This document shows positions 1-64,000 of a stretch of DNA of 64,000 bases, piece by piece. Within the stretch, counting starts at the first letter, position 1; the number at the start of each line of letters is the position of its first letter. This DNA is from Magnetococcales bacterium. Lineage in GTDB: Bacteria > Pseudomonadota > Magnetococcia > Magnetococcales > JADFYX01. Where the stretch lies: positions 1,044-65,043 of the forward strand of contig JADFZS010000010.1 of NCBI GenBank assembly GCA_015232405.1. The letters are read 5' to 3'. The notes beneath the pieces are model-generated. The model was not told the origin of the DNA and ran no database searches. It saw only the letters and a program-made list of their open reading frames with translations. The translations under genes and the position numbers were made by a program.

Positions 1-555
1 GGAAACCGGGAGAAGATAGACCGAGCATTACACTATTTCACCTCTTCACAAATTCTCCTGCAACCCAAAAAGATACCCTGTCCGGAAATCCAAAGTGAAG
101 ATCTGGAAGCTATTGCGACAGCTTCGGCTCTCTACGCAGCAGAACAGTTACAAAGCCCTGTTGTGACCAGTGATGTTGGGTTTTACATCCCTGCTCTCAA
201 CGGCTTTCCCGGACCTTATGCTGCTTACGTAGAACATGTACTGGACCATACCGATATTTTGAACATGATGGCGGTTAAAGAAGAGCGTCGCGCCTTCTAT
301 CGAGAAGTTCTCTGTTTTTGTGATGGTCGTCCCGGTCATGACCCCACAGTGCGCCTGTTTTCGACAATAACTGAGGGGATGTTAGCTACAACTCCTTCTG
401 GAACACACGGCTATAATTTCGATAAGATTTTCATCCGAAAAGGGGATGATAAGACCATGGCTCACTTAGACGATTCACAACGTGCCATTGCATACAGTGG
501 CGAACATTGGAAGGAACTTAAGACTTTTATAAAAAGCAATTTCCCGTTATCATAA
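1..555 (+). CDS. Non-canonical purine NTP pyrophosphatase, HAM1/RdgB family (5' end just outside the window)
   Basis: Frame 1 is open from base 1 (GNREKIDRALHYF...), matching the family's N-terminal GNxxK motif. The central SDVGFYIPALNGFPGPYAAY resembles the substrate-binding segment. Stop at 553-555. Confidence 0.75.
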   Translation, partial: GNREKIDRALHYFTSSQILLQPKKIPCPEIQSEDLEAIATASALYAAEQLQSPVVTSDVGFYIPALNGFPGPYAAYVEHVLDHTDILNMMAVKEERRAFYREVLCFCDGRPGHDPTVRLFSTITEGMLATTPSGTHGYNFDKIFIRKGDDKTMAHLDDSQRAIAYSGEHWKELKTFIKSNFPLS

Positions 556-606
556 AACTGGTTTGGGGATGCAACCACAAACCTAACGGTATTAAAGAGG
601 TCGTAG

Positions 607-1191
607 ATGAATAACCTGAGAAGCAAAACCCTCTGCATTTTCTGTGGCTCCTTTTCTGGTGCCGAAGAAGAGTACACCACACAAGCTAAAGCCCTTGGAG
701 AACGTCTTGGTCAAGATGGAGTCAAACTGATTTTTGGAGGTGGAACAACAGGCTTGATGAAGGAGGTTGCCGATGGTTTCTTGGCCCACGCCCCCAAAGA
801 ATGGCTCACGGGAGTGATTCCGAAAACACTGATGGATCGTGAAGGAATACATGAAGGTATCGGTGAATGTCACATAACGGAAAACCTATTAGATCGCAAA
901 ATGTTGATGATCGAGCGCGCTGATGCAGTCATTGCGTTGCCAGGTGGGTTAGGAACCTTTAATGAAATTTTTGAGGTGGCCCTGCTCAATCAACTAAAAC
1001 TGACACAGATTCCTATTTCTCTATTTAATATATTGGGTTATTTCGATCCACTGGATGCACTGTTTCGTGCGACCATGGAAAGAAAATTCTGCGACTTGCA
1101 GGATCTGGACGGCTTGATTATGGATGCAGACCCTGATCGGCTATTAGATAAACTAAACGCTATGTTTGACCCCCAAACTGGATCTAGCTGA
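607..1191 (+). CDS. LOG family protein (TIGR00730-type Rossmann fold; cytokinin riboside 5'-monophosphate phosphoribohydrolase-like)
   Basis: GGGTTGLM and PGGLGTFNE motifs. SD-like AAGAGG lies 6 nt upstream of the ATG. Confidence 0.8.
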   Translation: MNNLRSKTLCIFCGSFSGAEEEYTTQAKALGERLGQDGVKLIFGGGTTGLMKEVADGFLAHAPKEWLTGVIPKTLMDREGIHEGIGECHITENLLDRKMLMIERADAVIALPGGLGTFNEIFEVALLNQLKLTQIPISLFNILGYFDPLDALFRATMERKFCDLQDLDGLIMDADPDRLLDKLNAMFDPQTGSS

Positions 1192-3296
1192 TGTTTTTGG
1201 ATATGGGTGTTGTGGTAGGAGCTTATGCCCTACTGCGCTGGTATGAAAGACAGAGAGATAAGAACGAAGAGCTCATCAGACAGAGTGAAGGGGCGTTGGT
1301 GGTTGTTGATGAGCCAAGTGAAGAGGATCTCTACGGTCAGAGCCAGGTATCAATCCTCAGTGCGGAGGAAGAACGCGAGAAACACCTGCATTTTCTAAAG
1401 GCCAGTGGAGCCACAATCGGTTTAAGCATTTTTAGCTTGATCTATCCACCAGCCATTTATCCCACTTTGGCCCTCTTTACCTACTCAGCCATCCCCTATA
1501 TGCGTGAGGTCGAGAACTCCATATTCGTAAAGAAGAAGGTTGACGGCTGGGTTCTTTATGGCGTTGCAGACATTCTAACTCTGGGTATTGGTCGAATTGG
1601 TACTGCCGCCTTTGCCGTTAGTCTGGTACATACGGCTAAATTTGTCATCAGCCATGCCGAAGACCGTTCCCGAAAGAAATTAATAGATATTTTCGATCAG
1701 CAACCTCGTAATGCGTGGGTTTTGAAGGATGGTTTAGAAATAAAAGTTGATCTGGATCAGATCAATATCAATGATATCGTAGTGGTTAATACTGGGGAGA
1801 TGGTTCCCATAGATGGGGTTGTCACTGAAGGTGTTGCCACCATTGACCAACACAAAATGACAGGTGAGTCGCAGCCAGTTGAGAAGGTGGTCAATGATGA
1901 TGTTTTTGCTGCAACTCTAGTAATAACAGGGCGTATTTTAATTCGCGTCACCAGTTCCGGGCAACAGACGGCAGTTGCTCAGATCACACATATTATCAAC
2001 AAATCTACGGACTTCCAAACAGCCACCCAACTGCGTGGAGAAAAATGGGCAGATAGTTGGAGCAAACCAGTTATGGGGTTGGCGATTGCCAGTGCCCCTT
2101 GGTATGGCATAACGGGATTCATCACAATATTGAATGGTCATATTGCCCAGACCATTCGTTTGACAGCCCCATTGAGCACTCTTAACCATATCAAATATGC
2201 GGCAAACCGGGGGATTCTGATTAAAGATGGTCGGGTTCTAGAAGAGCTGCACAAGATTGATACTATACTGTTTGATAAAACCGGAACGTTGACCAGTGAA
2301 GAGCCAAAAGTTGGCGATATACACTGTTTCAACGATCAATATAACAAAGAAGAGTTACTTGTTTTTGCCGCCGCCACAGAAGGACGTATGGCCCACCCCA
2401 TAGCTCATGCCATCGTCAAGCGCTCTGAGGCTTTGGGGCTTATTTGTCCAGAGGTGGATGATCGTAATTTCCAAGTGGGTAATGGGATCAGTGCAAGTGT
2501 GAATAACAGACTTGTCCAGGTGGGAAGCAAGCGGTTCATGGAGAGTCAGAAAGTCATGCTGCCGGAGGGTCTAGAGGATCTCATGCAGACTAGCCGTGAG
2601 CAGGGACATGCGTTAATTCTAGTGGCTATTGATGGTAAGGTCCAAGGGGCTTTGGAGATTGAGAGCAACATTCGTCCTGAAGTTCATGGTCTTATGAAGC
2701 AGTTGCGTAACCGTGGTGTAAAACATTTGGCTATTGTTTCCGGGGATCATCGTTATCCAACAGAGAAGTTGGCTCGTGAGCTTGGTATGGATGACTATTT
2801 CTACGATGTCCTACCCCAGGACAAGGGGGCATTAGTAGATACTCTTCATGCTGAAGGGCGGACCATCTGTTTTGTCGGTGATGGGGTCAATGATGCCATA
2901 GCCATGAAGAAGGCGGATATTTCCATCTCTTTGAGTGGAGCGACATCCATTGCCACTGATACGGCACAGATCCTACTGATGGATGGTAGTCTTAAGCGGT
3001 TACCGGAATTAATAGACCTATCCCATAGATTGGAAGAAAACCTTCAAAGAGCCTTAAGTTTGAATACAGCTCCAGGTGTAGCAATAGTTTTTGGCACCTT
3101 ACTTTTCAGGATTGATATTTTGGTAGCCATTCTCATTAGCCAATCAGGAATGATGGCAGGTATAGCTAATGCTTACCTACCTTTTGTGGATGAAACATCA
3201 GAGCAAACAACTTCTGCCAAGACAAATAACCCCACCAATCAGGATCAGATAGATTGTGAGACTACACAACGGGACACCCAGCAACCACAGTCGTAG
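1191..3296 (+). CDS. P-type ATPase, heavy-metal (P1B)-like fold but atypical
   Basis: TGES (MTGESQPV), DKTGTLT and GDGVNDAIAMKKAD motifs. The start overlaps the LOG stop (ATGA-type overlap, ctgATG). No CPx motif at the expected TM position and no N-terminal CxxC metal-binding domain. Confidence 0.8.
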   Translation: MFLDMGVVVGAYALLRWYERQRDKNEELIRQSEGALVVVDEPSEEDLYGQSQVSILSAEEEREKHLHFLKASGATIGLSIFSLIYPPAIYPTLALFTYSAIPYMREVENSIFVKKKVDGWVLYGVADILTLGIGRIGTAAFAVSLVHTAKFVISHAEDRSRKKLIDIFDQQPRNAWVLKDGLEIKVDLDQININDIVVVNTGEMVPIDGVVTEGVATIDQHKMTGESQPVEKVVNDDVFAATLVITGRILIRVTSSGQQTAVAQITHIINKSTDFQTATQLRGEKWADSWSKPVMGLAIASAPWYGITGFITILNGHIAQTIRLTAPLSTLNHIKYAANRGILIKDGRVLEELHKIDTILFDKTGTLTSEEPKVGDIHCFNDQYNKEELLVFAAATEGRMAHPIAHAIVKRSEALGLICPEVDDRNFQVGNGISASVNNRLVQVGSKRFMESQKVMLPEGLEDLMQTSREQGHALILVAIDGKVQGALEIESNIRPEVHGLMKQLRNRGVKHLAIVSGDHRYPTEKLARELGMDDYFYDVLPQDKGALVDTLHAEGRTICFVGDGVNDAIAMKKADISISLSGATSIATDTAQILLMDGSLKRLPELIDLSHRLEENLQRALSLNTAPGVAIVFGTLLFRIDILVAILISQSGMMAGIANAYLPFVDETSEQTTSAKTNNPTNQDQIDCETTQRDTQQPQS

Positions 3297-3388
3297 GTGG
3301 GTGTCACTTTAGGAAACCATATTTATCCAAATATAGATGGCCCACTAACTTTGACTTCTTGTTGGGCATTATCTTTACATTTATCCAG

Positions 3389-4693
3389 TTAGTTGACAAC
3401 GCTATCATTTTCACGATCATGATTTTCACATTGACTGATTCCGACGGGTCTGGATTGTTTTACTGGTTTGTTGTCTAAAGTTTGGAATGTAAACCCTTCT
3501 GGCCTCAACCATTTGATCATGTAATCTTTGTCTTTTATATCACCATTCTCCTGAAAAGATATTGGACCTGTAAGGCCCTGACAGGCATTCATAAAACGAA
3601 TTTCATCGGCAATTTTGCTAGACTCTGATGTGCCGATTTTTTGAATTGTCTTTAGCAAAATATTGATCGTGTCATACTCAATTGCTGCCAATCTGTCTGG
3701 TGGTTGACCAAATTCATTGCGGAATTTTTTTGCAAAAACAGAATTCTCTGGAAGCCGATAGTCGAACATTGTTGGAACAGCGACATTGGCAAATAATTTA
3801 CTCTCTTCTTGCCACTTTTTGATGTTATCCCAAAATACAATGGAATCCAAACCTTCGCCGCCAATGAATGGTATATCCTTGATCCCTCTCCCTCTAAATT
3901 CCTTAATGATTCTTTCTGCCATCGAAGTGCTGGTAAATAAAAATATAGCATCCACTGAATTTTTATTCTGTAACTCTCTTGTGTTCATAGCGTATGTGGT
4001 GAGTTCCCGCTGTGGGGTGCTAGTGAAAAAAGAGCGTTGGCTTGCTACTTTAATCTCATATTTCTCCGATGCAGCTTGGGAAAAAGCTTTACTTAGCTCA
4101 AGAGCATAATCACTACTTTCATTATAGATCACCACATTTTCATACTTGTTTTGATGTGCAAATCTTGCTAACTGATTGCCAAGTACCACATTAGTGGGAA
4201 GCATTCGGTAAAGATTGTTAAAATTCATGGTGGTGAGAATAACGTTGGTGGCGTTAGGAGTTATAAACAACATGTTACTCTGCTGGTAAATCAGTGAGGC
4301 TGAAAATGCCAATTCTGAAAAAGAGTGCCCTGTGACCGCCACCACCTGGCTGGAATGATTGGAAAAATCCCTGGCAACTGTGCGTGTGTACTCCTTGATA
4401 CTGTCTCCGGCAGTCAAAATGGAGGTGGTTTCCAATATCTTGAAAACTGCTTCTTCTCGCTCATCAATGATAAGTTCTATTTTCTGCCCCAATACTCCAC
4501 CGGACTTGTTGGCCTCTTTAACTGCCAATTTAGCCCCTTCAACGAACAATCCTCTACCTTGGGGCCATGCCACGCCAATGGTGATCGTACCATCTTCATG
4601 GTATTCTTTTTGATTCGAATTTAGATTGCACCCAGCAAGGTATAGAAGAGCCAAACAGAAATAGGTGATTTTCACAAATATATGGTTCAACAT
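3389..4693 (-). CDS. Periplasmic ligand-binding lipoprotein, type-1 PBP (Leu/Ile/Val-binding-like ABC substrate-binding family)
   Basis: Signal peptide with lipobox LAGC. Overall similarity pattern to the LivJ-type fold (GVAWPQ..., VVAVTGHSFS, IPFIGGEGLD). Confidence 0.65.
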   Translation of the reverse strand: MLNHIFVKITYFCLALLYLAGCNLNSNQKEYHEDGTITIGVAWPQGRGLFVEGAKLAVKEANKSGGVLGQKIELIIDEREEAVFKILETTSILTAGDSIKEYTRTVARDFSNHSSQVVAVTGHSFSELAFSASLIYQQSNMLFITPNATNVILTTMNFNNLYRMLPTNVVLGNQLARFAHQNKYENVVIYNESSDYALELSKAFSQAASEKYEIKVASQRSFFTSTPQRELTTYAMNTRELQNKNSVDAIFLFTSTSMAERIIKEFRGRGIKDIPFIGGEGLDSIVFWDNIKKWQEESKLFANVAVPTMFDYRLPENSVFAKKFRNEFGQPPDRLAAIEYDTINILLKTIQKIGTSESSKIADEIRFMNACQGLTGPISFQENGDIKDKDYMIKWLRPEGFTFQTLDNKPVKQSRPVGISQCENHDRENDSVVN

Positions 4694-5039
4694 TTTGTAC
4701 TTAGACCTTTACCAGCTTGTAATTAAATATAATTCAGTAACTTAAAAGCACCACAACCAATTTTGAAAAAATGGATAGGTACATCTCCTGAATATATCAA
4801 GCTTTATATTTAGAGTATCTTTTTATTAACAAGAAATCCCGATACAGTAGCAATAAATTTTCCTTATTCATAGCACAACTGAAATTTGTTCGATCAGATG
4901 GTTATTGGTGATTGCTCTTGATAGCATATGAATATCTCAAAATTATTTGTTGATATTTGTTCCATTAACACAAAGTATAAGGTATAAATAGAGATATTCA
5001 TTTGTTTTACCGCTACTGGAAAAACAAATTTTTTCTTTT

Positions 5040-5645
5040 ATGCTTATAAAAGGAGCACAATTTGTGGCTAAACTTGACGAAAAGCAATCAGACAACACTA
5101 ACGACGAAGAGAAATCTTCTAGCACTTCAAAACAGACTGCTCATGAAAAACGAAAAGAGCAGACAGCCGCAACAATTAAAAAATATACAGCTGGAGCAAT
5201 GGCAGTTGGGGTGGTTCCGTTTCCTCTCTTAGACTTGGCCGCTCTAGCAGCAATCCAACTCAAGATGCTACACAGTCTATCAAAAATCTATGATGTTGAA
5301 TTTGAAGCTAGCCTGGGCAAATCGGCTGTAAGTAGTTTGGCAGGCGGTGTCGCATCGGTATCTGGAGCCGCTCCACTAGCAGCCAGCCTGACCAAATTCA
5401 TCCCTGTTGTTGGTCATGCCTTATCATATACTTCTCTGGTTGTACTCAATGGAGCCAGCACATTTGCCATTGGTAAAGTGTTTGAACAACATTTCGCTTC
5501 AGGGGGTACATTCTTAACGTTTGATCCAACAAAAGTACGTGAATATTTTACAGAACAGTTTGAAAAAGGTAAAAAGCTCGTTACCGAAATGGGTGAAAAA
5601 TCTAAATCAAAACCTAAAATGGAACCAGCAACTGCAACCAAGTAA
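5040..5645 (+). CDS. DUF697 (YcjF-like) membrane-associated protein
   Basis: Ala/Gly-rich hydrophobic core (GAMAVGVVPFPLLDLAALAAIQLKMLHSLSKIY...) typical of DUF697. An alternative GTG start at 5064 sits behind an AAGGAG SD. Confidence 0.5.
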   Translation: MLIKGAQFVAKLDEKQSDNTNDEEKSSSTSKQTAHEKRKEQTAATIKKYTAGAMAVGVVPFPLLDLAALAAIQLKMLHSLSKIYDVEFEASLGKSAVSSLAGGVASVSGAAPLAASLTKFIPVVGHALSYTSLVVLNGASTFAIGKVFEQHFASGGTFLTFDPTKVREYFTEQFEKGKKLVTEMGEKSKSKPKMEPATATK

Positions 5646-5706
5646 AAATCTATGCTGTTTTAATTGATTTTTATTGCTAACCATATAACGATATAGGCAT
5701 TAAACC

Positions 5707-5859
5707 ATGAAGAAAACATCTGAAAAGAAACCACCCGTTACTACCAGCACACCAAAATCGAGTACAACCAAGCGTCCTGGACTGTCCAAACGCACAAATA
5801 TCAAAGCAGGTGGCTTCTGGGAAGACCTTAAAGCGTTATATCCAAGCTTCTCCAAGTAA
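5707..5859 (+). CDS. Candidate 50-aa secreted-peptide precursor with internal Gly-Gly (not in the ORF track)
   Basis: Hand translation gives MKKTSEKKPPVTTSTPKSSTTKRPGLSKRTNIKAGG-FWEDLKALYPSFSK. It lies directly upstream of the HlyD-like/C39-ABC genes and is followed by a hairpin plus T-run. The SD is weak and the leader fits the canonical double-glycine consensus poorly. Confidence 0.35.
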   Translation: MKKTSEKKPPVTTSTPKSSTTKRPGLSKRTNIKAGGFWEDLKALYPSFSK

Positions 5860-5865
5860 TACACC

Positions 5866-5906
5866 CCCTCCCCCTTTTCTTACCCGATTAGGGGGCTTCT
5901 TTTTTA
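5866..5906 (+). terminator. Possible intrinsic terminator/attenuator after the small ORF
   Basis: CCCCC (5870-5874) pairs with GGGGG (5891-5895) and is followed by CTTCTTTTTT. The loop is large (16 nt). Confidence 0.35.
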
Positions 5907-6013
5907 ATACAGCTCAAAAGGATCTTTTTCTTCCAAGCCTTGGATTGGTCTGTATTTCTGTGTTCTTCATAAACAAATGTTTGCATGATAAACATTTAAC
6001 TTTTCATTAATCT

Positions 6014-6529
6014 ATGGCTATACCATTTTCGGAAACTACCAGATCACTGAATGCTGATAAAAATACCTTCATTTCGTTGTGGTTGGTATTTTCAGCACTG
6101 ATCTTGTTTTTATGGGGAGCATGGTTTTTTGCAGGTAGCATTTATCATTATGTTGGTAGCCAACGAGTTACCATTACCAAAGAGCCGCACCCAACTTGGC
6201 GCTTGGATGATAACAAAGGCTTGGTGAAGCCCTATCATCGTTACCTGGTAGAAACCCAATTTGATAAGGAGGATCTGTCACTTATTCATCCTGGTCAACG
6301 CATATCCATTCACACAGATAATAGTTCCGCCACTTCCCAGAGTCCTTATAGCAGTCTAATCGAGAAAGTTGACCAAAAATCAGGCTTGGTACAGACTATA
6401 TTGGAGATACCTGCTGATAAACCACCTCAACTAACAGGTTTATCCACACGAGCTGAGGTAACTGTTTCTCAGCAAACTCCAGCCGCCTTTATGTTTCACA
6501 TAGTATCTCGGGAAAACAAGAACCCGTGA
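6014..6529 (+). CDS. Short HlyD-family periplasmic adaptor-like protein (lacks the coiled-coil hairpin)
   Basis: N-terminal single TM (FISLWLVFSALILFLWGAWFF) and a C-terminal barrel-sandwich-like segment (HPGQRISIHTD...). At 171 aa it is much shorter than typical HlyD. Its TGA overlaps the GTG of the next gene. Confidence 0.55.
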   Translation: MAIPFSETTRSLNADKNTFISLWLVFSALILFLWGAWFFAGSIYHYVGSQRVTITKEPHPTWRLDDNKGLVKPYHRYLVETQFDKEDLSLIHPGQRISIHTDNSSATSQSPYSSLIEKVDQKSGLVQTILEIPADKPPQLTGLSTRAEVTVSQQTPAAFMFHIVSRENKNP

Positions 6530-9249
6530 ATGCTTCCGAACGTCGTTTTTTCATCCCAGAAGTTATCCAAAGCTCCATGATGGACTGTGGCCCTGCGGCT
6601 CTCAAAGCCATGCTGAATGGTTTTGATATACCAGTTAACTATGGTCGATTGCGAGAGGCATGTCAGACTGATGTGGATGGCACCTCAATTGATACCATGG
6701 AAGATTTGGCAATACAGTTAGGTCTGGATGCAGAGCAACTAATTACTCCGGTTGATCATGTATTAATCCCTGAGGCTAAAACTCTACCAGCATTAATCGT
6801 TGTAAAACGCCCCAATGGATCAACTCATTTTATAATAATCTGGCGATTGTTTTTGGGATGGGCACAGATTATGGACCCCTCAACTGGACGCCACTGGGTT
6901 CGTACTGAAACCTTATCCGATCGGTTTTATCAACATAGCCAAGCTGTCAGTACCATTGATTGGCTGGAGTGGGCATCTTCAGAGATGTTTATCAATGTTT
7001 TACGGGCACGTTTGCTAAATGTTTGTATAGACCCGGATTGGGCAGAAGCCTGTTTAAAAAAGTGCACAAATAATGAGAGCTGGTATCCTCTGGCTAGTTT
7101 GGATGCCGCTACACGCATGGTTACCTCTCTTATCAATGCTAAAGGTATTAAGCCTGGAAAAGAGGCAGGGGAGCTTATCAACCGTTTTTTTCTCAATCCT
7201 GAGGAAATCCCCAAAGGTTATTGGTCCGTTCATGCCTTACCAGAAGATGAGGATACCCTCTTATTCAAAGGAGCCGTTATAATACACAGTACGGGCCTGG
7301 CCGAACCTGTTATTGCAGAAAGATACATTGAATCTATAGATAAACAGAATGCTGAAGAAGAAAAAGAAAAAACAGCCTCACCCTACTCACCTGAATTATC
7401 TGCAGCTATGAATGAAGAGGTTTCTCACCCAGAACGCCACATTTTATCAGCTATGCGAGAAGATGGCTTTTTTACCCCAACCATACTTATAATTTGTGCG
7501 ATATTGGCTGGTGTTGGAATTACTCTTGAAGTTCTTGTGTTACGTAATTTGATGGAGATCAATCAACAAACCCAACTCATGTCACAACAGTTGCAAACCT
7601 TTGGGCTGGTTATTCTATTTTTCATATCTTTATTGATACTTGAGTGGCCTTTAGCACTGCTATCCCGCCAAGCAGGTAAATATCTAGAAGTTCGCTTACG
7701 ATTGCGCTTTCTAAAAAAACTGCCACACCTCGAAGACCGTTATTTCCATAGCCGCTTAACTTCGGACATGATCCAGCGTGCTTACGATTTACGTGAAATA
7801 TCTAATCTTCCAAATTTGGGGGTCAATTTTTTACGTATACTGGCGCAAATTATCCTTATCACCATAGGGTTGACAGTGATCTACCCAGAAGGTACAGGCC
7901 GAGTTATTTTCAGTTGTGCAGTCGTTATTTTATTAGCTTTCTTGTCCCAACCATGGTTACAAGAAAAAGATATGCAGTTTCGGACACATGTGGGAAGCCT
8001 CAGTCGTTTTTATTTGGATGCATTACTGGGTATTGTTCCTATTCGGAGTCATGGTGCTACACAAGCAATTCAAACACAACATGAACGATTATTACTTGAT
8101 TGGTTCCGAACTGGACGAGATTTTTTTAGAACTTTTGAATACATCTCACTGTTAAATTTTTTAATCAGTACCGGACTGTCCATATGGCTAGTTCACTCTT
8201 ATTTAAATATTGATAGGGATAGCAGTGTAACTTTGGTATTGCTGTATTGGTTGCTCCAACTTCCACAACTGGGAAACCAGTTAGCTGAAAGCACCCAACA
8301 GTATCCAACATTGCGTAATCGTCTTTTGCGACTTCTAGAACCACTTTCTGCACCCGATGAAAGTCACTCTTGGTACTCCGCCGATCAGCACCGCCCAACC
8401 AATGTAGTATCTCCTGGAGAAAGTAAAGAAAAGAAACTTGGAGTTAGCATCAATTTTCACCAAGTTAACCTGATATTATCAGGCCGAGAGATTTTGCAAG
8501 ATCTGAATGTCAATTTGGCTTCTGGAGAACATGTAGCGATAGTGGGAAAATCAGGAGCTGGAAAATCCAGCTTAGTGGGATTGTTGTTAGGATGGCATCG
8601 ACCTGCTACTGGCGGTACTGTTTGGGTGGATGGTGAATTACTCCACGGATCACGCCTGGAACAGTTACGTCAAGAGTCCGTGTGGGTAGATCCTGAAGTA
8701 CAATTATGGAACCGATCGTTAGCGGACAATATTAACTATGGAAAAGAGAAAGGTAGCGACATCTCAGCCGAAATTTGGAGTCAGTCAGAACTTTTAGATA
8801 TGCTCCAATTCTTACCTGATGGTGATCAAACTATATTGGGTGAAAATGCAGGGCTACTTTCTGGTGGTGAGGGGCAACGGGTACGGTTGGGTCGTGGATT
8901 AAATAGGAACAACGCACGATTGGTTATCCTTGACGAACCATTTCGAGGCTTGACCCGCCACCAACGAAGCCAGTTATTAGGTAAAATTCGTCTCTTTTGG
9001 CAGAATGTTACTCTATTATTTATTAGCCATGATGTATCAGATACAAAAGGTTTTGATCGTACATGGGTAGTTCATGAAGGTCGTTTGGTTGAAGATGCAC
9101 CACCACATGAGTTAGCTGCTAATCCAAACTCTCATTATTCACAATTATTGGAAGCTGAACAAAGTCTACATAAATTAATTTGGAATCGTATTGACTGGAC
9201 AAAGTTATACCTGGAAAATGGTCAATTAACAGTTAGTTCAAAACGATAA
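6526..9249 (+). CDS. ABC exporter with N-terminal C39 cysteine peptidase domain (bacteriocin/peptide-processing type)
   Basis: C39 catalytic region MMDCGPAALKAML and GSTHFIIIW. Walker A GKSGAGKSSL, signature LSGGEGQRVRL and Walker B LVILDEPF. Six-TM region between residues ~310 and 600. Confidence 0.85.
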   Translation: MNASERRFFIPEVIQSSMMDCGPAALKAMLNGFDIPVNYGRLREACQTDVDGTSIDTMEDLAIQLGLDAEQLITPVDHVLIPEAKTLPALIVVKRPNGSTHFIIIWRLFLGWAQIMDPSTGRHWVRTETLSDRFYQHSQAVSTIDWLEWASSEMFINVLRARLLNVCIDPDWAEACLKKCTNNESWYPLASLDAATRMVTSLINAKGIKPGKEAGELINRFFLNPEEIPKGYWSVHALPEDEDTLLFKGAVIIHSTGLAEPVIAERYIESIDKQNAEEEKEKTASPYSPELSAAMNEEVSHPERHILSAMREDGFFTPTILIICAILAGVGITLEVLVLRNLMEINQQTQLMSQQLQTFGLVILFFISLLILEWPLALLSRQAGKYLEVRLRLRFLKKLPHLEDRYFHSRLTSDMIQRAYDLREISNLPNLGVNFLRILAQIILITIGLTVIYPEGTGRVIFSCAVVILLAFLSQPWLQEKDMQFRTHVGSLSRFYLDALLGIVPIRSHGATQAIQTQHERLLLDWFRTGRDFFRTFEYISLLNFLISTGLSIWLVHSYLNIDRDSSVTLVLLYWLLQLPQLGNQLAESTQQYPTLRNRLLRLLEPLSAPDESHSWYSADQHRPTNVVSPGESKEKKLGVSINFHQVNLILSGREILQDLNVNLASGEHVAIVGKSGAGKSSLVGLLLGWHRPATGGTVWVDGELLHGSRLEQLRQESVWVDPEVQLWNRSLADNINYGKEKGSDISAEIWSQSELLDMLQFLPDGDQTILGENAGLLSGGEGQRVRLGRGLNRNNARLVILDEPFRGLTRHQRSQLLGKIRLFWQNVTLLFISHDVSDTKGFDRTWVVHEGRLVEDAPPHELAANPNSHYSQLLEAEQSLHKLIWNRIDWTKLYLENGQLTVSSKR

Positions 9250-9341
9250 TTTTTTTTATATTATTAATAGCTATAAGGCGCTATCTTTTTTCTGCCTCTG
9301 TATATGAAAGATAATATTGCCCCATCAATTAGATTACCTCT

Positions 9342-11462
9342 ATGTCTGTAACTCAACTGACTTGGCCACACTCACGCCTACATGATGCTCTACCATTGTT
9401 AGCTAGACATGTTGGGTTTTCATCTGCTATCACCCCCCCTACTGCTTTATCTGAAGATGACCATTCTGCGGAAACCATCCACCATTGGTTAGAAAATACA
9501 GCTACTTGGATGGGTGTGGAATTTCTGGCAGTGGGAACAACATATCCAGAGTTAGAAACCATGTTGGCTCACGCTGGACCCGCAATAATTGAAATTCCAG
9601 TGAGAGAAGGTCGTGGTTTTCTTCTGCTTATTTCTGGAAATCGTCGCCGACTTACCCTGCTAGGAGAAGATGGCAAAAAACATAAGGTTCTACTTAAAGA
9701 AGTCCGAGAGCTCCTCACCAACCATCTGGAAGCTCCCCTCAGGCCAGCCATGGAAAAAATGGTTCAAGAGTTGGATATTCCTGAACATCGCCGAGAAAAA
9801 ATATTTCAATCACTGTTAAGTGAGCAACTTAGCAGTGTACATATTGGTCGCTCTTTTTGGCTGTTACGCTTATCACCAGCAGATGATTTTTGGAAACAAC
9901 TTCGTCATGCCGGATTTGTAAGAAAAGCAGCTGTTATTTTCACCAGCACGATAGCTTTTCAATTGCTCATATTATTATCCTGGGCAGTGATTGGTAAATC
10001 TATAATTTATAGCAATAGTTTTAGCGGTGCCACTGAAATATGGTCGCTACTATTATTGACAGCCATCCCCCTTCAAGTATTCAGCATTTATAAGAAAAAT
10101 CAGATTTCTCTAGATTTTGGTGCTCATCTACGCAATCGATTGTTAGATGGCATTCTCCAGCTCAAATCAGAAGAGGTTCGCCACCAGGGTAGTGGGCACT
10201 TTCTTGGCTACATAATGGACATTGAGATATTGGAGGGACAAAGCCTGACTATGGTGTTTGCCTCTCTCATCTCATTTATTCAAATCCTATCAGCCATTAT
10301 CATCCTGATGCTGGGGGCCGGGGGCTTGTTGCATGGAATGCTGTTATTGGGTTATTTTATCTTTCTTCTCTATATATCCTATAAGTTCTACCTTGGTTCC
10401 GGGCAACAATTGGCTCATTACCGTAAAATGAGCTGTGATCTGGCAGAACGCATGATTGGACATCGTACTCGACTTTCACAGGATAATCCAAAGTATCGCC
10501 ATACCGAAGAAGATGCTCTATTGGCTCGTTATATACCACTGAGCAAACGGCAAATGAAATTCATCGCCTTTATGGAAGGTGTCGGTCGACGTGGATGGCT
10601 TCTACTCTCTATAATAGCTCTTCTTCCAGAACTTACTTCGGCTCAACCTGATATTGGCTCGTTGGCCATAAGCTTAGGCGGCACTCTTTTGGCTGCCACT
10701 GCTCTCAACCAGTTTGTAATAAGCCTCCGTAATATTTTACGGGCATCACAAGCCTGGAAACAGCTGACCCCCTTATACCACAGCTCAACTAGACGACGAT
10801 ATCAAAAACCACCTCCTTTCATCCCTGACGCTCAAATTGATCACTTGGCAAAGTCAAACTCATTGATTCAAGGAGAAAAGCTAGAGTTTTCTTATTACAA
10901 TCGCACAATTTTAAACCGCTGTTCTCTAAAAGTTGAAAGAGGTCAACGTCTACTGTTGGAAGGTCCCTCTGGAGGTGGAAAATCTACTTTAGCCGCACTT
11001 TTAGCCGGTTTACGCCAGCCAAAAAATGGAACAGTGTCACTATTTGGCCTTAACTGGGAGCAATTGGGAGAAAAAGCCTGGAGACAACGGGTAGTGATCA
11101 CTCCTCAATTCCATGAAAACCATGTCATTACCGACACATTTGCCTTTAACCTGCTCATGGGTCGCCCCTGGCCACCATCAAGACAAGATTTGCTAGAAGC
11201 TAGAACTATTTGCCAGGAACTAGATTTAGGCGACCTCTTGGAAAAAATGCCTGCAGGAATGGAACAAATGGTTGGAGAGTCTGGCTGGAGACTCTCTCAT
11301 GGTGAACGTAGCCGTCTATATATTGCTAGAACCTTACTGCAAAAAGCTGATTTGATCATCCTTGATGAGAGTTTTGCTGCCCTTGATCCAAAAACCTTGA
11401 AAATTGCCCTCGATTGCGTTTTGCGTAGAAGTAAGACACTATTGCTCATCACACACCCATGA
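9342..11462 (+). CDS. ABC exporter, permease/ATPase fusion with Cys-less N-terminal (C39-like?) domain
   Basis: Walker A GPSGGGKSTL, signature variant LSHGERSRL and Walker B LIILDESFAALD. The ~170-aa N-terminal cytoplasmic domain has no catalytic Cys. Confidence 0.8.
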   Translation: MSVTQLTWPHSRLHDALPLLARHVGFSSAITPPTALSEDDHSAETIHHWLENTATWMGVEFLAVGTTYPELETMLAHAGPAIIEIPVREGRGFLLLISGNRRRLTLLGEDGKKHKVLLKEVRELLTNHLEAPLRPAMEKMVQELDIPEHRREKIFQSLLSEQLSSVHIGRSFWLLRLSPADDFWKQLRHAGFVRKAAVIFTSTIAFQLLILLSWAVIGKSIIYSNSFSGATEIWSLLLLTAIPLQVFSIYKKNQISLDFGAHLRNRLLDGILQLKSEEVRHQGSGHFLGYIMDIEILEGQSLTMVFASLISFIQILSAIIILMLGAGGLLHGMLLLGYFIFLLYISYKFYLGSGQQLAHYRKMSCDLAERMIGHRTRLSQDNPKYRHTEEDALLARYIPLSKRQMKFIAFMEGVGRRGWLLLSIIALLPELTSAQPDIGSLAISLGGTLLAATALNQFVISLRNILRASQAWKQLTPLYHSSTRRRYQKPPPFIPDAQIDHLAKSNSLIQGEKLEFSYYNRTILNRCSLKVERGQRLLLEGPSGGGKSTLAALLAGLRQPKNGTVSLFGLNWEQLGEKAWRQRVVITPQFHENHVITDTFAFNLLMGRPWPPSRQDLLEARTICQELDLGDLLEKMPAGMEQMVGESGWRLSHGERSRLYIARTLLQKADLIILDESFAALDPKTLKIALDCVLRRSKTLLLITHP

Positions 11463-11475
11463 GGAAAACCGATAA

Positions 11476-12417
11476 ATGAACAATATAAACAACTCTTCAT
11501 CAGGCCAAAACAGCACTATTCCTCAACCAAAACCCCATCGTGGTATATTAAAACGTATACGTGAAATGCTCTGGGATAAATTGCCCTATTTTATATTATT
11601 TGGCTTTCTTATCACTCTGACGACAATCTTCCTTTGGAATCGTATAGTTATCTTTGTCGAAGCCGGAGAAGGCGGTGTTCTTTACCGACCTCTATTGGGA
11701 GAGGGTGTCATAACCGACCGGGTTTATTCTGAAGGAATGTATATTCTCTTTCCTGTTAATACTCTGACACGTTACAACACAAGGGTGCAAATTCTCCGTA
11801 CTGAATTTGATGTTCTTACCAACCGCGGCCTCCCAGTCACATTGAAATTGGCTATACGTTACCGGCCTATTTTTGAGCTTCTAGGTGTACTCCATCAACG
11901 AGTAGGTCCCAACTACCCCAATAAAATTATTATTCCACAAATTGAATCTGTATTGCGTAAAGGATTGGGGAAACATTCACCAGAAGAAATATATACAAAC
12001 AAAGGTTTATTGCTAAGTAAGTTGATTGCGCAAGCTATTGAGGAGGTAGGACGAAAATATGTAATCGTTGACGACATAATTATTCGTAGCGTTAGCCTTC
12101 CTCATGAAGTTAAGAGAGCCATTGAAAAAAAACTAATTGAAGAACAACGTTTCCTCTCCTACACCTTCCGTTTACAGACAGAAATAAAAGAGGCTGAACG
12201 CAAACGTATTGAGTCAAAAGGAATCAGGGACTTTTCTGAAAATTTGAAAGCCAGTGTGACTGCCAATGTGTTGCGCTGGAAAGGAATTGATGCAACACTC
12301 AAACTAGCTTCATCACCAAATTCCAAAATAGTCATCATAGGTGGGCAAAAAGATGGTATGCCATTGATGCTCAATGCAGGTAATTGGTCTGATTTAACTC
12401 AAAAACCCCAACAATAA
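11476..12417 (+). CDS. SPFH/Band-7 (prohibitin/HflC-like) membrane protein
   Basis: N-terminal TM followed by an SPFH-like core (VEAGEGGVLYRP..., ...QIESVLRKGLG..., EAERKRIESKGI). It starts 13 bp after the ABC gene stop. Confidence 0.75.
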   Translation: MNNINNSSSGQNSTIPQPKPHRGILKRIREMLWDKLPYFILFGFLITLTTIFLWNRIVIFVEAGEGGVLYRPLLGEGVITDRVYSEGMYILFPVNTLTRYNTRVQILRTEFDVLTNRGLPVTLKLAIRYRPIFELLGVLHQRVGPNYPNKIIIPQIESVLRKGLGKHSPEEIYTNKGLLLSKLIAQAIEEVGRKYVIVDDIIIRSVSLPHEVKRAIEKKLIEEQRFLSYTFRLQTEIKEAERKRIESKGIRDFSENLKASVTANVLRWKGIDATLKLASSPNSKIVIIGGQKDGMPLMLNAGNWSDLTQKPQQ

Positions 12418-12501
12418 ATATTTTTTAATATTTTTTATACTATCAAACGATTAAAATATCAGCTTAACCAATCTCAACGGCATATGAGGATTAAAAATTA
12501 A

Positions 12502-12666
12502 ATGCACACTTCCATTTTAATAATACTGTTTGCCAGCTTGATTGTTGGCTATCTTGGCCGTCATCGAAAAATGGGGTTTTGGGGATATTTTTTTGGTTCC
12601 ATACTATTAACGCCATTTGTCGGATTAATTCTATTAGCTGCATCCGGGCCGAAACAAAAGGATTAA
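12502..12666 (+). CDS. Small (54 aa) two-TM membrane protein, hypothetical (not in the ORF track)
   Basis: Hand translation gives MHTSILIILFASLIVGYLGRHRKMGFWGYFFGSILLTPFVGLILLAASGPKQKD, i.e. two hydrophobic helices separated by a basic loop. Confidence 0.4.
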   Translation: MHTSILIILFASLIVGYLGRHRKMGFWGYFFGSILLTPFVGLILLAASGPKQKD

Positions 12667-12962
12667 TACAGGTAGGAGTTTAGAGAACCACATAGTTCAA
12701 ACCATGTAATAGTTTCTTCATCCTAAAGCCAAATTCAACTTGAAGGAGGATAGGATGGACAAAAAGAGAAGATCTACCGTTAATTTGTATCCAAACAAGC
12801 AAGCTCCATCAAACAGTTGCCAATATATGTTGAGTGTGACTTCATGAAGCGAGTGGTCCCAGAACTTCCAGATACTGCAGTCTAATTGGTTACATTTCTA
12901 TTATGTAATATATGCAGGTAAATATAAAAACATATTGTAAATACATATACATGGACGCATAA

Positions 12963-13076
12963 TCATACTTAACTATTAACAGTTATAGAGATAATGCCAT
13001 GAATGAGATCTCTGACCTAACTGTTAATGAAAAGAGACTTCTGATGGCAATGGTAGCGAGGTGGGATGATGAGTAA
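12963..13076 (+). pseudogene. 3' remnant of a RelE/HigB2-like (COG4737-type) toxin gene
   Basis: The frame reads SYLTINSYRDNAMNEISDLTVNEKRLLMAMVARWDDE*, resembling the C-terminal ...YLLxIYxKxxxxDLTxxEkxxL tail of these toxins. A stop codon lies immediately upstream (12960). It overlaps the antitoxin start by 11 nt, as in intact TA pairs. Confidence 0.4.
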
Positions 13077-13389
13077 AAAACGCAATTTGTTTGATGAACT
13101 GAGTCAGTCTATTGATGAAGCACAACAGTTCGATTCTGGCAAAATCACTCTTAAGACAACTAAAGTCGAAGCACAACCACCATTGCATATTGATGCTAAG
13201 ACTGTTCTGGAAACCAGAGAGTCTCTCCATTTATCCAGAGGGGTTTTTGCTCGTTGGTTAAGGGTCTCTCCCAGAACATTGGAAAACTGGGAACAAGGAA
13301 GATCTAGACCCAATTCTCAAGCTGCAGCTTTGATCCTTATGATACGTAAATTTCCTGATACCGTAGATCGGTTAGCTGTTTTATCATAG
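13066..13389 (+). CDS. HTH (XRE-type) antitoxin-like regulator, COG2944/HigA2/NadS-like
   Basis: The C-terminal HTH LSRGVFARWLRVSPRTLENWEQGRSRPNSQAAALI contains the WEQGRxxP signature of this family. Size is 107 aa. Confidence 0.75.
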   Translation: MMSKKRNLFDELSQSIDEAQQFDSGKITLKTTKVEAQPPLHIDAKTVLETRESLHLSRGVFARWLRVSPRTLENWEQGRSRPNSQAAALILMIRKFPDTVDRLAVLS

Positions 13390-13644
13390 TTTCATACTTA
13401 GTTGGTTGCTCTACATAAACTTTCAAGCATTTACATCATGTTAGAAAAATCTCTATTTTTTTAGATATCTTCACATTTCTCATACTTTTCTATTTTCGAT
13501 ACCTACACGACACAACTAGAATTATTTAAATTGGTCTAGTATCATGAAAAAGTTGTATTAGCTTTCTTGTGGTTCCAGCAAACCCCAAGACATGCTTGCT
13601 AATATTTCTACCATATAAGCATGTAAAACCAACCAAGGAGCCTC

Positions 13645-14973
13645 ATGAATTCAACAGTCAAAGGTAACAAGCTCGAAAATGAAATATTTAATCTATTTTC
13701 TAAAATGATCTTGGAAAATAGATTTTTATGGCTAAAAAGTGAATGCTGTCAGATTCGAAGAAAACATGGGTACTATTCAAAAGATAGAGAAAAAAATATC
13801 ATATTCGATATTTCAGTTGAGATAACCCTACCAGGACAAGACAAATATTCACAACTAATCCTAATTGAGTGTAAAAATTACGAGCGCAAAGTTGAGTTTA
13901 GCGACGTACAAAACTTCCATTCAGTAACTCAGCAAGTTGCTTCATCAAACTCAAAATCAATTATCGTTTCAACTAATGCTTTTAATGATGGAGCTTTTAA
14001 ATTTGCAAAATCAAAAGGAATAGGGTTACTTCGCTACTTTTACTCTGATGAGCTACAATGGGTACTTGCTCGATCACCTTCTAGTATGAATCCATTGCTT
14101 TCATTTGATACTGACTATTTAAATTCTTCCTCCCATGTAATGTGCCAACAAGATATTAAAAGCAAATACTTTGATTGCCACGGATACTCATACGGTAAAT
14201 ATACAACATCATTGAACGAATTTCTGTATCGATTAGTAAATGTAGGAGCAAGTGAGAACTTTAAAAAACATTTTACCAATGTCGAAGATAAATTAAAGTC
14301 AAAGACTCGGTTAGTGCCATTCATAGCAAACAAAAAAATTGAGGCAATAAGTCAAAAAATTTTACAAAATGTCAGTTATACTAAAGGCCCTACCCCACTG
14401 GATAAAATTTGCAAAAAATTATCCGAAGATACTGGTCTAGAATTGCTACAAAACACAACCCTTGCTAAAGGCGCATTAGGGAGCATCTCGTTTGATCCAA
14501 TTGTAATCAAGTTAGCTGAGGCCCATGCAGAGGATGAGTATAGGGCGAGGTTTACTTTAGCTCATGAAATTGGTCATTTAATTCTAGAACATGGTAAGTA
14601 CATGAAAAAAGAACTGTGTCATGAATCAGATTTGGACATAGAAAATCCACGATTGATCGGAATTCAAGATATTGAACGGATGGAATGGCAAGCAAACTAT
14701 TTTGCTTCGTACCTCCTTCTACCTGAAAAACAGTTGAAGGAGTCATTTTATTTATTGGTTAAAAAGTATTCCTTGATTAATCGTGGACATGGTGTGCTTT
14801 ACGTTGACAATCAAAAATGCAACAAGGACACATATTATGGCATTACAAATCGATTAAAAAAAGAGTTTAAAACTTCTCGTAGTGCATTTCAGATACGTCT
14901 CAGGAATCTTGGGCTTCTTACCGATTTTGCGTCAATGAACTACAAACTCTCAGGACACTCATTTAATTCTTGA
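13645..14973 (+). CDS. Fusion protein: N-terminal PD-(D/E)xK (Mrr-like) nuclease domain and C-terminal ImmA/IrrE (M78) zinc metallopeptidase domain
   Basis: N-terminal D...ExK pattern (IFDISVE...LILIECKNY). C-terminal HExxH (LAHEIGHLILEH) followed by WQANYFASYLLLP, typical of ImmA/IrrE. Strong SD AAGGAG. AT-rich codon usage. Confidence 0.7.
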   Translation: MNSTVKGNKLENEIFNLFSKMILENRFLWLKSECCQIRRKHGYYSKDREKNIIFDISVEITLPGQDKYSQLILIECKNYERKVEFSDVQNFHSVTQQVASSNSKSIIVSTNAFNDGAFKFAKSKGIGLLRYFYSDELQWVLARSPSSMNPLLSFDTDYLNSSSHVMCQQDIKSKYFDCHGYSYGKYTTSLNEFLYRLVNVGASENFKKHFTNVEDKLKSKTRLVPFIANKKIEAISQKILQNVSYTKGPTPLDKICKKLSEDTGLELLQNTTLAKGALGSISFDPIVIKLAEAHAEDEYRARFTLAHEIGHLILEHGKYMKKELCHESDLDIENPRLIGIQDIERMEWQANYFASYLLLPEKQLKESFYLLVKKYSLINRGHGVLYVDNQKCNKDTYYGITNRLKKEFKTSRSAFQIRLRNLGLLTDFASMNYKLSGHSFNS

Positions 14974-15030
14974 TGGAACTCTGATGGTTTAACAATCAAT
15001 ATTAAACAAATTTATGTACGGGAGTTATGG

Positions 15031-15143
15031 AGTGGGAATTCTGGGGCCACTCACATTACCTGGAGAAATTCTTGTAATAGTTATGGGTCCACTCATTATC
15101 TATTAATGAGTTCTGGTAATTGGAAGTTTTGAATCCACTCACT
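15031..15143. repeat. Cluster of CCACTCA-core repeats (three direct ~20-bp units plus one inverted core)
   Basis: Direct units: ttctggggCCACTCACatta (core 15048-15055), ttatgggtCCACTCATtatc (15090-15097) and tttgaatCCACTCACttag (15136-15143). An inverted GAGTGGG lies at 15031-15037. A related ACACTCATTTA sits at the 3' end of the upstream CDS (14956-14966). Confidence 0.6.
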
Positions 15144-15507
15144 TAGTTCTTTGATATCACAGTAGAAATTTTGATATTTTCGTAACACCATACAAATTTG
15201 AATAAAATAGCCCCAACTGTGGACGCTAATTTTTACAAACCTACCAGTTTGCTCACAGCCACACAGCAAAGACAGACTCCCCTGTAACCGGAGTGCCGGA
15301 ACTTATACTACCTCAAAATGTCCAAATGGTCAGTTATGTGAGAAAAATCAAACAATAATACTTACTAGCTAAACAACTGTTTTATTAGGATTTGGGGTCG
15401 TATTGGAGGGGAGTTTAGAGGTGGGGGAAAATGGTGTTGTACTTACAGAAATATCCTAAAAAACTAGAAGGCAGTTAGGCTGGTTCCACTTTATTTGGAG
15501 AGGTCAA

Positions 15508-15951
15508 ATGTCACTGAAATGGCATGACAAGATAATGATGGCTATCGGTTGTGAAAAACCAAACCACCCCACAGAGACTACCAGGAAGGATGACTCCTCT
15601 TCAACCACATCAAGCCCTAATTTGCACGATGCTGCCCCCATTTTACGTGATTCTGCTCTTAAAATACGCAAAGCTAGCCTCAATTTACTCAAGACCCCTC
15701 GTTCTCCACAAAAAGAGACTCCCACCTTAGTGGATTATTATAGGGAGATCGCTCGGAGCAGGCTCAAATTACAAATGCTTGGAGAAGAGGCCAGAATAAA
15801 CAACCTTCGACTGTGTGCCGCATATCAAGGTCTAATGAAAAGCATTGATAGATTCAAAAAGTTACAAAGAAAACCACAAAACAAGGTTACCACTATCTCT
15901 CTACCCCTTTCCCAACACAATATCCATAACATTGGGCATAGGCAGATCTAA
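15508..15951 (+). CDS. Hypothetical protein (no recognisable domain)
   Basis: Only evidence is an ORF of 147 aa in an otherwise ORF-poor region. The N-terminal half is low-complexity Ser/Thr/Pro-rich and the C-terminal half is predicted helical. Confidence 0.3.
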   Translation: MSLKWHDKIMMAIGCEKPNHPTETTRKDDSSSTTSSPNLHDAAPILRDSALKIRKASLNLLKTPRSPQKETPTLVDYYREIARSRLKLQMLGEEARINNLRLCAAYQGLMKSIDRFKKLQRKPQNKVTTISLPLSQHNIHNIGHRQI

Positions 15952-15984
15952 TAAAACGTGATGGTTTCCTTTTTATTTGAGAAG

Positions 15985-16599
15985 TTACTTCTCAAGAAAA
16001 CCCAGACGAACCCCCAAACTGACAAATGCTCCTGCGGTTATGCGGTTGAACCAGATCATCCATGTTGAACGGTCATCAAGTTGATTGCGAACTGTTGCAG
16101 CAAAAAAACCATATAGCACAAAAACCACCAATGTCATGACCATAAATACCGCCCCCATACCCACCATCTGCAAGAAAACATCCCCTTGATCAGGAACAAT
16201 GAACTGGGGAAGAAAGGCTAGGAAGAACAACGATAATTTAGGGTTTAAAATGTTAATCAGAAACCCACGAATAGCGATTTTAAAATAGGAATGGCTCTTA
16301 AGATATTGTTGCTGGGCTTGAGGTTGTGCGCCTTCTTTGAGTGTCATCCAAGCCAAATAGAGAAGATAGAGCACTCCAACCCATTTGAACCATTGAAAAA
16401 TAATGGCACTGGTGTGTAACAGCGCTGCCAAGCCAAAAATTGTAGCTAGCAAATGGGGTAGAATCCCCAAAGTACAACCGACGGAAGCAGCCCAGCTAGC
16501 GCGATGGCTATGGGTTAAAGCTGTGGAGATGGTATATAGAACACCAGTTCCAGGAGCCAGAACTACAATAAAAGCGGTTATAAGAAATTCACTGTTCAT
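15985..16599 (-). CDS. LysE/RhtB family amino-acid efflux translocator
   Basis: About 200 aa with six hydrophobic segments. The N-terminal FIVVLAPGTGVLYTIS resembles the family PGP motif region. Confidence 0.75.
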   Translation of the reverse strand: MNSEFLITAFIVVLAPGTGVLYTISTALTHSHRASWAASVGCTLGILPHLLATIFGLAALLHTSAIIFQWFKWVGVLYLLYLAWMTLKEGAQPQAQQQYLKSHSYFKIAIRGFLINILNPKLSLFFLAFLPQFIVPDQGDVFLQMVGMGAVFMVMTLVVFVLYGFFAATVRNQLDDRSTWMIWFNRITAGAFVSLGVRLGFLEK

Positions 16600-16759
16600 C
16601 TTTTATGATAATTTAATACCCTCTTTTTTTAATACAGAAGAAATTATCTTTGCTTCTGGCAGCAAGATAATATAATTGCTACACGAAATATCATACCGGG
16701 CATTGTCAATCTTCCGAACACACTGATCATAGACTTTCAACCTAGATTCGGCAGGAAAT

Positions 16760-17437
16760 TCAACCGTTCTTTCGCCAATATTTTTTTAATTTGACTCTCT
16801 CTAATGAAAAATATTTTATCCTATCTTCACTATCAATTGTCTTGCCTCGATATTTTTTAATCATTTTCCAAAAACCGAGGCTTGGGATTTTATATTGATC
16901 AACCTTCTTTACTACTATACAGGTCAAAAATGGGCGTTTTTTAAGATAATCTTCCTCATCCAATACATCAAAAACATATTTGAGTTCGTGATTGCTCCAA
17001 TTGTTTTTGGTAACAGGGGAAAGTTTCATTGTTGATGCTAATTTATTGTAGTTTACTGTTCCGCCTTTTATAGCAACTTTTTTTAATTCACGAGCTACCC
17101 GTTCTTTAAGTTTAGTTCTGTTTTTTCTATTTTTTCCAAAAAGTTTACCAAACCTTTTTTTAAACTCTTTCTTGCGTTTATCTATCTTTTCCTGTTTGCT
17201 GTCACGGTCTGATTTCCTTCCAGAATTTAAACCTTCACAAACATAAGAGGCATGGGAATCCCACCCAAGGGGCCAGCTTTTAAAGACATATTCATAACAA
17301 CATGGGCATAGAACTTTTTTTGATGTGATACTATCACGGTCAAGATCTGCTGCATTCACTATAACATTGTTATAGACCTTGTCTTTTTTTACTCCTCGAC
17401 TAGTTACTTCGTTTCTTAATTTCGGTTTTATTGGCAT
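16760..17437 (-). CDS. Hypothetical lysine-rich protein with N-terminal Cys cluster (CPCC...H...C)
   Basis: ORF of 225 aa, strongly AT-rich. A putative zinc-ribbon-like VLCPCCYEYVFKSWPLGWDSHASYVCEG is followed by a highly basic linker and a C-terminal globular part. No family recognised. Confidence 0.45.
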   Translation of the reverse strand: MPIKPKLRNEVTSRGVKKDKVYNNVIVNAADLDRDSITSKKVLCPCCYEYVFKSWPLGWDSHASYVCEGLNSGRKSDRDSKQEKIDKRKKEFKKRFGKLFGKNRKNRTKLKERVARELKKVAIKGGTVNYNKLASTMKLSPVTKNNWSNHELKYVFDVLDEEDYLKKRPFLTCIVVKKVDQYKIPSLGFWKMIKKYRGKTIDSEDRIKYFSLERVKLKKYWRKNG

Positions 17438-17673
17438 GGTAATGATAATCCACTGTTTTGCTAGAAATATAAAAATTTATAATCCGTTTTTAATTGATGA
17501 TCGTATTTTATCATATCCTGTATTTAGGACTATGTCATTGATCAGCTATATAGCTTTTGGTCGGGGGAGTAGTAGATACTGGATGGTCAACATTTTTCAA
17601 CCATTAGTCAGACATGATTTTATTATCGAACGAAATACCACCCTAAATTGCCTAGACATTGTACCATTTGATT

Positions 17674-20376
17674 TCAATCTGAGGATAATTGGGATTGCAG
17701 GCCAAGGCGCACTTCAACCATTTCGTAATCACCTTCAAGGCTTTTTATCTTAAAGCCCAGTTTTTCTACTAAAGCAAGCATGTCGTCATTGCTGCTCAGA
17801 ACCAAACCAAATATGGTCTTGGTGTGCCGACTATGGCAGTAGTTGATCATTTTATTCATAAGTAGACTACCCAAACCCTGCCCCTGGAGATCAGAACGGA
17901 TCAGGATGGAGTACTCTGCCTCCTCGTTATCTGCTGTGGTTGCGGTGTTGACCACCCCCAAACACTCCGGTTCACCTTGGGGTCCAAGAGTCATGGCCAT
18001 GAAAGCCATCTCCCGGTCATAATCAATATGTATAAGCTGAGCCAGTAGTTCAGGGGTAAGATTTGTCATCTCACCACAAAAGCGTAGCTGTCTGTCCCTT
18101 GAAGATGTCCGCAGGATTAGCTGTTTGTATGCCACTTCATCTTCTGGCAAAACTGGTCGCACCAATACGTTACGTCCATCTCTAAGTATGATATTTTCCT
18201 CCAACTCTCTAGGATACGGCCGGATTGCTAGACATGTTGTATTATCCGCCACATCAGAGAGGGCGATGCGAGCATCAATCACCAGACAGTCGTCAGGGCC
18301 AGCAAGAATGGGGTTCATATCCAGCACCTGTATTTGTGGGTAATCTATGACCAGTTCTGATATCCGCACCAGGAGTTGCTGGATTCGACCGGAATTGGCC
18401 AGTTTGCGGCCATCTTGTGTGTCTAAGATGGTTCCAATACTAGTACGGGTGATCAACTCCTTAGCCAATGACATATTTAGGGGTGGCAAGGTGACGGCGC
18501 GATCCTTACGAATATGGGTTCTCGCGCCACCAGGACCAAAACGAATCAGTTTTCCAAAAAGGCTATCATTTGCTATCCCTGCCATAATGACAAGATTGTT
18601 TGGTCTTCTGACCATCTCCTGAACAACAAAACCGGGGAAAGCCTCTCCTGGGTTATGTTCTTGAAACTCTTCCAACATCCTTTGACCCAAATTGGTCGCC
18701 TCCTCCTTGCAGGATACATCTGTAACCATATGACCAGTAAAATATTTAGCAATAATACTCTTGGAGCAAGGTCGCAAAGATACTGGGTATCCCACCTGGG
18801 CAGCAGCATTAACTACATCTTCAAGGGTATTTGCAATGCGGGTTTTTGGTGATTGAATCTCATAGCTCTCTAACAACTTGGCTGTCTGTTCCTCATCCAT
18901 GAAATAACAGCCCTCTGACATTATTTTTTCTATCTCTTTTATATTCTCTTCACGTTGGGCAGGACTGATCCTGGAGGTATAAACCGGGCTTTGCAGCATC
19001 ATATCCTGGTTTCTTTGGAAAGAGGCCAGATAGTGGAACCCCCTCGCCGCTTTATCCGGTGTTGAAAAAAGTGAAACATGGGCTTGAATGAAGATTTTAC
19101 GAAGATGATCCAGGCGGTCTAATGGCATACCAAGCCAACAGGCCATGACATTGCGCATGGATTTTTTGCACAGTTCAGTCACCACCTCCGCCACCTTGTC
19201 CCCAGGGGCCATAGGGGTTGGTGCGTGCATGACCAGGATGCCATGAATCCCCTTTGCTTTCAATAATATATCCATCACTGCGCGATACCTACTTGCATCT
19301 GCGTCACGACCGATATCCAGAGGAATTCGTGGTGGTCCTGATCCGGCATAGACAGCGGATAACGCCTTGGAAGTCTCTTGATCGAACATATGGAGCTGAC
19401 TGCCTCCAGCAACCAGTATATCTACAGCCACCTCTGCCGGACCACTTCCATTGCACAATACCACCAGGGAGTTACCTAAAAATGGGCGACTGTTGGCTAG
19501 TGTTTCAACAGCATCAAACAGTTCATCGGTATGGGTTACCCGCAGCATGCCAGCTCTACGTACGGCAGCATCAAAAACTTCGTCGGAATACTCCTGGCTG
19601 TTTTCGTCTGCATTGACGATTATTGTTCCATCATTACGGCGGTTTGCCTTAATGGTGATAACAGGCTTTATTCGGGATATTGCCCGTGCAGCAGAGAGAA
19701 AGCGACGGCTATCATGTATGGATCGAATGTAGAGCAGCACCGCCTGCACATTGGGTTCCAAGGCCAGAGAGTCGAGGATATCGGCTAGATCAACATCCAC
19801 CGAGTCACCAACAGAGATAACATGGGAAAATCCAACCCCTTTTGCTGTGGCCCATTCCAAAACACCAGCTACCAGACTTCCCGACTGGGAAACTATGGCT
19901 AACTTCCCTTTTTGGGCTGTAGTATGAATCCAACTGGCATTCAAGCCAATACCTGGAACCTGAATACCAGTGGAGCCAGAACCAAGCAGTCTAACACCGG
20001 ATATTCTAGCCACTTTGCTGATCTCTTCGGTGAATGAGGTTTTTTCTCCAACCTCTGAACTATCAGGATCTACGGTCATCACCACTGCCATACGATTTCC
20101 AATACTTCCCAACTGCTCGATCAACGGAGCAATGGTTGGTGGCGGAGTGCAGAGTATCGCCAGATCTGGTGAAATCGGCAGTGTTTCAACTGAGGGATAA
20201 CATAAGACGCGCAGTACCGACTCATATCTGGGATTGACAGGCATCACAGGACCGTGAAAGTCACTGAGCAACAGGTTGCGCATCACCATGGCTCCGAGAC
20301 TGTCTGGACGGTTAGATGCACCAATAATGGCAATAGAACGTGGTTTAAATAGTTTTTCCAGATTGGATAAACTCAT
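17674..20376 (-). CDS. Pat/YfiQ-like protein lysine acetyltransferase (ADP-forming acyl-CoA synthetase-like domains plus C-terminal GNAT)
   Basis: N-terminal CoA-binding SIAIIGASNRPDSLG, a central ATP-grasp-like region and a C-terminal GNAT with LQGQGLGSLLMNKM. Length is 900 aa. Confidence 0.8.
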   Translation of the reverse strand: MSLSNLEKLFKPRSIAIIGASNRPDSLGAMVMRNLLLSDFHGPVMPVNPRYESVLRVLCYPSVETLPISPDLAILCTPPPTIAPLIEQLGSIGNRMAVVMTVDPDSSEVGEKTSFTEEISKVARISGVRLLGSGSTGIQVPGIGLNASWIHTTAQKGKLAIVSQSGSLVAGVLEWATAKGVGFSHVISVGDSVDVDLADILDSLALEPNVQAVLLYIRSIHDSRRFLSAARAISRIKPVITIKANRRNDGTIIVNADENSQEYSDEVFDAAVRRAGMLRVTHTDELFDAVETLANSRPFLGNSLVVLCNGSGPAEVAVDILVAGGSQLHMFDQETSKALSAVYAGSGPPRIPLDIGRDADASRYRAVMDILLKAKGIHGILVMHAPTPMAPGDKVAEVVTELCKKSMRNVMACWLGMPLDRLDHLRKIFIQAHVSLFSTPDKAARGFHYLASFQRNQDMMLQSPVYTSRISPAQREENIKEIEKIMSEGCYFMDEEQTAKLLESYEIQSPKTRIANTLEDVVNAAAQVGYPVSLRPCSKSIIAKYFTGHMVTDVSCKEEATNLGQRMLEEFQEHNPGEAFPGFVVQEMVRRPNNLVIMAGIANDSLFGKLIRFGPGGARTHIRKDRAVTLPPLNMSLAKELITRTSIGTILDTQDGRKLANSGRIQQLLVRISELVIDYPQIQVLDMNPILAGPDDCLVIDARIALSDVADNTTCLAIRPYPRELEENIILRDGRNVLVRPVLPEDEVAYKQLILRTSSRDRQLRFCGEMTNLTPELLAQLIHIDYDREMAFMAMTLGPQGEPECLGVVNTATTADNEEAEYSILIRSDLQGQGLGSLLMNKMINYCHSRHTKTIFGLVLSSNDDMLALVEKLGFKIKSLEGDYEMVEVRLGLQSQLSSD

Positions 20377-20635
20377 CTCTCCATCCCTTGCATCGTTTAA
20401 CGATTAACAAGAACATCACGTATCTGTTGAGAACAGTTTGCTAATATGTATTAAACAGACAGAAAACCAACTCCTATTTTTAAATGCAAGATGAGTATGA
20501 AAATATTTTATTAACAACTCCATCTCACATCGGTGTTACCATCTGGGAAAATGTGGCATAGTTTTATATTCTTAAAGCTCCTTGCAACATAGCAGTGGAG
20601 CAAGTCCGGTAAACATTATTGCTACAACTGGGTTT

Positions 20636-20802
20636 AACCTAGAAACGGCAGTTGTCGGCACGCACCTGATGCAAGCTATTGATTCACCTGGTATATCAGA
20701 GGAAAGTCTTATCACCAAAAAGGTGACTGCGATTTCCCCTGATACACCAGATAAACCAATATCTTACACCATGCACGCACCGCCAACCGCCGTTTCTAGG
20801 TT
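20636..20802. repeat. Palindromic repeat-family copy interrupted by a ~106-bp insert
   Basis: Left arm AACCTAGAAACGGCAGTTG (20636-20654) and right arm CAACCGCCGTTTCTAGGTT (20784-20802). The loop sequence GCACGCACC is present on both sides of the insert (20658-20666 and 20773-20781). Confidence 0.8.
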
Positions 20803-20811
20803 TAAGCAAGC

Positions 20812-22563
20812 ATGGCTTATGGTAAAGATATTATGAAACAAAAAAAGAAAAAACCATTAAAAACGGGTAGTGTAAAAAAGAAACTTGAAAAAGCTTTAGA
20901 GGCTTTTAGCAAAGGGAAAACAAAAAAGACCCGTCTTTTGTGTTTATCAATATTGAGAGATAGGCCACACAACCCCACGGCACTGCTTTTGGCTGGGCGT
21001 ATCGCTGTACGTGAAGGACGCATGGATGAAGCTGTAGAAAGTTTGCGTAGGGCTGTTATCCACGCTCCTAATAATGCTGATACTCATCAAATTTTGGGCA
21101 AAGTCCTAAACAAACTGGGAGATCCCGAAGGGGCAGTTGCAGCCTTTAGAGAGGCAGTACGAATAAATAACAGACACAAAAAAGCCAGCCGAAGTCTGGG
21201 TAAAATCCTGTTGCGCAGTGGGCAGTATGCAGCTTCAGAGACACATCTACGGCAAAGTCTGGAAGTTTCTCCACACCGTATCCGACTTCGTTATCTCCTT
21301 GGTGTGGCCTGTCGAAAACAGAATAATCATGGAGAGGCAGAACGAATATTTCGCACTATTATTGAGATACGCCCGGATCATGTCGATGCATTGGTTAATC
21401 TGGGCATATCCCTACGTGAACAAGGTAAGTTACAAGAGGCAGAAAGCTTCTTGATACAGGCTGCTAGTAAAGACAAACAGTCGGCAAAAACTTATGCCAA
21501 CCTAGCCTTGACTCAATATGAGCTTGGTTTCAGCACAAAGGCAGAGGAAAACTGCAACCACTCCTTGCAACTAGAACCCAACAGAGCATATGTGCACTGG
21601 ATTAGAGGACAGAGTCGTCTACGACAGGGAGTTCTGGAAGATGGGTGGAAGGATTTTGAATGGCGCACCCGTATGGATGGCTATCACCATTCCAAGCTAC
21701 CATTTGTCGAATGGAGTGGTGAAGATTTGCGTGACCGGACTATATTGGTCTATGGAGAACAAGGGATTGGTAATGAAGTTATGTGCGCGTCCTGTTTGGA
21801 TGACCTCATCAATCAGGCAGGAAAGGTTATTCTGGAGTGTGATGTTCGTTTAGTCGCCCTGTTCCAATATACGTTTCCCCATATCATGGTGGTCAGGCGT
21901 TATAGAAAGGGCAATAAAGCTTGGTTAGATGCCCTACCCCCTGTTGATTTTCAAATATCCAGTGCATCTTTGCCCCGTTATTTCCGCAACAGTAGCGAAG
22001 ATTTCTCAGGCAAGAGACCCCAATTATGTTCCGATCTCACTCTCAAAAACCAGTGGCAGGAGAAATTGGCCTCTCTTGGTGATGGCTTGAAAATCGGTAT
22101 TTCATGGCGTGGAGGTTCCCATCCTCTGGCACGAAAACAACGATCAACGGAACTTTTTCATTGGGCACCACTTTTCAATATTGACGGTGTACATTGGATC
22201 AATGTTCAATATGGTGCCAGTGATAAGGAACTGGCCCAAACCAGTTGGGATATGGGAGTACAAATCAACCATTTCAGCAATTTTGATCCCTTGGGTGATC
22301 TTAATGGCTTTGTCGCTCTTCTCTCTTCTCTGGATTTGGTGATCTCCATCGACAACAACACGGTACACTTTGCCGGAGCACTGGAAGTTCCAGTCTGGAC
22401 CTTGTTACCATTCGCTGCAGATTGGCGATGGATGGAGAGCCGGGAAGATACTCCATGGTACACCAGTATGCGGCTTTTCCGTCAAGAACGGCCCGGAGAT
22501 TGGGGAGCAGTTTTCAATAAAGTCGCAAAAGCTCTGCAAGTGTTAAAAGATAATCACCACTGA
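20812..22563 (+). CDS. TPR-repeat protein with C-terminal GT9-like (heptosyltransferase-fold) glycosyltransferase domain
   Basis: N-terminal TPR units (AxxxLGxxLxxxGDxxxAxxxFxxAxxxxP patterns). The C-terminus has ILVYGEQGIGNEVM and DLVISIDNNTVHFAGALEVPVWTLLP...DWRW, typical of the GT9 fold. The start could instead be the ATG at 20836. Confidence 0.7.
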   Translation: MAYGKDIMKQKKKKPLKTGSVKKKLEKALEAFSKGKTKKTRLLCLSILRDRPHNPTALLLAGRIAVREGRMDEAVESLRRAVIHAPNNADTHQILGKVLNKLGDPEGAVAAFREAVRINNRHKKASRSLGKILLRSGQYAASETHLRQSLEVSPHRIRLRYLLGVACRKQNNHGEAERIFRTIIEIRPDHVDALVNLGISLREQGKLQEAESFLIQAASKDKQSAKTYANLALTQYELGFSTKAEENCNHSLQLEPNRAYVHWIRGQSRLRQGVLEDGWKDFEWRTRMDGYHHSKLPFVEWSGEDLRDRTILVYGEQGIGNEVMCASCLDDLINQAGKVILECDVRLVALFQYTFPHIMVVRRYRKGNKAWLDALPPVDFQISSASLPRYFRNSSEDFSGKRPQLCSDLTLKNQWQEKLASLGDGLKIGISWRGGSHPLARKQRSTELFHWAPLFNIDGVHWINVQYGASDKELAQTSWDMGVQINHFSNFDPLGDLNGFVALLSSLDLVISIDNNTVHFAGALEVPVWTLLPFAADWRWMESREDTPWYTSMRLFRQERPGDWGAVFNKVAKALQVLKDNHH

Positions 22564-22660
22564 AATACCACTATTTTTTTGCGATCAGATCGTTGAGCTT
22601 GAGGTTGTTGCCACAAATTCACATTTACCCTTAATAGATGAAGGCATCTTTAAGCTATTT

Positions 22661-22679
22661 CAACCGCCGTTTCTAGGTT
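22661..22679. repeat. Solo right arm of the palindromic repeat family
   Basis: CAACCGCCGTTTCTAGGTT followed by AAATG, identical to the right arm and flank at 26460-26483. No matching left arm nearby. Confidence 0.7.
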
Positions 22680-22796
22680 AAATGCAGACAATATGTCCTC
22701 TTACTTCTTTTGCATCAAGAAGTTCAAATTCATATTCTTTATTTAAATCATGGTTGGTAGTTAATATCGTCTGATGTTCAGCATGTTACTTGTGAT

Positions 22797-23639
22797 ATGC
22801 TACACTTATCATTAATCATATATACAGGATGGGGTGATATGTCAGAACAAATCGACGATGACTCAAAGAATCCGGTGGATGATGCCAAGCCATTACCGTT
22901 AATCGCACCTTGTCGCAAACTGGACATTGAGGCTCCGAAACGCTGGCTTCGACTGGGCCTGGCTGATCTGAAACACACCCGTAAAAAAAGCCTTGTCTAT
23001 GGCTTGGTAGCGTTGCTTATGTGTTATGTCGCTGGCTATGTAGGATTCGTCATCAGCGGGCCACTGGCATTGCTGACCATCCTTTCCGGTCTGACCCTGA
23101 TCGGCCCTGTGATGGCTATAGGCCTCTACTCTATTAGTTGTCAGCTGAAAACCGGACGGGAGCCGCTATTGACATACTGCCTGCGTGATAAGACAGGTGG
23201 GGTCGGTAACTTGGCACTGTTTTCCTGTGTTCTAATCATCCTGTTTCTGTTCTGGATACACGTGGGGCATCTACTGCAAATTATCTTCCTGGCTAGTGGG
23301 TTTGACAGCGAGCCAATGGAGCTGATCTTCTTTTTCGGCATCGGGACTGTGGTGGGAGGTGTATTTGCGATTATAACCTTCTGTATCAGCGCATATTCTT
23401 TGCCCATGATAATGGAACGCAAGACTGACCTGCTCACCGCAGTAGTCACCAGCATCAATGCTGTGTTGCGCAATCGCAAGGTGTCATTCATCTGGGCGGC
23501 GACAATCATGGGCGGTGTGCTTATCTCGGTGATAACCGGACTGTTGGCACTGGTGGTGATATTCCCGGTACTCGGTCATGCAACCTGGCATGCTTACCAA
23601 GAAACTGTGGACGCAAGCGCCTGGCCACTTCGTAACTAA
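22797..23639 (+). CDS. DUF2189-like integral membrane protein
   Basis: The N-terminal cytoplasmic segment contains PCRKLDIEAPKRWLRLGLADL, followed by ~5 TM helices. The likely true start is the ATG at 22839 (MSEQ...). Confidence 0.55.
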   Translation: MLHLSLIIYTGWGDMSEQIDDDSKNPVDDAKPLPLIAPCRKLDIEAPKRWLRLGLADLKHTRKKSLVYGLVALLMCYVAGYVGFVISGPLALLTILSGLTLIGPVMAIGLYSISCQLKTGREPLLTYCLRDKTGGVGNLALFSCVLIILFLFWIHVGHLLQIIFLASGFDSEPMELIFFFGIGTVVGGVFAIITFCISAYSLPMIMERKTDLLTAVVTSINAVLRNRKVSFIWAATIMGGVLISVITGLLALVVIFPVLGHATWHAYQETVDASAWPLRN

Positions 23640-23961
23640 TGGTCTACCCCCCAATATCACACTGATGAAGCAATGGATATGCTCCATAGATTGGCGACGA
23701 GCAGAGCAATTACTGGTAGATATGAAGCCCATTTTATCAGCATCAAGTAGCACAAAACTCTCTCATCTGTACTTAGATAGACTCACAACTGCCACAATTT
23801 TAATTTTGTACCCATGAAAAATTTTTATCTGCAACATTTTTTTATTGAATTCGTCGGCGGGTCGTGTATTATTTGTTTCCACGCAAACAATTTTGTTGTT
23901 GTGCAAACACTATAAACCATTTTATTAATTGTGAAAGCAATTGGATATATAAGGAATTAAC

Positions 23962-24141
23962 ATGAAAAGTCTACTTTCAGCAAAAAAGAGAAACTCAATT
24001 CAACCACGTCGCACAGCCTCCATTGGCTTGGTAACAAAAAAAGCAAATCTGTCGTCAGGTGCAGGAGTTCAATCACGAAAAAAACAACTGGAAATGGAGC
24101 TGTTTGAACATCACCTACTAGGTTTTGGCCCCTGCGGTTAA
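23962..24141 (+). CDS. Small basic hypothetical protein, 59 aa (not in the ORF track)
   Basis: SD AAGGA lies 7 nt upstream of the ATG. Hand translation gives MKSLLSAKKRNSIQPRRTASIGLVTKKANLSSGAGVQSRKKQLEMELFEHHLLGFGPCG. A strong intrinsic terminator follows. Confidence 0.5.
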   Translation: MKSLLSAKKRNSIQPRRTASIGLVTKKANLSSGAGVQSRKKQLEMELFEHHLLGFGPCG

Positions 24142-24175
24142 TATTCAACTAATTCGCACTTCTTTTACAAAACAG

Positions 24176-24202
24176 ACCCCACAATCAAGTGGGGTTTTTT
24201 TT
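24176..24202 (+). terminator. Rho-independent terminator
   Basis: CCCCAC (24176-24181), loop AATCAA, GTGGGG (24188-24193), then T9. Confidence 0.8.
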
Positions 24203-24277
24203 TGATAATCAGGGTATAGATTTTTCAAAAAAAGCAATAAATCCTTTAAAAGAATCTTCAATATCCCCCACAATAAA

Positions 24278-25069
24278 CTAGAACGCCTCACAATGTTCCT
24301 GCTTTAGACCTATCCGTCCCATAATAGGTAGCTGTAGGTGTATGGGATTGAAGCCAGCACCTATAGAAGCCCCGAAAAAATTGATATCACCTTGCACATC
24401 AGGTCCTAGATTGATACCCAAAATACCCCATAGTGAGATGTGAACACCTTCGCTACCAGCAGGTTTAACCCAAAGGCGATTATCCGGCAGATAATCCTTG
24501 CCGATGGCTGTGGCTGGCAGGTTGAAATCCAACTCTGGTACATTACGGACAATATGGACAATGAAGGTGTTGCTATTGGGGCCTGGCCATACCCGGTAGC
24601 TGTCTGCATGGGGGTAGGATTCTGCCGCGGCTAGGATTTTGGGAATTGCTGTTTTTGCCTCGTCACCACATAGCTGTGCTATTATATCCGGTTTAGCACC
24701 GTACCAAAAGCGGTCAGGAATATCCTGCTCGATCTTTACCACTGGTAAGCCTCGCCTTTTACGCCACCCCACTACCTGCAATACTGTGAAAGCATCATCA
24801 CCTGCCGATTTAAAGGTAATCCAGGTATGTATTCCAAAAATTCCTCGCCAACTAAAAGCCCTCGCGGCATAAAGTTGTACAATCGCATTTTGAACGCTGC
24901 CCGGCTCTGGTCCAATACCACTGCTGTTACGGTTTGCAGTACGCCAGTCCAATCCCAACTTTACTTGACCACAGCTACTGAGATAGAGGGAACTTGCAAG
25001 CAGAAAAATTGAGAAAATACCCAGACTCTTACGGGTTCTTTGTTTCATAGCTTTAAAATAAGAGTACAT
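24278..25069 (-). CDS. DUF3750-like lipoprotein
   Basis: Signal peptide with lipobox-like LSSC. Conserved-looking core: HTWITFKSAGDDAFTVLQVVGW and YRVWPGPNSNTF. Confidence 0.55.
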   Translation of the reverse strand: MYSYFKAMKQRTRKSLGIFSIFLLASSLYLSSCGQVKLGLDWRTANRNSSGIGPEPGSVQNAIVQLYAARAFSWRGIFGIHTWITFKSAGDDAFTVLQVVGWRKRRGLPVVKIEQDIPDRFWYGAKPDIIAQLCGDEAKTAIPKILAAAESYPHADSYRVWPGPNSNTFIVHIVRNVPELDFNLPATAIGKDYLPDNRLWVKPAGSEGVHISLWGILGINLGPDVQGDINFFGASIGAGFNPIHLQLPIMGRIGLKQEHCEAF

Positions 25070-25138
25070 TTCATATTAAAAACCGATATTTTTTGGTTCT
25101 CCAGAATTTGTATTCCGGTAATGAAATCAGCTTACAGT

Positions 25139-25987
25139 CTATCGATCCATTAAGGTTTCCATCCATGCAAAATGCTCACGGCTTGGAAAAAGCCTTCCAG
25201 CCATCTCTTGAGCCATTTCCATGGACTTATCTCGTAAACAGTCAGGATGATGAGCATCTGACCCAACAGAAATTGAAAGTTGGTATTCACTTGCCACTTG
25301 CCAAAAAGGTAGCCATGGGTAAGGGGCGCACTCCTCTGATCCCATTATAATTGGTAGTTGCCTAAATCCATTGGCATTGATTTCCAAGGGCACATTAAGC
25401 TCAGAAGCTGCCTGACAGATTGCTCGGCAACAACTTTGTGCGTGGGAATCCCATGTCGGATAGCTAAGCCTGAAAAAATCTGGGTGTGCCATATAGAGAA
25501 ATAGCCCCGACTCCATAGATTTAATAAAAAAATCTGTATAAGCAGACAGTTCCGAAGAGTTTGTGATCTGACTAACAACCGACTTCCATTCTCCCTTATG
25601 CAGAAAAAAATGGATGCCACCAGTTAAAAAATCAACCCCCCCTTCTCCCAAAATCTTATCTCTGAAAAAACCTTGGAAATCAGGTATGTATTCTACCTCT
25701 AATCCCTTGAGTACAGTCAGTTCCGGAAACTCTATAGCGGCCTGATCAACCGCAGTACTATAACTCTCCAGTTCCGACATATCCATCCTTATACTCGACC
25801 AACGACCATCAGGAAGAGGAGTGTGATCGGAGAATCCCAACAGGGTTATACCAACTTCAGAAGCCTTTTTTGCATAGTCTCTCGCTTCTCCTGTAGCATG
25901 TTTACAGCGAAAAGTATGAGTGTGGAGATTGATTTTTGCAAAATTGTCTTTCATAAAAATGCCCATTCTAAGGGAAAAACCATCCAT
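25139..25987 (-). CDS. PHP-family phosphoesterase (HisJ-type histidinol-phosphatase-like)
   Basis: N-terminal metal-binding INLHTHTFRCKHA, followed by GFSDHTP and VGSDAHHP motifs. The start is uncertain (Met at 25987, 25966 or 25954). Confidence 0.75.
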   Translation of the reverse strand: MDGFSLRMGIFMKDNFAKINLHTHTFRCKHATGEARDYAKKASEVGITLLGFSDHTPLPDGRWSSIRMDMSELESYSTAVDQAAIEFPELTVLKGLEVEYIPDFQGFFRDKILGEGGVDFLTGGIHFFLHKGEWKSVVSQITNSSELSAYTDFFIKSMESGLFLYMAHPDFFRLSYPTWDSHAQSCCRAICQAASELNVPLEINANGFRQLPIIMGSEECAPYPWLPFWQVASEYQLSISVGSDAHHPDCLRDKSMEMAQEMAGRLFPSREHFAWMETLMDR

Positions 25988-26148
25988 ATCTATAATCTAT
26001 AACCAATCAGAGCGTGAATGATTCATTATAAATTTTGTGTGTAAAACATTAATATTACAATATAATTTCCAAATTAACTCTGCATGATCAAGGAATTGTT
26101 TAAAATATTTAAATTGTTTGATTCAAATCAAGGTTAACTACTTTTAAT

Positions 26149-26258
26149 GCAGGTAGTATCCGCAGGTAAGGGTGGCTCCTCTACCTGCCTACTAGCTCTT
26201 GAGGAGAGGCGCAAAAACAGGTGAGGATCGGTTTGTATGGAACCGATGAGGAGCCACA
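26149..26258. ncRNA. Candidate structured RNA / cis-regulatory element (unclassified)
   Basis: A locally GC-richer island in an AT-rich intergenic region. It has nested complementarity: GGTGGCTCCTC (26171-26181) with GAGGAGCCAC (26249-26258); GCAGGTAG (26149-26156) with CTACCTGC (26181-26188); and hairpin ATCGGTT-TGTATGG-AACCGAT (26227-26247). Strand is undetermined. On the minus strand it would be the 5' leader of the PHP gene. Confidence 0.3.
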
Positions 26259-26426
26259 GAGTCACATTCTATAACATTATCTTCTTTTTTTCAAATTTTA
26301 TGATTCTAAAGTACAATCAAGATAGCACAATATATGTAACCATATTCTAAATACCAACAACCTCCTCAACTCGACAACTGGCCCATACTTCTATCTCAAA
26401 GCCATGGCTATCGGCACTTTAGATTA

Positions 26427-26478
26427 AACCTAGAAACAGCAGTTGTCAGTACGCACCGCCAACCGCCGTTTCTAGGTT
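26427..26478. repeat. Intact copy of the ~52-bp palindromic repeat family
   Basis: AACCTAGAAACAGCAGTTG - TCAGTACGCACCGC - CAACCGCCGTTTCTAGGTT. The arms are complementary except at two positions. Confidence 0.85.
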
Positions 26479-26739
26479 AAATGAGTAGCCCTAGAATTTC
26501 TTTCAGTCGGAAGATGTTGTCCATTCCAATTAAATGTCGCCATTGATTTGGCAACTGAACCAATAGTTTAACTAGCCTTGGCTGAGTCAGTTTGCTGTTG
26601 GAACAGGCATTTATTAAGAATCTCTATAAACTAACAATCGTATGTGTTAGATTCAACAAAACCATCCAGCTGCTGTTATTTAGGTTAAGTATATCTATTT
26701 CTGAATCTTTATATCAATTTATGTTATGATGAGTGACAT

Positions 26740-29700
26740 ATGATTAAAAATATTTCAACATCTGATAAACTGTTTGGTAAAAATATTCGCAATACTACAA
26801 TAGCAGTTACCATCCTCTGGACACTTTTACTAGGAGGATCGCTGTCTTGGAATATATACAAAGAACAACAAAAAACCATGGCTTTGGTTACCAATTCTGC
26901 CAGAGAAAATTTTAACAAAGATAAAGCGTTCCGTTTATGGGGAACATCCCATGGTGGAGTCTATGTACCATCTACAACACGTACCCCACCTAATCCCAAT
27001 TTAAAACATATACCTGAGAGAGATATTGAAACTCCTTCGGGGATAAAACTAACCTTGATGAATCCTGCCTACATGGTCAGGCAGTTGATGGATGAGTATT
27101 CAAAGCTGTATGGGGTTCGTGGTAGGATTACAAGTTTACAACCTCTCAATGAGAAAAACACACCTGATGATTGGGAAAGAGCAGCTTTAATATCTTTTGA
27201 GAAAAATGAAGTTGACGAAGTGATGTCTGTCACCAAGTTTGACGGCAAATCTTACCTTCGCCTCATGCGACCAATGATCACAAAAAAAGGGTGTCTTAAA
27301 TGTCATGGTCACCAAGGTTATGAAATTGGTGACATTCGTGGTGGAATTGGTGTCTCTGTTCTGATGGACCCTTATCTGGATTTTGAAAAAGAGTCAATTA
27401 CCACCTTGTCACTGTCTCATATAATCTTCTGGATGTTTGGTTTTGGAGGTATAGTTTTATTTGCTCACAGGCAATACCAGCAACAGTCCGAGCGTAATCT
27501 AGCTGCAAATAATCTGTTTGAAAGTGAAGAGCGTTTTCGACAAATTACGGATAACATTACACTTGTGCTTTGGATGATGTCTGCTGATACAAAAGTTATT
27601 CACTTTGTTAGTCCATCATATGAGAATATTTGGAAAAGATCCTGTCAGAGTCTGTATGATGAACCCCATTCGTGGATGACCTCCATACATGTTGATGATC
27701 AAAAAGTGGTATCAGAATCTTTCCAAAATATGGCAAATACAGGGGTTTTTGATGAAGTTTACAGGATAACAAGACCCGATGGAGAGGTTAGGTGGATCCA
27801 TGAACATGCAGTACCAATTAAAAACAAGGCGGGAGAGATCTACCGTATTGCGGGGTTTGCAGAAGATATCACCCAGCAAAAACAGGCAGAGGAAGATATC
27901 AAGACTGCAAACGCCAAGATGCTAGCAAGTGAGAGACAACTAAGATCAATACTGTTTAACAGCCAAGCAGTTGTCTTTTTAAAGGACGTTGAAGGCCGAT
28001 ATCAGCTTATCAATAAAAAGTATGAAGATTTATTTCATGTAACCGAAAGCGAAATTATCGGTAAAACAGATTTTGATATATTCCCCGCTGAAATGGCCGA
28101 AACATTTCGTAAAAACGATAATATGGTTTTAAAGAGTGGCAAACCCCAGGAGATAGAAGAACATGTACCACAACAAGATGGAATGCATACATATATCTCT
28201 GTTAAATTCCCTCTACGTAATGAAGATGGCGTTATTTATGGAGTATGTGGCATTGCGACTGATATCACAGCCCGTCGACATGCTGAGGAATCCCTGCAAT
28301 TAAGTGAAGAGCGGCATCGCATACTATTAGAGTCTATTACGGAGATTATCTGGACCACTGACTCTCAAGGAGGTTTTGCGAAACCACAAAGTTCATGGGA
28401 AAATTTCACCGGACAACCTTGGAAAGAACATAAAGATTATGGCTGGATCAAGATGATCCATGAGGATGACCGGAAAACAATAAAGAAGCTCTGGAAGGAG
28501 GCTCTTAAAAACAAATCAATTTATGAATCTTCAGGACGGGTATGGAGTGCTACTCTTGGGGAGTACCGATTTTTCATAGCCCGTGCAACACCTCTTTTAA
28601 CAGGTGACGGTGAGGTTAGGGAATGGGTTGGAACTATTTCCGACGTTACTGAACGAAAAATGTCAGAAGATGCGTTAATTGATGCCAAAAAATCAGCTGA
28701 GGCAGCTAATACTGCCAAAAGCGAATTTCTTGCTGTGATGAGTCACGAAATACGCACTCCACTCAATGCTATCATCGGCATGGCAGATATCTCAATAGAG
28801 AGAAATCAAGATCCTGATCTTAATCACTTTCTCAAGATAATTGACAGATCTGGTAATAATCTACTTAATCTCATTGAAGATATTCTTGACCTATCCCAAA
28901 TCGAATCTGGACGAATGAAAGTTGAATACAAACCTGTTGATCTTGAGATGTTGACTCTGGAGGCTTTGGATATCCATACCATAAACGCTAAAAACAATTG
29001 GTTGGATCTGACTTGTAAAATTGATCAAAACACACCAGACTCTTTCACGGGTGATAAAAAACGATTACGTCAGGTTTTACTTAATTTAATTGGAAATGCA
29101 ATCAAGTTTACCAAGCATGGAAAAGTGGAACTCTTGGTCTCCTGCCCTTCATCGCAATCCCTCCAATTTTCGGTAGTTGATACCGGGATAGGAATTCCTG
29201 AAGAACAACTGCAATTAATCTTTGAACCTTTTTCCCAAGCTGATTCATCAAATACTCGGGAACATGGGGGAATCGGATTGGGACTACCTATTTGCAAACG
29301 TCTAGTTGCCGCCATGAACGGTGAGATATGGGTTGAAAGCGAAGTAGGAAAAGGCAGTACATTCCATTTCTCAATTCCTTTATCAGAAAAAGACCAACTA
29401 GTTGTTCCATCTACCACAACCAACATCTCTCAGGCCCAGAGTTCACAACTCTCAGGTGATGCACTATCTATTTTGATGGCTGAGGATAATTTAGACGGCT
29501 GCATGGTTATTGAGGCGTACATAAGCAAAACAACTCATAAACTGGAGATTGTTGAAAATGGTGCTCTAGCTGTCGAAAAAATCAAGTCCGGCAATAAGTA
29601 CGATCTCATCCTCATGGATATACAAATGCCAGTATTGGATGGTCTAACAGCTACTAAACAAATACGCGCCTGGGAAAAAGAACAGAATATCTCAAAGGTT

Positions 29701-29835
29701 CCCATCCTCGCTTTAACTGCACACGCTATGAGCGGAGATGAGGAAAAATCATTGGCTGCTGGATGTGATAGTCACATTACCAAACCTATCACGAAGCAAA
29801 AATTGTTGGAGTCGATTAATTTATTTATTAAATAG
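26740..29835 (+). CDS. Hybrid sensor histidine kinase/response regulator with N-terminal DUF3365-type heme-c domain and PAS domains
   Basis: A periplasmic/extracytoplasmic domain with CLKCH and GDIRGGIGVS, followed by three PAS-like units. HisKA MSHEIRTPLNAIIG, HATPase GGIGLGLPICKRLV and REC DLILMDIQMPVLDG. Confidence 0.85.
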   Translation: MIKNISTSDKLFGKNIRNTTIAVTILWTLLLGGSLSWNIYKEQQKTMALVTNSARENFNKDKAFRLWGTSHGGVYVPSTTRTPPNPNLKHIPERDIETPSGIKLTLMNPAYMVRQLMDEYSKLYGVRGRITSLQPLNEKNTPDDWERAALISFEKNEVDEVMSVTKFDGKSYLRLMRPMITKKGCLKCHGHQGYEIGDIRGGIGVSVLMDPYLDFEKESITTLSLSHIIFWMFGFGGIVLFAHRQYQQQSERNLAANNLFESEERFRQITDNITLVLWMMSADTKVIHFVSPSYENIWKRSCQSLYDEPHSWMTSIHVDDQKVVSESFQNMANTGVFDEVYRITRPDGEVRWIHEHAVPIKNKAGEIYRIAGFAEDITQQKQAEEDIKTANAKMLASERQLRSILFNSQAVVFLKDVEGRYQLINKKYEDLFHVTESEIIGKTDFDIFPAEMAETFRKNDNMVLKSGKPQEIEEHVPQQDGMHTYISVKFPLRNEDGVIYGVCGIATDITARRHAEESLQLSEERHRILLESITEIIWTTDSQGGFAKPQSSWENFTGQPWKEHKDYGWIKMIHEDDRKTIKKLWKEALKNKSIYESSGRVWSATLGEYRFFIARATPLLTGDGEVREWVGTISDVTERKMSEDALIDAKKSAEAANTAKSEFLAVMSHEIRTPLNAIIGMADISIERNQDPDLNHFLKIIDRSGNNLLNLIEDILDLSQIESGRMKVEYKPVDLEMLTLEALDIHTINAKNNWLDLTCKIDQNTPDSFTGDKKRLRQVLLNLIGNAIKFTKHGKVELLVSCPSSQSLQFSVVDTGIGIPEEQLQLIFEPFSQADSSNTREHGGIGLGLPICKRLVAAMNGEIWVESEVGKGSTFHFSIPLSEKDQLVVPSTTTNISQAQSSQLSGDALSILMAEDNLDGCMVIEAYISKTTHKLEIVENGALAVEKIKSGNKYDLILMDIQMPVLDGLTATKQIRAWEKEQNISKVPILALTAHAMSGDEEKSLAAGCDSHITKPITKQKLLESINLFIK

Positions 29836-29867
29836 CAAGACCAAGGCTCGCTTTTAGAACCTTATGC

Positions 29868-31988
29868 TCAACTCTTTTGTTTGACGGATTTTACTTGGCT
29901 GATACTTTTCTTCAGTGCCTGTGATAATTCACTCAATGACACCGGTTTCATAAAAACACTCTGGAAGCCAAATTCAGCAGCACTCTTATCGGAAATCTTC
30001 TCGCTAAAGCCTGTGCAGAGGAAAATTGGAATATCTGGCCTCACATCCAGTATTTTGCGTGCCATAATGTTGCCTGTCATTCCAGGCATAACTTGGTCAG
30101 TAACTACAGCAACATAGGAATCTGCCTCTTTCAAGAAATAATCAAGTGCTTTTTTCGAGTCAGAGAAGCCAACAGGTTCATAACCCAGAGCTTTCAACAT
30201 TTTAACAGCCACATCAACCAGGCTGGGCTCGTCATCCACAAACAGAACCCTTCCGTTGCCTTTCTGAATGGAAGCAATTTCATCCGCAACGTTTTGGGGT
30301 TTCTTATCGTCTTTAATACTGGGGAAAAAAACTTTAAACTCTGCGCCCTTTCCCACCTGGCTATCAACCTCAATTGCTCCACCACACTCTTCAATTATAC
30401 TATGAGCAACCGCTAAACCGAGACCAGTTCCTTTCCCTTGCTCCTTTGTAGTATAAAAAGGCTCGAACATCCGCTCCTGGATCTTTGGGGATATCCCTGG
30501 ACCAGTGTCTCGAACCATGATTTGAAGAAAATTTCCAGGAGCAACACTTAGTGTACTTGCACTATCTGCCAGTATTTCAACTGGTTTCATAATAAACTCA
30601 AATTCCCCTCCATCTTCTCCCATAGCTTGTCCAGCGTTAGTACAAATATTGACCAACACCTGATACAAATGGGATGAAGACATGAGAACCTTATGACCCT
30701 GTACATCAATGGATGTTTTAAACTCTATGGTGGATGGTAATGTAGAGCGCATCAACCTCAACACCTCATTCACTATTGGCTTAGGATCAAACAGCTCGTT
30801 ACTGGTTTGAGAGCGGCGACCTATGGTTAGAAGTTGACGGACCAAATCTGCTCCACGTTGTGAAGCTTTAAGAATACTTTTGATCTCTTCGTTGACATAA
30901 CTTTCTTTCATAGATAACAGTTCTGCATTTCCAGCAATAATTCCGAGTATATTGTTGAAGTCATGGGCAACCCCTCCAGAAAGTGTTCCCACTGCTTCCA
31001 GTTTCTGGGATTGTCGAAGCCGTTTCTCAATTCTTCTTCTCTCAGAAACATCACGGATGAAAGATGTGAAGGTTATTTCCCCCCCTACTGACCAGGATGC
31101 AAGGGTTATTTCAAGAGGTACTTCACAACCATCTTTGCATTTCCCTACGAACAACAACACCTCCCCTAATTTATGGTTCATCTTTCCAGTTTCATTGGCT
31201 CTTTTAATGGCTAAAAGATGTTTATTTTTATATCGGGCAGGAATAATAATTGATATGGGTTTTCCCAAAGCTTCCACACTTGAAAATTTAAAAATCCTTT
31301 CAGCCATTTTGTTCCAATAAGTAATGATCCCATTGTAATCGATGGAAATAATTCCATCGGTGGCCGATTCTGAAAGAACTCTGAATCTCTCCTCACTTTC
31401 TATCAGGGAGTTTTCTGATTGGACCAATTGGTCTATGTTGCTGATTGTTGTCAAAATTTGTAGGGAGCGGTTTTCATTATCACGTAGTGCAATACTCTCC
31501 AAACGACTAAAAAAATAGTCACCACCCTCACCTGAAAAACGTACTTCACAACGTTTCATGGTATCGGAGGCAAGAACAGCATTACAATGAATATAAATAA
31601 GATCTCGATCATCATGATGAATATGATGAGCAACCTTATCCCCAACCAGTTCAGCTCTGTCCTTTCCGAGCATGTTTGAAGCGGTGAGATTAGCCCCCCG
31701 AATTATCCCTAAAGGACTAAGAGTGATATAGCCGACTGGGGCATAGTCGTACAGCACGGAATAATCATCCCTAGCTTTTGCCAGTTCGAGTTCTGATTTT
31801 CGCAACTCCTCATTCTGTATCTCCAACTCAATTTGGTGAACTTGAAGTTCGTGAAGAAGGCTATCGATTTTCTGAGTTGATCTTATACCCATGTCCCCAG
31901 AGGGGCTTGCTAATACTATCTTCTCAGCCAATTGACGCAGCTCAATAAATTTATCGTTCAATATGCTTTTTTGACTCATAGCTAACAC
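29868..31988 (-). CDS. PAS-domain hybrid sensor histidine kinase with C-terminal receiver
   Basis: Coiled-coil plus two PAS units. HisKA GGVAHDFNNILGII, HATPase GTGLGLAVAHSII and REC VLFVDDEP...VVTDQVMPGMTG. Confidence 0.85.
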   Translation of the reverse strand: MLAMSQKSILNDKFIELRQLAEKIVLASPSGDMGIRSTQKIDSLLHELQVHQIELEIQNEELRKSELELAKARDDYSVLYDYAPVGYITLSPLGIIRGANLTASNMLGKDRAELVGDKVAHHIHHDDRDLIYIHCNAVLASDTMKRCEVRFSGEGGDYFFSRLESIALRDNENRSLQILTTISNIDQLVQSENSLIESEERFRVLSESATDGIISIDYNGIITYWNKMAERIFKFSSVEALGKPISIIIPARYKNKHLLAIKRANETGKMNHKLGEVLLFVGKCKDGCEVPLEITLASWSVGGEITFTSFIRDVSERRRIEKRLRQSQKLEAVGTLSGGVAHDFNNILGIIAGNAELLSMKESYVNEEIKSILKASQRGADLVRQLLTIGRRSQTSNELFDPKPIVNEVLRLMRSTLPSTIEFKTSIDVQGHKVLMSSSHLYQVLVNICTNAGQAMGEDGGEFEFIMKPVEILADSASTLSVAPGNFLQIMVRDTGPGISPKIQERMFEPFYTTKEQGKGTGLGLAVAHSIIEECGGAIEVDSQVGKGAEFKVFFPSIKDDKKPQNVADEIASIQKGNGRVLFVDDEPSLVDVAVKMLKALGYEPVGFSDSKKALDYFLKEADSYVAVVTDQVMPGMTGNIMARKILDVRPDIPIFLCTGFSEKISDKSAAEFGFQSVFMKPVSLSELSQALKKSISQVKSVKQKS

Positions 31989-32047
31989 CTCGCTTGGACA
32001 ACTTATTTCCCAATGGTTACAAAATGCCCCTTGTTATTTATTTTGAT

Positions 32048-35000
32048 TTATGGGGGGTGTGAGAGATTACGCTCTGTAGTTGCCATAGCGTAAAGCTTGC
32101 CAGTCTCGTCGCAAAGGTTTGTAATCGTAACAAGGACATCCAAAATCTTTCCATCCTTGGTATGCCTCTGTGTTTCAAATGGCAACACTTGCTCTCCTGA
32201 AGCGACCTTTTTGATGATACTGTCTATCTCTTTAATTTTTACCTTTGGTACGATCATTTTAATCGACTTGCCAATGGCCTCATTTTCGATATAACCATAC
32301 ATACGCTCTGCCCCCGGATTCCAAGCTGAGATGACGCCAGATAGATCTTGAACAGTAATAGCATCGTACGAATCCTGAACGACTACCGCCAACCGATTTA
32401 GCCTCTTCTGTTTTTTAATGCTTGTTATGTCCATAAATGTTATGACCACGCCATCGATTACATTTTCCAGAGTTCTATAGGGTTTCACACGCATATTTAA
32501 CCATTGCCAAGATTTTGTTTGGACCTCTACTTCTATAGGGACCAGATCCTCTAAAACCTTACTAGCGTCATTGGAAATGGATTCATATAAAAGATTTGTA
32601 ACAATGTGTGAAAGAGGACGACCAATGTCGGATGGAATAAGGTTGATAAACTCAGAAATCCTAGGGGTGAAACGACGTACATTTAAATCAAGATCCAAAA
32701 ACACTACTCCAACATCGGTACTAGCCATGTAGTTGGCCATGTCGTCATTTGCCTTGGACAACTCATTTATTTTTTCCTGATATTCGCTGTTAACCGTGGT
32801 CAACTCCTCGTTGATTGATTGCCCTTCCTCTTTAGAGGTTTCTAACTCTTCGTTGGCACTCTGCAACTCCTCGTTGGAGGCTTGCATCTCCTCGTTAGTT
32901 GATTTCAACTCTTCATTGGATGATTCCAACTCTTCAATGGTGGTCTGTAGATACTCTTTTGTGGAACTTAGCTCCTTCTCCAACTCAGCAATGCGTTTGT
33001 CCTTGTCTCCTGAAGTAACCATGGGTTTTGTTTTACGCTCTATATGAATTTGCTCAATGTCTTCAAAGATCACGACCTTATAACTTGATAGCTCTGGAAG
33101 ATCGGAAAGTGGTTTAACTAGAAGATTGATGTGCTGCACACCACCATTGACTCCGACTCGAACTCCTTCATATTTGACCGACTTACCCTCAGTTTTGACC
33201 TTACGGATCGCTGTTGTCAGGTCAGGAAGCAAACCTTCACGAGCCTGTTTCAAAATATTAAAACTTGCTTTACCTTGGTTTGCTTCTAAGTATTTTCCTG
33301 TACGCCCATGAATAAAGAGAATCTCATAGTGATCATTGATAATCACACATGCAGGGGTGTGTTGTGCCAACAAGAGATTTTCCATAGCAGATTTCAAGTC
33401 AAAATCAGGTTCTGTATTTTCACTTTCACCAGAAAACATTATTGGTGGTTCCCTGGTGTATTGAATTATGGGTGGTTCAAACCGTTTTTTATCATCCACA
33501 CAAATGGGTTTACGCTGGTACAGTTTCCATTTCCTATTGATGGTCTTAAAAAGATGAGAGCTACTTCCAACGGTTTCCGACGTTCCCAACAAAAGATGAC
33601 CGTTGGGTTTTAATGCATAATGGAAGATGGGTAGTACCTTTGCCTGAAGGGAGGCGCCGAAATAGATAAGCAAATTACGACAACTGATAAGGTCGAGTGA
33701 AGAGAACGGGGGGTCCTTAATCAAATTTTGTTCCGCAATCACCAGCATGTCACGAATCTTCTTGTTGATTTCGTAGCTGTTTCCTTCCTTTGTGAAATAG
33801 CGTTTCAACCTGTCGGAGGAGATATATGCGCTAATTGTGTCTGGATAAATGCCAAGACGAGCAAATTCGATAGCATGACTATCCAGGTCAGTGGAAAATA
33901 TTTGAATGTTGAACTGATGATTTTGTGTCTCCATATGTTCGTGAAGCAGTATTGCGATGGAGTATGCCTCCTCCCCAGTGGCGCAACCGGGAACCCAAAT
34001 CCGAATAGGCTGGTCTGGATTACGATCGGCAAAAAGTCCTGGAATAATTTTTGTTTCAAGTAGTTCAAATACCTCTGGATCTCTATAGAAATTAGAGACC
34101 CCAATCAAAAGTTCTTTGAACAGCGTACTGCTCTCTTCACGATTTTTCTGGAGACGCATGATGTAATCAGCTATCGAGTCAATTTGATTGATTGCCATAC
34201 GTCTCTGGACCCTGCGGAGAATGGTGTTCTCCTTGTACTGGGAAAAATCGTGACCAACCTTGGATCGTAAAATTACAAGTACTTTCTGAAGTTGTACCCT
34301 AATATCATCACCGATGGGCAACATCATTTTGTTTTGTAGAGCTATATCCCGATGTTGCAGGTAGGCGATTAATTTATCCGGCATATTCTCAGGTGCTATG
34401 GTGTAGTCAACCAAGCCTGTTTGGATGGCGTTGGCTGGCATTCCGTCAAATTTGGCTGAGGTCGGCTCCTGGACCATGACCATACCCCCCGCCTCTTTGA
34501 TTGCCTTCAAGCCCTGTGTGCCGTCTGTTCCCGTGCCAGAAAGAATTATACAAACGGCACGTTCCTTGGCATCTTCTGCCAAAGAGCGGAGAAAATTGTC
34601 GATGGTCAACCTTTGATGCCGTGGTTGGGTCGGCTCTATGAGATGAAGAGTATCATTAAGAATAGCCAAGTCCCGATCTGGTGGTATTACATATACACAG
34701 TTAGGTTCAACCTTGGTCCCATCTTCCACCTGGGCAACCTTCATGATGGTATATTGGGCGATCAATTCCGCCAGAATGCTATTGTGTTTAGCATCCAGGT
34801 GCTGTACCAGGACAAAGACCATTCCAGAGCTTGATGGTACATTTCTGAAAAACCTTTCATACGCCTCCAAACCACCAGCAGAAGCTCCGATGGCAATTAT
34901 GGGGAAACCGCTTTTCTCCTGTGAGACCTTCCTACTCGATTGATCATCTTTTGGCTGCTGCTTGGATGAACCTGAACTTCTCTTTGATTGTTTAGCGGGT

Positions 35001-35089
35001 CGTTTAGGCGGTTTTCTTTTCGCAATGCTGGAATCTTGGGCAGAGTTATTTTCTTTTTCAGAATCAAGAAATTTAGATATCCCAACCAT
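32048..35089 (-). CDS. CheB methylesterase-CheR methyltransferase fusion protein with coiled-coil and C-terminal PAS domains
   Basis: CheB-like IGASAGGLEA, CheR SAM-binding WVPGCATGEEAYS, a heptad region EELESSNEELKSTNEEMQASNEELQSANEELETSKEE and two PAS-like units. Confidence 0.85.
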   Translation of the reverse strand: MVGISKFLDSEKENNSAQDSSIAKRKPPKRPAKQSKRSSGSSKQQPKDDQSSRKVSQEKSGFPIIAIGASAGGLEAYERFFRNVPSSSGMVFVLVQHLDAKHNSILAELIAQYTIMKVAQVEDGTKVEPNCVYVIPPDRDLAILNDTLHLIEPTQPRHQRLTIDNFLRSLAEDAKERAVCIILSGTGTDGTQGLKAIKEAGGMVMVQEPTSAKFDGMPANAIQTGLVDYTIAPENMPDKLIAYLQHRDIALQNKMMLPIGDDIRVQLQKVLVILRSKVGHDFSQYKENTILRRVQRRMAINQIDSIADYIMRLQKNREESSTLFKELLIGVSNFYRDPEVFELLETKIIPGLFADRNPDQPIRIWVPGCATGEEAYSIAILLHEHMETQNHQFNIQIFSTDLDSHAIEFARLGIYPDTISAYISSDRLKRYFTKEGNSYEINKKIRDMLVIAEQNLIKDPPFSSLDLISCRNLLIYFGASLQAKVLPIFHYALKPNGHLLLGTSETVGSSSHLFKTINRKWKLYQRKPICVDDKKRFEPPIIQYTREPPIMFSGESENTEPDFDLKSAMENLLLAQHTPACVIINDHYEILFIHGRTGKYLEANQGKASFNILKQAREGLLPDLTTAIRKVKTEGKSVKYEGVRVGVNGGVQHINLLVKPLSDLPELSSYKVVIFEDIEQIHIERKTKPMVTSGDKDKRIAELEKELSSTKEYLQTTIEELESSNEELKSTNEEMQASNEELQSANEELETSKEEGQSINEELTTVNSEYQEKINELSKANDDMANYMASTDVGVVFLDLDLNVRRFTPRISEFINLIPSDIGRPLSHIVTNLLYESISNDASKVLEDLVPIEVEVQTKSWQWLNMRVKPYRTLENVIDGVVITFMDITSIKKQKRLNRLAVVVQDSYDAITVQDLSGVISAWNPGAERMYGYIENEAIGKSIKMIVPKVKIKEIDSIIKKVASGEQVLPFETQRHTKDGKILDVLVTITNLCDETGKLYAMATTERNLSHPP

Positions 35090-35316
35090 TTATCCCCCCC
35101 CAAGATCCAATAACTTCATTATATGTAGACAGTGTAACAGGTATTTAAAATAAATGTTTGAATTTTATGTTGATATTTCAAATCATCATTGTAACCTAGT
35201 AAACAGTACCAACTCATATTTTTTTAGAATGATACTCTTGATCTGGTTTCAAAAATTCAGAAACGGAACTATACTTCAAGGGGACAATATTGGGTAAACA
35301 GAATCTTGTAACCTTG

Positions 35317-37395
35317 TTATATATTTAACGATGGCAAGATAATTGTAAACTCTGTCTTCACCCATGAATATTTGGATTTGGTTACTGTTATCTGACCTCT
35401 GTGATCTTCGATAATACCCTCAACGATAGAGAGTCCCAACCCGGTACCTTTGGTTTTACCCTTGGTGGTAAAAAATGGATCAAAAATCCTTCCTAATTGT
35501 GATTCTGGTATACCAGGTCCATTATCTCGCACCCAGATCCATATATGCTTGTCTTTTAATTTGGCAGCTATCCGTATTTTTAAATTATCGTTAGAATCGA
35601 TATTGTTAAATGCATCTATGGAGTTATTCAGTAGATTTACAAATACCTGAGTTATCTGCTGCCTATCACAATACATGATAAGATCATCTGGAATATCAAA
35701 TTGGATAGAATAATCAGGCTTTATTCTGTGACGCAGCAGTGTTTTTGCATCTTGTAATGGATCAATTACAAGGCATTCCACCTTATCCATCTCCATACCA
35801 CCCTTAGAATAGGTCTTGAGGCTATCGACAATTTTACTTATGCGTTTGCTACCATCTAGAATCCCATGTAAAGTCGGTTCTATCTCTTCTATAAAATTTG
35901 AAATCCTCCCACTTTTATCTTCATGACTGTTTTTTTGTACTATGGGTTTAGCAACGTCCCAAAATTTGTTGAGAAATTGGATATTACCAAAAATAAATGA
36001 GTTGGGATTGTTGATTTCATGGGCTATACCCGCTGAAAAAGTACCCAATGTTGCCAGGCGTTCGGCATGAATTAGCTGTTTTGTACGATCCTCTACCATA
36101 TGCTCCAACTTTTCAGCATATTGACGAAGTTGATTTTCAGACTCTTTTTTATGGGTTATATCTCTTATTGTCGCAATGAACTGTACAAAATCCCCTGAAC
36201 GAACATGGGTGATTGTTAACTCAATGGGAAAATGTTCCCCTCCTTTTTTCTCTCCAACAACCTCTTTTTCAAAAAAAAGCTCTCCTTGCACTCCATGCAA
36301 AACATTGTTATCCACATTGTTACTATGCCAATGCACATATTTTGCTATTAATTTATCATGTATTTGTTTTGTTGGGCTTGGTATCAATATTTTAATATTT
36401 TTATGTAAAAGCTCTTCTTTTTCATAACCAAAAATATGACAAATTGCAGGATTTACAGACTCAATTTTCCCCTTCATATTGGTGGTAATAATGCCCTCTC
36501 CCACATTGTCCATTATTGTTTCAATACGAACCCGGCTTCTATCAAGCCGGGAGTAACTATCTGATAAATTGGTCACCATTTGGTTGAAACTATTTGCCAT
36601 GTTCCAGAGTTCAGAACCCTCTAAAAGTGGAATTCTTTGGGTTAAATCACCTTTTTCTATCTTGGTGATGGTCTGGCACACCTCATTGAGTGGTTTTTCT
36701 ATCCCCTTTCGCAAATAAAAGTTAGTCAAAAACAAGATGGTAATAAGAGCAACAATTGATATTACAATGGCTTTATTTCTTGAGCTTTTGATAACAGCCA
36801 GCTCTGAATCCAGACTAATTTGAACATATACCAAACCAAGTAGTTCAGTTTCATGACCATGACATCTCTGGCACTGGGGTATTGAAATAATTGGAGTTAG
36901 AAATTCCATAAAATGTTTATCATCAGGAGAGTTACTGCTTTGGAACGTAACTGTTTGATGTGTTGCCAACATTTTTTTTAAATGTTTGTTTTGTGGGGAA
37001 ATGACCGACAACTCTTTTTTAGCTTTTCTATAGGGAAATAACTCACTACCCCTTTTGAAATTAACAGCATCGATAGTTGAGTTATCTCTGAACGCTTCTG
37101 TGCCGTCTATCCTTAAAATTTCAAAATGAATAACTTCAGGAACCAGCTTTAAATTTTCTGCATAGGTTGCTGCTACACTTGCCGAACCTGTAAGCATAAC
37201 TGACCTCAAGCCATAGATGGCTGTAGTAGTCAATTTTTGTCCATATTCTTTTTTTTGCTTAACAAAATTGTTTGATTGATGTTGTGAATAGATAATCAAA
37301 AGACCAAAAAGAACCAGAAATGAGACTGTACCAACCAAAGCAAGAATTTTGTCACAAATCTTTTTTTGCCGTTTTACATGATCGGAACTCAACAT
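35317..37395 (-). CDS. Sensor histidine kinase with extracytoplasmic CxxCH (heme-c) sensor domain, HAMP and PAS
   Basis: N-terminal TM, then a periplasmic domain with CQRCHGHE, a second TM and HAMP. HisKA AGIAHEINNPNSFI and HATPase GTGLGLSIVEGII. Confidence 0.85.
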   Translation of the reverse strand: MLSSDHVKRQKKICDKILALVGTVSFLVLFGLLIIYSQHQSNNFVKQKKEYGQKLTTTAIYGLRSVMLTGSASVAATYAENLKLVPEVIHFEILRIDGTEAFRDNSTIDAVNFKRGSELFPYRKAKKELSVISPQNKHLKKMLATHQTVTFQSSNSPDDKHFMEFLTPIISIPQCQRCHGHETELLGLVYVQISLDSELAVIKSSRNKAIVISIVALITILFLTNFYLRKGIEKPLNEVCQTITKIEKGDLTQRIPLLEGSELWNMANSFNQMVTNLSDSYSRLDRSRVRIETIMDNVGEGIITTNMKGKIESVNPAICHIFGYEKEELLHKNIKILIPSPTKQIHDKLIAKYVHWHSNNVDNNVLHGVQGELFFEKEVVGEKKGGEHFPIELTITHVRSGDFVQFIATIRDITHKKESENQLRQYAEKLEHMVEDRTKQLIHAERLATLGTFSAGIAHEINNPNSFIFGNIQFLNKFWDVAKPIVQKNSHEDKSGRISNFIEEIEPTLHGILDGSKRISKIVDSLKTYSKGGMEMDKVECLVIDPLQDAKTLLRHRIKPDYSIQFDIPDDLIMYCDRQQITQVFVNLLNNSIDAFNNIDSNDNLKIRIAAKLKDKHIWIWVRDNGPGIPESQLGRIFDPFFTTKGKTKGTGLGLSIVEGIIEDHRGQITVTKSKYSWVKTEFTIILPSLNI

Positions 37396-37745
37396 GATGA
37401 TAGGATCAAATGATTTGTAGAGTTGCTACTAGAAACAAGGCGTTGGTAGTGACGGATATTTTCCATTGAACAGACAATTTGCTCCAGCCTAAGCAGTTTT
37501 TAAGTTGCTTAATAATTTAAAGAGTGCTGATACTGTAAACAATGATATACCTGACGGCAAGGTCTGCATGGACCAATTTTTTTACAATTATAACTTGTAA
37601 CTCGGCAACCCTTTTTAAATTTTGAGCCTTCTAATATGCTATTCACTAATATGGAAACTCAATGGCTGTAATTGGGTACTTATTGAACTGCGAGCTTTAT
37701 TAATGGCAAACCTTGCTGATTTTCTGTTATTAACGAGATACTTTC

Positions 37746-38543
37746 ATGATTAGAAGTTTATTAACAAAAAAAAGCTCCATACAAAAAAAATATTTCGTAT
37801 TAAAATATTTAATCATGTTTTCTGTATTGTTTTTTCCTCATTCAAACGCTTTTTGTCAGGAAATTGAAAATTTTGATCTGCCATCCATAATCCGCGGTGG
37901 CAAACTATATGATAACTGGTTGGCATTTGTTCCAAAAGAAAAACAGCATTTAATAAGTAAAGTGAGAAAATCTCATCCCTCTTATCCCAAAAATAGCAAG
38001 CAAAATGGTATAACTACATGGCGCTGTAAAGAGTGTCACGGCTGGGATTATAAGGGTGTTTCAGGTGCGTATAAAACCGGTTCACACTACACGGGTATAA
38101 TAGGGATAGATAAATATACAGGACGCAAAACAGATGAGGTAATGCAAATTTTACGTGATAGTACACATAAAATTTCTGGTGATATGATCTCCCAAGAAAA
38201 CGCAAAATCTCTTGCTGCTTTTGTGATAGCTGGTCAGGTGGAAATGGATGATTATTTCAAACCAGGAACCTCAAAAATTGATGGAAACGCCAACAGAGGT
38301 AAACCATTTTTTCAAACTCTATGCTCAAGTTGTCATGGGCTAGATGGACGGTTAATTAACTTCAGTGTAAAAATTAATGAATATGAATTTTTAGGAAGTA
38401 TAGGAAAGAAAAACGTGTGGGAGTTAATACATAAAATTCGCAACGGACAACCTGATGAAAAAATGATCTCTTTGCGGGCATTAACTCTTCAACAGCAAAA
38501 AGATATCGTCGCATACATTCAAACACTTCCAGACAAACCATAA
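37746..38543 (+). CDS. Diheme c-type cytochrome (periplasmic)
   Basis: Signal peptide plus two CxxCH motifs (CKECH, CSSCH). Confidence 0.8.
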   Translation: MIRSLLTKKSSIQKKYFVLKYLIMFSVLFFPHSNAFCQEIENFDLPSIIRGGKLYDNWLAFVPKEKQHLISKVRKSHPSYPKNSKQNGITTWRCKECHGWDYKGVSGAYKTGSHYTGIIGIDKYTGRKTDEVMQILRDSTHKISGDMISQENAKSLAAFVIAGQVEMDDYFKPGTSKIDGNANRGKPFFQTLCSSCHGLDGRLINFSVKINEYEFLGSIGKKNVWELIHKIRNGQPDEKMISLRALTLQQQKDIVAYIQTLPDKP

Positions 38544-38621
38544 TCATGTGTATACTGGAGGGAGTAAACGGTAGTAATTCGGAACAATAAACCATCGAAT
38601 AATTAATAAAAGGAACAGGCA

Positions 38622-39065
38622 ATGCAATCTAAATCGACAAAGATAAAATTAATGATAGTTGATGACGAGCCTGAAATTCAGAGGAGTATCGGTCGGTTTA
38701 TCTCTTTTCAACCGGAAATGGAGTCAGTTGAGATAATCAACGCCAGTACCTTTGAAGAGGCACTGAAATTACTGGAAAATGAGACACCTCTTATTATCCT
38801 CCAAGATATCAATTTACCGGACGGTAACGGCCTTCAATTTATAAAACAGGCCAAGAAGAAATATCCAATGGTCCAATTTATCGTGATTACTGGCGCTAGT
38901 GATCTTGATAGAGTTATGGAGGCTATATCTCTAGGAGCGGTTGATTATATCAAAAAGCCCCTTGATCTTGAATCACTTTCAACTGTTATCCAAGAGACCA
39001 TGAACAGGTGCAAACGTTTAAGAGAGCTACTTGTGGAAGAGTATTCTTCGCAAAATACAGCCTGA
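38622..39065 (+). CDS. Single-domain response regulator (CheY-like receiver)
   Basis: MIVDDEPEI...IILQDINLPDGNG...VITGASD...K pattern of a REC domain. No output domain. Confidence 0.85.
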   Translation: MQSKSTKIKLMIVDDEPEIQRSIGRFISFQPEMESVEIINASTFEEALKLLENETPLIILQDINLPDGNGLQFIKQAKKKYPMVQFIVITGASDLDRVMEAISLGAVDYIKKPLDLESLSTVIQETMNRCKRLRELLVEEYSSQNTA

Positions 39066-39233
39066 AAAAGAATATAGTTCAACAAAAAATGTTGGTTGGA
39101 TAATCTGTAGCCCTCATAAAAAGGGCTGTCACAGATGCCTCTATCACCTCCCGGCCAAAAAAGCCGGGGTTGATATATGCCTACGTGACGAAATTGATAG
39201 GAGATGTCCCCTATAGAGATCTAAACCGAGCTA

Positions 39234-39746
39234 TTACAGATCAGAAAATTGAAAAAATTTCTTGTAATCATCCAATTGTTGTTCTCGGTCAACTGGTGAT
39301 CCATTTTTTGATTCTTGCTGGCTAATAGCAGCCTTTATTTGCTTTGCCACAGCCATGTCAAATTTTGAAATATGTTCTGAATATTTCTTGATAATTTTTG
39401 AAAAAATATCAATTTGATTTTTATAGAGCATGATACGCGAGTTAGTGGCAAAAAAGATCAAAAAATCTGCATGATCACGCATATGGGCTTTTACATTATG
39501 CACCTGGCTTTTTACCATTAGTGTTTCTTCATACAAAAAATGCTCGTAGAAGTTGTTTTCTAATGTTGTGAGTAGATTTACCGCGGTTTTTTGATCAGAT
39601 TTTGTAGCTAGAAAATTTGCAACTTTCTGCATTCGAGACAGTAGCTCTTTGTGCTGATCATCCAGGTTTGTGACATCAGTAATTGGAATGGTAAATGAAA
39701 ACTTTTCATGAATATTGTGTTTTTCAGATTGAAAACTTATTGACAT
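39234..39746 (-). CDS. Hemerythrin-like metal-binding protein (bacteriohemerythrin family)
   Basis: LDDQHKELL followed by FYEHFLYEETLM...H...H..DH..F, matching the spacing of the hemerythrin His/Glu iron ligands. Confidence 0.65.
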   Translation of the reverse strand: MSISFQSEKHNIHEKFSFTIPITDVTNLDDQHKELLSRMQKVANFLATKSDQKTAVNLLTTLENNFYEHFLYEETLMVKSQVHNVKAHMRDHADFLIFFATNSRIMLYKNQIDIFSKIIKKYSEHISKFDMAVAKQIKAAISQQESKNGSPVDREQQLDDYKKFFQFSDL

Positions 39747-39814
39747 CAGTTCCTCACTTTAAGGTAATAAGACAGATAGTTTATCACGATCATGACAATA
39801 TCATACTAAATGCG

Positions 39815-39845
39815 CATACTACAAAAAATTCTTTTTTGTAGTATG
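39815..39845. promoter_or_regulatory. Perfect 14-bp inverted repeat with 3-bp spacer (candidate operator)
   Basis: CATACTACAAAAAA-TTC-TTTTTTGTAGTATG, located 69-99 bp upstream of the hemerythrin-like gene start in the divergent intergenic region. Confidence 0.5.
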
Positions 39846-40243
39846 GATTAGCGGTGCAAAAACGTACCCTACTCCATAAAAACACAATCCAAACAGAATT
39901 TTGCAGACATTTAGTTTATTGGTCAATGAATAATTTATCTGTTTGAAAGGCCTCTATCTTTTTTCATGTTGTAGTTTTTTTAGGCCTGATCATATTTCAT
40001 GCTTAGATGTAATGTACCAATTTTTATTTTCTAGTCAGATATAGCAATTTCTTTAACGTTGAACTTTTTTTTAACACTAGTATTAGAACCATCTCTCACC
40101 GGGAAATCGGTTCATTTTATTTATGAACAGACATTTATATCTTGTGTTAAAGAAAACTCTATTGTATGTTAACCGGATGTAAAAATACTAAAAAAGTTGT
40201 GTTTTTGCAATTAATAGAGAGCTTTAACAAGGATTAATCAAGA

Positions 40244-40624
40244 ATGAAAGCCAAATTGCTTTTCAAAAGTCTTATTGTCCATCTTTTCAGCTTCTTGTTT
40301 GTGATGGTGGTAAGTGTCTCATTTACCCTTATCAGCACAAGCGATGCCTATGCCAAGTTTAATGCCAGGTCGGCAATGAAAGTTCTAAAACGCAACGACT
40401 GCACCAAGTGCCATTCTGTCAAAAAATCCAAGAACGGCCCCTCTTACCGTAAAGTATCAAAAAAATATCGTGGCAAACCCGATGCAGAAGAAAAACTATA
40501 CAAACATCTGACCACCAACCCAATTGTTGAGTTGGAAGATGGTACAAAAGAAGAGCATAAAAAAACCGATTTTGATAGTGATGAACAACTTCGAGAGTTC
40601 ATCCGTTGGATTTTAACACTATAA
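40244..40624 (+). CDS. Monoheme class-I c-type cytochrome (c551/MtoD-like), periplasmic
   Basis: Signal peptide ending in AYA. Single CTKCH followed by NGPSYRKVSKKYRG, similar to the c551/c552 pattern. Confidence 0.75.
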   Translation: MKAKLLFKSLIVHLFSFLFVMVVSVSFTLISTSDAYAKFNARSAMKVLKRNDCTKCHSVKKSKNGPSYRKVSKKYRGKPDAEEKLYKHLTTNPIVELEDGTKEEHKKTDFDSDEQLREFIRWILTL

Positions 40625-40742
40625 GTAGGCCGGATTATTCTGGATCTTAGAACAATCCGATGATTACGTCTCATGTCATCCTACAAATAAGACGCAAATA
40701 TCTATATTTAAAAAGATATTAAAAAAGCCAGGGAGAAGGAAG

Positions 40743-41834
40743 TTGAAGATAAAGCACTCTTTATTGGTAAATATGATCACAATCGTTCTTCTGTTGGTGG
40801 GCAGTGTAGATATTGCATTTTCCATGGAAAATGAAAAGCTACCCCTAATGTCAGATACACAAAAAGATGCTAACACATCCAGCTCCTATGAATATGACGA
40901 AGATGATAATAGGCAGAAGCGCGTTGACGTGGTGCTCAAGGGTGATGCTGCCTGTACCTTCTGTCATGAGGAGGAGGATTCTGTATCCCTGCTTAAAATT
41001 GGCAAGACAAAACATGGTACACTGGCAGATGATCGTGTACCAACCTGTACCGACTGCCATGGTGCTAGTGAACAACATCTTGTGAAAAAATCTGGTAGTG
41101 ACAAACGACCTCTACCCGATATTGTCTTTCCCAGTCGTAACCCTGGAATTATAGACGATTTCAATATTGATGAGGACCACGGCCAGGTCAAGATCGCCAA
41201 GATGCCTGCCGCTGCCATGAATAAGCCCTGCCTTAAGTGTCACAAGGATAATCGTCTTATGTTCTGGGCTAGCAGTGCCCACGCCAACCAGGATGTGGCC
41301 TGTACCAGCTGTCATGAACTACATACTGATAACGACAGGGTATTACACACTGGTGGTCAGCCCAATGTCTGTTTTAGTTGTCACAAAAATCAACGTGCTC
41401 TTTTCAACAGACCTTCCCATCACCCGGTTCCTGAAGGACAGATGGTCTGTTCCGACTGTCACAATCCCCACGGTTCTGCTGGGCCTAAATCTTTAAAAAA
41501 GGATACTGTCAACGAGGTTTGTTACCAGTGCCATACAGAAAAGCGTGGTCCCTTTGTCCATATGCACCCACCAGTACAAGAAGATTGTAGAATATGTCAT
41601 AACCCCCATGGAACTGCCGTTGCAGACCTTCTGATAAGCAGACCACCATATCTGTGCCAGGAGTGTCATAGCAGCACCTACCATCGTAGTCAGGTTGCTG
41701 GTTTGCCAGGGTCACCATCGTCAAATCCAAATGTTTTGGGAACCATAGCCCGCGGATGTGTGAAGTGTCATACCCAAATTCATGGTGGTAACAGTAACCA
41801 GAACATAAGGAGAGATGGTCGTTACTTCCGCTAA
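40743..41834 (+). CDS. Decaheme c-type cytochrome, MtrA/DmsE/PioA/MtoA family
   Basis: Ten CxxCH motifs counted (CTFCH, CTDCH, CLKCH, CTSCH, CFSCH, CSDCH, CYQCH, CRICH, CQECH, CVKCH). Signal peptide present. TTG start behind GGGAGAAGGA. Size of ~360 aa is typical of the family. Confidence 0.85.
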   Translation: MKIKHSLLVNMITIVLLLVGSVDIAFSMENEKLPLMSDTQKDANTSSSYEYDEDDNRQKRVDVVLKGDAACTFCHEEEDSVSLLKIGKTKHGTLADDRVPTCTDCHGASEQHLVKKSGSDKRPLPDIVFPSRNPGIIDDFNIDEDHGQVKIAKMPAAAMNKPCLKCHKDNRLMFWASSAHANQDVACTSCHELHTDNDRVLHTGGQPNVCFSCHKNQRALFNRPSHHPVPEGQMVCSDCHNPHGSAGPKSLKKDTVNEVCYQCHTEKRGPFVHMHPPVQEDCRICHNPHGTAVADLLISRPPYLCQECHSSTYHRSQVAGLPGSPSSNPNVLGTIARGCVKCHTQIHGGNSNQNIRRDGRYFR

Positions 41835-41968
41835 TGGCATAATGGGCTACAGCCTTATATCTCTGGTTTAATAATTTGCTTAAAAGAAATAAGAGACTAT
41901 CACAATGGTTGAGGGTCAGGTCATCAAACATTGGAGAGGTAGAAATCTACCAAGGGAATCTAATTATC

Positions 41969-44065
41969 ATGAATAGAATCAAACACACACTGACCATGGC
42001 ATCATGTTTTGCCGCATTGCTTGGGGCTGTTGGGGGGGCAGAGGCCCAGGAAATGAGTGAAACTGCTGCAGAGTTCATCAAACCTGAGAGTTGGTTCTCT
42101 ATTGGTGTTGGATTGCAAGATGGTAACAGGGAACAACTGGGAACCTTCGACAATGAACGTGGCAGTGGTGTGCGGTTGCTGTTGGATGCCGACCTTAAGG
42201 TGAGAGATGATAAAACAGGTATATGGAAGACCGCCCAGATAAAAAATCTGGGGCAGGATAACCGCAGTGTAAAATTGGGTTATAACCACCAAGGACAGTG
42301 GGGTGTCACACTCGACTATGTAAGCATGCCTAGAGTAGCACCATTTACGGTTTATTCCAGCAACAGTGGTTTGGGTACAGCAACACATATAATCAACACC
42401 ACTGCCGCTGCTGGTAGTGGACCGGAAGTAGAGGTCAAAACCAACCGTGACCGAACCAAGCTCAGTCTCTATAAAAATGTTAAAGATCACCTACGCTTCA
42501 ATTTTAATTTTAGCAATCAGATAAAGAGTGGAACCCGTGTTTGGGGACAACGTGGTTATGGTGATGGTGGCAGCTATCCTGAGTTTTTGTTGGAACCCAA
42601 CAATCACACCATTCGTGATATGGATACCAGTGTCAACTATATGAGTGATAAACTGCAATTGACACTTGGTTATTTTGGCAGTTGGTTTTCCAATGAAGAT
42701 AATTTAGTAAATGTGACTAGAGAAACTGGTACTGCAACATCTCCCTATATATCCCTGCCATTAGATAATGAAGCCCACAAGCTTCATATGAGTGGTGGTT
42801 ATAACTTTACCGATACAACCCGTGGTGCTTTTAAAGTCTCTTATAACAGAGCACTGCAAAATGAGAGAATGCATCTGTCTGACATAACTGGTTTGAGCAT
42901 TAGTGATACCGCACCAACAAGTTTAGAAGGTAGGATAGATACCACATTGGTGCAGGTGGATGTGACCAGTCGCCCTAATCCAAAGTTAAATGTTTTGGCA
43001 AAGCTGCGTTATCTCAATGATGAGGATAGAACCCCTCCTTGGGAAGTGGTCACAGGCTCCACGACAATACGCTCCAATCCAATATCCAAAACAACCTACA
43101 CCGGAAAGGTTGAAGCTACCTATCGCCTGCCAGACAGAACCAGGGTAACAGCAGGAATCAAACATGAGTTCCAAGATCGTGAAGTACCCATTGGTAATGA
43201 TAGTGATGGGGATGGTTTTGACAACGAACGTGTCGTTCCATTTCGTACTGAATTGAGTGAAACCACTTATAAACTTCAATTACGTCGGGCTTTAACCCAA
43301 ATTGCCAACGGTTCTTTGTCCTATAAACATTCAGAACGTGATGGATCAAATTATACCGATGGTGATAGACTAACAGAGAGTTCCACCCTACAGATTACTC
43401 CCTACTATATATCAGACCGTACACGTGACAAGTTGCGACTGGCTGTTGATGTTCGTCCTATTGATGTCTTTGGATTACAATTTAGCTCTGAGTATGTAAA
43501 CGATAAACACAGCAAAGGTGATAGACCACACGGACGGGATAAAGCACGTACTCAGCTCTACTCAATCGATGCCGATTATGCCTATTCCAGTGACCTGCTA
43601 TTCACAGCATGGTATTCCCGACAGATAGATGAGATATGGCTTGGTACATACTATGCCTTTAATGGTACAAATCCGGCTGAGAAATACTCCGAAGTCGAAG
43701 ATACATCCGACTCAATTGGATTCGGAGTTCGCAACCAATATAGTGATTCCATAAAACTCGGTGCAAATTTGTTGATGACAGTCACCGAAGTGAAGTACAA
43801 TGATGTGGTTGAACCGACTGGAGTGACTCAGTTACCGGAAATCGAAAGCGAAACCACCAAGTTCAACGCTTTTGTTGAATATGTTGGGTTAGGTCCGGGA
43901 ACTCTGCGAGCAGATTATGTATACGAACGGTGGGACACCAATGATTGGACTTGGCAGTTCAGCGATGGTTCCCCATATAGCTATCTGACCGATGGTACTA
44001 CCATTGTTGCAGATGATGTTCAGGAATCCAACTTTATTGGGGTCCGCTATACGACCGAATTTTAG
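41969..44065 (+). CDS. Outer-membrane beta-barrel protein, MtrB/PioB/MtoB family
   Basis: Signal peptide MNRIKHTLTMASCFAALLGAVGGAEAQ, ~700 aa of alternating beta-strand-like sequence and a C-terminal aromatic residue (...RYTTEF). It sits immediately downstream of the decaheme gene. Confidence 0.75.
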   Translation: MNRIKHTLTMASCFAALLGAVGGAEAQEMSETAAEFIKPESWFSIGVGLQDGNREQLGTFDNERGSGVRLLLDADLKVRDDKTGIWKTAQIKNLGQDNRSVKLGYNHQGQWGVTLDYVSMPRVAPFTVYSSNSGLGTATHIINTTAAAGSGPEVEVKTNRDRTKLSLYKNVKDHLRFNFNFSNQIKSGTRVWGQRGYGDGGSYPEFLLEPNNHTIRDMDTSVNYMSDKLQLTLGYFGSWFSNEDNLVNVTRETGTATSPYISLPLDNEAHKLHMSGGYNFTDTTRGAFKVSYNRALQNERMHLSDITGLSISDTAPTSLEGRIDTTLVQVDVTSRPNPKLNVLAKLRYLNDEDRTPPWEVVTGSTTIRSNPISKTTYTGKVEATYRLPDRTRVTAGIKHEFQDREVPIGNDSDGDGFDNERVVPFRTELSETTYKLQLRRALTQIANGSLSYKHSERDGSNYTDGDRLTESSTLQITPYYISDRTRDKLRLAVDVRPIDVFGLQFSSEYVNDKHSKGDRPHGRDKARTQLYSIDADYAYSSDLLFTAWYSRQIDEIWLGTYYAFNGTNPAEKYSEVEDTSDSIGFGVRNQYSDSIKLGANLLMTVTEVKYNDVVEPTGVTQLPEIESETTKFNAFVEYVGLGPGTLRADYVYERWDTNDWTWQFSDGSPYSYLTDGTTIVADDVQESNFIGVRYTTEF

Positions 44066-44151
44066 CTGTAATGTTCATTTAGAACAGCAACAGCAACCAA
44101 CAATGGTTGCTGTTGCCGTTTTAAGTGATCAGCTTTCTTAGAGAAACACCT

Positions 44152-46194
44152 ATGATGAATACTGAGCAGACTTTTATGAAACATAACTCAGTACAAAAAA
44201 TAGTGTTGGTGTTGTCCCTTCTTGTCTGCTTGTTATCACCAGTCATTTTCTCTACCAACCTCTTTGCAAACTCTTCTAGCAAAAACACTGTAATACCATG
44301 GGCAAAAGATAACCATGTCTGTATGGAGTGCCATGACGGTCGAAAGCGGATTGATGTCGTTGATACCGGCATATATTCAGAACCCGGAGATGAAAGACAA
44401 CTCAAGGCAATCTACCCGGAGCAATATGGGGTAGGTATCCATGCCAATATGCTCTGTACCGATTGCCACGCCTCCATCACAAGCCCAGAACCACCTCATC
44501 AGGTGGGTGAAGCCAAAAAAATCAATTGTGTCGAATGTCATAAAAAGCTGTTAGAAGATTTTAAGGTCGGCAAACTGCACACCTCCCACTTGAAAAGATT
44601 GCATGTTGTGGCACAAAACACAGAAAATTATCTGGTTTCATACCATGCTCGTGACAATAAAGATGATGATCGTTTTGCCAATGCTTGGTGTGATGATTGT
44701 CATGATAGCCATTTTTTCAATATACCAACGGCTAAAGATAGCCCCACTTATATGTCATGGCGTTATGGAATCCCTGATAAATGTGGCGGCTGTCACGATT
44801 ATGCACTGGAGACCTACGTAAATTCGGTACATGGGGTGGAGTTGCTTGATAAAAACAACTTCGATTCTGCCAACTGTACCGATTGCCATCCGGCATATAT
44901 GAAAGGTGGCGCCCATTGGACTGTTTTCAAAGTTGGTAGCCAGGACTCTTGTGGCTCCTGTCATCCAAAAAATCTAGAATCCTATCGCAATACCTATCAT
45001 GGTCAGGTGACAAAACTCGGTTATACCCATACAGCTAAATGTTTTGACTGCCACGAAAGTCACAAAACCCTGCCTGTAGACAATCCCAAATCGTTGGTTC
45101 ATGAAAACAACCTTTTAAAAACCTGCCAAAAATGTCATGACGGAAAAAAAAGACCTTTGGCAACCAAGGGATTTACTACCTACAGCCCCCATGCTCATGA
45201 TGGTGATTTTAAACGTTATCCCCAGGTTTGGATCGCCTCCTGGTTTATGTATTCATTATTGAGTTTAGTCACAATATTTTTCCTGGTTCACTCCATATTA
45301 TGGTTTTATCGGGAATGGCAAGATAAACAGAAAAAAATAGTGGCAAAGAGTGTGGATTGGACCGCTTTGGGTCTATCTCCCACGCAACATATTCAACGTT
45401 ATACTGGTGAGTGGCGTCTGTTTCACGGCCTGTTTTCTTTTGCGGTCATTATGATGATCACAACCGGTATGTCCCTTAAATTTTCCCACACCACCTGGGC
45501 GCCTCTTATTGCAAAGCTATTTGGTGGTGTAGAGTATATGGGGTTGGTTCACCGCTATGTTGCGGCTTTTATGTTTGTATTATTTGTTTCTCACCTATTC
45601 ATACTGTTGAAACGGTTGTTGCGTGATCCAGATTTTCGCTGGTTTGGGCCGGATTCTCTACTACCAACCTGGAGAGATTTTGTACACTGTTGGCAAATGT
45701 TTGTCTGGTTTTTTAATCGCGGTGAAAAACCCAAATTTGATCGCTGGCCCTATTACACCAAATTTGGTTATTGGGCCATCTATTGGGGTATTGTTGTAAT
45801 AGGAGTTAGTGGTCTGATATTGGCTTTTCCAACTATAGCGGGACAGTATCTTGAAGGGTGGGTGTTTAACGTGTCCCTGCTGGTTCATAGTGTGGAGGCG
45901 TTGTTGGCAACTTTCTATCTATTTGTCTTCCACGTTTTTCATAACAATTTTCGCCCAAGCAAGGTGTTGCATCAGGAGGCGGTAATTTTCAGTGGTAGCC
46001 AAAGCCTGGAGGTATTCCAAAGGGAGCATCCAGCTCAATTTGACCGTCTGGTTGCCAATGGCAAATTACAGCAACTGTTTATTACCGAGCCTTCACCAGA
46101 GATGCTCAAGAAAATTAGTTTAAAAAGGATGTTGCTGATAGCGGCAGGTTTTTTAGTCCTGGCTCTAGTTCTAAATGGTGTTCTGACATCTTGA
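44152..46194 (+). CDS. Nine-heme c-type cytochrome fused to a C-terminal membrane cytochrome b (FdnI/HydC-like) domain; CbcL-like quinol oxidoreductase
   Basis: Nine CxxCH motifs (CMECH, CTDCH, CVECH, CDDCH, CGGCH, CTDCH, CGSCH, CFDCH, CQKCH), followed by 5-6 TM helices with conserved His residues (FLVHSILWF, RLFHGLF, LVHRYVAAF, LLVHSVEALL..FHVFH). Confidence 0.8.
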   Translation: MMNTEQTFMKHNSVQKIVLVLSLLVCLLSPVIFSTNLFANSSSKNTVIPWAKDNHVCMECHDGRKRIDVVDTGIYSEPGDERQLKAIYPEQYGVGIHANMLCTDCHASITSPEPPHQVGEAKKINCVECHKKLLEDFKVGKLHTSHLKRLHVVAQNTENYLVSYHARDNKDDDRFANAWCDDCHDSHFFNIPTAKDSPTYMSWRYGIPDKCGGCHDYALETYVNSVHGVELLDKNNFDSANCTDCHPAYMKGGAHWTVFKVGSQDSCGSCHPKNLESYRNTYHGQVTKLGYTHTAKCFDCHESHKTLPVDNPKSLVHENNLLKTCQKCHDGKKRPLATKGFTTYSPHAHDGDFKRYPQVWIASWFMYSLLSLVTIFFLVHSILWFYREWQDKQKKIVAKSVDWTALGLSPTQHIQRYTGEWRLFHGLFSFAVIMMITTGMSLKFSHTTWAPLIAKLFGGVEYMGLVHRYVAAFMFVLFVSHLFILLKRLLRDPDFRWFGPDSLLPTWRDFVHCWQMFVWFFNRGEKPKFDRWPYYTKFGYWAIYWGIVVIGVSGLILAFPTIAGQYLEGWVFNVSLLVHSVEALLATFYLFVFHVFHNNFRPSKVLHQEAVIFSGSQSLEVFQREHPAQFDRLVANGKLQQLFITEPSPEMLKKISLKRMLLIAAGFLVLALVLNGVLTS

Positions 46195-46218
46195 TGCAAG
46201 AGAAATGGTATACAAAAA

Positions 46219-48165
46219 TTAGTTATTAAACTTGTTCAGTAATCTTGGTATCATTTCAGCTGGTTGCGCTCTACCGTGTAACCAACCCTGAACATCATCG
46301 CATCCTCCTTCAAACAATCTACACTGTTGATCTGCGGTCTCCACACCTTCAGCAGTTACCATTAAATTTAGACTGCGTGCCATGTTAATGATGGCAAAAA
46401 CTATATTGGATTTATCGGGTTTTGATTGCAGAGAAGTGATAAATGAACGGTCTATTTTAAGGCGATCAAAGGGAAACTGTTGCAGATGGGATAGTGATGA
46501 ATAACCAGTACCAAAATCATCAAGTGAGATTTTTACCCCCAACGCTTTAAGAGAGACAAGCACCTCTTTTGCCCTTTGGGCATCAGTCATAACCTGTGAT
46601 TCGGTTATTTCCAACTCCAGACAGTGGGGCGGCAGACCTGTACGTTGCAAAGATCCGACAACCACATCAACCAATTTAGGGTCGGAGAACTGACGAGGTG
46701 AGAGGTTTACAGCCACATGGAGGTTCTCATAACCCATATCTAGCCAACGTTTCAGATCCAAACAAGCACTTTCTAGAATATGCTGACCTAATGGAAGAAT
46801 TAAGCCAGTCTCTTCTGCCAGGGGAATAAACTGGTCTGGAAAGGCCACCATATGCCCAGGGTCAGCGGGGTCCAACCAGCGAACCAAAGCCTCAAAACCA
46901 ACAATTTTCATGGTGGAGAGAGCAATTTTTGGCTGATAATATGCTACTAGATCACCTTGATTAAGGGCGTTACGCAGATCATGCTCAAGATCTAGCAGGT
47001 TTTGGTTTTGTAGATGGGCCTCTTTGGAAAAAAGCTGGTACTCACCACCACCCTTTTTTTTGGCACTTTTCAAGGCAAACATGGCTTTTTCCAGCAGTTG
47101 ATCTCCATCATCGGGAAAAAGGCTTATACCGATACTAAGCTGAACTTGGAGAAACCTGCCATCCACCTGGATGGGTTTAGCCATGGCATCTTGAATTCGA
47201 CGTAACGGATGCATGATCTCACTGGTGTTTTGGATGGAACATAACAATAAAAACTCATCACCATCAGCCTTTGCCAAGGTGTCGCCACCACGCAAAACCC
47301 CAGCCAACCTTGTAGCCAGGGTTTTGAGAACGGCATCACCTCCGGTACGACCCATTGTATCGTTTATTCTACTAAAGCGGTCCACACCTAAAGCCATTAC
47401 TGCAATGGCCTCTTTGCTTCTTCGAGACTTGTATATAACCTGCTCCAACCTATCGATAAACAGACGTCGGTTGGGAATTCCAGTCAGTTTATCTTCAATA
47501 GCACGCTTTTGCTTTCGTTCATTATTCGTGTGCAATGTGTGCAAAACACTAAGAGCCATGGAGATGGAATCGACCAAAAGCTTACTGTGTGGATTCTCTT
47601 TGCAACGATCTCTGATTATAATGTTGACCACCATGATTATCTTTTCTGAGTTCATGGCTTTGACTTTGAAGATGCTATGACCGTGAGGTTTAGAATCATC
47701 TAAACGGTTGATATGGTTTTCATCAATTTCAGGTCTAAATAGGTAAGTGTGTTCCATATCCATGGCCAGTCCACACAGGCAACTGCCAAAGTCAATATTT
47801 CTACATAAATTGATCTGTTCCGGGGAAAAATTACTATGGGCAACCATGTTAAGCTTGCCATTTTCTTCATCTACCAAAAACAGGCAACCAGAGTCCAGGC
47901 TGTCCACATTGGGAATTGACAATAGATGATCCAGGGCCTTTTGCAGTTTGACTTTTAGTGAATCAGGAGTCGTGGAGAGACTGACAATATCCGTAATGAC
48001 CTTGAGTGCTATTCGATATTCGTCGGCTTCCGCCACAAGTGTCTGCTGAATCGTGGTTTGCAGTAGGTCAAAAAGTTCACGTTGCCCACAATCATCACGT
48101 TTTTTACCAACCTTGAAAAGATGACTCAACAGGGCTTTTAGGGGGGTGCTGTTATCACTCAACAT
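46219..48165 (-). CDS. GAF-like sensor / degenerate GGDEF / EAL protein (probable c-di-GMP phosphodiesterase)
   Basis: The GGDEF position reads ADGDEF (degenerate). EAL motifs are intact: FEALVRW, DDFGTGYSSL, LKIDRSF, EGVET. Confidence 0.85.
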   Translation of the reverse strand: MLSDNSTPLKALLSHLFKVGKKRDDCGQRELFDLLQTTIQQTLVAEADEYRIALKVITDIVSLSTTPDSLKVKLQKALDHLLSIPNVDSLDSGCLFLVDEENGKLNMVAHSNFSPEQINLCRNIDFGSCLCGLAMDMEHTYLFRPEIDENHINRLDDSKPHGHSIFKVKAMNSEKIIMVVNIIIRDRCKENPHSKLLVDSISMALSVLHTLHTNNERKQKRAIEDKLTGIPNRRLFIDRLEQVIYKSRRSKEAIAVMALGVDRFSRINDTMGRTGGDAVLKTLATRLAGVLRGGDTLAKADGDEFLLLCSIQNTSEIMHPLRRIQDAMAKPIQVDGRFLQVQLSIGISLFPDDGDQLLEKAMFALKSAKKKGGGEYQLFSKEAHLQNQNLLDLEHDLRNALNQGDLVAYYQPKIALSTMKIVGFEALVRWLDPADPGHMVAFPDQFIPLAEETGLILPLGQHILESACLDLKRWLDMGYENLHVAVNLSPRQFSDPKLVDVVVGSLQRTGLPPHCLELEITESQVMTDAQRAKEVLVSLKALGVKISLDDFGTGYSSLSHLQQFPFDRLKIDRSFITSLQSKPDKSNIVFAIINMARSLNLMVTAEGVETADQQCRLFEGGCDDVQGWLHGRAQPAEMIPRLLNKFNN

Positions 48166-49835
48166 ACAGGATCATTCTCTTGTTTTGCTAGTTGAACACA
48201 GTTGCGCCCCGCTCTTTTTGCTTGATATAGCGCATTATCAGCTAGCTTGACCAACTTTTCTCCACTCATCTTTGTTTCAAAATCTTTATAAACAACCACA
48301 CCAAGGGATATAGTTACTTTTAGACCATCAACCACCATAGCTTCAATGTCGGACCGCAAACGCTCCGCTGAGAACATAGCCCCCCGTTCATTGGTGTTGG
48401 GGAGAATAGCGACAAACTCCTCACCACCATAGCGGCAACTGATGTCCAGATTACGCATGGTGCTCTTCATCTGTTTGCCAACTGCTTCCAACACGCGATC
48501 ACCCTGGTCATGACCATGGGTATCATTAAATTTCTTAAAATGGTCGACATCAAATAGAATTAATGACATGACCTGTTTATATCTGGTAGACCTGCCAATC
48601 TCTGCGACCAATGACTCATCAAACATACGTCGATTGTTAAGGCCTGTAAGGGCATCGGTTGTTGCAATATGTCTTAGTTGCTCTTCTAGTTTTTTCTCAG
48701 CTGTTACATCACGAATAAGAGCTGCGGAACCAACCAACTCATCTTTCTCATTATAAAAAGATGATGCATAAAAAGAGAGCACCTTATCTTTATAAAAAAT
48801 TATATCAGGTGGTACATTTTCACTCAAATGGGCATCGATATAGGCCGGATCATCCACCAACTGATTAAAACCTTCTTGGATTATTGTTTTTCTGCGTTTT
48901 TTCAACAAACGTTCTGCAGATGGGTTGACCAAAACCACATTGTTTTGACGATCAGTAACAACTATACCCTCTCTAGCGGAAAGAATGATTGTTGAGAGTT
49001 TCTCTTTTTCACTGATAAGTCCTGAGTGGGTACGAGAGAGTTCATTAGCCATTAAATTAAATATATTGGCCATATCGCTCAATTCATCTCTTCCGATAAT
49101 TGGTACTTGATGATCCAAGTCACCTTCGGATATTGTCTGCATGGCCATTTTCATATCCCGGATCGGAATAACAAGGGAGCGTATCAATAGCCAACCTGCT
49201 AAACTGGTCATCAATACCGCCATTAGCATAACTATTTTAAGACCCTGTTTTAACTGGGACATCTCCGCCACAAGATCATTCATGGCTAAAACAGCCAGAT
49301 CTCTCTCTTGTCGTAGCAGTGGCTCTAAATCAAAATCAACATACTCAGCTGAGGTATTAAACTCCCTTTTGGCTTCAAAGCCCTCCTCTTTTCGTTCTTC
49401 AACAAAAGCCAAGGCCATCTTTTTACCAAGTTCGTAAAACTCCTTGGTACTTTCTCTAATTCTCTCTACACTTTCGATCACATCTTTATTATCTTTGCCA
49501 GCATAGAACTTTTTGTACTCTTCTAGGTTCTCAAGGAAATCGTCAAAATAGTCAGAAGCACCACTAAAAACATCAGAATCCGATCTCTCATCCTTATCAA
49601 TAGCAACTTCTGTAAGATAATATTGCATTTGCAGTAGATCTTTGCCCATGTTGTTGCCAAGCATCATCAATTGCAATCTCTGGTCACGTACCTCTTGAAT
49701 TGAGCGGAACATACCTTCGATGGCAATCCAACTCCAGATACCAACAAACATAAGCATCAACAACGGAATAATAACTCCAAGGGTTACTCTGACGCTGATT
49801 TTAAATCTATTAAGATTCATTAGAACTCCCGCCAC
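48159..49835 (-). CDS. Membrane sensor diguanylate cyclase (helical sensor-HAMP-PAS-GGDEF)
   Basis: Two TM segments flank a helical extracytoplasmic domain, then HAMP and PAS. Active-site RYGGEEF has a canonical I-site RNLD five residues upstream. It overlaps the downstream gene by 7 nt. Confidence 0.85.
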   Translation of the reverse strand: MAGVLMNLNRFKISVRVTLGVIIPLLMLMFVGIWSWIAIEGMFRSIQEVRDQRLQLMMLGNNMGKDLLQMQYYLTEVAIDKDERSDSDVFSGASDYFDDFLENLEEYKKFYAGKDNKDVIESVERIRESTKEFYELGKKMALAFVEERKEEGFEAKREFNTSAEYVDFDLEPLLRQERDLAVLAMNDLVAEMSQLKQGLKIVMLMAVLMTSLAGWLLIRSLVIPIRDMKMAMQTISEGDLDHQVPIIGRDELSDMANIFNLMANELSRTHSGLISEKEKLSTIILSAREGIVVTDRQNNVVLVNPSAERLLKKRRKTIIQEGFNQLVDDPAYIDAHLSENVPPDIIFYKDKVLSFYASSFYNEKDELVGSAALIRDVTAEKKLEEQLRHIATTDALTGLNNRRMFDESLVAEIGRSTRYKQVMSLILFDVDHFKKFNDTHGHDQGDRVLEAVGKQMKSTMRNLDISCRYGGEEFVAILPNTNERGAMFSAERLRSDIEAMVVDGLKVTISLGVVVYKDFETKMSGEKLVKLADNALYQAKRAGRNCVQLAKQENDPVC

Positions 49836-50328
49836 TCTTAAGTCAATTTTGTGTTTAGCTTTAATTGGTAGTCGATATTATATGAAAACTTCATTTCTAA
49901 ACCCTGACCTAACCCATCAATTGTATCACTTTTAGAAAGAGAATTCAGTGCAAAATCTCTGAGTAGCTACCTTGTTGTAGTCCACCCTGCCCGTTATTTC
50001 GAGCTGTTCAACATCTATTTTGTTCCATTGGGTTATTGCAAAACTGTTACATACCAGTTTCTATTGTAATATCATTAATAGTTCGTTAACAAATAAAAAA
50101 TAGATAGATGTTTTGATTGAATTTTTTGATTCGTAGTTTGTAAAGACAAATACCACAACTTTTGTCGGGTTTTTGATAAAAAAACCTATGGAGAGTTAAT
50201 AAAAATATTTGTCAAAATTGTTTGTACAGGAAATAATAATACACAAATTTTATTTCAAATAGCGAAAATATACGTAAACAAGATTGATAATGCGGTTGAA
50301 CTAATGAAATATGCCAAAAAGAGAGATT

Positions 50329-51822
50329 TTACAAATCGATCATAGATTTATAGAGATCTCTGTAGTTTCGTTTCATATCATTGATAGCATAATATTTTTC
50401 CACCCTTTTTTTCATGGCATTACTACATTGTTCATACCATTCACCATCGCTTAAAAGACGAATGAGAGCACTAGCAGTTTCACGAGGATTGGAAACTCGT
50501 GTTATTGCACCTGCTGGACCTAATGGGGGATCTTCATCAGGATGTCCCATAATCATTTCACGACATCCACCCACATCTGTTGCGACAGTTGGAATTCCTG
50601 AAACCCCTGCTTCTAAAATCACTAAGGGTTGTCCTTCACTGATACTGGTTAAGACATTGACATCAATTTTACCCATATACTCCATCAAGTTTACCCGACC
50701 TGTAAATGTAACTGACTCTTCAAGTGAATAGTGTTTGATCAGCTGATTACACTCACCAAAATAGTCCATATCCTCCTCAGCAGGCCCTAGTACCAAAACC
50801 TTAACATGTGGTAAAGCTTCTACCAATATGGCACAGGCTCGTAGAAAACTTTTGATATCTTTAATTGGAACAACCCGGCCTATCAAAGCTACTGTAGGCG
50901 GGCGATTTTCCTCTTTAACCACTTTACCAAAACGTTCTAAATCGACACCATTTGGAATTATGCGCATTTTTTTTTCGTCAGCACCATCAGATTTTTGAAA
51001 AAGCTGATTACCTGCATGCAGGGTTATTATATGTTTGCTTGCATCGTAACAAACTTTGGAGTAGGCGTGAAAAGTGTCAATCCACAAACTTTTTATATCT
51101 TTTTCCGAATGATCAACTTGAATGGAGGTTCTAGGTTTTTCATATATCCAACTTGCCATATTGATTTCAATGCGTCTTTCATTAGTATAAATGCCATGTT
51201 CAGTGACAAATACCGGGCGTTTTTTTTCAATACCGGCTCTTGCCAGGGCAAATCCAGCAAAACCGGTAGAGACCGAGTGATAAACCTTGGCCTCAGGAAG
51301 TTCGCAGGTAAGAAGAATAAACAGGTTTCCAGTCAGATACCGCCATGTCCAAAAAACATCGGGAAAAGATGAGTTGGGTAGGTTTTTATTATAGAATGCG
51401 ACAAATAGTTTCCATGCTTCTTTTGAGTTCATCACCCTTTCCCAATCCAAATACTCCCGATAGGGACGAATTGTCTCAATTAGCTCTCCCAACGTATCAA
51501 GACTTGGTTCATCGTAAAATGCGATTAAATTTTTTTCCAATTCTTTAAAAAAGTACCCCCATAAAGCAAACCTCTTTTTTTTACGAGCTTTAAAGGGACC
51601 AAGAAATACATTATGAACCTCTATCAAGTTATCAGGAAGTTCAAAACACATTTTGGTTTCCGTATTTGCAGGAAGGATCGCCAATAAGGAAAAAGTACAA
51701 TCGGGGATGGAACGTATTATGTCATGAACCCAGCTGGAGACTCCACCAGGTACATATGGATAGGTTCCCTCAACAATCATGCAGATATCAGCAACTCTTT
51801 TATTTGAAGATGAACTTTTCAT
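50329..51822 (-). CDS. pelF: Pel polysaccharide glycosyltransferase PelF (GT4)
   Basis: N-terminal IVEGTYPYVPGGVSSWVHDII is characteristic of PelF. C-terminal GT4 motif SISEGQPLVILEAGVSGIP. Gene order matches pelDEF. Confidence 0.85.
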   Translation of the reverse strand: MKSSSSNKRVADICMIVEGTYPYVPGGVSSWVHDIIRSIPDCTFSLLAILPANTETKMCFELPDNLIEVHNVFLGPFKARKKKRFALWGYFFKELEKNLIAFYDEPSLDTLGELIETIRPYREYLDWERVMNSKEAWKLFVAFYNKNLPNSSFPDVFWTWRYLTGNLFILLTCELPEAKVYHSVSTGFAGFALARAGIEKKRPVFVTEHGIYTNERRIEINMASWIYEKPRTSIQVDHSEKDIKSLWIDTFHAYSKVCYDASKHIITLHAGNQLFQKSDGADEKKMRIIPNGVDLERFGKVVKEENRPPTVALIGRVVPIKDIKSFLRACAILVEALPHVKVLVLGPAEEDMDYFGECNQLIKHYSLEESVTFTGRVNLMEYMGKIDVNVLTSISEGQPLVILEAGVSGIPTVATDVGGCREMIMGHPDEDPPLGPAGAITRVSNPRETASALIRLLSDGEWYEQCSNAMKKRVEKYYAINDMKRNYRDLYKSMIDL

Positions 51823-52922
51823 TTTAAAGAGTTAGCCCACATCTGAATTGATTGAATGACTTTTATAGGGAAATCTGTATTCTTTATAAATCTATCTACA
51901 TATTTTTCAGCTATTTCATTTAACAGGTCGTATTTTCCATTTTGATAAAGAGCATCCATATACCAGGTTACTATTTTCAAATCATCTTTATCAAAGGTTA
52001 TAGACTTTTTCAACAGCTCCTCAGCCTCGGCTATCTGTCCATTTTTCAATAGTAGACGGCCGATTGAAGATATGGTTTGCAGGTCTTCCTTATCAAGCTC
52101 CAAATATCGTTTATAATAACCGATGGCTTTATTACGATTGGTTGTTGCACTCAGATCATCTAAAAGTCCACTGAAAGCATACTCATCAATATGTTTGGCA
52201 GTGGTGATTAGCAACTCAGGGTTATGGGGATCTTCCAATATCTGTTTTTCATAAACCAAAGATTTTTTTGTATATTCGTTTTCAACATGAGAGATAGCAG
52301 TGGCAGCCTGTACCCTGATAGCATTGTCTGGTGAGTTAACAGCCTCTTGCAAAATTGAGGCAAATGCAGGTTTGAAATGACCAGTTATCAGGGCAATCAT
52401 AGAGAGTTTTTGGCTCTGGTTTCCAAAAGCCAGAATGTCTTTGAATGGCGACAGACCCCCTGGTGTGTCTGCAGTTGAAATTCTAAGTTTGTCTGCCAAC
52501 TCTTCTGAGTATTGTCGGCTTTCATCGGGAAAAAGCTCGGCATACCAATCATCAAATGGACGGGAATCTTTTCCATAACTCAAAAACAGAATAAAAACAA
52601 AAAAGGTACCGATTATCCCAACCAACCCAAGCATGGCAGTAGTACCAGCCAGCAAAAGAAATAGAGCTCTACCACAACTGGACCATTTTGAATAATAAGC
52701 TATCGTTACCAAAACAGTGACAAAAACTACATGCATGATAATGAGCCAACCACCAGTAATAGTACTAGTAGTAGTTTCCAACTTAAACATCTCATTCAAC
52801 ATGATAAGATGGATAAGCAGGGTTACAGTAAAAAACAGCAAAAATTTAAGAATGCAAGATCTGTTGACTACAAAAATTGGGATATGGGTTTTTTTATCAG
52901 AAATATCTGTTGAGGTACTCAT
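51819..52922 (-). CDS. pelE: PelE-like inner-membrane TPR protein
   Basis: Four N-terminal TM helices followed by a TPR-like cytoplasmic region. It lies between the pelD-like and pelF-like genes and overlaps the pelF start by 4 nt. Confidence 0.65.
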   Translation of the reverse strand: MSTSTDISDKKTHIPIFVVNRSCILKFLLFFTVTLLIHLIMLNEMFKLETTTSTITGGWLIIMHVVFVTVLVTIAYYSKWSSCGRALFLLLAGTTAMLGLVGIIGTFFVFILFLSYGKDSRPFDDWYAELFPDESRQYSEELADKLRISTADTPGGLSPFKDILAFGNQSQKLSMIALITGHFKPAFASILQEAVNSPDNAIRVQAATAISHVENEYTKKSLVYEKQILEDPHNPELLITTAKHIDEYAFSGLLDDLSATTNRNKAIGYYKRYLELDKEDLQTISSIGRLLLKNGQIAEAEELLKKSITFDKDDLKIVTWYMDALYQNGKYDLLNEIAEKYVDRFIKNTDFPIKVIQSIQMWANSLK

Positions 52923-52927
52923 CTCCT

Positions 52928-54337
52928 CTACCTAGTATCTTTGCTGTTATAAACAACTTTTGAAGTTACCTCAAACACAGCAAGAGGAGCAACCCAAGCC
53001 AACTTCTTCTCTAAAATATCACGAACTTTATTTATGACCAAAGGCAGATGTTCACTGGGTGTTGCAGGTAGGAGCAAGGCAAACTCCTCTCCTATTACAT
53101 CATAATCAAAAATCATATCTGTAGTACGCATAGCCAAGGTCATCAAATCCCCAATGGATACGGGCAATCTGCCTAACTCTTGCTGAGATAATTCTTGCGG
53201 ATTTGTTAAACGGATTATTATTAAACACACATCAAACTTGTTACGTCGCCCCAAAACAGATAGCACTTCAATTTGTCTTTGCAGGAATCCTATTGAATAG
53301 AGTTTATGATCTTCATTGACCATCTTTTCGGATTGGGCACGGTGATGACGGCGTGCCTTATCGTAAGCAATACCAATCCATTCACAAAGAAGTTTAAAAT
53401 TCTCAATGTTGCTTGTATTTAGTTCAGAAAACTCTAATTTTTCAACCTTGAGCATACCGATAAAATTACCGGAATCCGTACTTATCAAGGGGCTGGCAAT
53501 TATTCCCTGATCTTCTAAAATTGCTCTGTCCTCGGTACGAGCCACACACAAAGTTTGTTGGCTGCCTATAACAGTACGGAAAAGAGGTGTGTGAGGTTCA
53601 AAAAGTTCAATATATCCTTTCTCCGACCAACCCTCTTTAATAACTACTTCAAGACCCTGTTTACTGAGCAGAAATATAGAGAATGAATCTGGATTTAAAA
53701 CCATACTAACCAGATCTTTCGCTCCATTTAAAATTGTTTTTGTATCATGCCCCTCCATGATCTGAGCCATTTTAAAATAGGAGATCATAGTTTGTGTTTG
53801 ACCAGCAACCATGGTTTCAAGGCGATCTTTGATCTGGTGCATCTGGACATAAGCGTTAGTAATAGAGTGTTCACGCCCCTGTCCTTCAACTAAATACTGA
53901 CGTAATTTATCTCTTTCTCTTATATGCCGAAGCCTTAACTCTCCAAGAATAGTAGATGTCATCAACCAAAAAATTGGCAGTTTCATTATTGTATAAATAT
54001 GCTCATAAACATCTTGCCCAAATACATAATTGTTTGCAGAACCTGAAAAAATCAATATCAGGCTGGCTATAATTGTAACAACCATGCCCTCCCAACGACC
54101 ATATTGTACGGTAATTATGAGTATGATTATCCAAAATGGGTGGGGGTCAACCTGATAAAAACCATCACTATTGCCAAAATAGTTATCAATTGCAAAACAG
54201 ACAGCAAAAAAAATGCCCATCTCCAACAAAGCACTGGTTCTTATACCTAAAAATTTTTTTTGTTTGGGAAACGATACCAAATTTGCATTTAGGTCGGACG
54301 GGGCAGGCTGCTCACTATTGCTTGATTCAACTAGCAT
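52928..54337 (-). CDS. pelD: PelD-like c-di-GMP receptor (TM-GAF-degenerate GGDEF)
   Basis: Four N-terminal TM helices and a central GAF-like region. C-terminal degenerate GGDEF (IGEEFALLLP) with an upstream RTTD (RxxD) I-site-like motif. Confidence 0.75.
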   Translation of the reverse strand: MLVESSNSEQPAPSDLNANLVSFPKQKKFLGIRTSALLEMGIFFAVCFAIDNYFGNSDGFYQVDPHPFWIIILIITVQYGRWEGMVVTIIASLILIFSGSANNYVFGQDVYEHIYTIMKLPIFWLMTSTILGELRLRHIRERDKLRQYLVEGQGREHSITNAYVQMHQIKDRLETMVAGQTQTMISYFKMAQIMEGHDTKTILNGAKDLVSMVLNPDSFSIFLLSKQGLEVVIKEGWSEKGYIELFEPHTPLFRTVIGSQQTLCVARTEDRAILEDQGIIASPLISTDSGNFIGMLKVEKLEFSELNTSNIENFKLLCEWIGIAYDKARRHHRAQSEKMVNEDHKLYSIGFLQRQIEVLSVLGRRNKFDVCLIIIRLTNPQELSQQELGRLPVSIGDLMTLAMRTTDMIFDYDVIGEEFALLLPATPSEHLPLVINKVRDILEKKLAWVAPLAVFEVTSKVVYNSKDTR

Positions 54338-54971
54338 CTTTAGGGGTGGATTTCTTTAAAAGTAATCTTGATACAAGTTGCTGGACCAAACTCTTTGATG
54401 TAGAGGCGAGTGTCTCTCTACTTCCGATAATTGAACCACGCATGGAGTGGCTGGCTTTCCACATTACCACTCCGTCTTTGGTTCTTAACAGAGATAAAAC
54501 AAGACTAACTATTGGGTCAGCACGTAAACCGTGCTGGTATGAATACTCAGTAACAGTACCGGTCAATATCATATCGACCTGCAAACGTTTTCCCAATCGA
54601 GTACTGTTGTAGGGTTTCATTACACGATCTTTTTCTACACTGTTTGTTTTTAGATATCTACGAATTGTATCTTCCGGTGGTTGATTGGTCACACCTTGTA
54701 CATATAGCTCTGTTGAAACAAGTTTCGCAACAATAACACCAGCATTGGGAGTTGTACTAAAATTTTCCAGAGGTACAACCGCTAAAGACAAATCCTTTAC
54801 TGAAAGCAACTCTTTGCTACGAAAAACTTGTATATTTTCCGGGGTAGCAGAAATGGTCACACACCCAGAGAGAGTTGCAACAAACAGTGATAAGAAGGCT
54901 ATCTTTAAAAATCGATAGCCAAACTCAACAATCCCTATTTGTCTGTTTATTAACATTGCGTTTGATTCCAA
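54327..54971 (-). CDS. pelC: PelC-like outer-membrane lipoprotein
   Basis: Lipobox LSGC. Size and position between the porin-like and pelD-like genes match PelC. Confidence 0.65.
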   Translation of the reverse strand: MESNAMLINRQIGIVEFGYRFLKIAFLSLFVATLSGCVTISATPENIQVFRSKELLSVKDLSLAVVPLENFSTTPNAGVIVAKLVSTELYVQGVTNQPPEDTIRRYLKTNSVEKDRVMKPYNSTRLGKRLQVDMILTGTVTEYSYQHGLRADPIVSLVLSLLRTKDGVVMWKASHSMRGSIIGSRETLASTSKSLVQQLVSRLLLKKSTPKDAS

Positions 54972-55246
54972 CTTTTACCACGTTTCAACTTATTTCTAAG
55001 TTATAAAGCTACAAATAACTGTGATCTATAAAGCAGTTCAAGTGCTTTAGAGTAAACACAGATAGTTATTTATCGGCTATACAGTGTAAAAGTGTACTGA
55101 TTTTGATGGATCTCCTTTTGTGTATAGCAAAAGTTACTGCTTTGCCAAATGGAAAAACAAAAACCATCCTAACCAATTGTGTGACAAGCTCTTTACGTTT
55201 AAGTAAGAATAATCAACAGTTTGCTTAAACCATAACATGTTTTATG

Positions 55247-57220
55247 CTAAATAAATTGCAAGGAATGGCTGAAACTCAAGAAGAAAAATGGGGTGGTTGA
55301 TTGCTCGGTTATATCTAAACCAAAATCCATCTTCACATCAAGAACATGATCATCTTGCCAATACCAATTCCCCACTAGCCCCAAGCCCAAAGAGTGCTTA
55401 TTTGATAGTGAATCGAAGGTATCACTAATTAATAGGGAGCGGGTTAATACTCTTGATGAAACATCCTGCCAGCCAACAGAGATAGTATGGCTCTCTTTTT
55501 CAGGTCTTGGGTAAGGTTCAAAGGAACTGCCATCTTCTTTGGTGCTGGTCAACAGATAGCTGGGGTTTTCCCATGCTAGAGCATAACCCAATGAGAGAGG
55601 ATAATCTTCAGGGCTCCACTGCCAGCTTAAGTCAATATTAATACTTTTGGCAGCATTGGAATAGCCCTGTATATGATAGCGGTTGACAGCAGCAAACAGT
55701 CTACTTTGGAGGGTATCCCACCAATCGTCATAGCGCCCAAATCCTAGTTGATCCCGCTGCGCTTGATGAAGCCGCCCTGAAATATCTCCATTTTCAGGAT
55801 AATACAATTTACCTTTTGCCTCCCATCCCCCACTCTCCCCTTTTGTAATATGGGTTAGCAGAAGGCCAGGTTTGAGTTGTCCTGCAATATTCAAAGCAGA
55901 TTTGCCAATGGTTAAATCATTATGTTCAACCCCTACCCCCCAAAGAAGACTGTTTTTTTCAATAACATCAACATCAACCAACCATGGGTCTGGGGCAACA
56001 ATTTGGCTTAAGGATAAACCTGTTGTAAGGCGTAATTTATTGCTTACTGCAAAGTTAACATTGGTAAACAGATCTTTTTTTATCAAATCATCTGCAGAGT
56101 TATTAGTGTATGATAAACCTGTTTGCCACTCCCCTTTATGCTGCCTTAGAAGGGCCATTTTCTCTTTAATCAGTTCATTATTCATCGGGTCATTTAACAA
56201 TGCCCGGTCATAATCCAAAAGAGCCTCCTGCCAAAAGCCAGCATCTTCCAAACTTTGCGCCCGATAAACCAACTGCTTTAGTTCAAGCTTTGTATTATTC
56301 TTAACTAAAGGTACACCACCCAACTTTTTTGTTATCTTATTTTGCAGTTGCCATCGCAATTGATCCAAGTTAAACAAAGCTTCTGTAGACTCATCTAAAA
56401 GCTCCCCATCATCACTATCTGAATGTTGGGGTTGTGATGAAGAGTCACCTTGCAAAACCAAGATTTGTCTCTCCCAATCTACATCAAGCCAATTTGCTTT
56501 TACATCTCTTTCATCTCCCGAGTGAGACTTCGTTAACTCCAAAAGGAGATCATTTTGGCTCAAGTCAACCTTTCCACTTTTTAATTTATCTATTATTTCA
56601 TCAGCCTTGATAGTGGAGGAATACTCAGTCAACCCCAATAGAATCTCTTGCTGGTTCAATTTGAAAGAATCATCTGTGGTGGAACTTTGTGAAAGGTCAG
56701 TATTTTCATCAAAAATAAAACCTGTCAACTCCATAAGGATTTCACGTAGATTGGATTTGGTTTTTGCCCTTTTTGCTGTATTAAAAACCAGTGCATGTTT
56801 TTCACCTTCAACTTTACGCCAGCTACCTTTTAGAGGGGCTTTCCAAGTCAACAACAGTGTGTTGTAGCCATGATAACTCTGAAACGATTGAAACTTAGCA
56901 CCAAAGCCATCAAGGGGGTTATCCTCCTGTAAAAACTCAATTGGCCCTGCAAACCTGATATAAAGCTCGTTTTTATCCCCGGTTACTTCAAACAACATCT
57001 CAGTTTTGATTTTAAGAGCTACCTGTCCATTGGTCAGCTTTGAAACATCCAAAGTTACAGGCTTTGGTCTTATCCGGTAATCTTGTTTAGATACAGATTT
57101 ATTTTGGGAATCATGATTGGGGGTTGTTGTCTGGGCTGCATCAGCTACAACTGGTACGACAGCACTCAACACAAGAGCAGCTGCTGCTGTTTCTAGATTT
57201 ATATTTTGCATTGTTTGCAA
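55247..57220 (-). CDS. Outer-membrane beta-barrel protein corresponding to the PelB C-terminal porin region, encoded as a separate gene with its own signal peptide
   Basis: Signal peptide ...VVPVVADA. The acidic N-terminal half is of unknown fold, with one TPR-like unit (FWQEALLDYDRALLNDP). The C-terminal ~300 aa have alternating beta-strand character. Confidence 0.55.
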   Translation of the reverse strand: MQTMQNINLETAAAALVLSAVVPVVADAAQTTTPNHDSQNKSVSKQDYRIRPKPVTLDVSKLTNGQVALKIKTEMLFEVTGDKNELYIRFAGPIEFLQEDNPLDGFGAKFQSFQSYHGYNTLLLTWKAPLKGSWRKVEGEKHALVFNTAKRAKTKSNLREILMELTGFIFDENTDLSQSSTTDDSFKLNQQEILLGLTEYSSTIKADEIIDKLKSGKVDLSQNDLLLELTKSHSGDERDVKANWLDVDWERQILVLQGDSSSQPQHSDSDDGELLDESTEALFNLDQLRWQLQNKITKKLGGVPLVKNNTKLELKQLVYRAQSLEDAGFWQEALLDYDRALLNDPMNNELIKEKMALLRQHKGEWQTGLSYTNNSADDLIKKDLFTNVNFAVSNKLRLTTGLSLSQIVAPDPWLVDVDVIEKNSLLWGVGVEHNDLTIGKSALNIAGQLKPGLLLTHITKGESGGWEAKGKLYYPENGDISGRLHQAQRDQLGFGRYDDWWDTLQSRLFAAVNRYHIQGYSNAAKSINIDLSWQWSPEDYPLSLGYALAWENPSYLLTSTKEDGSSFEPYPRPEKESHTISVGWQDVSSRVLTRSLLISDTFDSLSNKHSLGLGLVGNWYWQDDHVLDVKMDFGLDITEQSTTPFFFLSFSHSLQFI

Positions 57221-57303
57221 TTTACAGCTGTTTTATAGCAGACTCAAAGCCCTAGCCCACATGTTGCTAAATTCGGTTGAGAGAACCGGGCAGGAACAAT
57301 AAC

Positions 57304-57351
57304 CCTAGAAACGGCGGTAGGCGGTGCGTGCTGACAACCGCCGTTTCTAGG
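57304..57351. repeat. Copy of the palindromic repeat family, inverted orientation
   Basis: CCTAGAAACGGCGGTAG - GCGGTGCGTGCTGA - CAACCGCCGTTTCTAGG. The loop is the reverse complement of the 26446-26459 loop with one substitution. Confidence 0.85.
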
Positions 57352-57366
57352 ATAACCAAGTCTTAG

Positions 57367-60054
57367 TTAATTTAATAGTTGTTGGGCAAGATCCAGTCGG
57401 TCCATCTCAAAAAGAAGCTCAACATAATCTGCCCGCAACCAATGATCATCCTTTTTCTCATGAAGAAGTTGAGCATATTGATTCATTGCTTTTTTCTTCA
57501 TGCCCAGACGATGCAATAAGCGCGCCTTTGTTGATCTCTCTTTGTAGGTTTGGCTAGTTTCGAGCATGTCCAAAGCTGCACGAAGATACATTTCGCCACG
57601 CTCTTTAGCCCCTTTATTGATGAGTACATCTCCCATATAGAGATAATCTTGATGGGTTGCCTTCGGCTGAACAAGCAGACGTTGAAAATACCTCTCTGCA
57701 GCCTGCCACCGCTTTTGTTCCATGGCAAAGATACCAAGATTTTTAAGGGCAAATGTATTTTTGGGATCAGACTTCAATAAGGTTTTCATTATTATGGATG
57801 CTGTATTTTTAAGATCCAGATCCAGAGCTGCCCTGCTTATGGTCATAAGGCGTTTTATATCTTTTTGAACAAAAGGTATTTGACGCAACATCAATTCTGC
57901 CACCATAGCTTTATTGTCAAGGCGTAACGATGCTTCTTGAATCAGATCAGAAAAACGGTGATTTTTACCCAAAAGCTCCAACCGTTTCATGCCGATATCA
58001 ACAACCAATTGAGGCTGCCCACTATTCAACAGATGCTCCATCCAACCAGTTATATTTTCATTAGATGATTTTTTGGCTCGTACCAAAAGCCAAGAGACAG
58101 CCTCCTTAGGTGCTTTTGGCCCCCAAAGATATCTTAACTGCCCCACTATTGGATTTTTAGGTGAAGTAATATTTTTTGCAGCAATCAAAAAGCTCTTCTC
58201 TGCTAATGATTGATCCCCTAGATCAAGAGCCAGATAACCAAGCTCACCATAATTTTGTGCTAATCCATATAGCTTTGGGTTGTTGAGACTTTTATTGGCT
58301 AAATCCAGCATGATATCAGACACAGCAAGATTTTTTTCCCAGCTTTGGCGTACAATACTTCCATAAATCAGCCTATCTTCACTATTTTGTGAATCGGCGA
58401 GGATTTTAGCAATTTTCATCGCTTTTTGTAGTTGGCCTGCCAAGACATATATCTCCGCCAATAAAAGCCGACTTTCACGATTTTGATAGTGCTTATTTAT
58501 TATTTTTGCCCCTACCAGAGCAATATTTGTATTGCCTCCATTAAAAGCCCCGTATGTTAAATCTTTTAGAAAACCATACTCTGACTCTTTTAAATTTTTT
58601 ATCCAGTGGATAATGGCACTTTGGTTTTTACCCTCTAAAGCAGAAAAAAGCACCCACCCCTTCTCTACCTCCATTCCCTTGCGACTCTTGTACAAATTAT
58701 CAAATACTATAAAACCATCACTGTATCGCCCATTATCAAAAAAATATTGCCTTAAGTCGGCTATCAACCAACTAGGAGAATTGGGATTTGCAACTGCCCT
58801 TTGCGCCCACGCCATGGCTGTCTGCTTTTCACCCATTTCCAAAAGTAGAGCAATACCTGACTGTAGATGTTCAATTTTTATCTTTTCATTACTCCAAGCG
58901 CGATCCAACCAAAAGGTGGTGTTAACCTTATTTCCCAACAACCAGGTTAGACTGGCAGTTTTAACAGGGTTGTCATTCAGAAAGTCTACGTCTAGTCGTT
59001 TTGTAAGAAATTCTGCAGTTTTGACCTCTCCTTTATCAATAGCGTAGTCGATAAATAGATGCTTAAGCCAAGGTGGGAAAGCTTTGTCGGGAAGTGCATT
59101 TACCACTTTTATGGCAAGTTCATTGTTCTCCTGCTTTAATGCCATCGCCACCAATTGCGGCAAAACTTTTATAGCAAGCTTTCCTTTTTCAAATTGTCTC
59201 TCAATAATAGGCATGACAGCATCTTGTCTACCTGTAGCATCTGCTAACTCTATCCATTTCGTTAGCAGATCTGCCGAATGCAAGGCCGCCCCCTGATAAG
59301 GTTCAAGCAGACGCCAAGCTAACTCTGCATTGGCACTGTAATGTAATAAATCGCCAAATACAGAGGCATGGTAAGGATCAAAATGATTTGTTAGCCACGA
59401 TTTGCTAGCCATAAGGGCTTTTTCATTTTCACCAACCATCAACAACATATCGGTATGGAGTATAGCTAATTGTGAATCCATAACATCAGGATGGCGTTTT
59501 CTTAATATCAATAAAACATCTGCAGCCTCTATCCACTGTTTTCTACTAGCCAACAATATTGCAAGTTTAATAAAATTGTCTGGTTTTTCGGGATATTCTC
59601 GGACCAATTGATAGAGAACATCTATCTCTTGGGGATACATTGCCAGCAGATCATAACTGACAACCAGTTTTTCTAGTAACTCTACTGTGGGCCTTATCTT
59701 GCGAATCTCTTCTTGGTTGTGCAACTCATCAAATGGTCTTTGTGCCAACTTATAATAAAGCCCAAGAAGTTGTCGGGCCTCCAGTAAGTTTGGATTATTT
59801 TCAACTAACTTTTCTAATAGATTAATTGCATCTTCTATACTCCCATGCCTTATTCGCAGCTCAAGTAGAGGCATGAGGTTTTTTACAGTTGGGTCACTAT
59901 CTTCCATGATACGGTCTACATATTTTTGGGCGTCGGTATATTGACCAGCCTTCAGATATATCAGGGCAAGCTCATCATTGCTTGGCGTGATCAGCCTAAT
60001 AGCTGAAAAACCACCAAAAATTATCAAGATTAAGACCAAATAATAACGATACAT
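57367..60054 (-). CDS. pelB: PelB-like TPR scaffold protein (N-terminal TM anchor and long TPR array, no porin domain)
   Basis: N-terminal TM helix followed by ~850 aa of TPR-like repeats. It lies between the pelA-like and porin-like genes. Confidence 0.7.
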   Translation of the reverse strand: MYRYYLVLILIIFGGFSAIRLITPSNDELALIYLKAGQYTDAQKYVDRIMEDSDPTVKNLMPLLELRIRHGSIEDAINLLEKLVENNPNLLEARQLLGLYYKLAQRPFDELHNQEEIRKIRPTVELLEKLVVSYDLLAMYPQEIDVLYQLVREYPEKPDNFIKLAILLASRKQWIEAADVLLILRKRHPDVMDSQLAILHTDMLLMVGENEKALMASKSWLTNHFDPYHASVFGDLLHYSANAELAWRLLEPYQGAALHSADLLTKWIELADATGRQDAVMPIIERQFEKGKLAIKVLPQLVAMALKQENNELAIKVVNALPDKAFPPWLKHLFIDYAIDKGEVKTAEFLTKRLDVDFLNDNPVKTASLTWLLGNKVNTTFWLDRAWSNEKIKIEHLQSGIALLLEMGEKQTAMAWAQRAVANPNSPSWLIADLRQYFFDNGRYSDGFIVFDNLYKSRKGMEVEKGWVLFSALEGKNQSAIIHWIKNLKESEYGFLKDLTYGAFNGGNTNIALVGAKIINKHYQNRESRLLLAEIYVLAGQLQKAMKIAKILADSQNSEDRLIYGSIVRQSWEKNLAVSDIMLDLANKSLNNPKLYGLAQNYGELGYLALDLGDQSLAEKSFLIAAKNITSPKNPIVGQLRYLWGPKAPKEAVSWLLVRAKKSSNENITGWMEHLLNSGQPQLVVDIGMKRLELLGKNHRFSDLIQEASLRLDNKAMVAELMLRQIPFVQKDIKRLMTISRAALDLDLKNTASIIMKTLLKSDPKNTFALKNLGIFAMEQKRWQAAERYFQRLLVQPKATHQDYLYMGDVLINKGAKERGEMYLRAALDMLETSQTYKERSTKARLLHRLGMKKKAMNQYAQLLHEKKDDHWLRADYVELLFEMDRLDLAQQLLN

Positions 60055-60075
60055 GAATTACCAGATAAAAAGTCT

Positions 60076-62439
60076 TCAGTCAGTTTCAAGATTTTTAATC
60101 TCGACGCGACCTCCAGGCAAACCTTTAGACCCGAAAGAAAATTTCAACACTCCATTTTTTCCAATATTTCCAACATGATGATCAATCACATCTCCAACAT
60201 CATCAATTAAACTTGCTTCAAACTGGCCTTTCCATGGTGTTTTCCAGACAAATTCACCACTACCATAACCATGGGAGTTGAATTTCAAACTATGGGGTGT
60301 AGGAAAAGAGAGAGAGCCAACCATCCAGCTGGACTCAACCATATATGGCCTACCTGACGGAAGAACACCACTATTAGGATGGTCTGTCAGGGCAATGATA
60401 GGAGCCTCATGATCCTTATCCAGTGCAATGTAGAGACTACCCTGATGATGTTTCTGACCTAAGACCCCTTCTGATTTATTGAAATCAACTCTTGTAAATA
60501 GCGCTTGATCAAAGCGTACTGTGTTTAAAGCCCCACGATCCACAATTCGCCAACGTCCTTTTTCATCTCTTTGTAGATCTGCACCAATTGCACCCTCTAC
60601 AACACTGGCAAAATGGCTGGCAGCAATTGGAGTTAAAGGTAGAGAGCGTGCATAGTCCAAGTTAAAACGCAGGGCATTCAAACTTGAGGTTTTTTCGCCT
60701 GAATACATATGGTAATAAACGTTAAATGGTTTCAACCGCAAAGGAGTGCCTGTGTTGTGTACTGTTTTTACCAAATGTTTAAAACCAAAAAAGTTGGAAC
60801 TCCACAACTCAGTATATGTATTTTCGTTACTGTTTGATGAATAAGTCTGCCAAGCAGATCCAACCCTTCGTCCCAATGGAGCAACCCAAGATATAGAAGG
60901 AAACTGCCTATCAAAACGAGAATCTCCTCCGTTGATATTTTTCATTCCAGCCTCTTCTACGGCCAATATAGCATCTTCATAAGGCAGGGTGTCTCCTGAC
61001 CACTGGAATAGTTTTACCTTTTTGCCTTCTGGAGCCAATTTCTCTATCTCTTTAACTGATTCTGCAATCTCTTGAGCAAGACTATATGGACCGAAATAAT
61101 AGGCTCTCGGGGTACGGTATTCCATAATTACTTCCTGGTCATTATTGCCTTTTATCCTCTCATTCTCATTGCTCGCAATTCTGTTTAATGCTTGCTTCCA
61201 TGCTCCAGTATCCATCTGTGGCTTTTTTTTAGTCCGCCCCATATCCAATAGAGATTTTAGTTGCTGAAAAAAATCGTTCTCTTTGAGTTGTGGATATAAC
61301 CATAAATACTGTTGCTCTTTATCTTCGGAATACTCTTCAAAAAATTGCCAGAATAGTGGGTGGCTATAGGTGTGACTTCCGATTTCTACATGTTTTAAGG
61401 CAAATGCCTTTTTGGCTATTTTTTTTATAGACGGGTTTTGCCCAAGTCGTTCATCGAAATCACCGGCAATGGGGGCAACTGTTACTGGAAGATCTGGATA
61501 TTTCTCTAAAATCTCCTTAAGAATCACCTCGCTTGATAGTTTTTTATCCTTACTGTATTCATCAATTTGGGTTAAATTTCGCCAACCATCACCATCGATA
61601 TGGGAAAAATAAATACGCCTATTTGACATGGTGGTAGCATCAAGTTTAGCTAATTTATCTGTTGCAAAGGCCTTGGCAAAAAAATTAAATGGATTTATAT
61701 ACCACTGAATAAAATCTCCTTCAGGAGTTGTATACAAAGCAAAGGATTCTGCTACATAACCTCCATTTGGACCAGTCGCAACCAATACTGTATCTGTTTC
61801 TGGTTTGTTAAATTGTCTGGCAGTTAGGTGGACTTTAACTCTAGGATCTGTTGCTACCATTTTTTTGTATGACGGAAGCACTCCACTAAAGGTTCTCTCA
61901 AAGTCCATTACCCTTGGGTTTTTATCTATCAATTGCACTTTGTGAGTAAAACGTACCCACTCTGAAAGTGGCTTAAGTCCCAACCTTCCCCAAAAACGGT
62001 CCATTAAATACCCAGGTGTGGTTTCCCCTTTTAAATTGATATCAAAAGGAGGAGTTCCCATTACCACCAATTTTTTTCCCGCTGCTATTATATCAATTGC
62101 CCAACGTAATAATCTATTTGGGTCTGCTATCCTGTCAGTAGACATCCAGAGCAAAACACCCCGAACATCTTTCATCTGAGACAAAGATGGAAGTGGTTGA
62201 CTTAAATTGTGGTTGCGTAATAACAACCCAATATGATTCAGAGGCATTTCTGCTAATTTATGAGGTTTATCAAACCAATATGGACTGTTTTTAGAGTCAT
62301 CATGCAATGAGAGGATGGTTCTTGGCTCGGAGGTAAAACCCTCAACTGTTTTTTGCTCGCAGAAACCTTTTTGGGTAAAAATACTAAAACACAAAAGCAG
62401 GATTAAAAACTGATAAGGCAACATAGTTATAAATCCCAC
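60076..62439 (-). CDS. pelA: PelA-like polysaccharide deacetylase (CE4) module with flanking domains, lacking the N-terminal hydrolase domain
   Basis: Signal peptide plus CE4-like metal/catalytic motifs HIDGDGW and EIGSHTYSHP. The C-terminal beta-rich region is consistent with a jelly-roll. Confidence 0.7.
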   Translation of the reverse strand: MGFITMLPYQFLILLLCFSIFTQKGFCEQKTVEGFTSEPRTILSLHDDSKNSPYWFDKPHKLAEMPLNHIGLLLRNHNLSQPLPSLSQMKDVRGVLLWMSTDRIADPNRLLRWAIDIIAAGKKLVVMGTPPFDINLKGETTPGYLMDRFWGRLGLKPLSEWVRFTHKVQLIDKNPRVMDFERTFSGVLPSYKKMVATDPRVKVHLTARQFNKPETDTVLVATGPNGGYVAESFALYTTPEGDFIQWYINPFNFFAKAFATDKLAKLDATTMSNRRIYFSHIDGDGWRNLTQIDEYSKDKKLSSEVILKEILEKYPDLPVTVAPIAGDFDERLGQNPSIKKIAKKAFALKHVEIGSHTYSHPLFWQFFEEYSEDKEQQYLWLYPQLKENDFFQQLKSLLDMGRTKKKPQMDTGAWKQALNRIASNENERIKGNNDQEVIMEYRTPRAYYFGPYSLAQEIAESVKEIEKLAPEGKKVKLFQWSGDTLPYEDAILAVEEAGMKNINGGDSRFDRQFPSISWVAPLGRRVGSAWQTYSSNSNENTYTELWSSNFFGFKHLVKTVHNTGTPLRLKPFNVYYHMYSGEKTSSLNALRFNLDYARSLPLTPIAASHFASVVEGAIGADLQRDEKGRWRIVDRGALNTVRFDQALFTRVDFNKSEGVLGQKHHQGSLYIALDKDHEAPIIALTDHPNSGVLPSGRPYMVESSWMVGSLSFPTPHSLKFNSHGYGSGEFVWKTPWKGQFEASLIDDVGDVIDHHVGNIGKNGVLKFSFGSKGLPGGRVEIKNLETD

Positions 62440-62442
62440 TTT

Positions 62443-63294
62443 TCAAGGTTTGTTGGGTGGTATCCAATCAAGGTTTATTGAAGTTATGAAAGAGTTGAAA
62501 CCATGCCTTTCATGTTCGCTATAGAGCTTGGCAACCCCATCTTGATCATCGGTTTCCCAATAATCCAAGATGTATAGCTTTAGATCGGCTTTTTTTTTAA
62601 ACATATTATTTATTTGTCTAATTCTTCTATCTCGGGTAACAACTTTTAACAGATAATATTGTTCTTTAACGGGATCATAACTACTAAACAAGGATTCCGC
62701 TATCACCATATCAATATCTTCATATAGCCTATCAAATAGTCTGCTATCATCCCTGATCATGATCTTTAACTGGGGGTAATGAAGATGAACTGTTTTGATA
62801 AGATTGATTGTGGTATCTAGTGTATCTTCATATAAATCGGCTCTTTTGGGAGTATCAAAATATATGCCTTGAAAACCCATACGAATAAATTGCGGTATAA
62901 AGGTGTAAAGAACCCACTGTGTCCAACGTCGATCATTTACATTCACTAGAAATTCATCAACATCAATACCTTGAGATCTCTTTTTGGTTATTAGTCCTTG
63001 GCGGTTTAACTCCAAGAAATAACGGCTGTTTTCAAGAATTTTATATGTGCTGAAATGGGCTAAAACTATTTTTCCCCGTACTGTAAAAGGCTCTAGGGGT
63101 TGTTGGGTTTTTGAATTTAAAATCAATATGTTATAAGGGAGCAGAAGATTTGCTTGTGAATTAATGCCAGAGTACACCACAAGAGTCTTGGAGTAACCTG
63201 TTGTTGGCAGTATAACAGCTGATAAAATTATAGCGTAAACAAAAGTCCACCCCATTAAACGGTATATCCATTTACGATTTACAATATCAAGCAT
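62443..63294 (-). CDS. Stand-alone glycoside hydrolase resembling the PelA N-terminal hydrolase domain (GH114/GH166-like TIM barrel)
   Basis: Signal/TM anchor followed by ~250 aa with GFQGIYFDT and YILDYW patterns typical of this TIM-barrel hydrolase family. It ends 3 nt before the deacetylase gene start. Confidence 0.55.
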   Translation of the reverse strand: MLDIVNRKWIYRLMGWTFVYAIILSAVILPTTGYSKTLVVYSGINSQANLLLPYNILILNSKTQQPLEPFTVRGKIVLAHFSTYKILENSRYFLELNRQGLITKKRSQGIDVDEFLVNVNDRRWTQWVLYTFIPQFIRMGFQGIYFDTPKRADLYEDTLDTTINLIKTVHLHYPQLKIMIRDDSRLFDRLYEDIDMVIAESLFSSYDPVKEQYYLLKVVTRDRRIRQINNMFKKKADLKLYILDYWETDDQDGVAKLYSEHERHGFNSFITSINLDWIPPNKP

Positions 63295-63345
63295 TAGCTA
63301 GAAAACTCATCATTTTGTAGATATTTATCAAGTACATTCAGATAT

Positions 63346-64000
63346 TTAATCTTTGACTATAACTATATGATCTTGTTCAGATTCACCTGCTTTTTCCAGG
63401 GCAACCTTTGCCAACTCTACCAACTCTTCATGATTTTGTGTTTTGTTTTCTGTGAATGATGCAATACCAAATTGAAATGATAGAGCAATCTCATCTTGGG
63501 GTGGATGAAAAACATCATCAAAGCGATTGGCAACTTGATAGGCTTTGTTAGAAGGGGTGTCTAGTAGTATACTGCAAAAAATATCATGGCCTATACGACA
63601 ACAATGGTCAGTCTCCCTGAAGACACTTCGAACTGCACTTCCCATACTAATCAGAACCTTATTACCCATATTTTTCCCATAATTTTTGCACAAATTTTCA
63701 AATTCTACAGGCTTGAAACAGATTACTGTCAACTCCAGGTTCTGCCTTTTTGTCCTTTTATACTCTTTAAACAGTATTTCATCCATCCAGCGGGTATTAT
63801 AAAGACCCGTCAAATTGTCCGAATAAGACATGGATCGCAATCGATCATGTCGCCGTCTATTTTTTGTTATATCGCGAATAAACAAAATGGAACCAATATT
63901 TTCCCCACTATCATCTGTGGAATTTGAAAAAAAGCATCGCAGTACTTTATCCTGATACTGAATTGTCTTGGTGTTATTTTTTTTCTCGTTATGTATCAAA
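63346..64000 (-). CDS. PAS-like / degenerate GGDEF domain protein (5' end outside the window)
   Basis: GGDEF-domain core (LTGLYNTRWMDE...) with the active-site motif replaced by GHDIF. The reading frame is open to the window edge. Confidence 0.7.
   Translation of the reverse strand, partial: LIHNEKKNNTKTIQYQDKVLRCFFSNSTDDSGENIGSILFIRDITKNRRRHDRLRSMSYSDNLTGLYNTRWMDEILFKEYKRTKRQNLELTVICFKPVEFENLCKNYGKNMGNKVLISMGSAVRSVFRETDHCCRIGHDIFCSILLDTPSNKAYQVANRFDDVFHPPQDEIALSFQFGIASFTENKTQNHEELVELAKVALEKAGESEQDHIVIVKD

Follow-up and report, generated by a model that had tools for sequence, protein, structure and literature searches.

Results

Gene Content of the Cluster

Four co-directional genes lie on the + strand at positions 40244-46194 of the window, the whole 64-kb stretch of DNA analyzed, which comes from the metagenome-assembled genome (MAG) of an uncultured member of the Magnetococcales, kin to the magnetotactic cocci. 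They raise the question of whether a Geobacter-type CbcL inner-membrane module has here been joined to an MtrAB/MtoAB outer-membrane module in a hybrid wiring, as a first-pass annotation had proposed, or whether the locus belongs to a conduit type already on record, and in which direction such a conduit would carry electrons. According to the ORF listing, exact counts of the heme motif CxxCH are 1, 10, 0 and 9 in gene order, and the identities of the four genes (monoheme mtoD, decaheme mtoA, barrel mtoB and nonaheme mtoC) hold whether judged by HMM, by solved structure or by predicted fold. The presence on one strand of mtoA, mtoB, mtoD and a gene for an inner-membrane cytochrome, without mtrC, is the layout of an Mto-pathway cluster; no further ORF of the 64-kb window holds more than two CxxCH motifs, and an MtrC/OmcA-like protein is absent from it. 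We regard the locus as very probably an mtoDABC-type porin-cytochrome electron conduit of the kind already described in Gallionella capsiferriformans ES-2 and Dechloromonas aromatica RCB, and it is very unlikely that the four proteins fall outside the Mto/Mtr and CbcL/MtoC families. "Described" is meant genomically, as we know of no biochemical characterization of an MtoC.

The Periplasmic Cytochromes MtoD and MtoA

The first gene (mtoD-like, 40244..40624, + strand, 126 aa) encodes a periplasmic class-I cytochrome c with a signal peptide and one heme, scoring 31.6 bits against Pfam Cytochrom_C. Its best solved relative is 4XXL, the MtoD of Sideroxydans lithotrophicus ES-1 (E 2.4e-22, residues 22-126). 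The heme motif is C53-x-x-C56-H57, and His105, the predicted distal ligand, aligns with His95 of 4XXL, which has been named as the distal ligand of that protein (PMC4412085). Inspection of the protein sequence found no Met C-terminal to the heme motif, and bis-His heme ligation is predicted for MtoD.

The second gene (mtoA/mtrA-like, 40743..41834, + strand, 363 aa) opens at a TTG with GGAGAAGGA just upstream, and the N-terminus of its product reads as a hydrophobic, signal-like segment. Its ten CxxCH in 363 aa fit the periplasmic decahemes of the MtrA/MtoA/DmsE family, which run to ~300-370 aa. The protein scores 258.7 bits against NCBIfam TIGR03508 (DmsE-family decaheme; cut-off 192.2) in an alignment to positions 1-257 of the 258 in the model, and matches chain A of 6R2Q, the decaheme subunit of the Shewanella baltica Mtr complex, which we take to be MtrA, with E 4e-55 over 199 residues. 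Identity is 60-66% to decahemes of Magnetococcales mto clusters and 54% to the decaheme of Dechloromonas hankyongensis. Among MtoA-type relatives it is 44-54%, and the 199-residue match to Shewanella MtrA is similarly strong. It has been doubted that the MtoA/MtrA distinction is functional, and the two may be interchangeable (PMC10734462).

The Outer-Membrane Barrel MtoB

The decaheme gene, ending at 41834, is adjoined on the same strand by the mtoB/mtrB-like gene, which starts in the deposited record at ATG 41969 (41969..44065, + strand, 698 aa, no CxxCH), the longest ORF opening at TTG 41876. The product has a signal peptide ending in ...GGAEA and a C-terminus ...TTEF, with Phe as its last residue, and an identical protein is named "MtrB/PioB family decaheme-associated outer membrane protein" by NCBI. 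It scores 354 bits against Pfam MtrB_PioB (PF11854; E 2e-105, threshold 23) and 284.3 bits against NCBIfam TIGR03509 (cut-off 240.05). The protein is ~20% identical to MtrB of 6R2Q and as a single-sequence query does not retrieve 6R2Q_B, which is found with the family profile, as a full-length match (E 7.8e-111). An AlphaFold2 model (pLDDT 88.3) has ~27 long DSSP strands, for a large MtrB-type barrel of ~26, and returns 6R2Q_B first in Foldseek (E 3.7e-36, TM 0.81/0.86), other barrels reaching about 0.4 (<=0.42). Membership of the barrel in the MtrB/PioB family is borne out by HMM scores above the cut-offs and by both profile and model superposition on 6R2Q_B.

The Inner-Membrane Cytochrome MtoC

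The fourth gene (mtoC-like, + strand, 9 CxxCH) starts in the deposited record at ATG 44176 (44176..46194, 672 aa), its longest ORF opening at GTG 44125. In the product, an N-terminal signal/anchor precedes a nonaheme c domain on the periplasmic side (residues ~45-340), to which a cytochrome b of six helices (~350-670) is fused, the latter seen as six hydrophobic segments past residue 350 with matching long helices in the AlphaFold2 model (pLDDT 86.3). Pfam finds Ni_hydr_CYTB (52 bits, cut-off 30) together with multiheme domains. Across 67 homologues all nine heme motifs are kept, the fifth being CX2CH here and CX3CH in about half of them, and six His residues, each lying inside a membrane segment or at its end, are invariant (H372, H417, H459, H473, H571 and H586) and are putative ligands of b hemes. 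The membrane domain matches FdnI (1KQF_C), the diheme cytochrome b of E. coli formate dehydrogenase-N, with TM 0.81 on the target, while structure searches returned no solved structure covering the whole of MtoC.

MtoC has 2479 homologues at E<=1e-10 and shares 43-45% identity over its full length with proteins encoded in mtoC-type contexts in Dechloromonas and Gallionellaceae. Its nearest genus-named homologues outside the Magnetococcales include Sulfuricella, Thiobacillus, Sulfuritalea, Gallionella and Dechloromonas, which are sulfur- and iron-oxidizing or denitrifying Betaproteobacteria. On sequence grounds we place the protein in the MtoC/MtrH branch of the CbcL family. This family, named CbcL/MtrH/MtoC, is defined by a multiheme c domain fused to a cytochrome b whose six helices carry conserved His; CbcL itself is ~35% identical to MtoCs, and the kinship of the present protein with CbcL rests on that figure (PMC6295460).

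Synteny and Published Precedents

The first-pass annotation had taken the CbcL-type fusion to be known from Geobacter, unlinked there to MtrAB-type genes, and had built on this premise the idea of an unseen hybrid, which the literature contradicts. As relayed by later papers (PMC6295460, PMC5566968, PMC8805035), Shi et al. 2012 reported mtoC clustered with mtoA, mtoB and mtoD in Gallionella ES-2 and Dechloromonas aromatica RCB. He et al. 2017 refer to a "nonaheme MtoC in ES-2" and an "mtoABCD" operon in RCB (PMC5566968), Zhong & Shi 2018 add seven further species in which CbcL/MtrH/MtoC-type genes are linked to such clusters (PMC6295460), and mtoC and mtoD also adjoin mtrCAB (PMC8805035).

A synteny survey of 87 MtoC-encoding loci points the same way. 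The order D-A-B-C recurs in 12 of the 87, spread over several orders of bacteria with Dechloromonas, Pseudothauera and Leptothrix among the hosts, and the genes of these loci encode 1, 10, 0 and 8-9 hemes; another eight loci have D-C-A-B, and in most of the 87 mtoD stands directly beside mtoC. At least five other Magnetococcales genomes have mtoA, mtoB and mtoC with an mtoD, and among other MAGs of the order four carry D-A-B-C and two carry rearranged versions. Each of the four proteins is consistently closest to its Magnetococcales counterpart, which argues that the cluster was inherited as a unit rather than assembled as a recent chimera.

The domain architectures do match those from which the hybrid had been deduced, and CymA is indeed the partner in the systems studied most closely, those of Shewanella and Sideroxydans ES-1. 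Against this, the combination has been in print and named (MtoC, MtrH) since 2012, as far as that work is conveyed by later papers, the same gene order recurs elsewhere and inheritance appears to have been as a unit, leaving the hybrid reading next to no probability. Literature and database synteny already describe the arrangement, which by the first-pass annotation's own standard refutes a novel wiring. By comparison, what had been said of the gene identities stands on the heme counts, HMM scores and structure matches, as does the lack of an outer-surface MtrC/OmcA-like decaheme in the 64-kb window.

Intergenic Hairpin and Transcription

The intergenic gaps in the cluster measure 110-134 bp. 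Between mtoB and mtoC, a terminator scan and RNA folding identify a stem-loop on the + strand (44075..44127) with a 13-bp perfect stem core at 44087-44116, extendable to ~24 pairs and followed by CGTTTTAAGT. The RNA of 44060-44180 folds with -43.6 kcal/mol (z = -6.5), and none of 200 shuffled sequences was as stable. Strong but unrelated hairpins lie 3' of mtoB in several other D-A-B-C loci (L084, L031, L030 and L025 of the survey). The hairpin between mtoB and mtoC may act as a partial terminator or attenuator, or may stabilize the mRNA. Co-transcription of the four genes is presumed, but because of the gaps and this very stable hairpin they may not form one simple transcript. Promoter-like sites at the cluster were not above chance in number.

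Discussion

Proposed Mechanism and Direction of Electron Flow

As an outer-membrane barrel, MtoB would hold the decaheme MtoA threaded inside it, forming a heme wire through the outer membrane. MtoD, a monoheme cytochrome with predicted bis-His ligation, would serve as a periplasmic electron shuttle, and MtoC, with its nine-heme periplasmic domain and FdnI-like cytochrome b, would trade electrons with the quinone pool. Complex formation and the order of electron transfer are presumed here, and the earlier suggestion that the module links quinone pool and cell surface across the envelope is supported as a possibility. The direction of flow cannot be read from the sequence, as the first-pass annotation had also concluded.

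We lean, with some reserve, towards inward flow, that is, uptake of electrons from Fe(II) outside the cell or from minerals that contain it, because an MtrC-type surface cytochrome is lacking, the relatives are of Mto type and cultured Magnetococcales live in micro-oxic gradients. In this case MtoD would feed an oxidase, MtoC or both, with MtoC reducing quinone for reverse electron flow. The absence of MtrC is the marker of the Mto type in FeGenie, where MtoAB is classed as "possible oxidation or reduction", and the Mto proteins of Sideroxydans ES-1 are induced specifically on solid magnetite.

Outward flow is plausible but less likely. MtoC would then act as a quinol oxidase in the manner of Geobacter CbcL, passing electrons through MtoD to MtoAB and plausibly supporting, when oxygen is absent, respiration of Fe(III), whether extracellular or chelated, of Mn(IV), of humics or of some other acceptor outside the cell. 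The family to which MtoC belongs does include its founding member CbcL, for which genetic work supports a quinol-oxidase role in the iron-reducing Geobacter sulfurreducens, and MtrH of Rhodoferax ferrireducens (PMC6295460); MtoA and MtrA are possibly interchangeable and reversible (PMC10734462), and the decaheme of this locus aligns about as well with Shewanella MtrA as with MtoA-type relatives. Yet the MtrC/OmcA-type surface cytochrome that is present in characterized mineral-reducing Mtr systems is missing from the 64 kb, and the nearest genus-named homologues outside the Magnetococcales include the Betaproteobacteria listed above, oxidizers of sulfur or iron or denitrifiers. The potential of ES-1 MtoD (+155 mV), moreover, would suit donation to an oxidase better than uptake from low-potential quinols.

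Given that the host is a Magnetococcales MAG and the cluster is common among MAGs of this order, a service to magnetosome magnetite was also considered, in which the conduit would condition the redox state of extracellular iron for uptake or balance Fe(II)/Fe(III) instead of serving energy metabolism. Purified MtoA and the Mto pathway do interact with magnetite in Sideroxydans. We nevertheless hold such a role to be improbable: no magnetosome gene was recognized among the annotated ORFs of the window, the organism of this MAG may not itself be magnetotactic, the same cluster and order occur in many Beta- and Gammaproteobacteria not known as magnetotactic, and the quinone-coupled inner-membrane partner points toward respiratory coupling.

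Comparison with Known Systems

The PioABC system of Rhodopseudomonas palustris, which oxidizes Fe(II) or takes electrons from electrodes, shares with the present locus a homologous decaheme and barrel and the lack of a surface cytochrome. It differs in having a HiPIP, PioC, in place of a cytochrome c and in lacking an MtoC-type gene in the pio operon. PioA (~540 aa) and PioB (~810 aa) also far exceed their counterparts here (363 and 698 aa) in length. In Geobacter the CbcL gene is, by the account of the first-pass annotation, not adjacent to an mtrAB-type pair. The likeness to CbcL of G. sulfurreducens consists in its assignment to the family of MtoC (PMC6295460).

The decaheme resembles chain A of the Shewanella MtrCAB complex (6R2Q), and the barrel resembles its chain B by profile and fold; on that analogy an insulated heme-wire-in-barrel mechanism is presumably common to Shewanella MtrAB and the MtoAB encoded here. 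The systems diverge on either side of the barrel: Shewanella has an MtrC/OmcA surface cytochrome where the window has none, CymA in place of MtoC, and periplasmic FccA/STC in place of a monoheme MtoD. Sideroxydans lithotrophicus ES-1 (mtoD-mtoA-mtoB-cymA/imoA) shares with the present locus an MtoAB-type conduit without MtrC and an MtoD with conserved bis-His ligands, whereas its inner-membrane partner is the tetraheme CymA/ImoA and not MtoC. Expression evidence for an Mto system comes only from ES-1, where the system is induced on magnetite and smectite.

The nearest match is the mto cluster of ES-2 and RCB, with the same monoheme MtoD, decaheme MtoA, barrel MtoB and nonaheme c-b fusion MtoC and no MtrC; our sequence comparison with Mto clusters used D. 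hankyongensis and Gallionellaceae MAGs in place of the RCB and ES-2 type sequences. For example, the Dechloromonas locus L030 has the same D-A-B-C order and strand and hemes numbering 1, 10, 0 and eight CX2CH plus one CX3CH, although its proteins are no more than 38-54% identical to those of the window (D 46%, A 54%, B 38%, C 44%). A literature search found no paper linking Magnetococcales to Mto. The wiring itself is known, and its sole new element is the host: Betaproteobacteria in the ES-2 and RCB clusters, the order Magnetococcales here.

Identity of the Four mto Gene Products

Inspection of the cluster at 40244-46194 confirmed four open reading frames (ORFs) on the forward strand, at exactly the coordinates assigned in the first-pass annotation, whose description of the sequences was accurate. 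The mtoD-like gene 1 (40244-40624, +) encodes 126 residues with one CxxCH motif, and the mtoA-like gene 2 (40743-41834, +) encodes 363 residues with ten. The mtoB-like gene 3 (41876/41969-44065, +; 729 or 698 residues) has a C-terminal Phe and no CxxCH, and the mtoC-like gene 4 (44125/44176-46194, +; 689 or 672 residues) carries nine such motifs. For genes 3 and 4, the later ATG start is the one used in 100% identical database proteins, namely a 698-residue "MtrB/PioB family decaheme-associated outer membrane protein" and a 672-residue "cytochrome b/b6 domain-containing protein". Both of these proteins derive from a Magnetococcales metagenome-assembled genome, to which the window therefore belongs. 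A motif scan of the 64-kb window found more than two CxxCH motifs in no other ORF, upholding the earlier observation that no MtrC/OmcA-like gene is present near the cluster. Rfam and tRNA scans of the whole window returned nothing.

Gene 1 is a class-I cytochrome c according to Pfam, and its top relative of solved structure is MtoD from Sideroxydans lithotrophicus ES-1 (4XXL, E = 2.4e-22). The heme ligands of MtoD, His47 and His95 (PMC4412085), align with His57 and His105 of gene 1, respectively, and bis-His ligation is predicted since the mature protein contains no Met after the heme motif. Gene 2 scores 258.7 bits against the curated threshold of 192.2 for the NCBIfam DmsE/MtrA decaheme family, and matches chain A (our assignment to MtrA) of the Shewanella baltica Mtr complex structure 6R2Q with E = 4e-55.

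Gene 3 lies above the threshold of both curated MtrB/PioB models. With the barrel sequence alone as query, phmmer gave no match among solved structures and missed even MtrB; a 59-sequence family profile, however, matched 6R2Q chain B (MtrB) end to end with E = 7.8e-111, so the phmmer result reflects a limit of sensitivity and is no evidence against membership. Its AlphaFold2 model (pLDDT 88.3) superposes on chain B with TM-scores of 0.81/0.86, while the remaining barrel matches, for the most part TonB-dependent receptors and LptD, score no higher than 0.42. Curated models, profile and fold together place the barrel in the MtrB/PioB family and clearly rule out that it is unrelated, the finding that would have undone the original assignment.

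The product of gene 4 begins with a signal or anchor that leads into a periplasmic domain with nine hemes; after residue 350 come six hydrophobic segments, in which six His residues are invariant across 67 homologues. The protein also has a Ni_hydr_CYTB domain. In its AlphaFold2 model (pLDDT 86.3), the membrane part aligns structurally with FdnI (TM-score 0.81 on the target), the diheme cytochrome b through which formate dehydrogenase-N reacts with quinone. Against solved structures, MtoC gave one marginal and uninformative cytochrome c match by sequence, and by fold only the membrane domain found a counterpart (FdnI), with no relative of the whole protein. To our knowledge, MtoC is biochemically uncharacterized despite thousands of homologues, of which our search returned 2479 at E ≤ 1e-10.

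Nine heme motifs are kept in all 67 aligned MtoC homologues, the fifth of which (residues 203-207 of the window protein) varies in spacing. It is CX2CH in 35 of the 67 (alignment A3), including the window protein and the Magnetococcales members sampled, and CX3CH in 31; one homologue has seven CX2CH, one CX3CH and one CX4CH. MtoC proteins that appear to bind eight hemes do so because their fifth site is CX3CH, and plain CxxCH counts thus miss hemes in that group.

Gene Organization and the mtoB-mtoC Hairpin

The four genes are co-directional, with gaps of 118, 134 and 110 bp from one to the next. The last gap, which runs from the mtoB stop (44065) to the mtoC start (44176), contains a very stable stem-loop at 44075-44127 (+) with a perfect 13-bp core at 44087-44116; the fold of 44060-44180 has a free energy of -43.6 kcal/mol (z = -6.5), and the U-tail is weak. 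Strong, non-homologous hairpins, some with U-tracts, also occur just 3' of mtoB at four other loci with the gene order mtoD-mtoA-mtoB-mtoC (L025, L030 from Dechloromonas, L031 and L084). A hairpin recurring at this position may attenuate transcription or stabilize transcripts, and may tune how much MtoC is made relative to the outer-membrane module. In the window-wide terminator scan (6 candidates versus 5.6 expected from shuffled sequence), only the hairpin at 44087 is individually notable. Sigma-70-like sites (18 versus 20.2 expected from shuffled sequence) showed no excess, and we therefore make no promoter claim.

Genomic Neighborhood

Signaling proteins are unusually plentiful around the cluster. 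Approximately 10 kb upstream, 26740-29835 (+) encodes a hybrid histidine kinase-response regulator with a CxxCH-containing N-terminal Tll0287-like domain (PF11845, 79 bits), which may sense redox state or gases through a c-type heme. A HAMP-PAS histidine kinase at 35317-37395 (-) harbors a CQRCH motif within the periplasmic loop that its two transmembrane segments enclose and may constitute a second heme-c sensor, adjoining the cluster; the match of this loop to the Mcp40H-20 sensor domain (PF21563) is below threshold (22.4 bits versus a cut-off of 27, E = 1.6e-4). Between these two genes, 32048-35089 (-) encodes a 1013-residue fusion of CheB methylesterase, CheR methyltransferase and PAS domains.

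On the mtoD strand, 1.2-2.5 kb upstream of that gene, lie genes for a 265-residue diheme class-I cytochrome c (37746-38543, +) and a stand-alone response-regulator receiver protein (38622-39065, +). Neither belongs to the described mto set, and they may supply the conduit with an extra periplasmic carrier and a regulator, respectively. A 170-residue ORF divergent from mtoD (39234-39746, -) resembles a hemerythrin HHE domain only weakly (19.8 bits versus a cut-off of 25.3, E = 0.0012); at the Magnetococcales locus L084, a methyl-accepting chemotaxis protein with a hemerythrin domain follows mtoC.

On the far side, the cluster is adjoined by two c-di-GMP genes, encoding GGDEF-EAL (46219-48165, -) and 4HB_MCP-HAMP-PAS-GGDEF (48159-49835, -) proteins. 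HAMP-PAS-GGDEF or methyl-accepting chemotaxis genes likewise flank mto in five other Magnetococcales metagenome-assembled genomes (MAGs), upstream in L083, L086 and L087 and downstream in L084 and L085. This recurrent neighborhood suggests that the conduit is linked to the control of behavior or biofilm formation. Approximately 4 kb downstream of its mto cluster, L083 also carries a trio of cytochrome b (Ni_hydr_CYTB), DUF1924 and diheme DHC genes (L083 positions 12889-14469), which resembles the "iron-responsive" cluster of CytB, SHP-like and sDHC discussed for Sideroxydans and Ferrigenium; no such trio was found among the annotated ORFs of the window.

Distribution in Magnetococcales

Sets similar to that of the window occur in at least five more Magnetococcales genomes. 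Denoting the mto homologues by their letters, the order is D-A-B-C in L084, L085, L086 and L087, A-B-C-D in L083, and a divergently oriented D followed by A-B-C in Magnetococcus sp. DMHC-6 (L002), while the nearly identical loci L081 and L082 have MtoC alone. Each of the four window proteins is nearer to its Magnetococcales homologues than to those of Beta- and Gammaproteobacteria, with identities of 57-65% versus 32-53% for D, 60-66% versus about 34-54% for A, 42-50% across the Magnetococcales loci (and up to 66% to database proteins) versus at most 40% for B, and 46-52% versus 38-47% for C. This agreement among all four sequences argues for inheritance of the cluster as one piece within Magnetococcales.

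Recent horizontal acquisition was considered and rejected: the GC content of the cluster (0.41-0.44) falls inside the window range (0.35-0.48), and the closest relatives of all four proteins likewise speak against it. In a rough neighbor-joining tree of MtoC, Magnetococcales form deep, paraphyletic and the most diverse branches, with betaproteobacterial and other non-Magnetococcales labels all in one clade; being midpoint-rooted, distance-based and built from top matches only, the tree is a lead and not a result.

Proposed Pathway and Direction of Electron Flow

What the data establish for the mechanism is the parts list and its conservation. Going by the Mtr structure from Shewanella and by what is published on Mto, MtoA in its MtoB sheath would form a heme wire across the outer membrane, MtoD would act as a periplasmic shuttle, and MtoC would provide the interface with the quinone pool.

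Sequence cannot decide which way the electrons run. MtoA and MtrA may substitute for one another and work in either direction (PMC10734462), and FeGenie deliberately labels MtoAB "possible oxidation or reduction". Outward flow, with the conduit serving the respiration of extracellular acceptors, is a serious rival, to which we give a minority weight. Our slight preference is for inward flow, that is, electron uptake, because MtrC is absent from the window, because the relatives are Mto-type clusters of lithotrophs, because the Mto proteins of Sideroxydans are specifically induced on magnetite and other solid Fe(II) minerals, and because cultured Magnetococcales are microaerophilic gradient organisms.

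The value of the locus is modest and is taxonomic and ecological, in that a complete mto set is present in a Magnetococcales genome. If the cluster is functional, magnetotactic-type cocci could pass electrons to or from solid iron phases where oxic and anoxic zones meet, which would bear on their energy gain and iron handling. Our literature search, which was incomplete, found no paper tying Magnetococcales or magnetotactic bacteria to Mto genes or decahemes. A broader reading, that Magnetococcales (the order to which the magnetotactic cocci belong) are a large overlooked reservoir of complete Mto pathways, combined with electron uptake from minerals, a shared MtoC origin and a link to redox-taxis, appears improbable as a whole. 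Were it true, gradient-dwelling Magnetococcales could use Fe(II) minerals outside the cell, perhaps magnetite among them, as electron sources; the MtoC-type wiring of betaproteobacterial iron oxidizers could share an origin with them; and the genes for c-di-GMP signaling, chemotaxis and heme-sensor kinases beside the cluster would tie the conduit to redox-taxis.

Relation to Known mto Clusters

The first-pass annotation had proposed that the module is a novel hybrid of CbcL-type and MtrAB/MtoAB-type parts, a proposal contradicted by both published genomic analyses and measured synteny. A "CbcL/MtrH/MtoC" family has been defined, with mtrH or mtoC linked to mtrAB or mtoAB in seven further species (PMC6295460), and a "nonaheme MtoC in ES-2" and an "mtoABCD" operon in RCB have been described (PMC5566968). 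Furthermore, mtoC and mtoD are listed as passenger genes of mtr loci and are reported to be almost exclusively betaproteobacterial (PMC8805035).

Scanning GTDB species-representative genomes with an MtoC alignment yielded 80 loci, and seven Magnetococcales loci fetched separately, from seven MAGs, brought the survey to 87, with gene arrangements assigned by tblastn. The order and strand of the window, D-A-B-C, recur at 12 of the 87 loci, among them Dechloromonas hankyongensis, Pseudothauera nasutitermitis, a Leptothrix MAG and four Magnetococcales MAGs, with heme counts of 1, 10, 0 and 8-9. D-C-A-B is found at eight loci, D-C only at 29 and C only at 24, many of the latter two classes being cut short by contig ends, and other permutations make up the remainder.

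What remains of interest is the host lineage, the direction of flow and the uncharacterized MtoC. The locus itself is an additional member of the known mtoDABC kind, and its MtoD-MtoA-MtoB-MtoC layout is no new mechanism, being a textbook candidate pathway in neutrophilic iron oxidizers.
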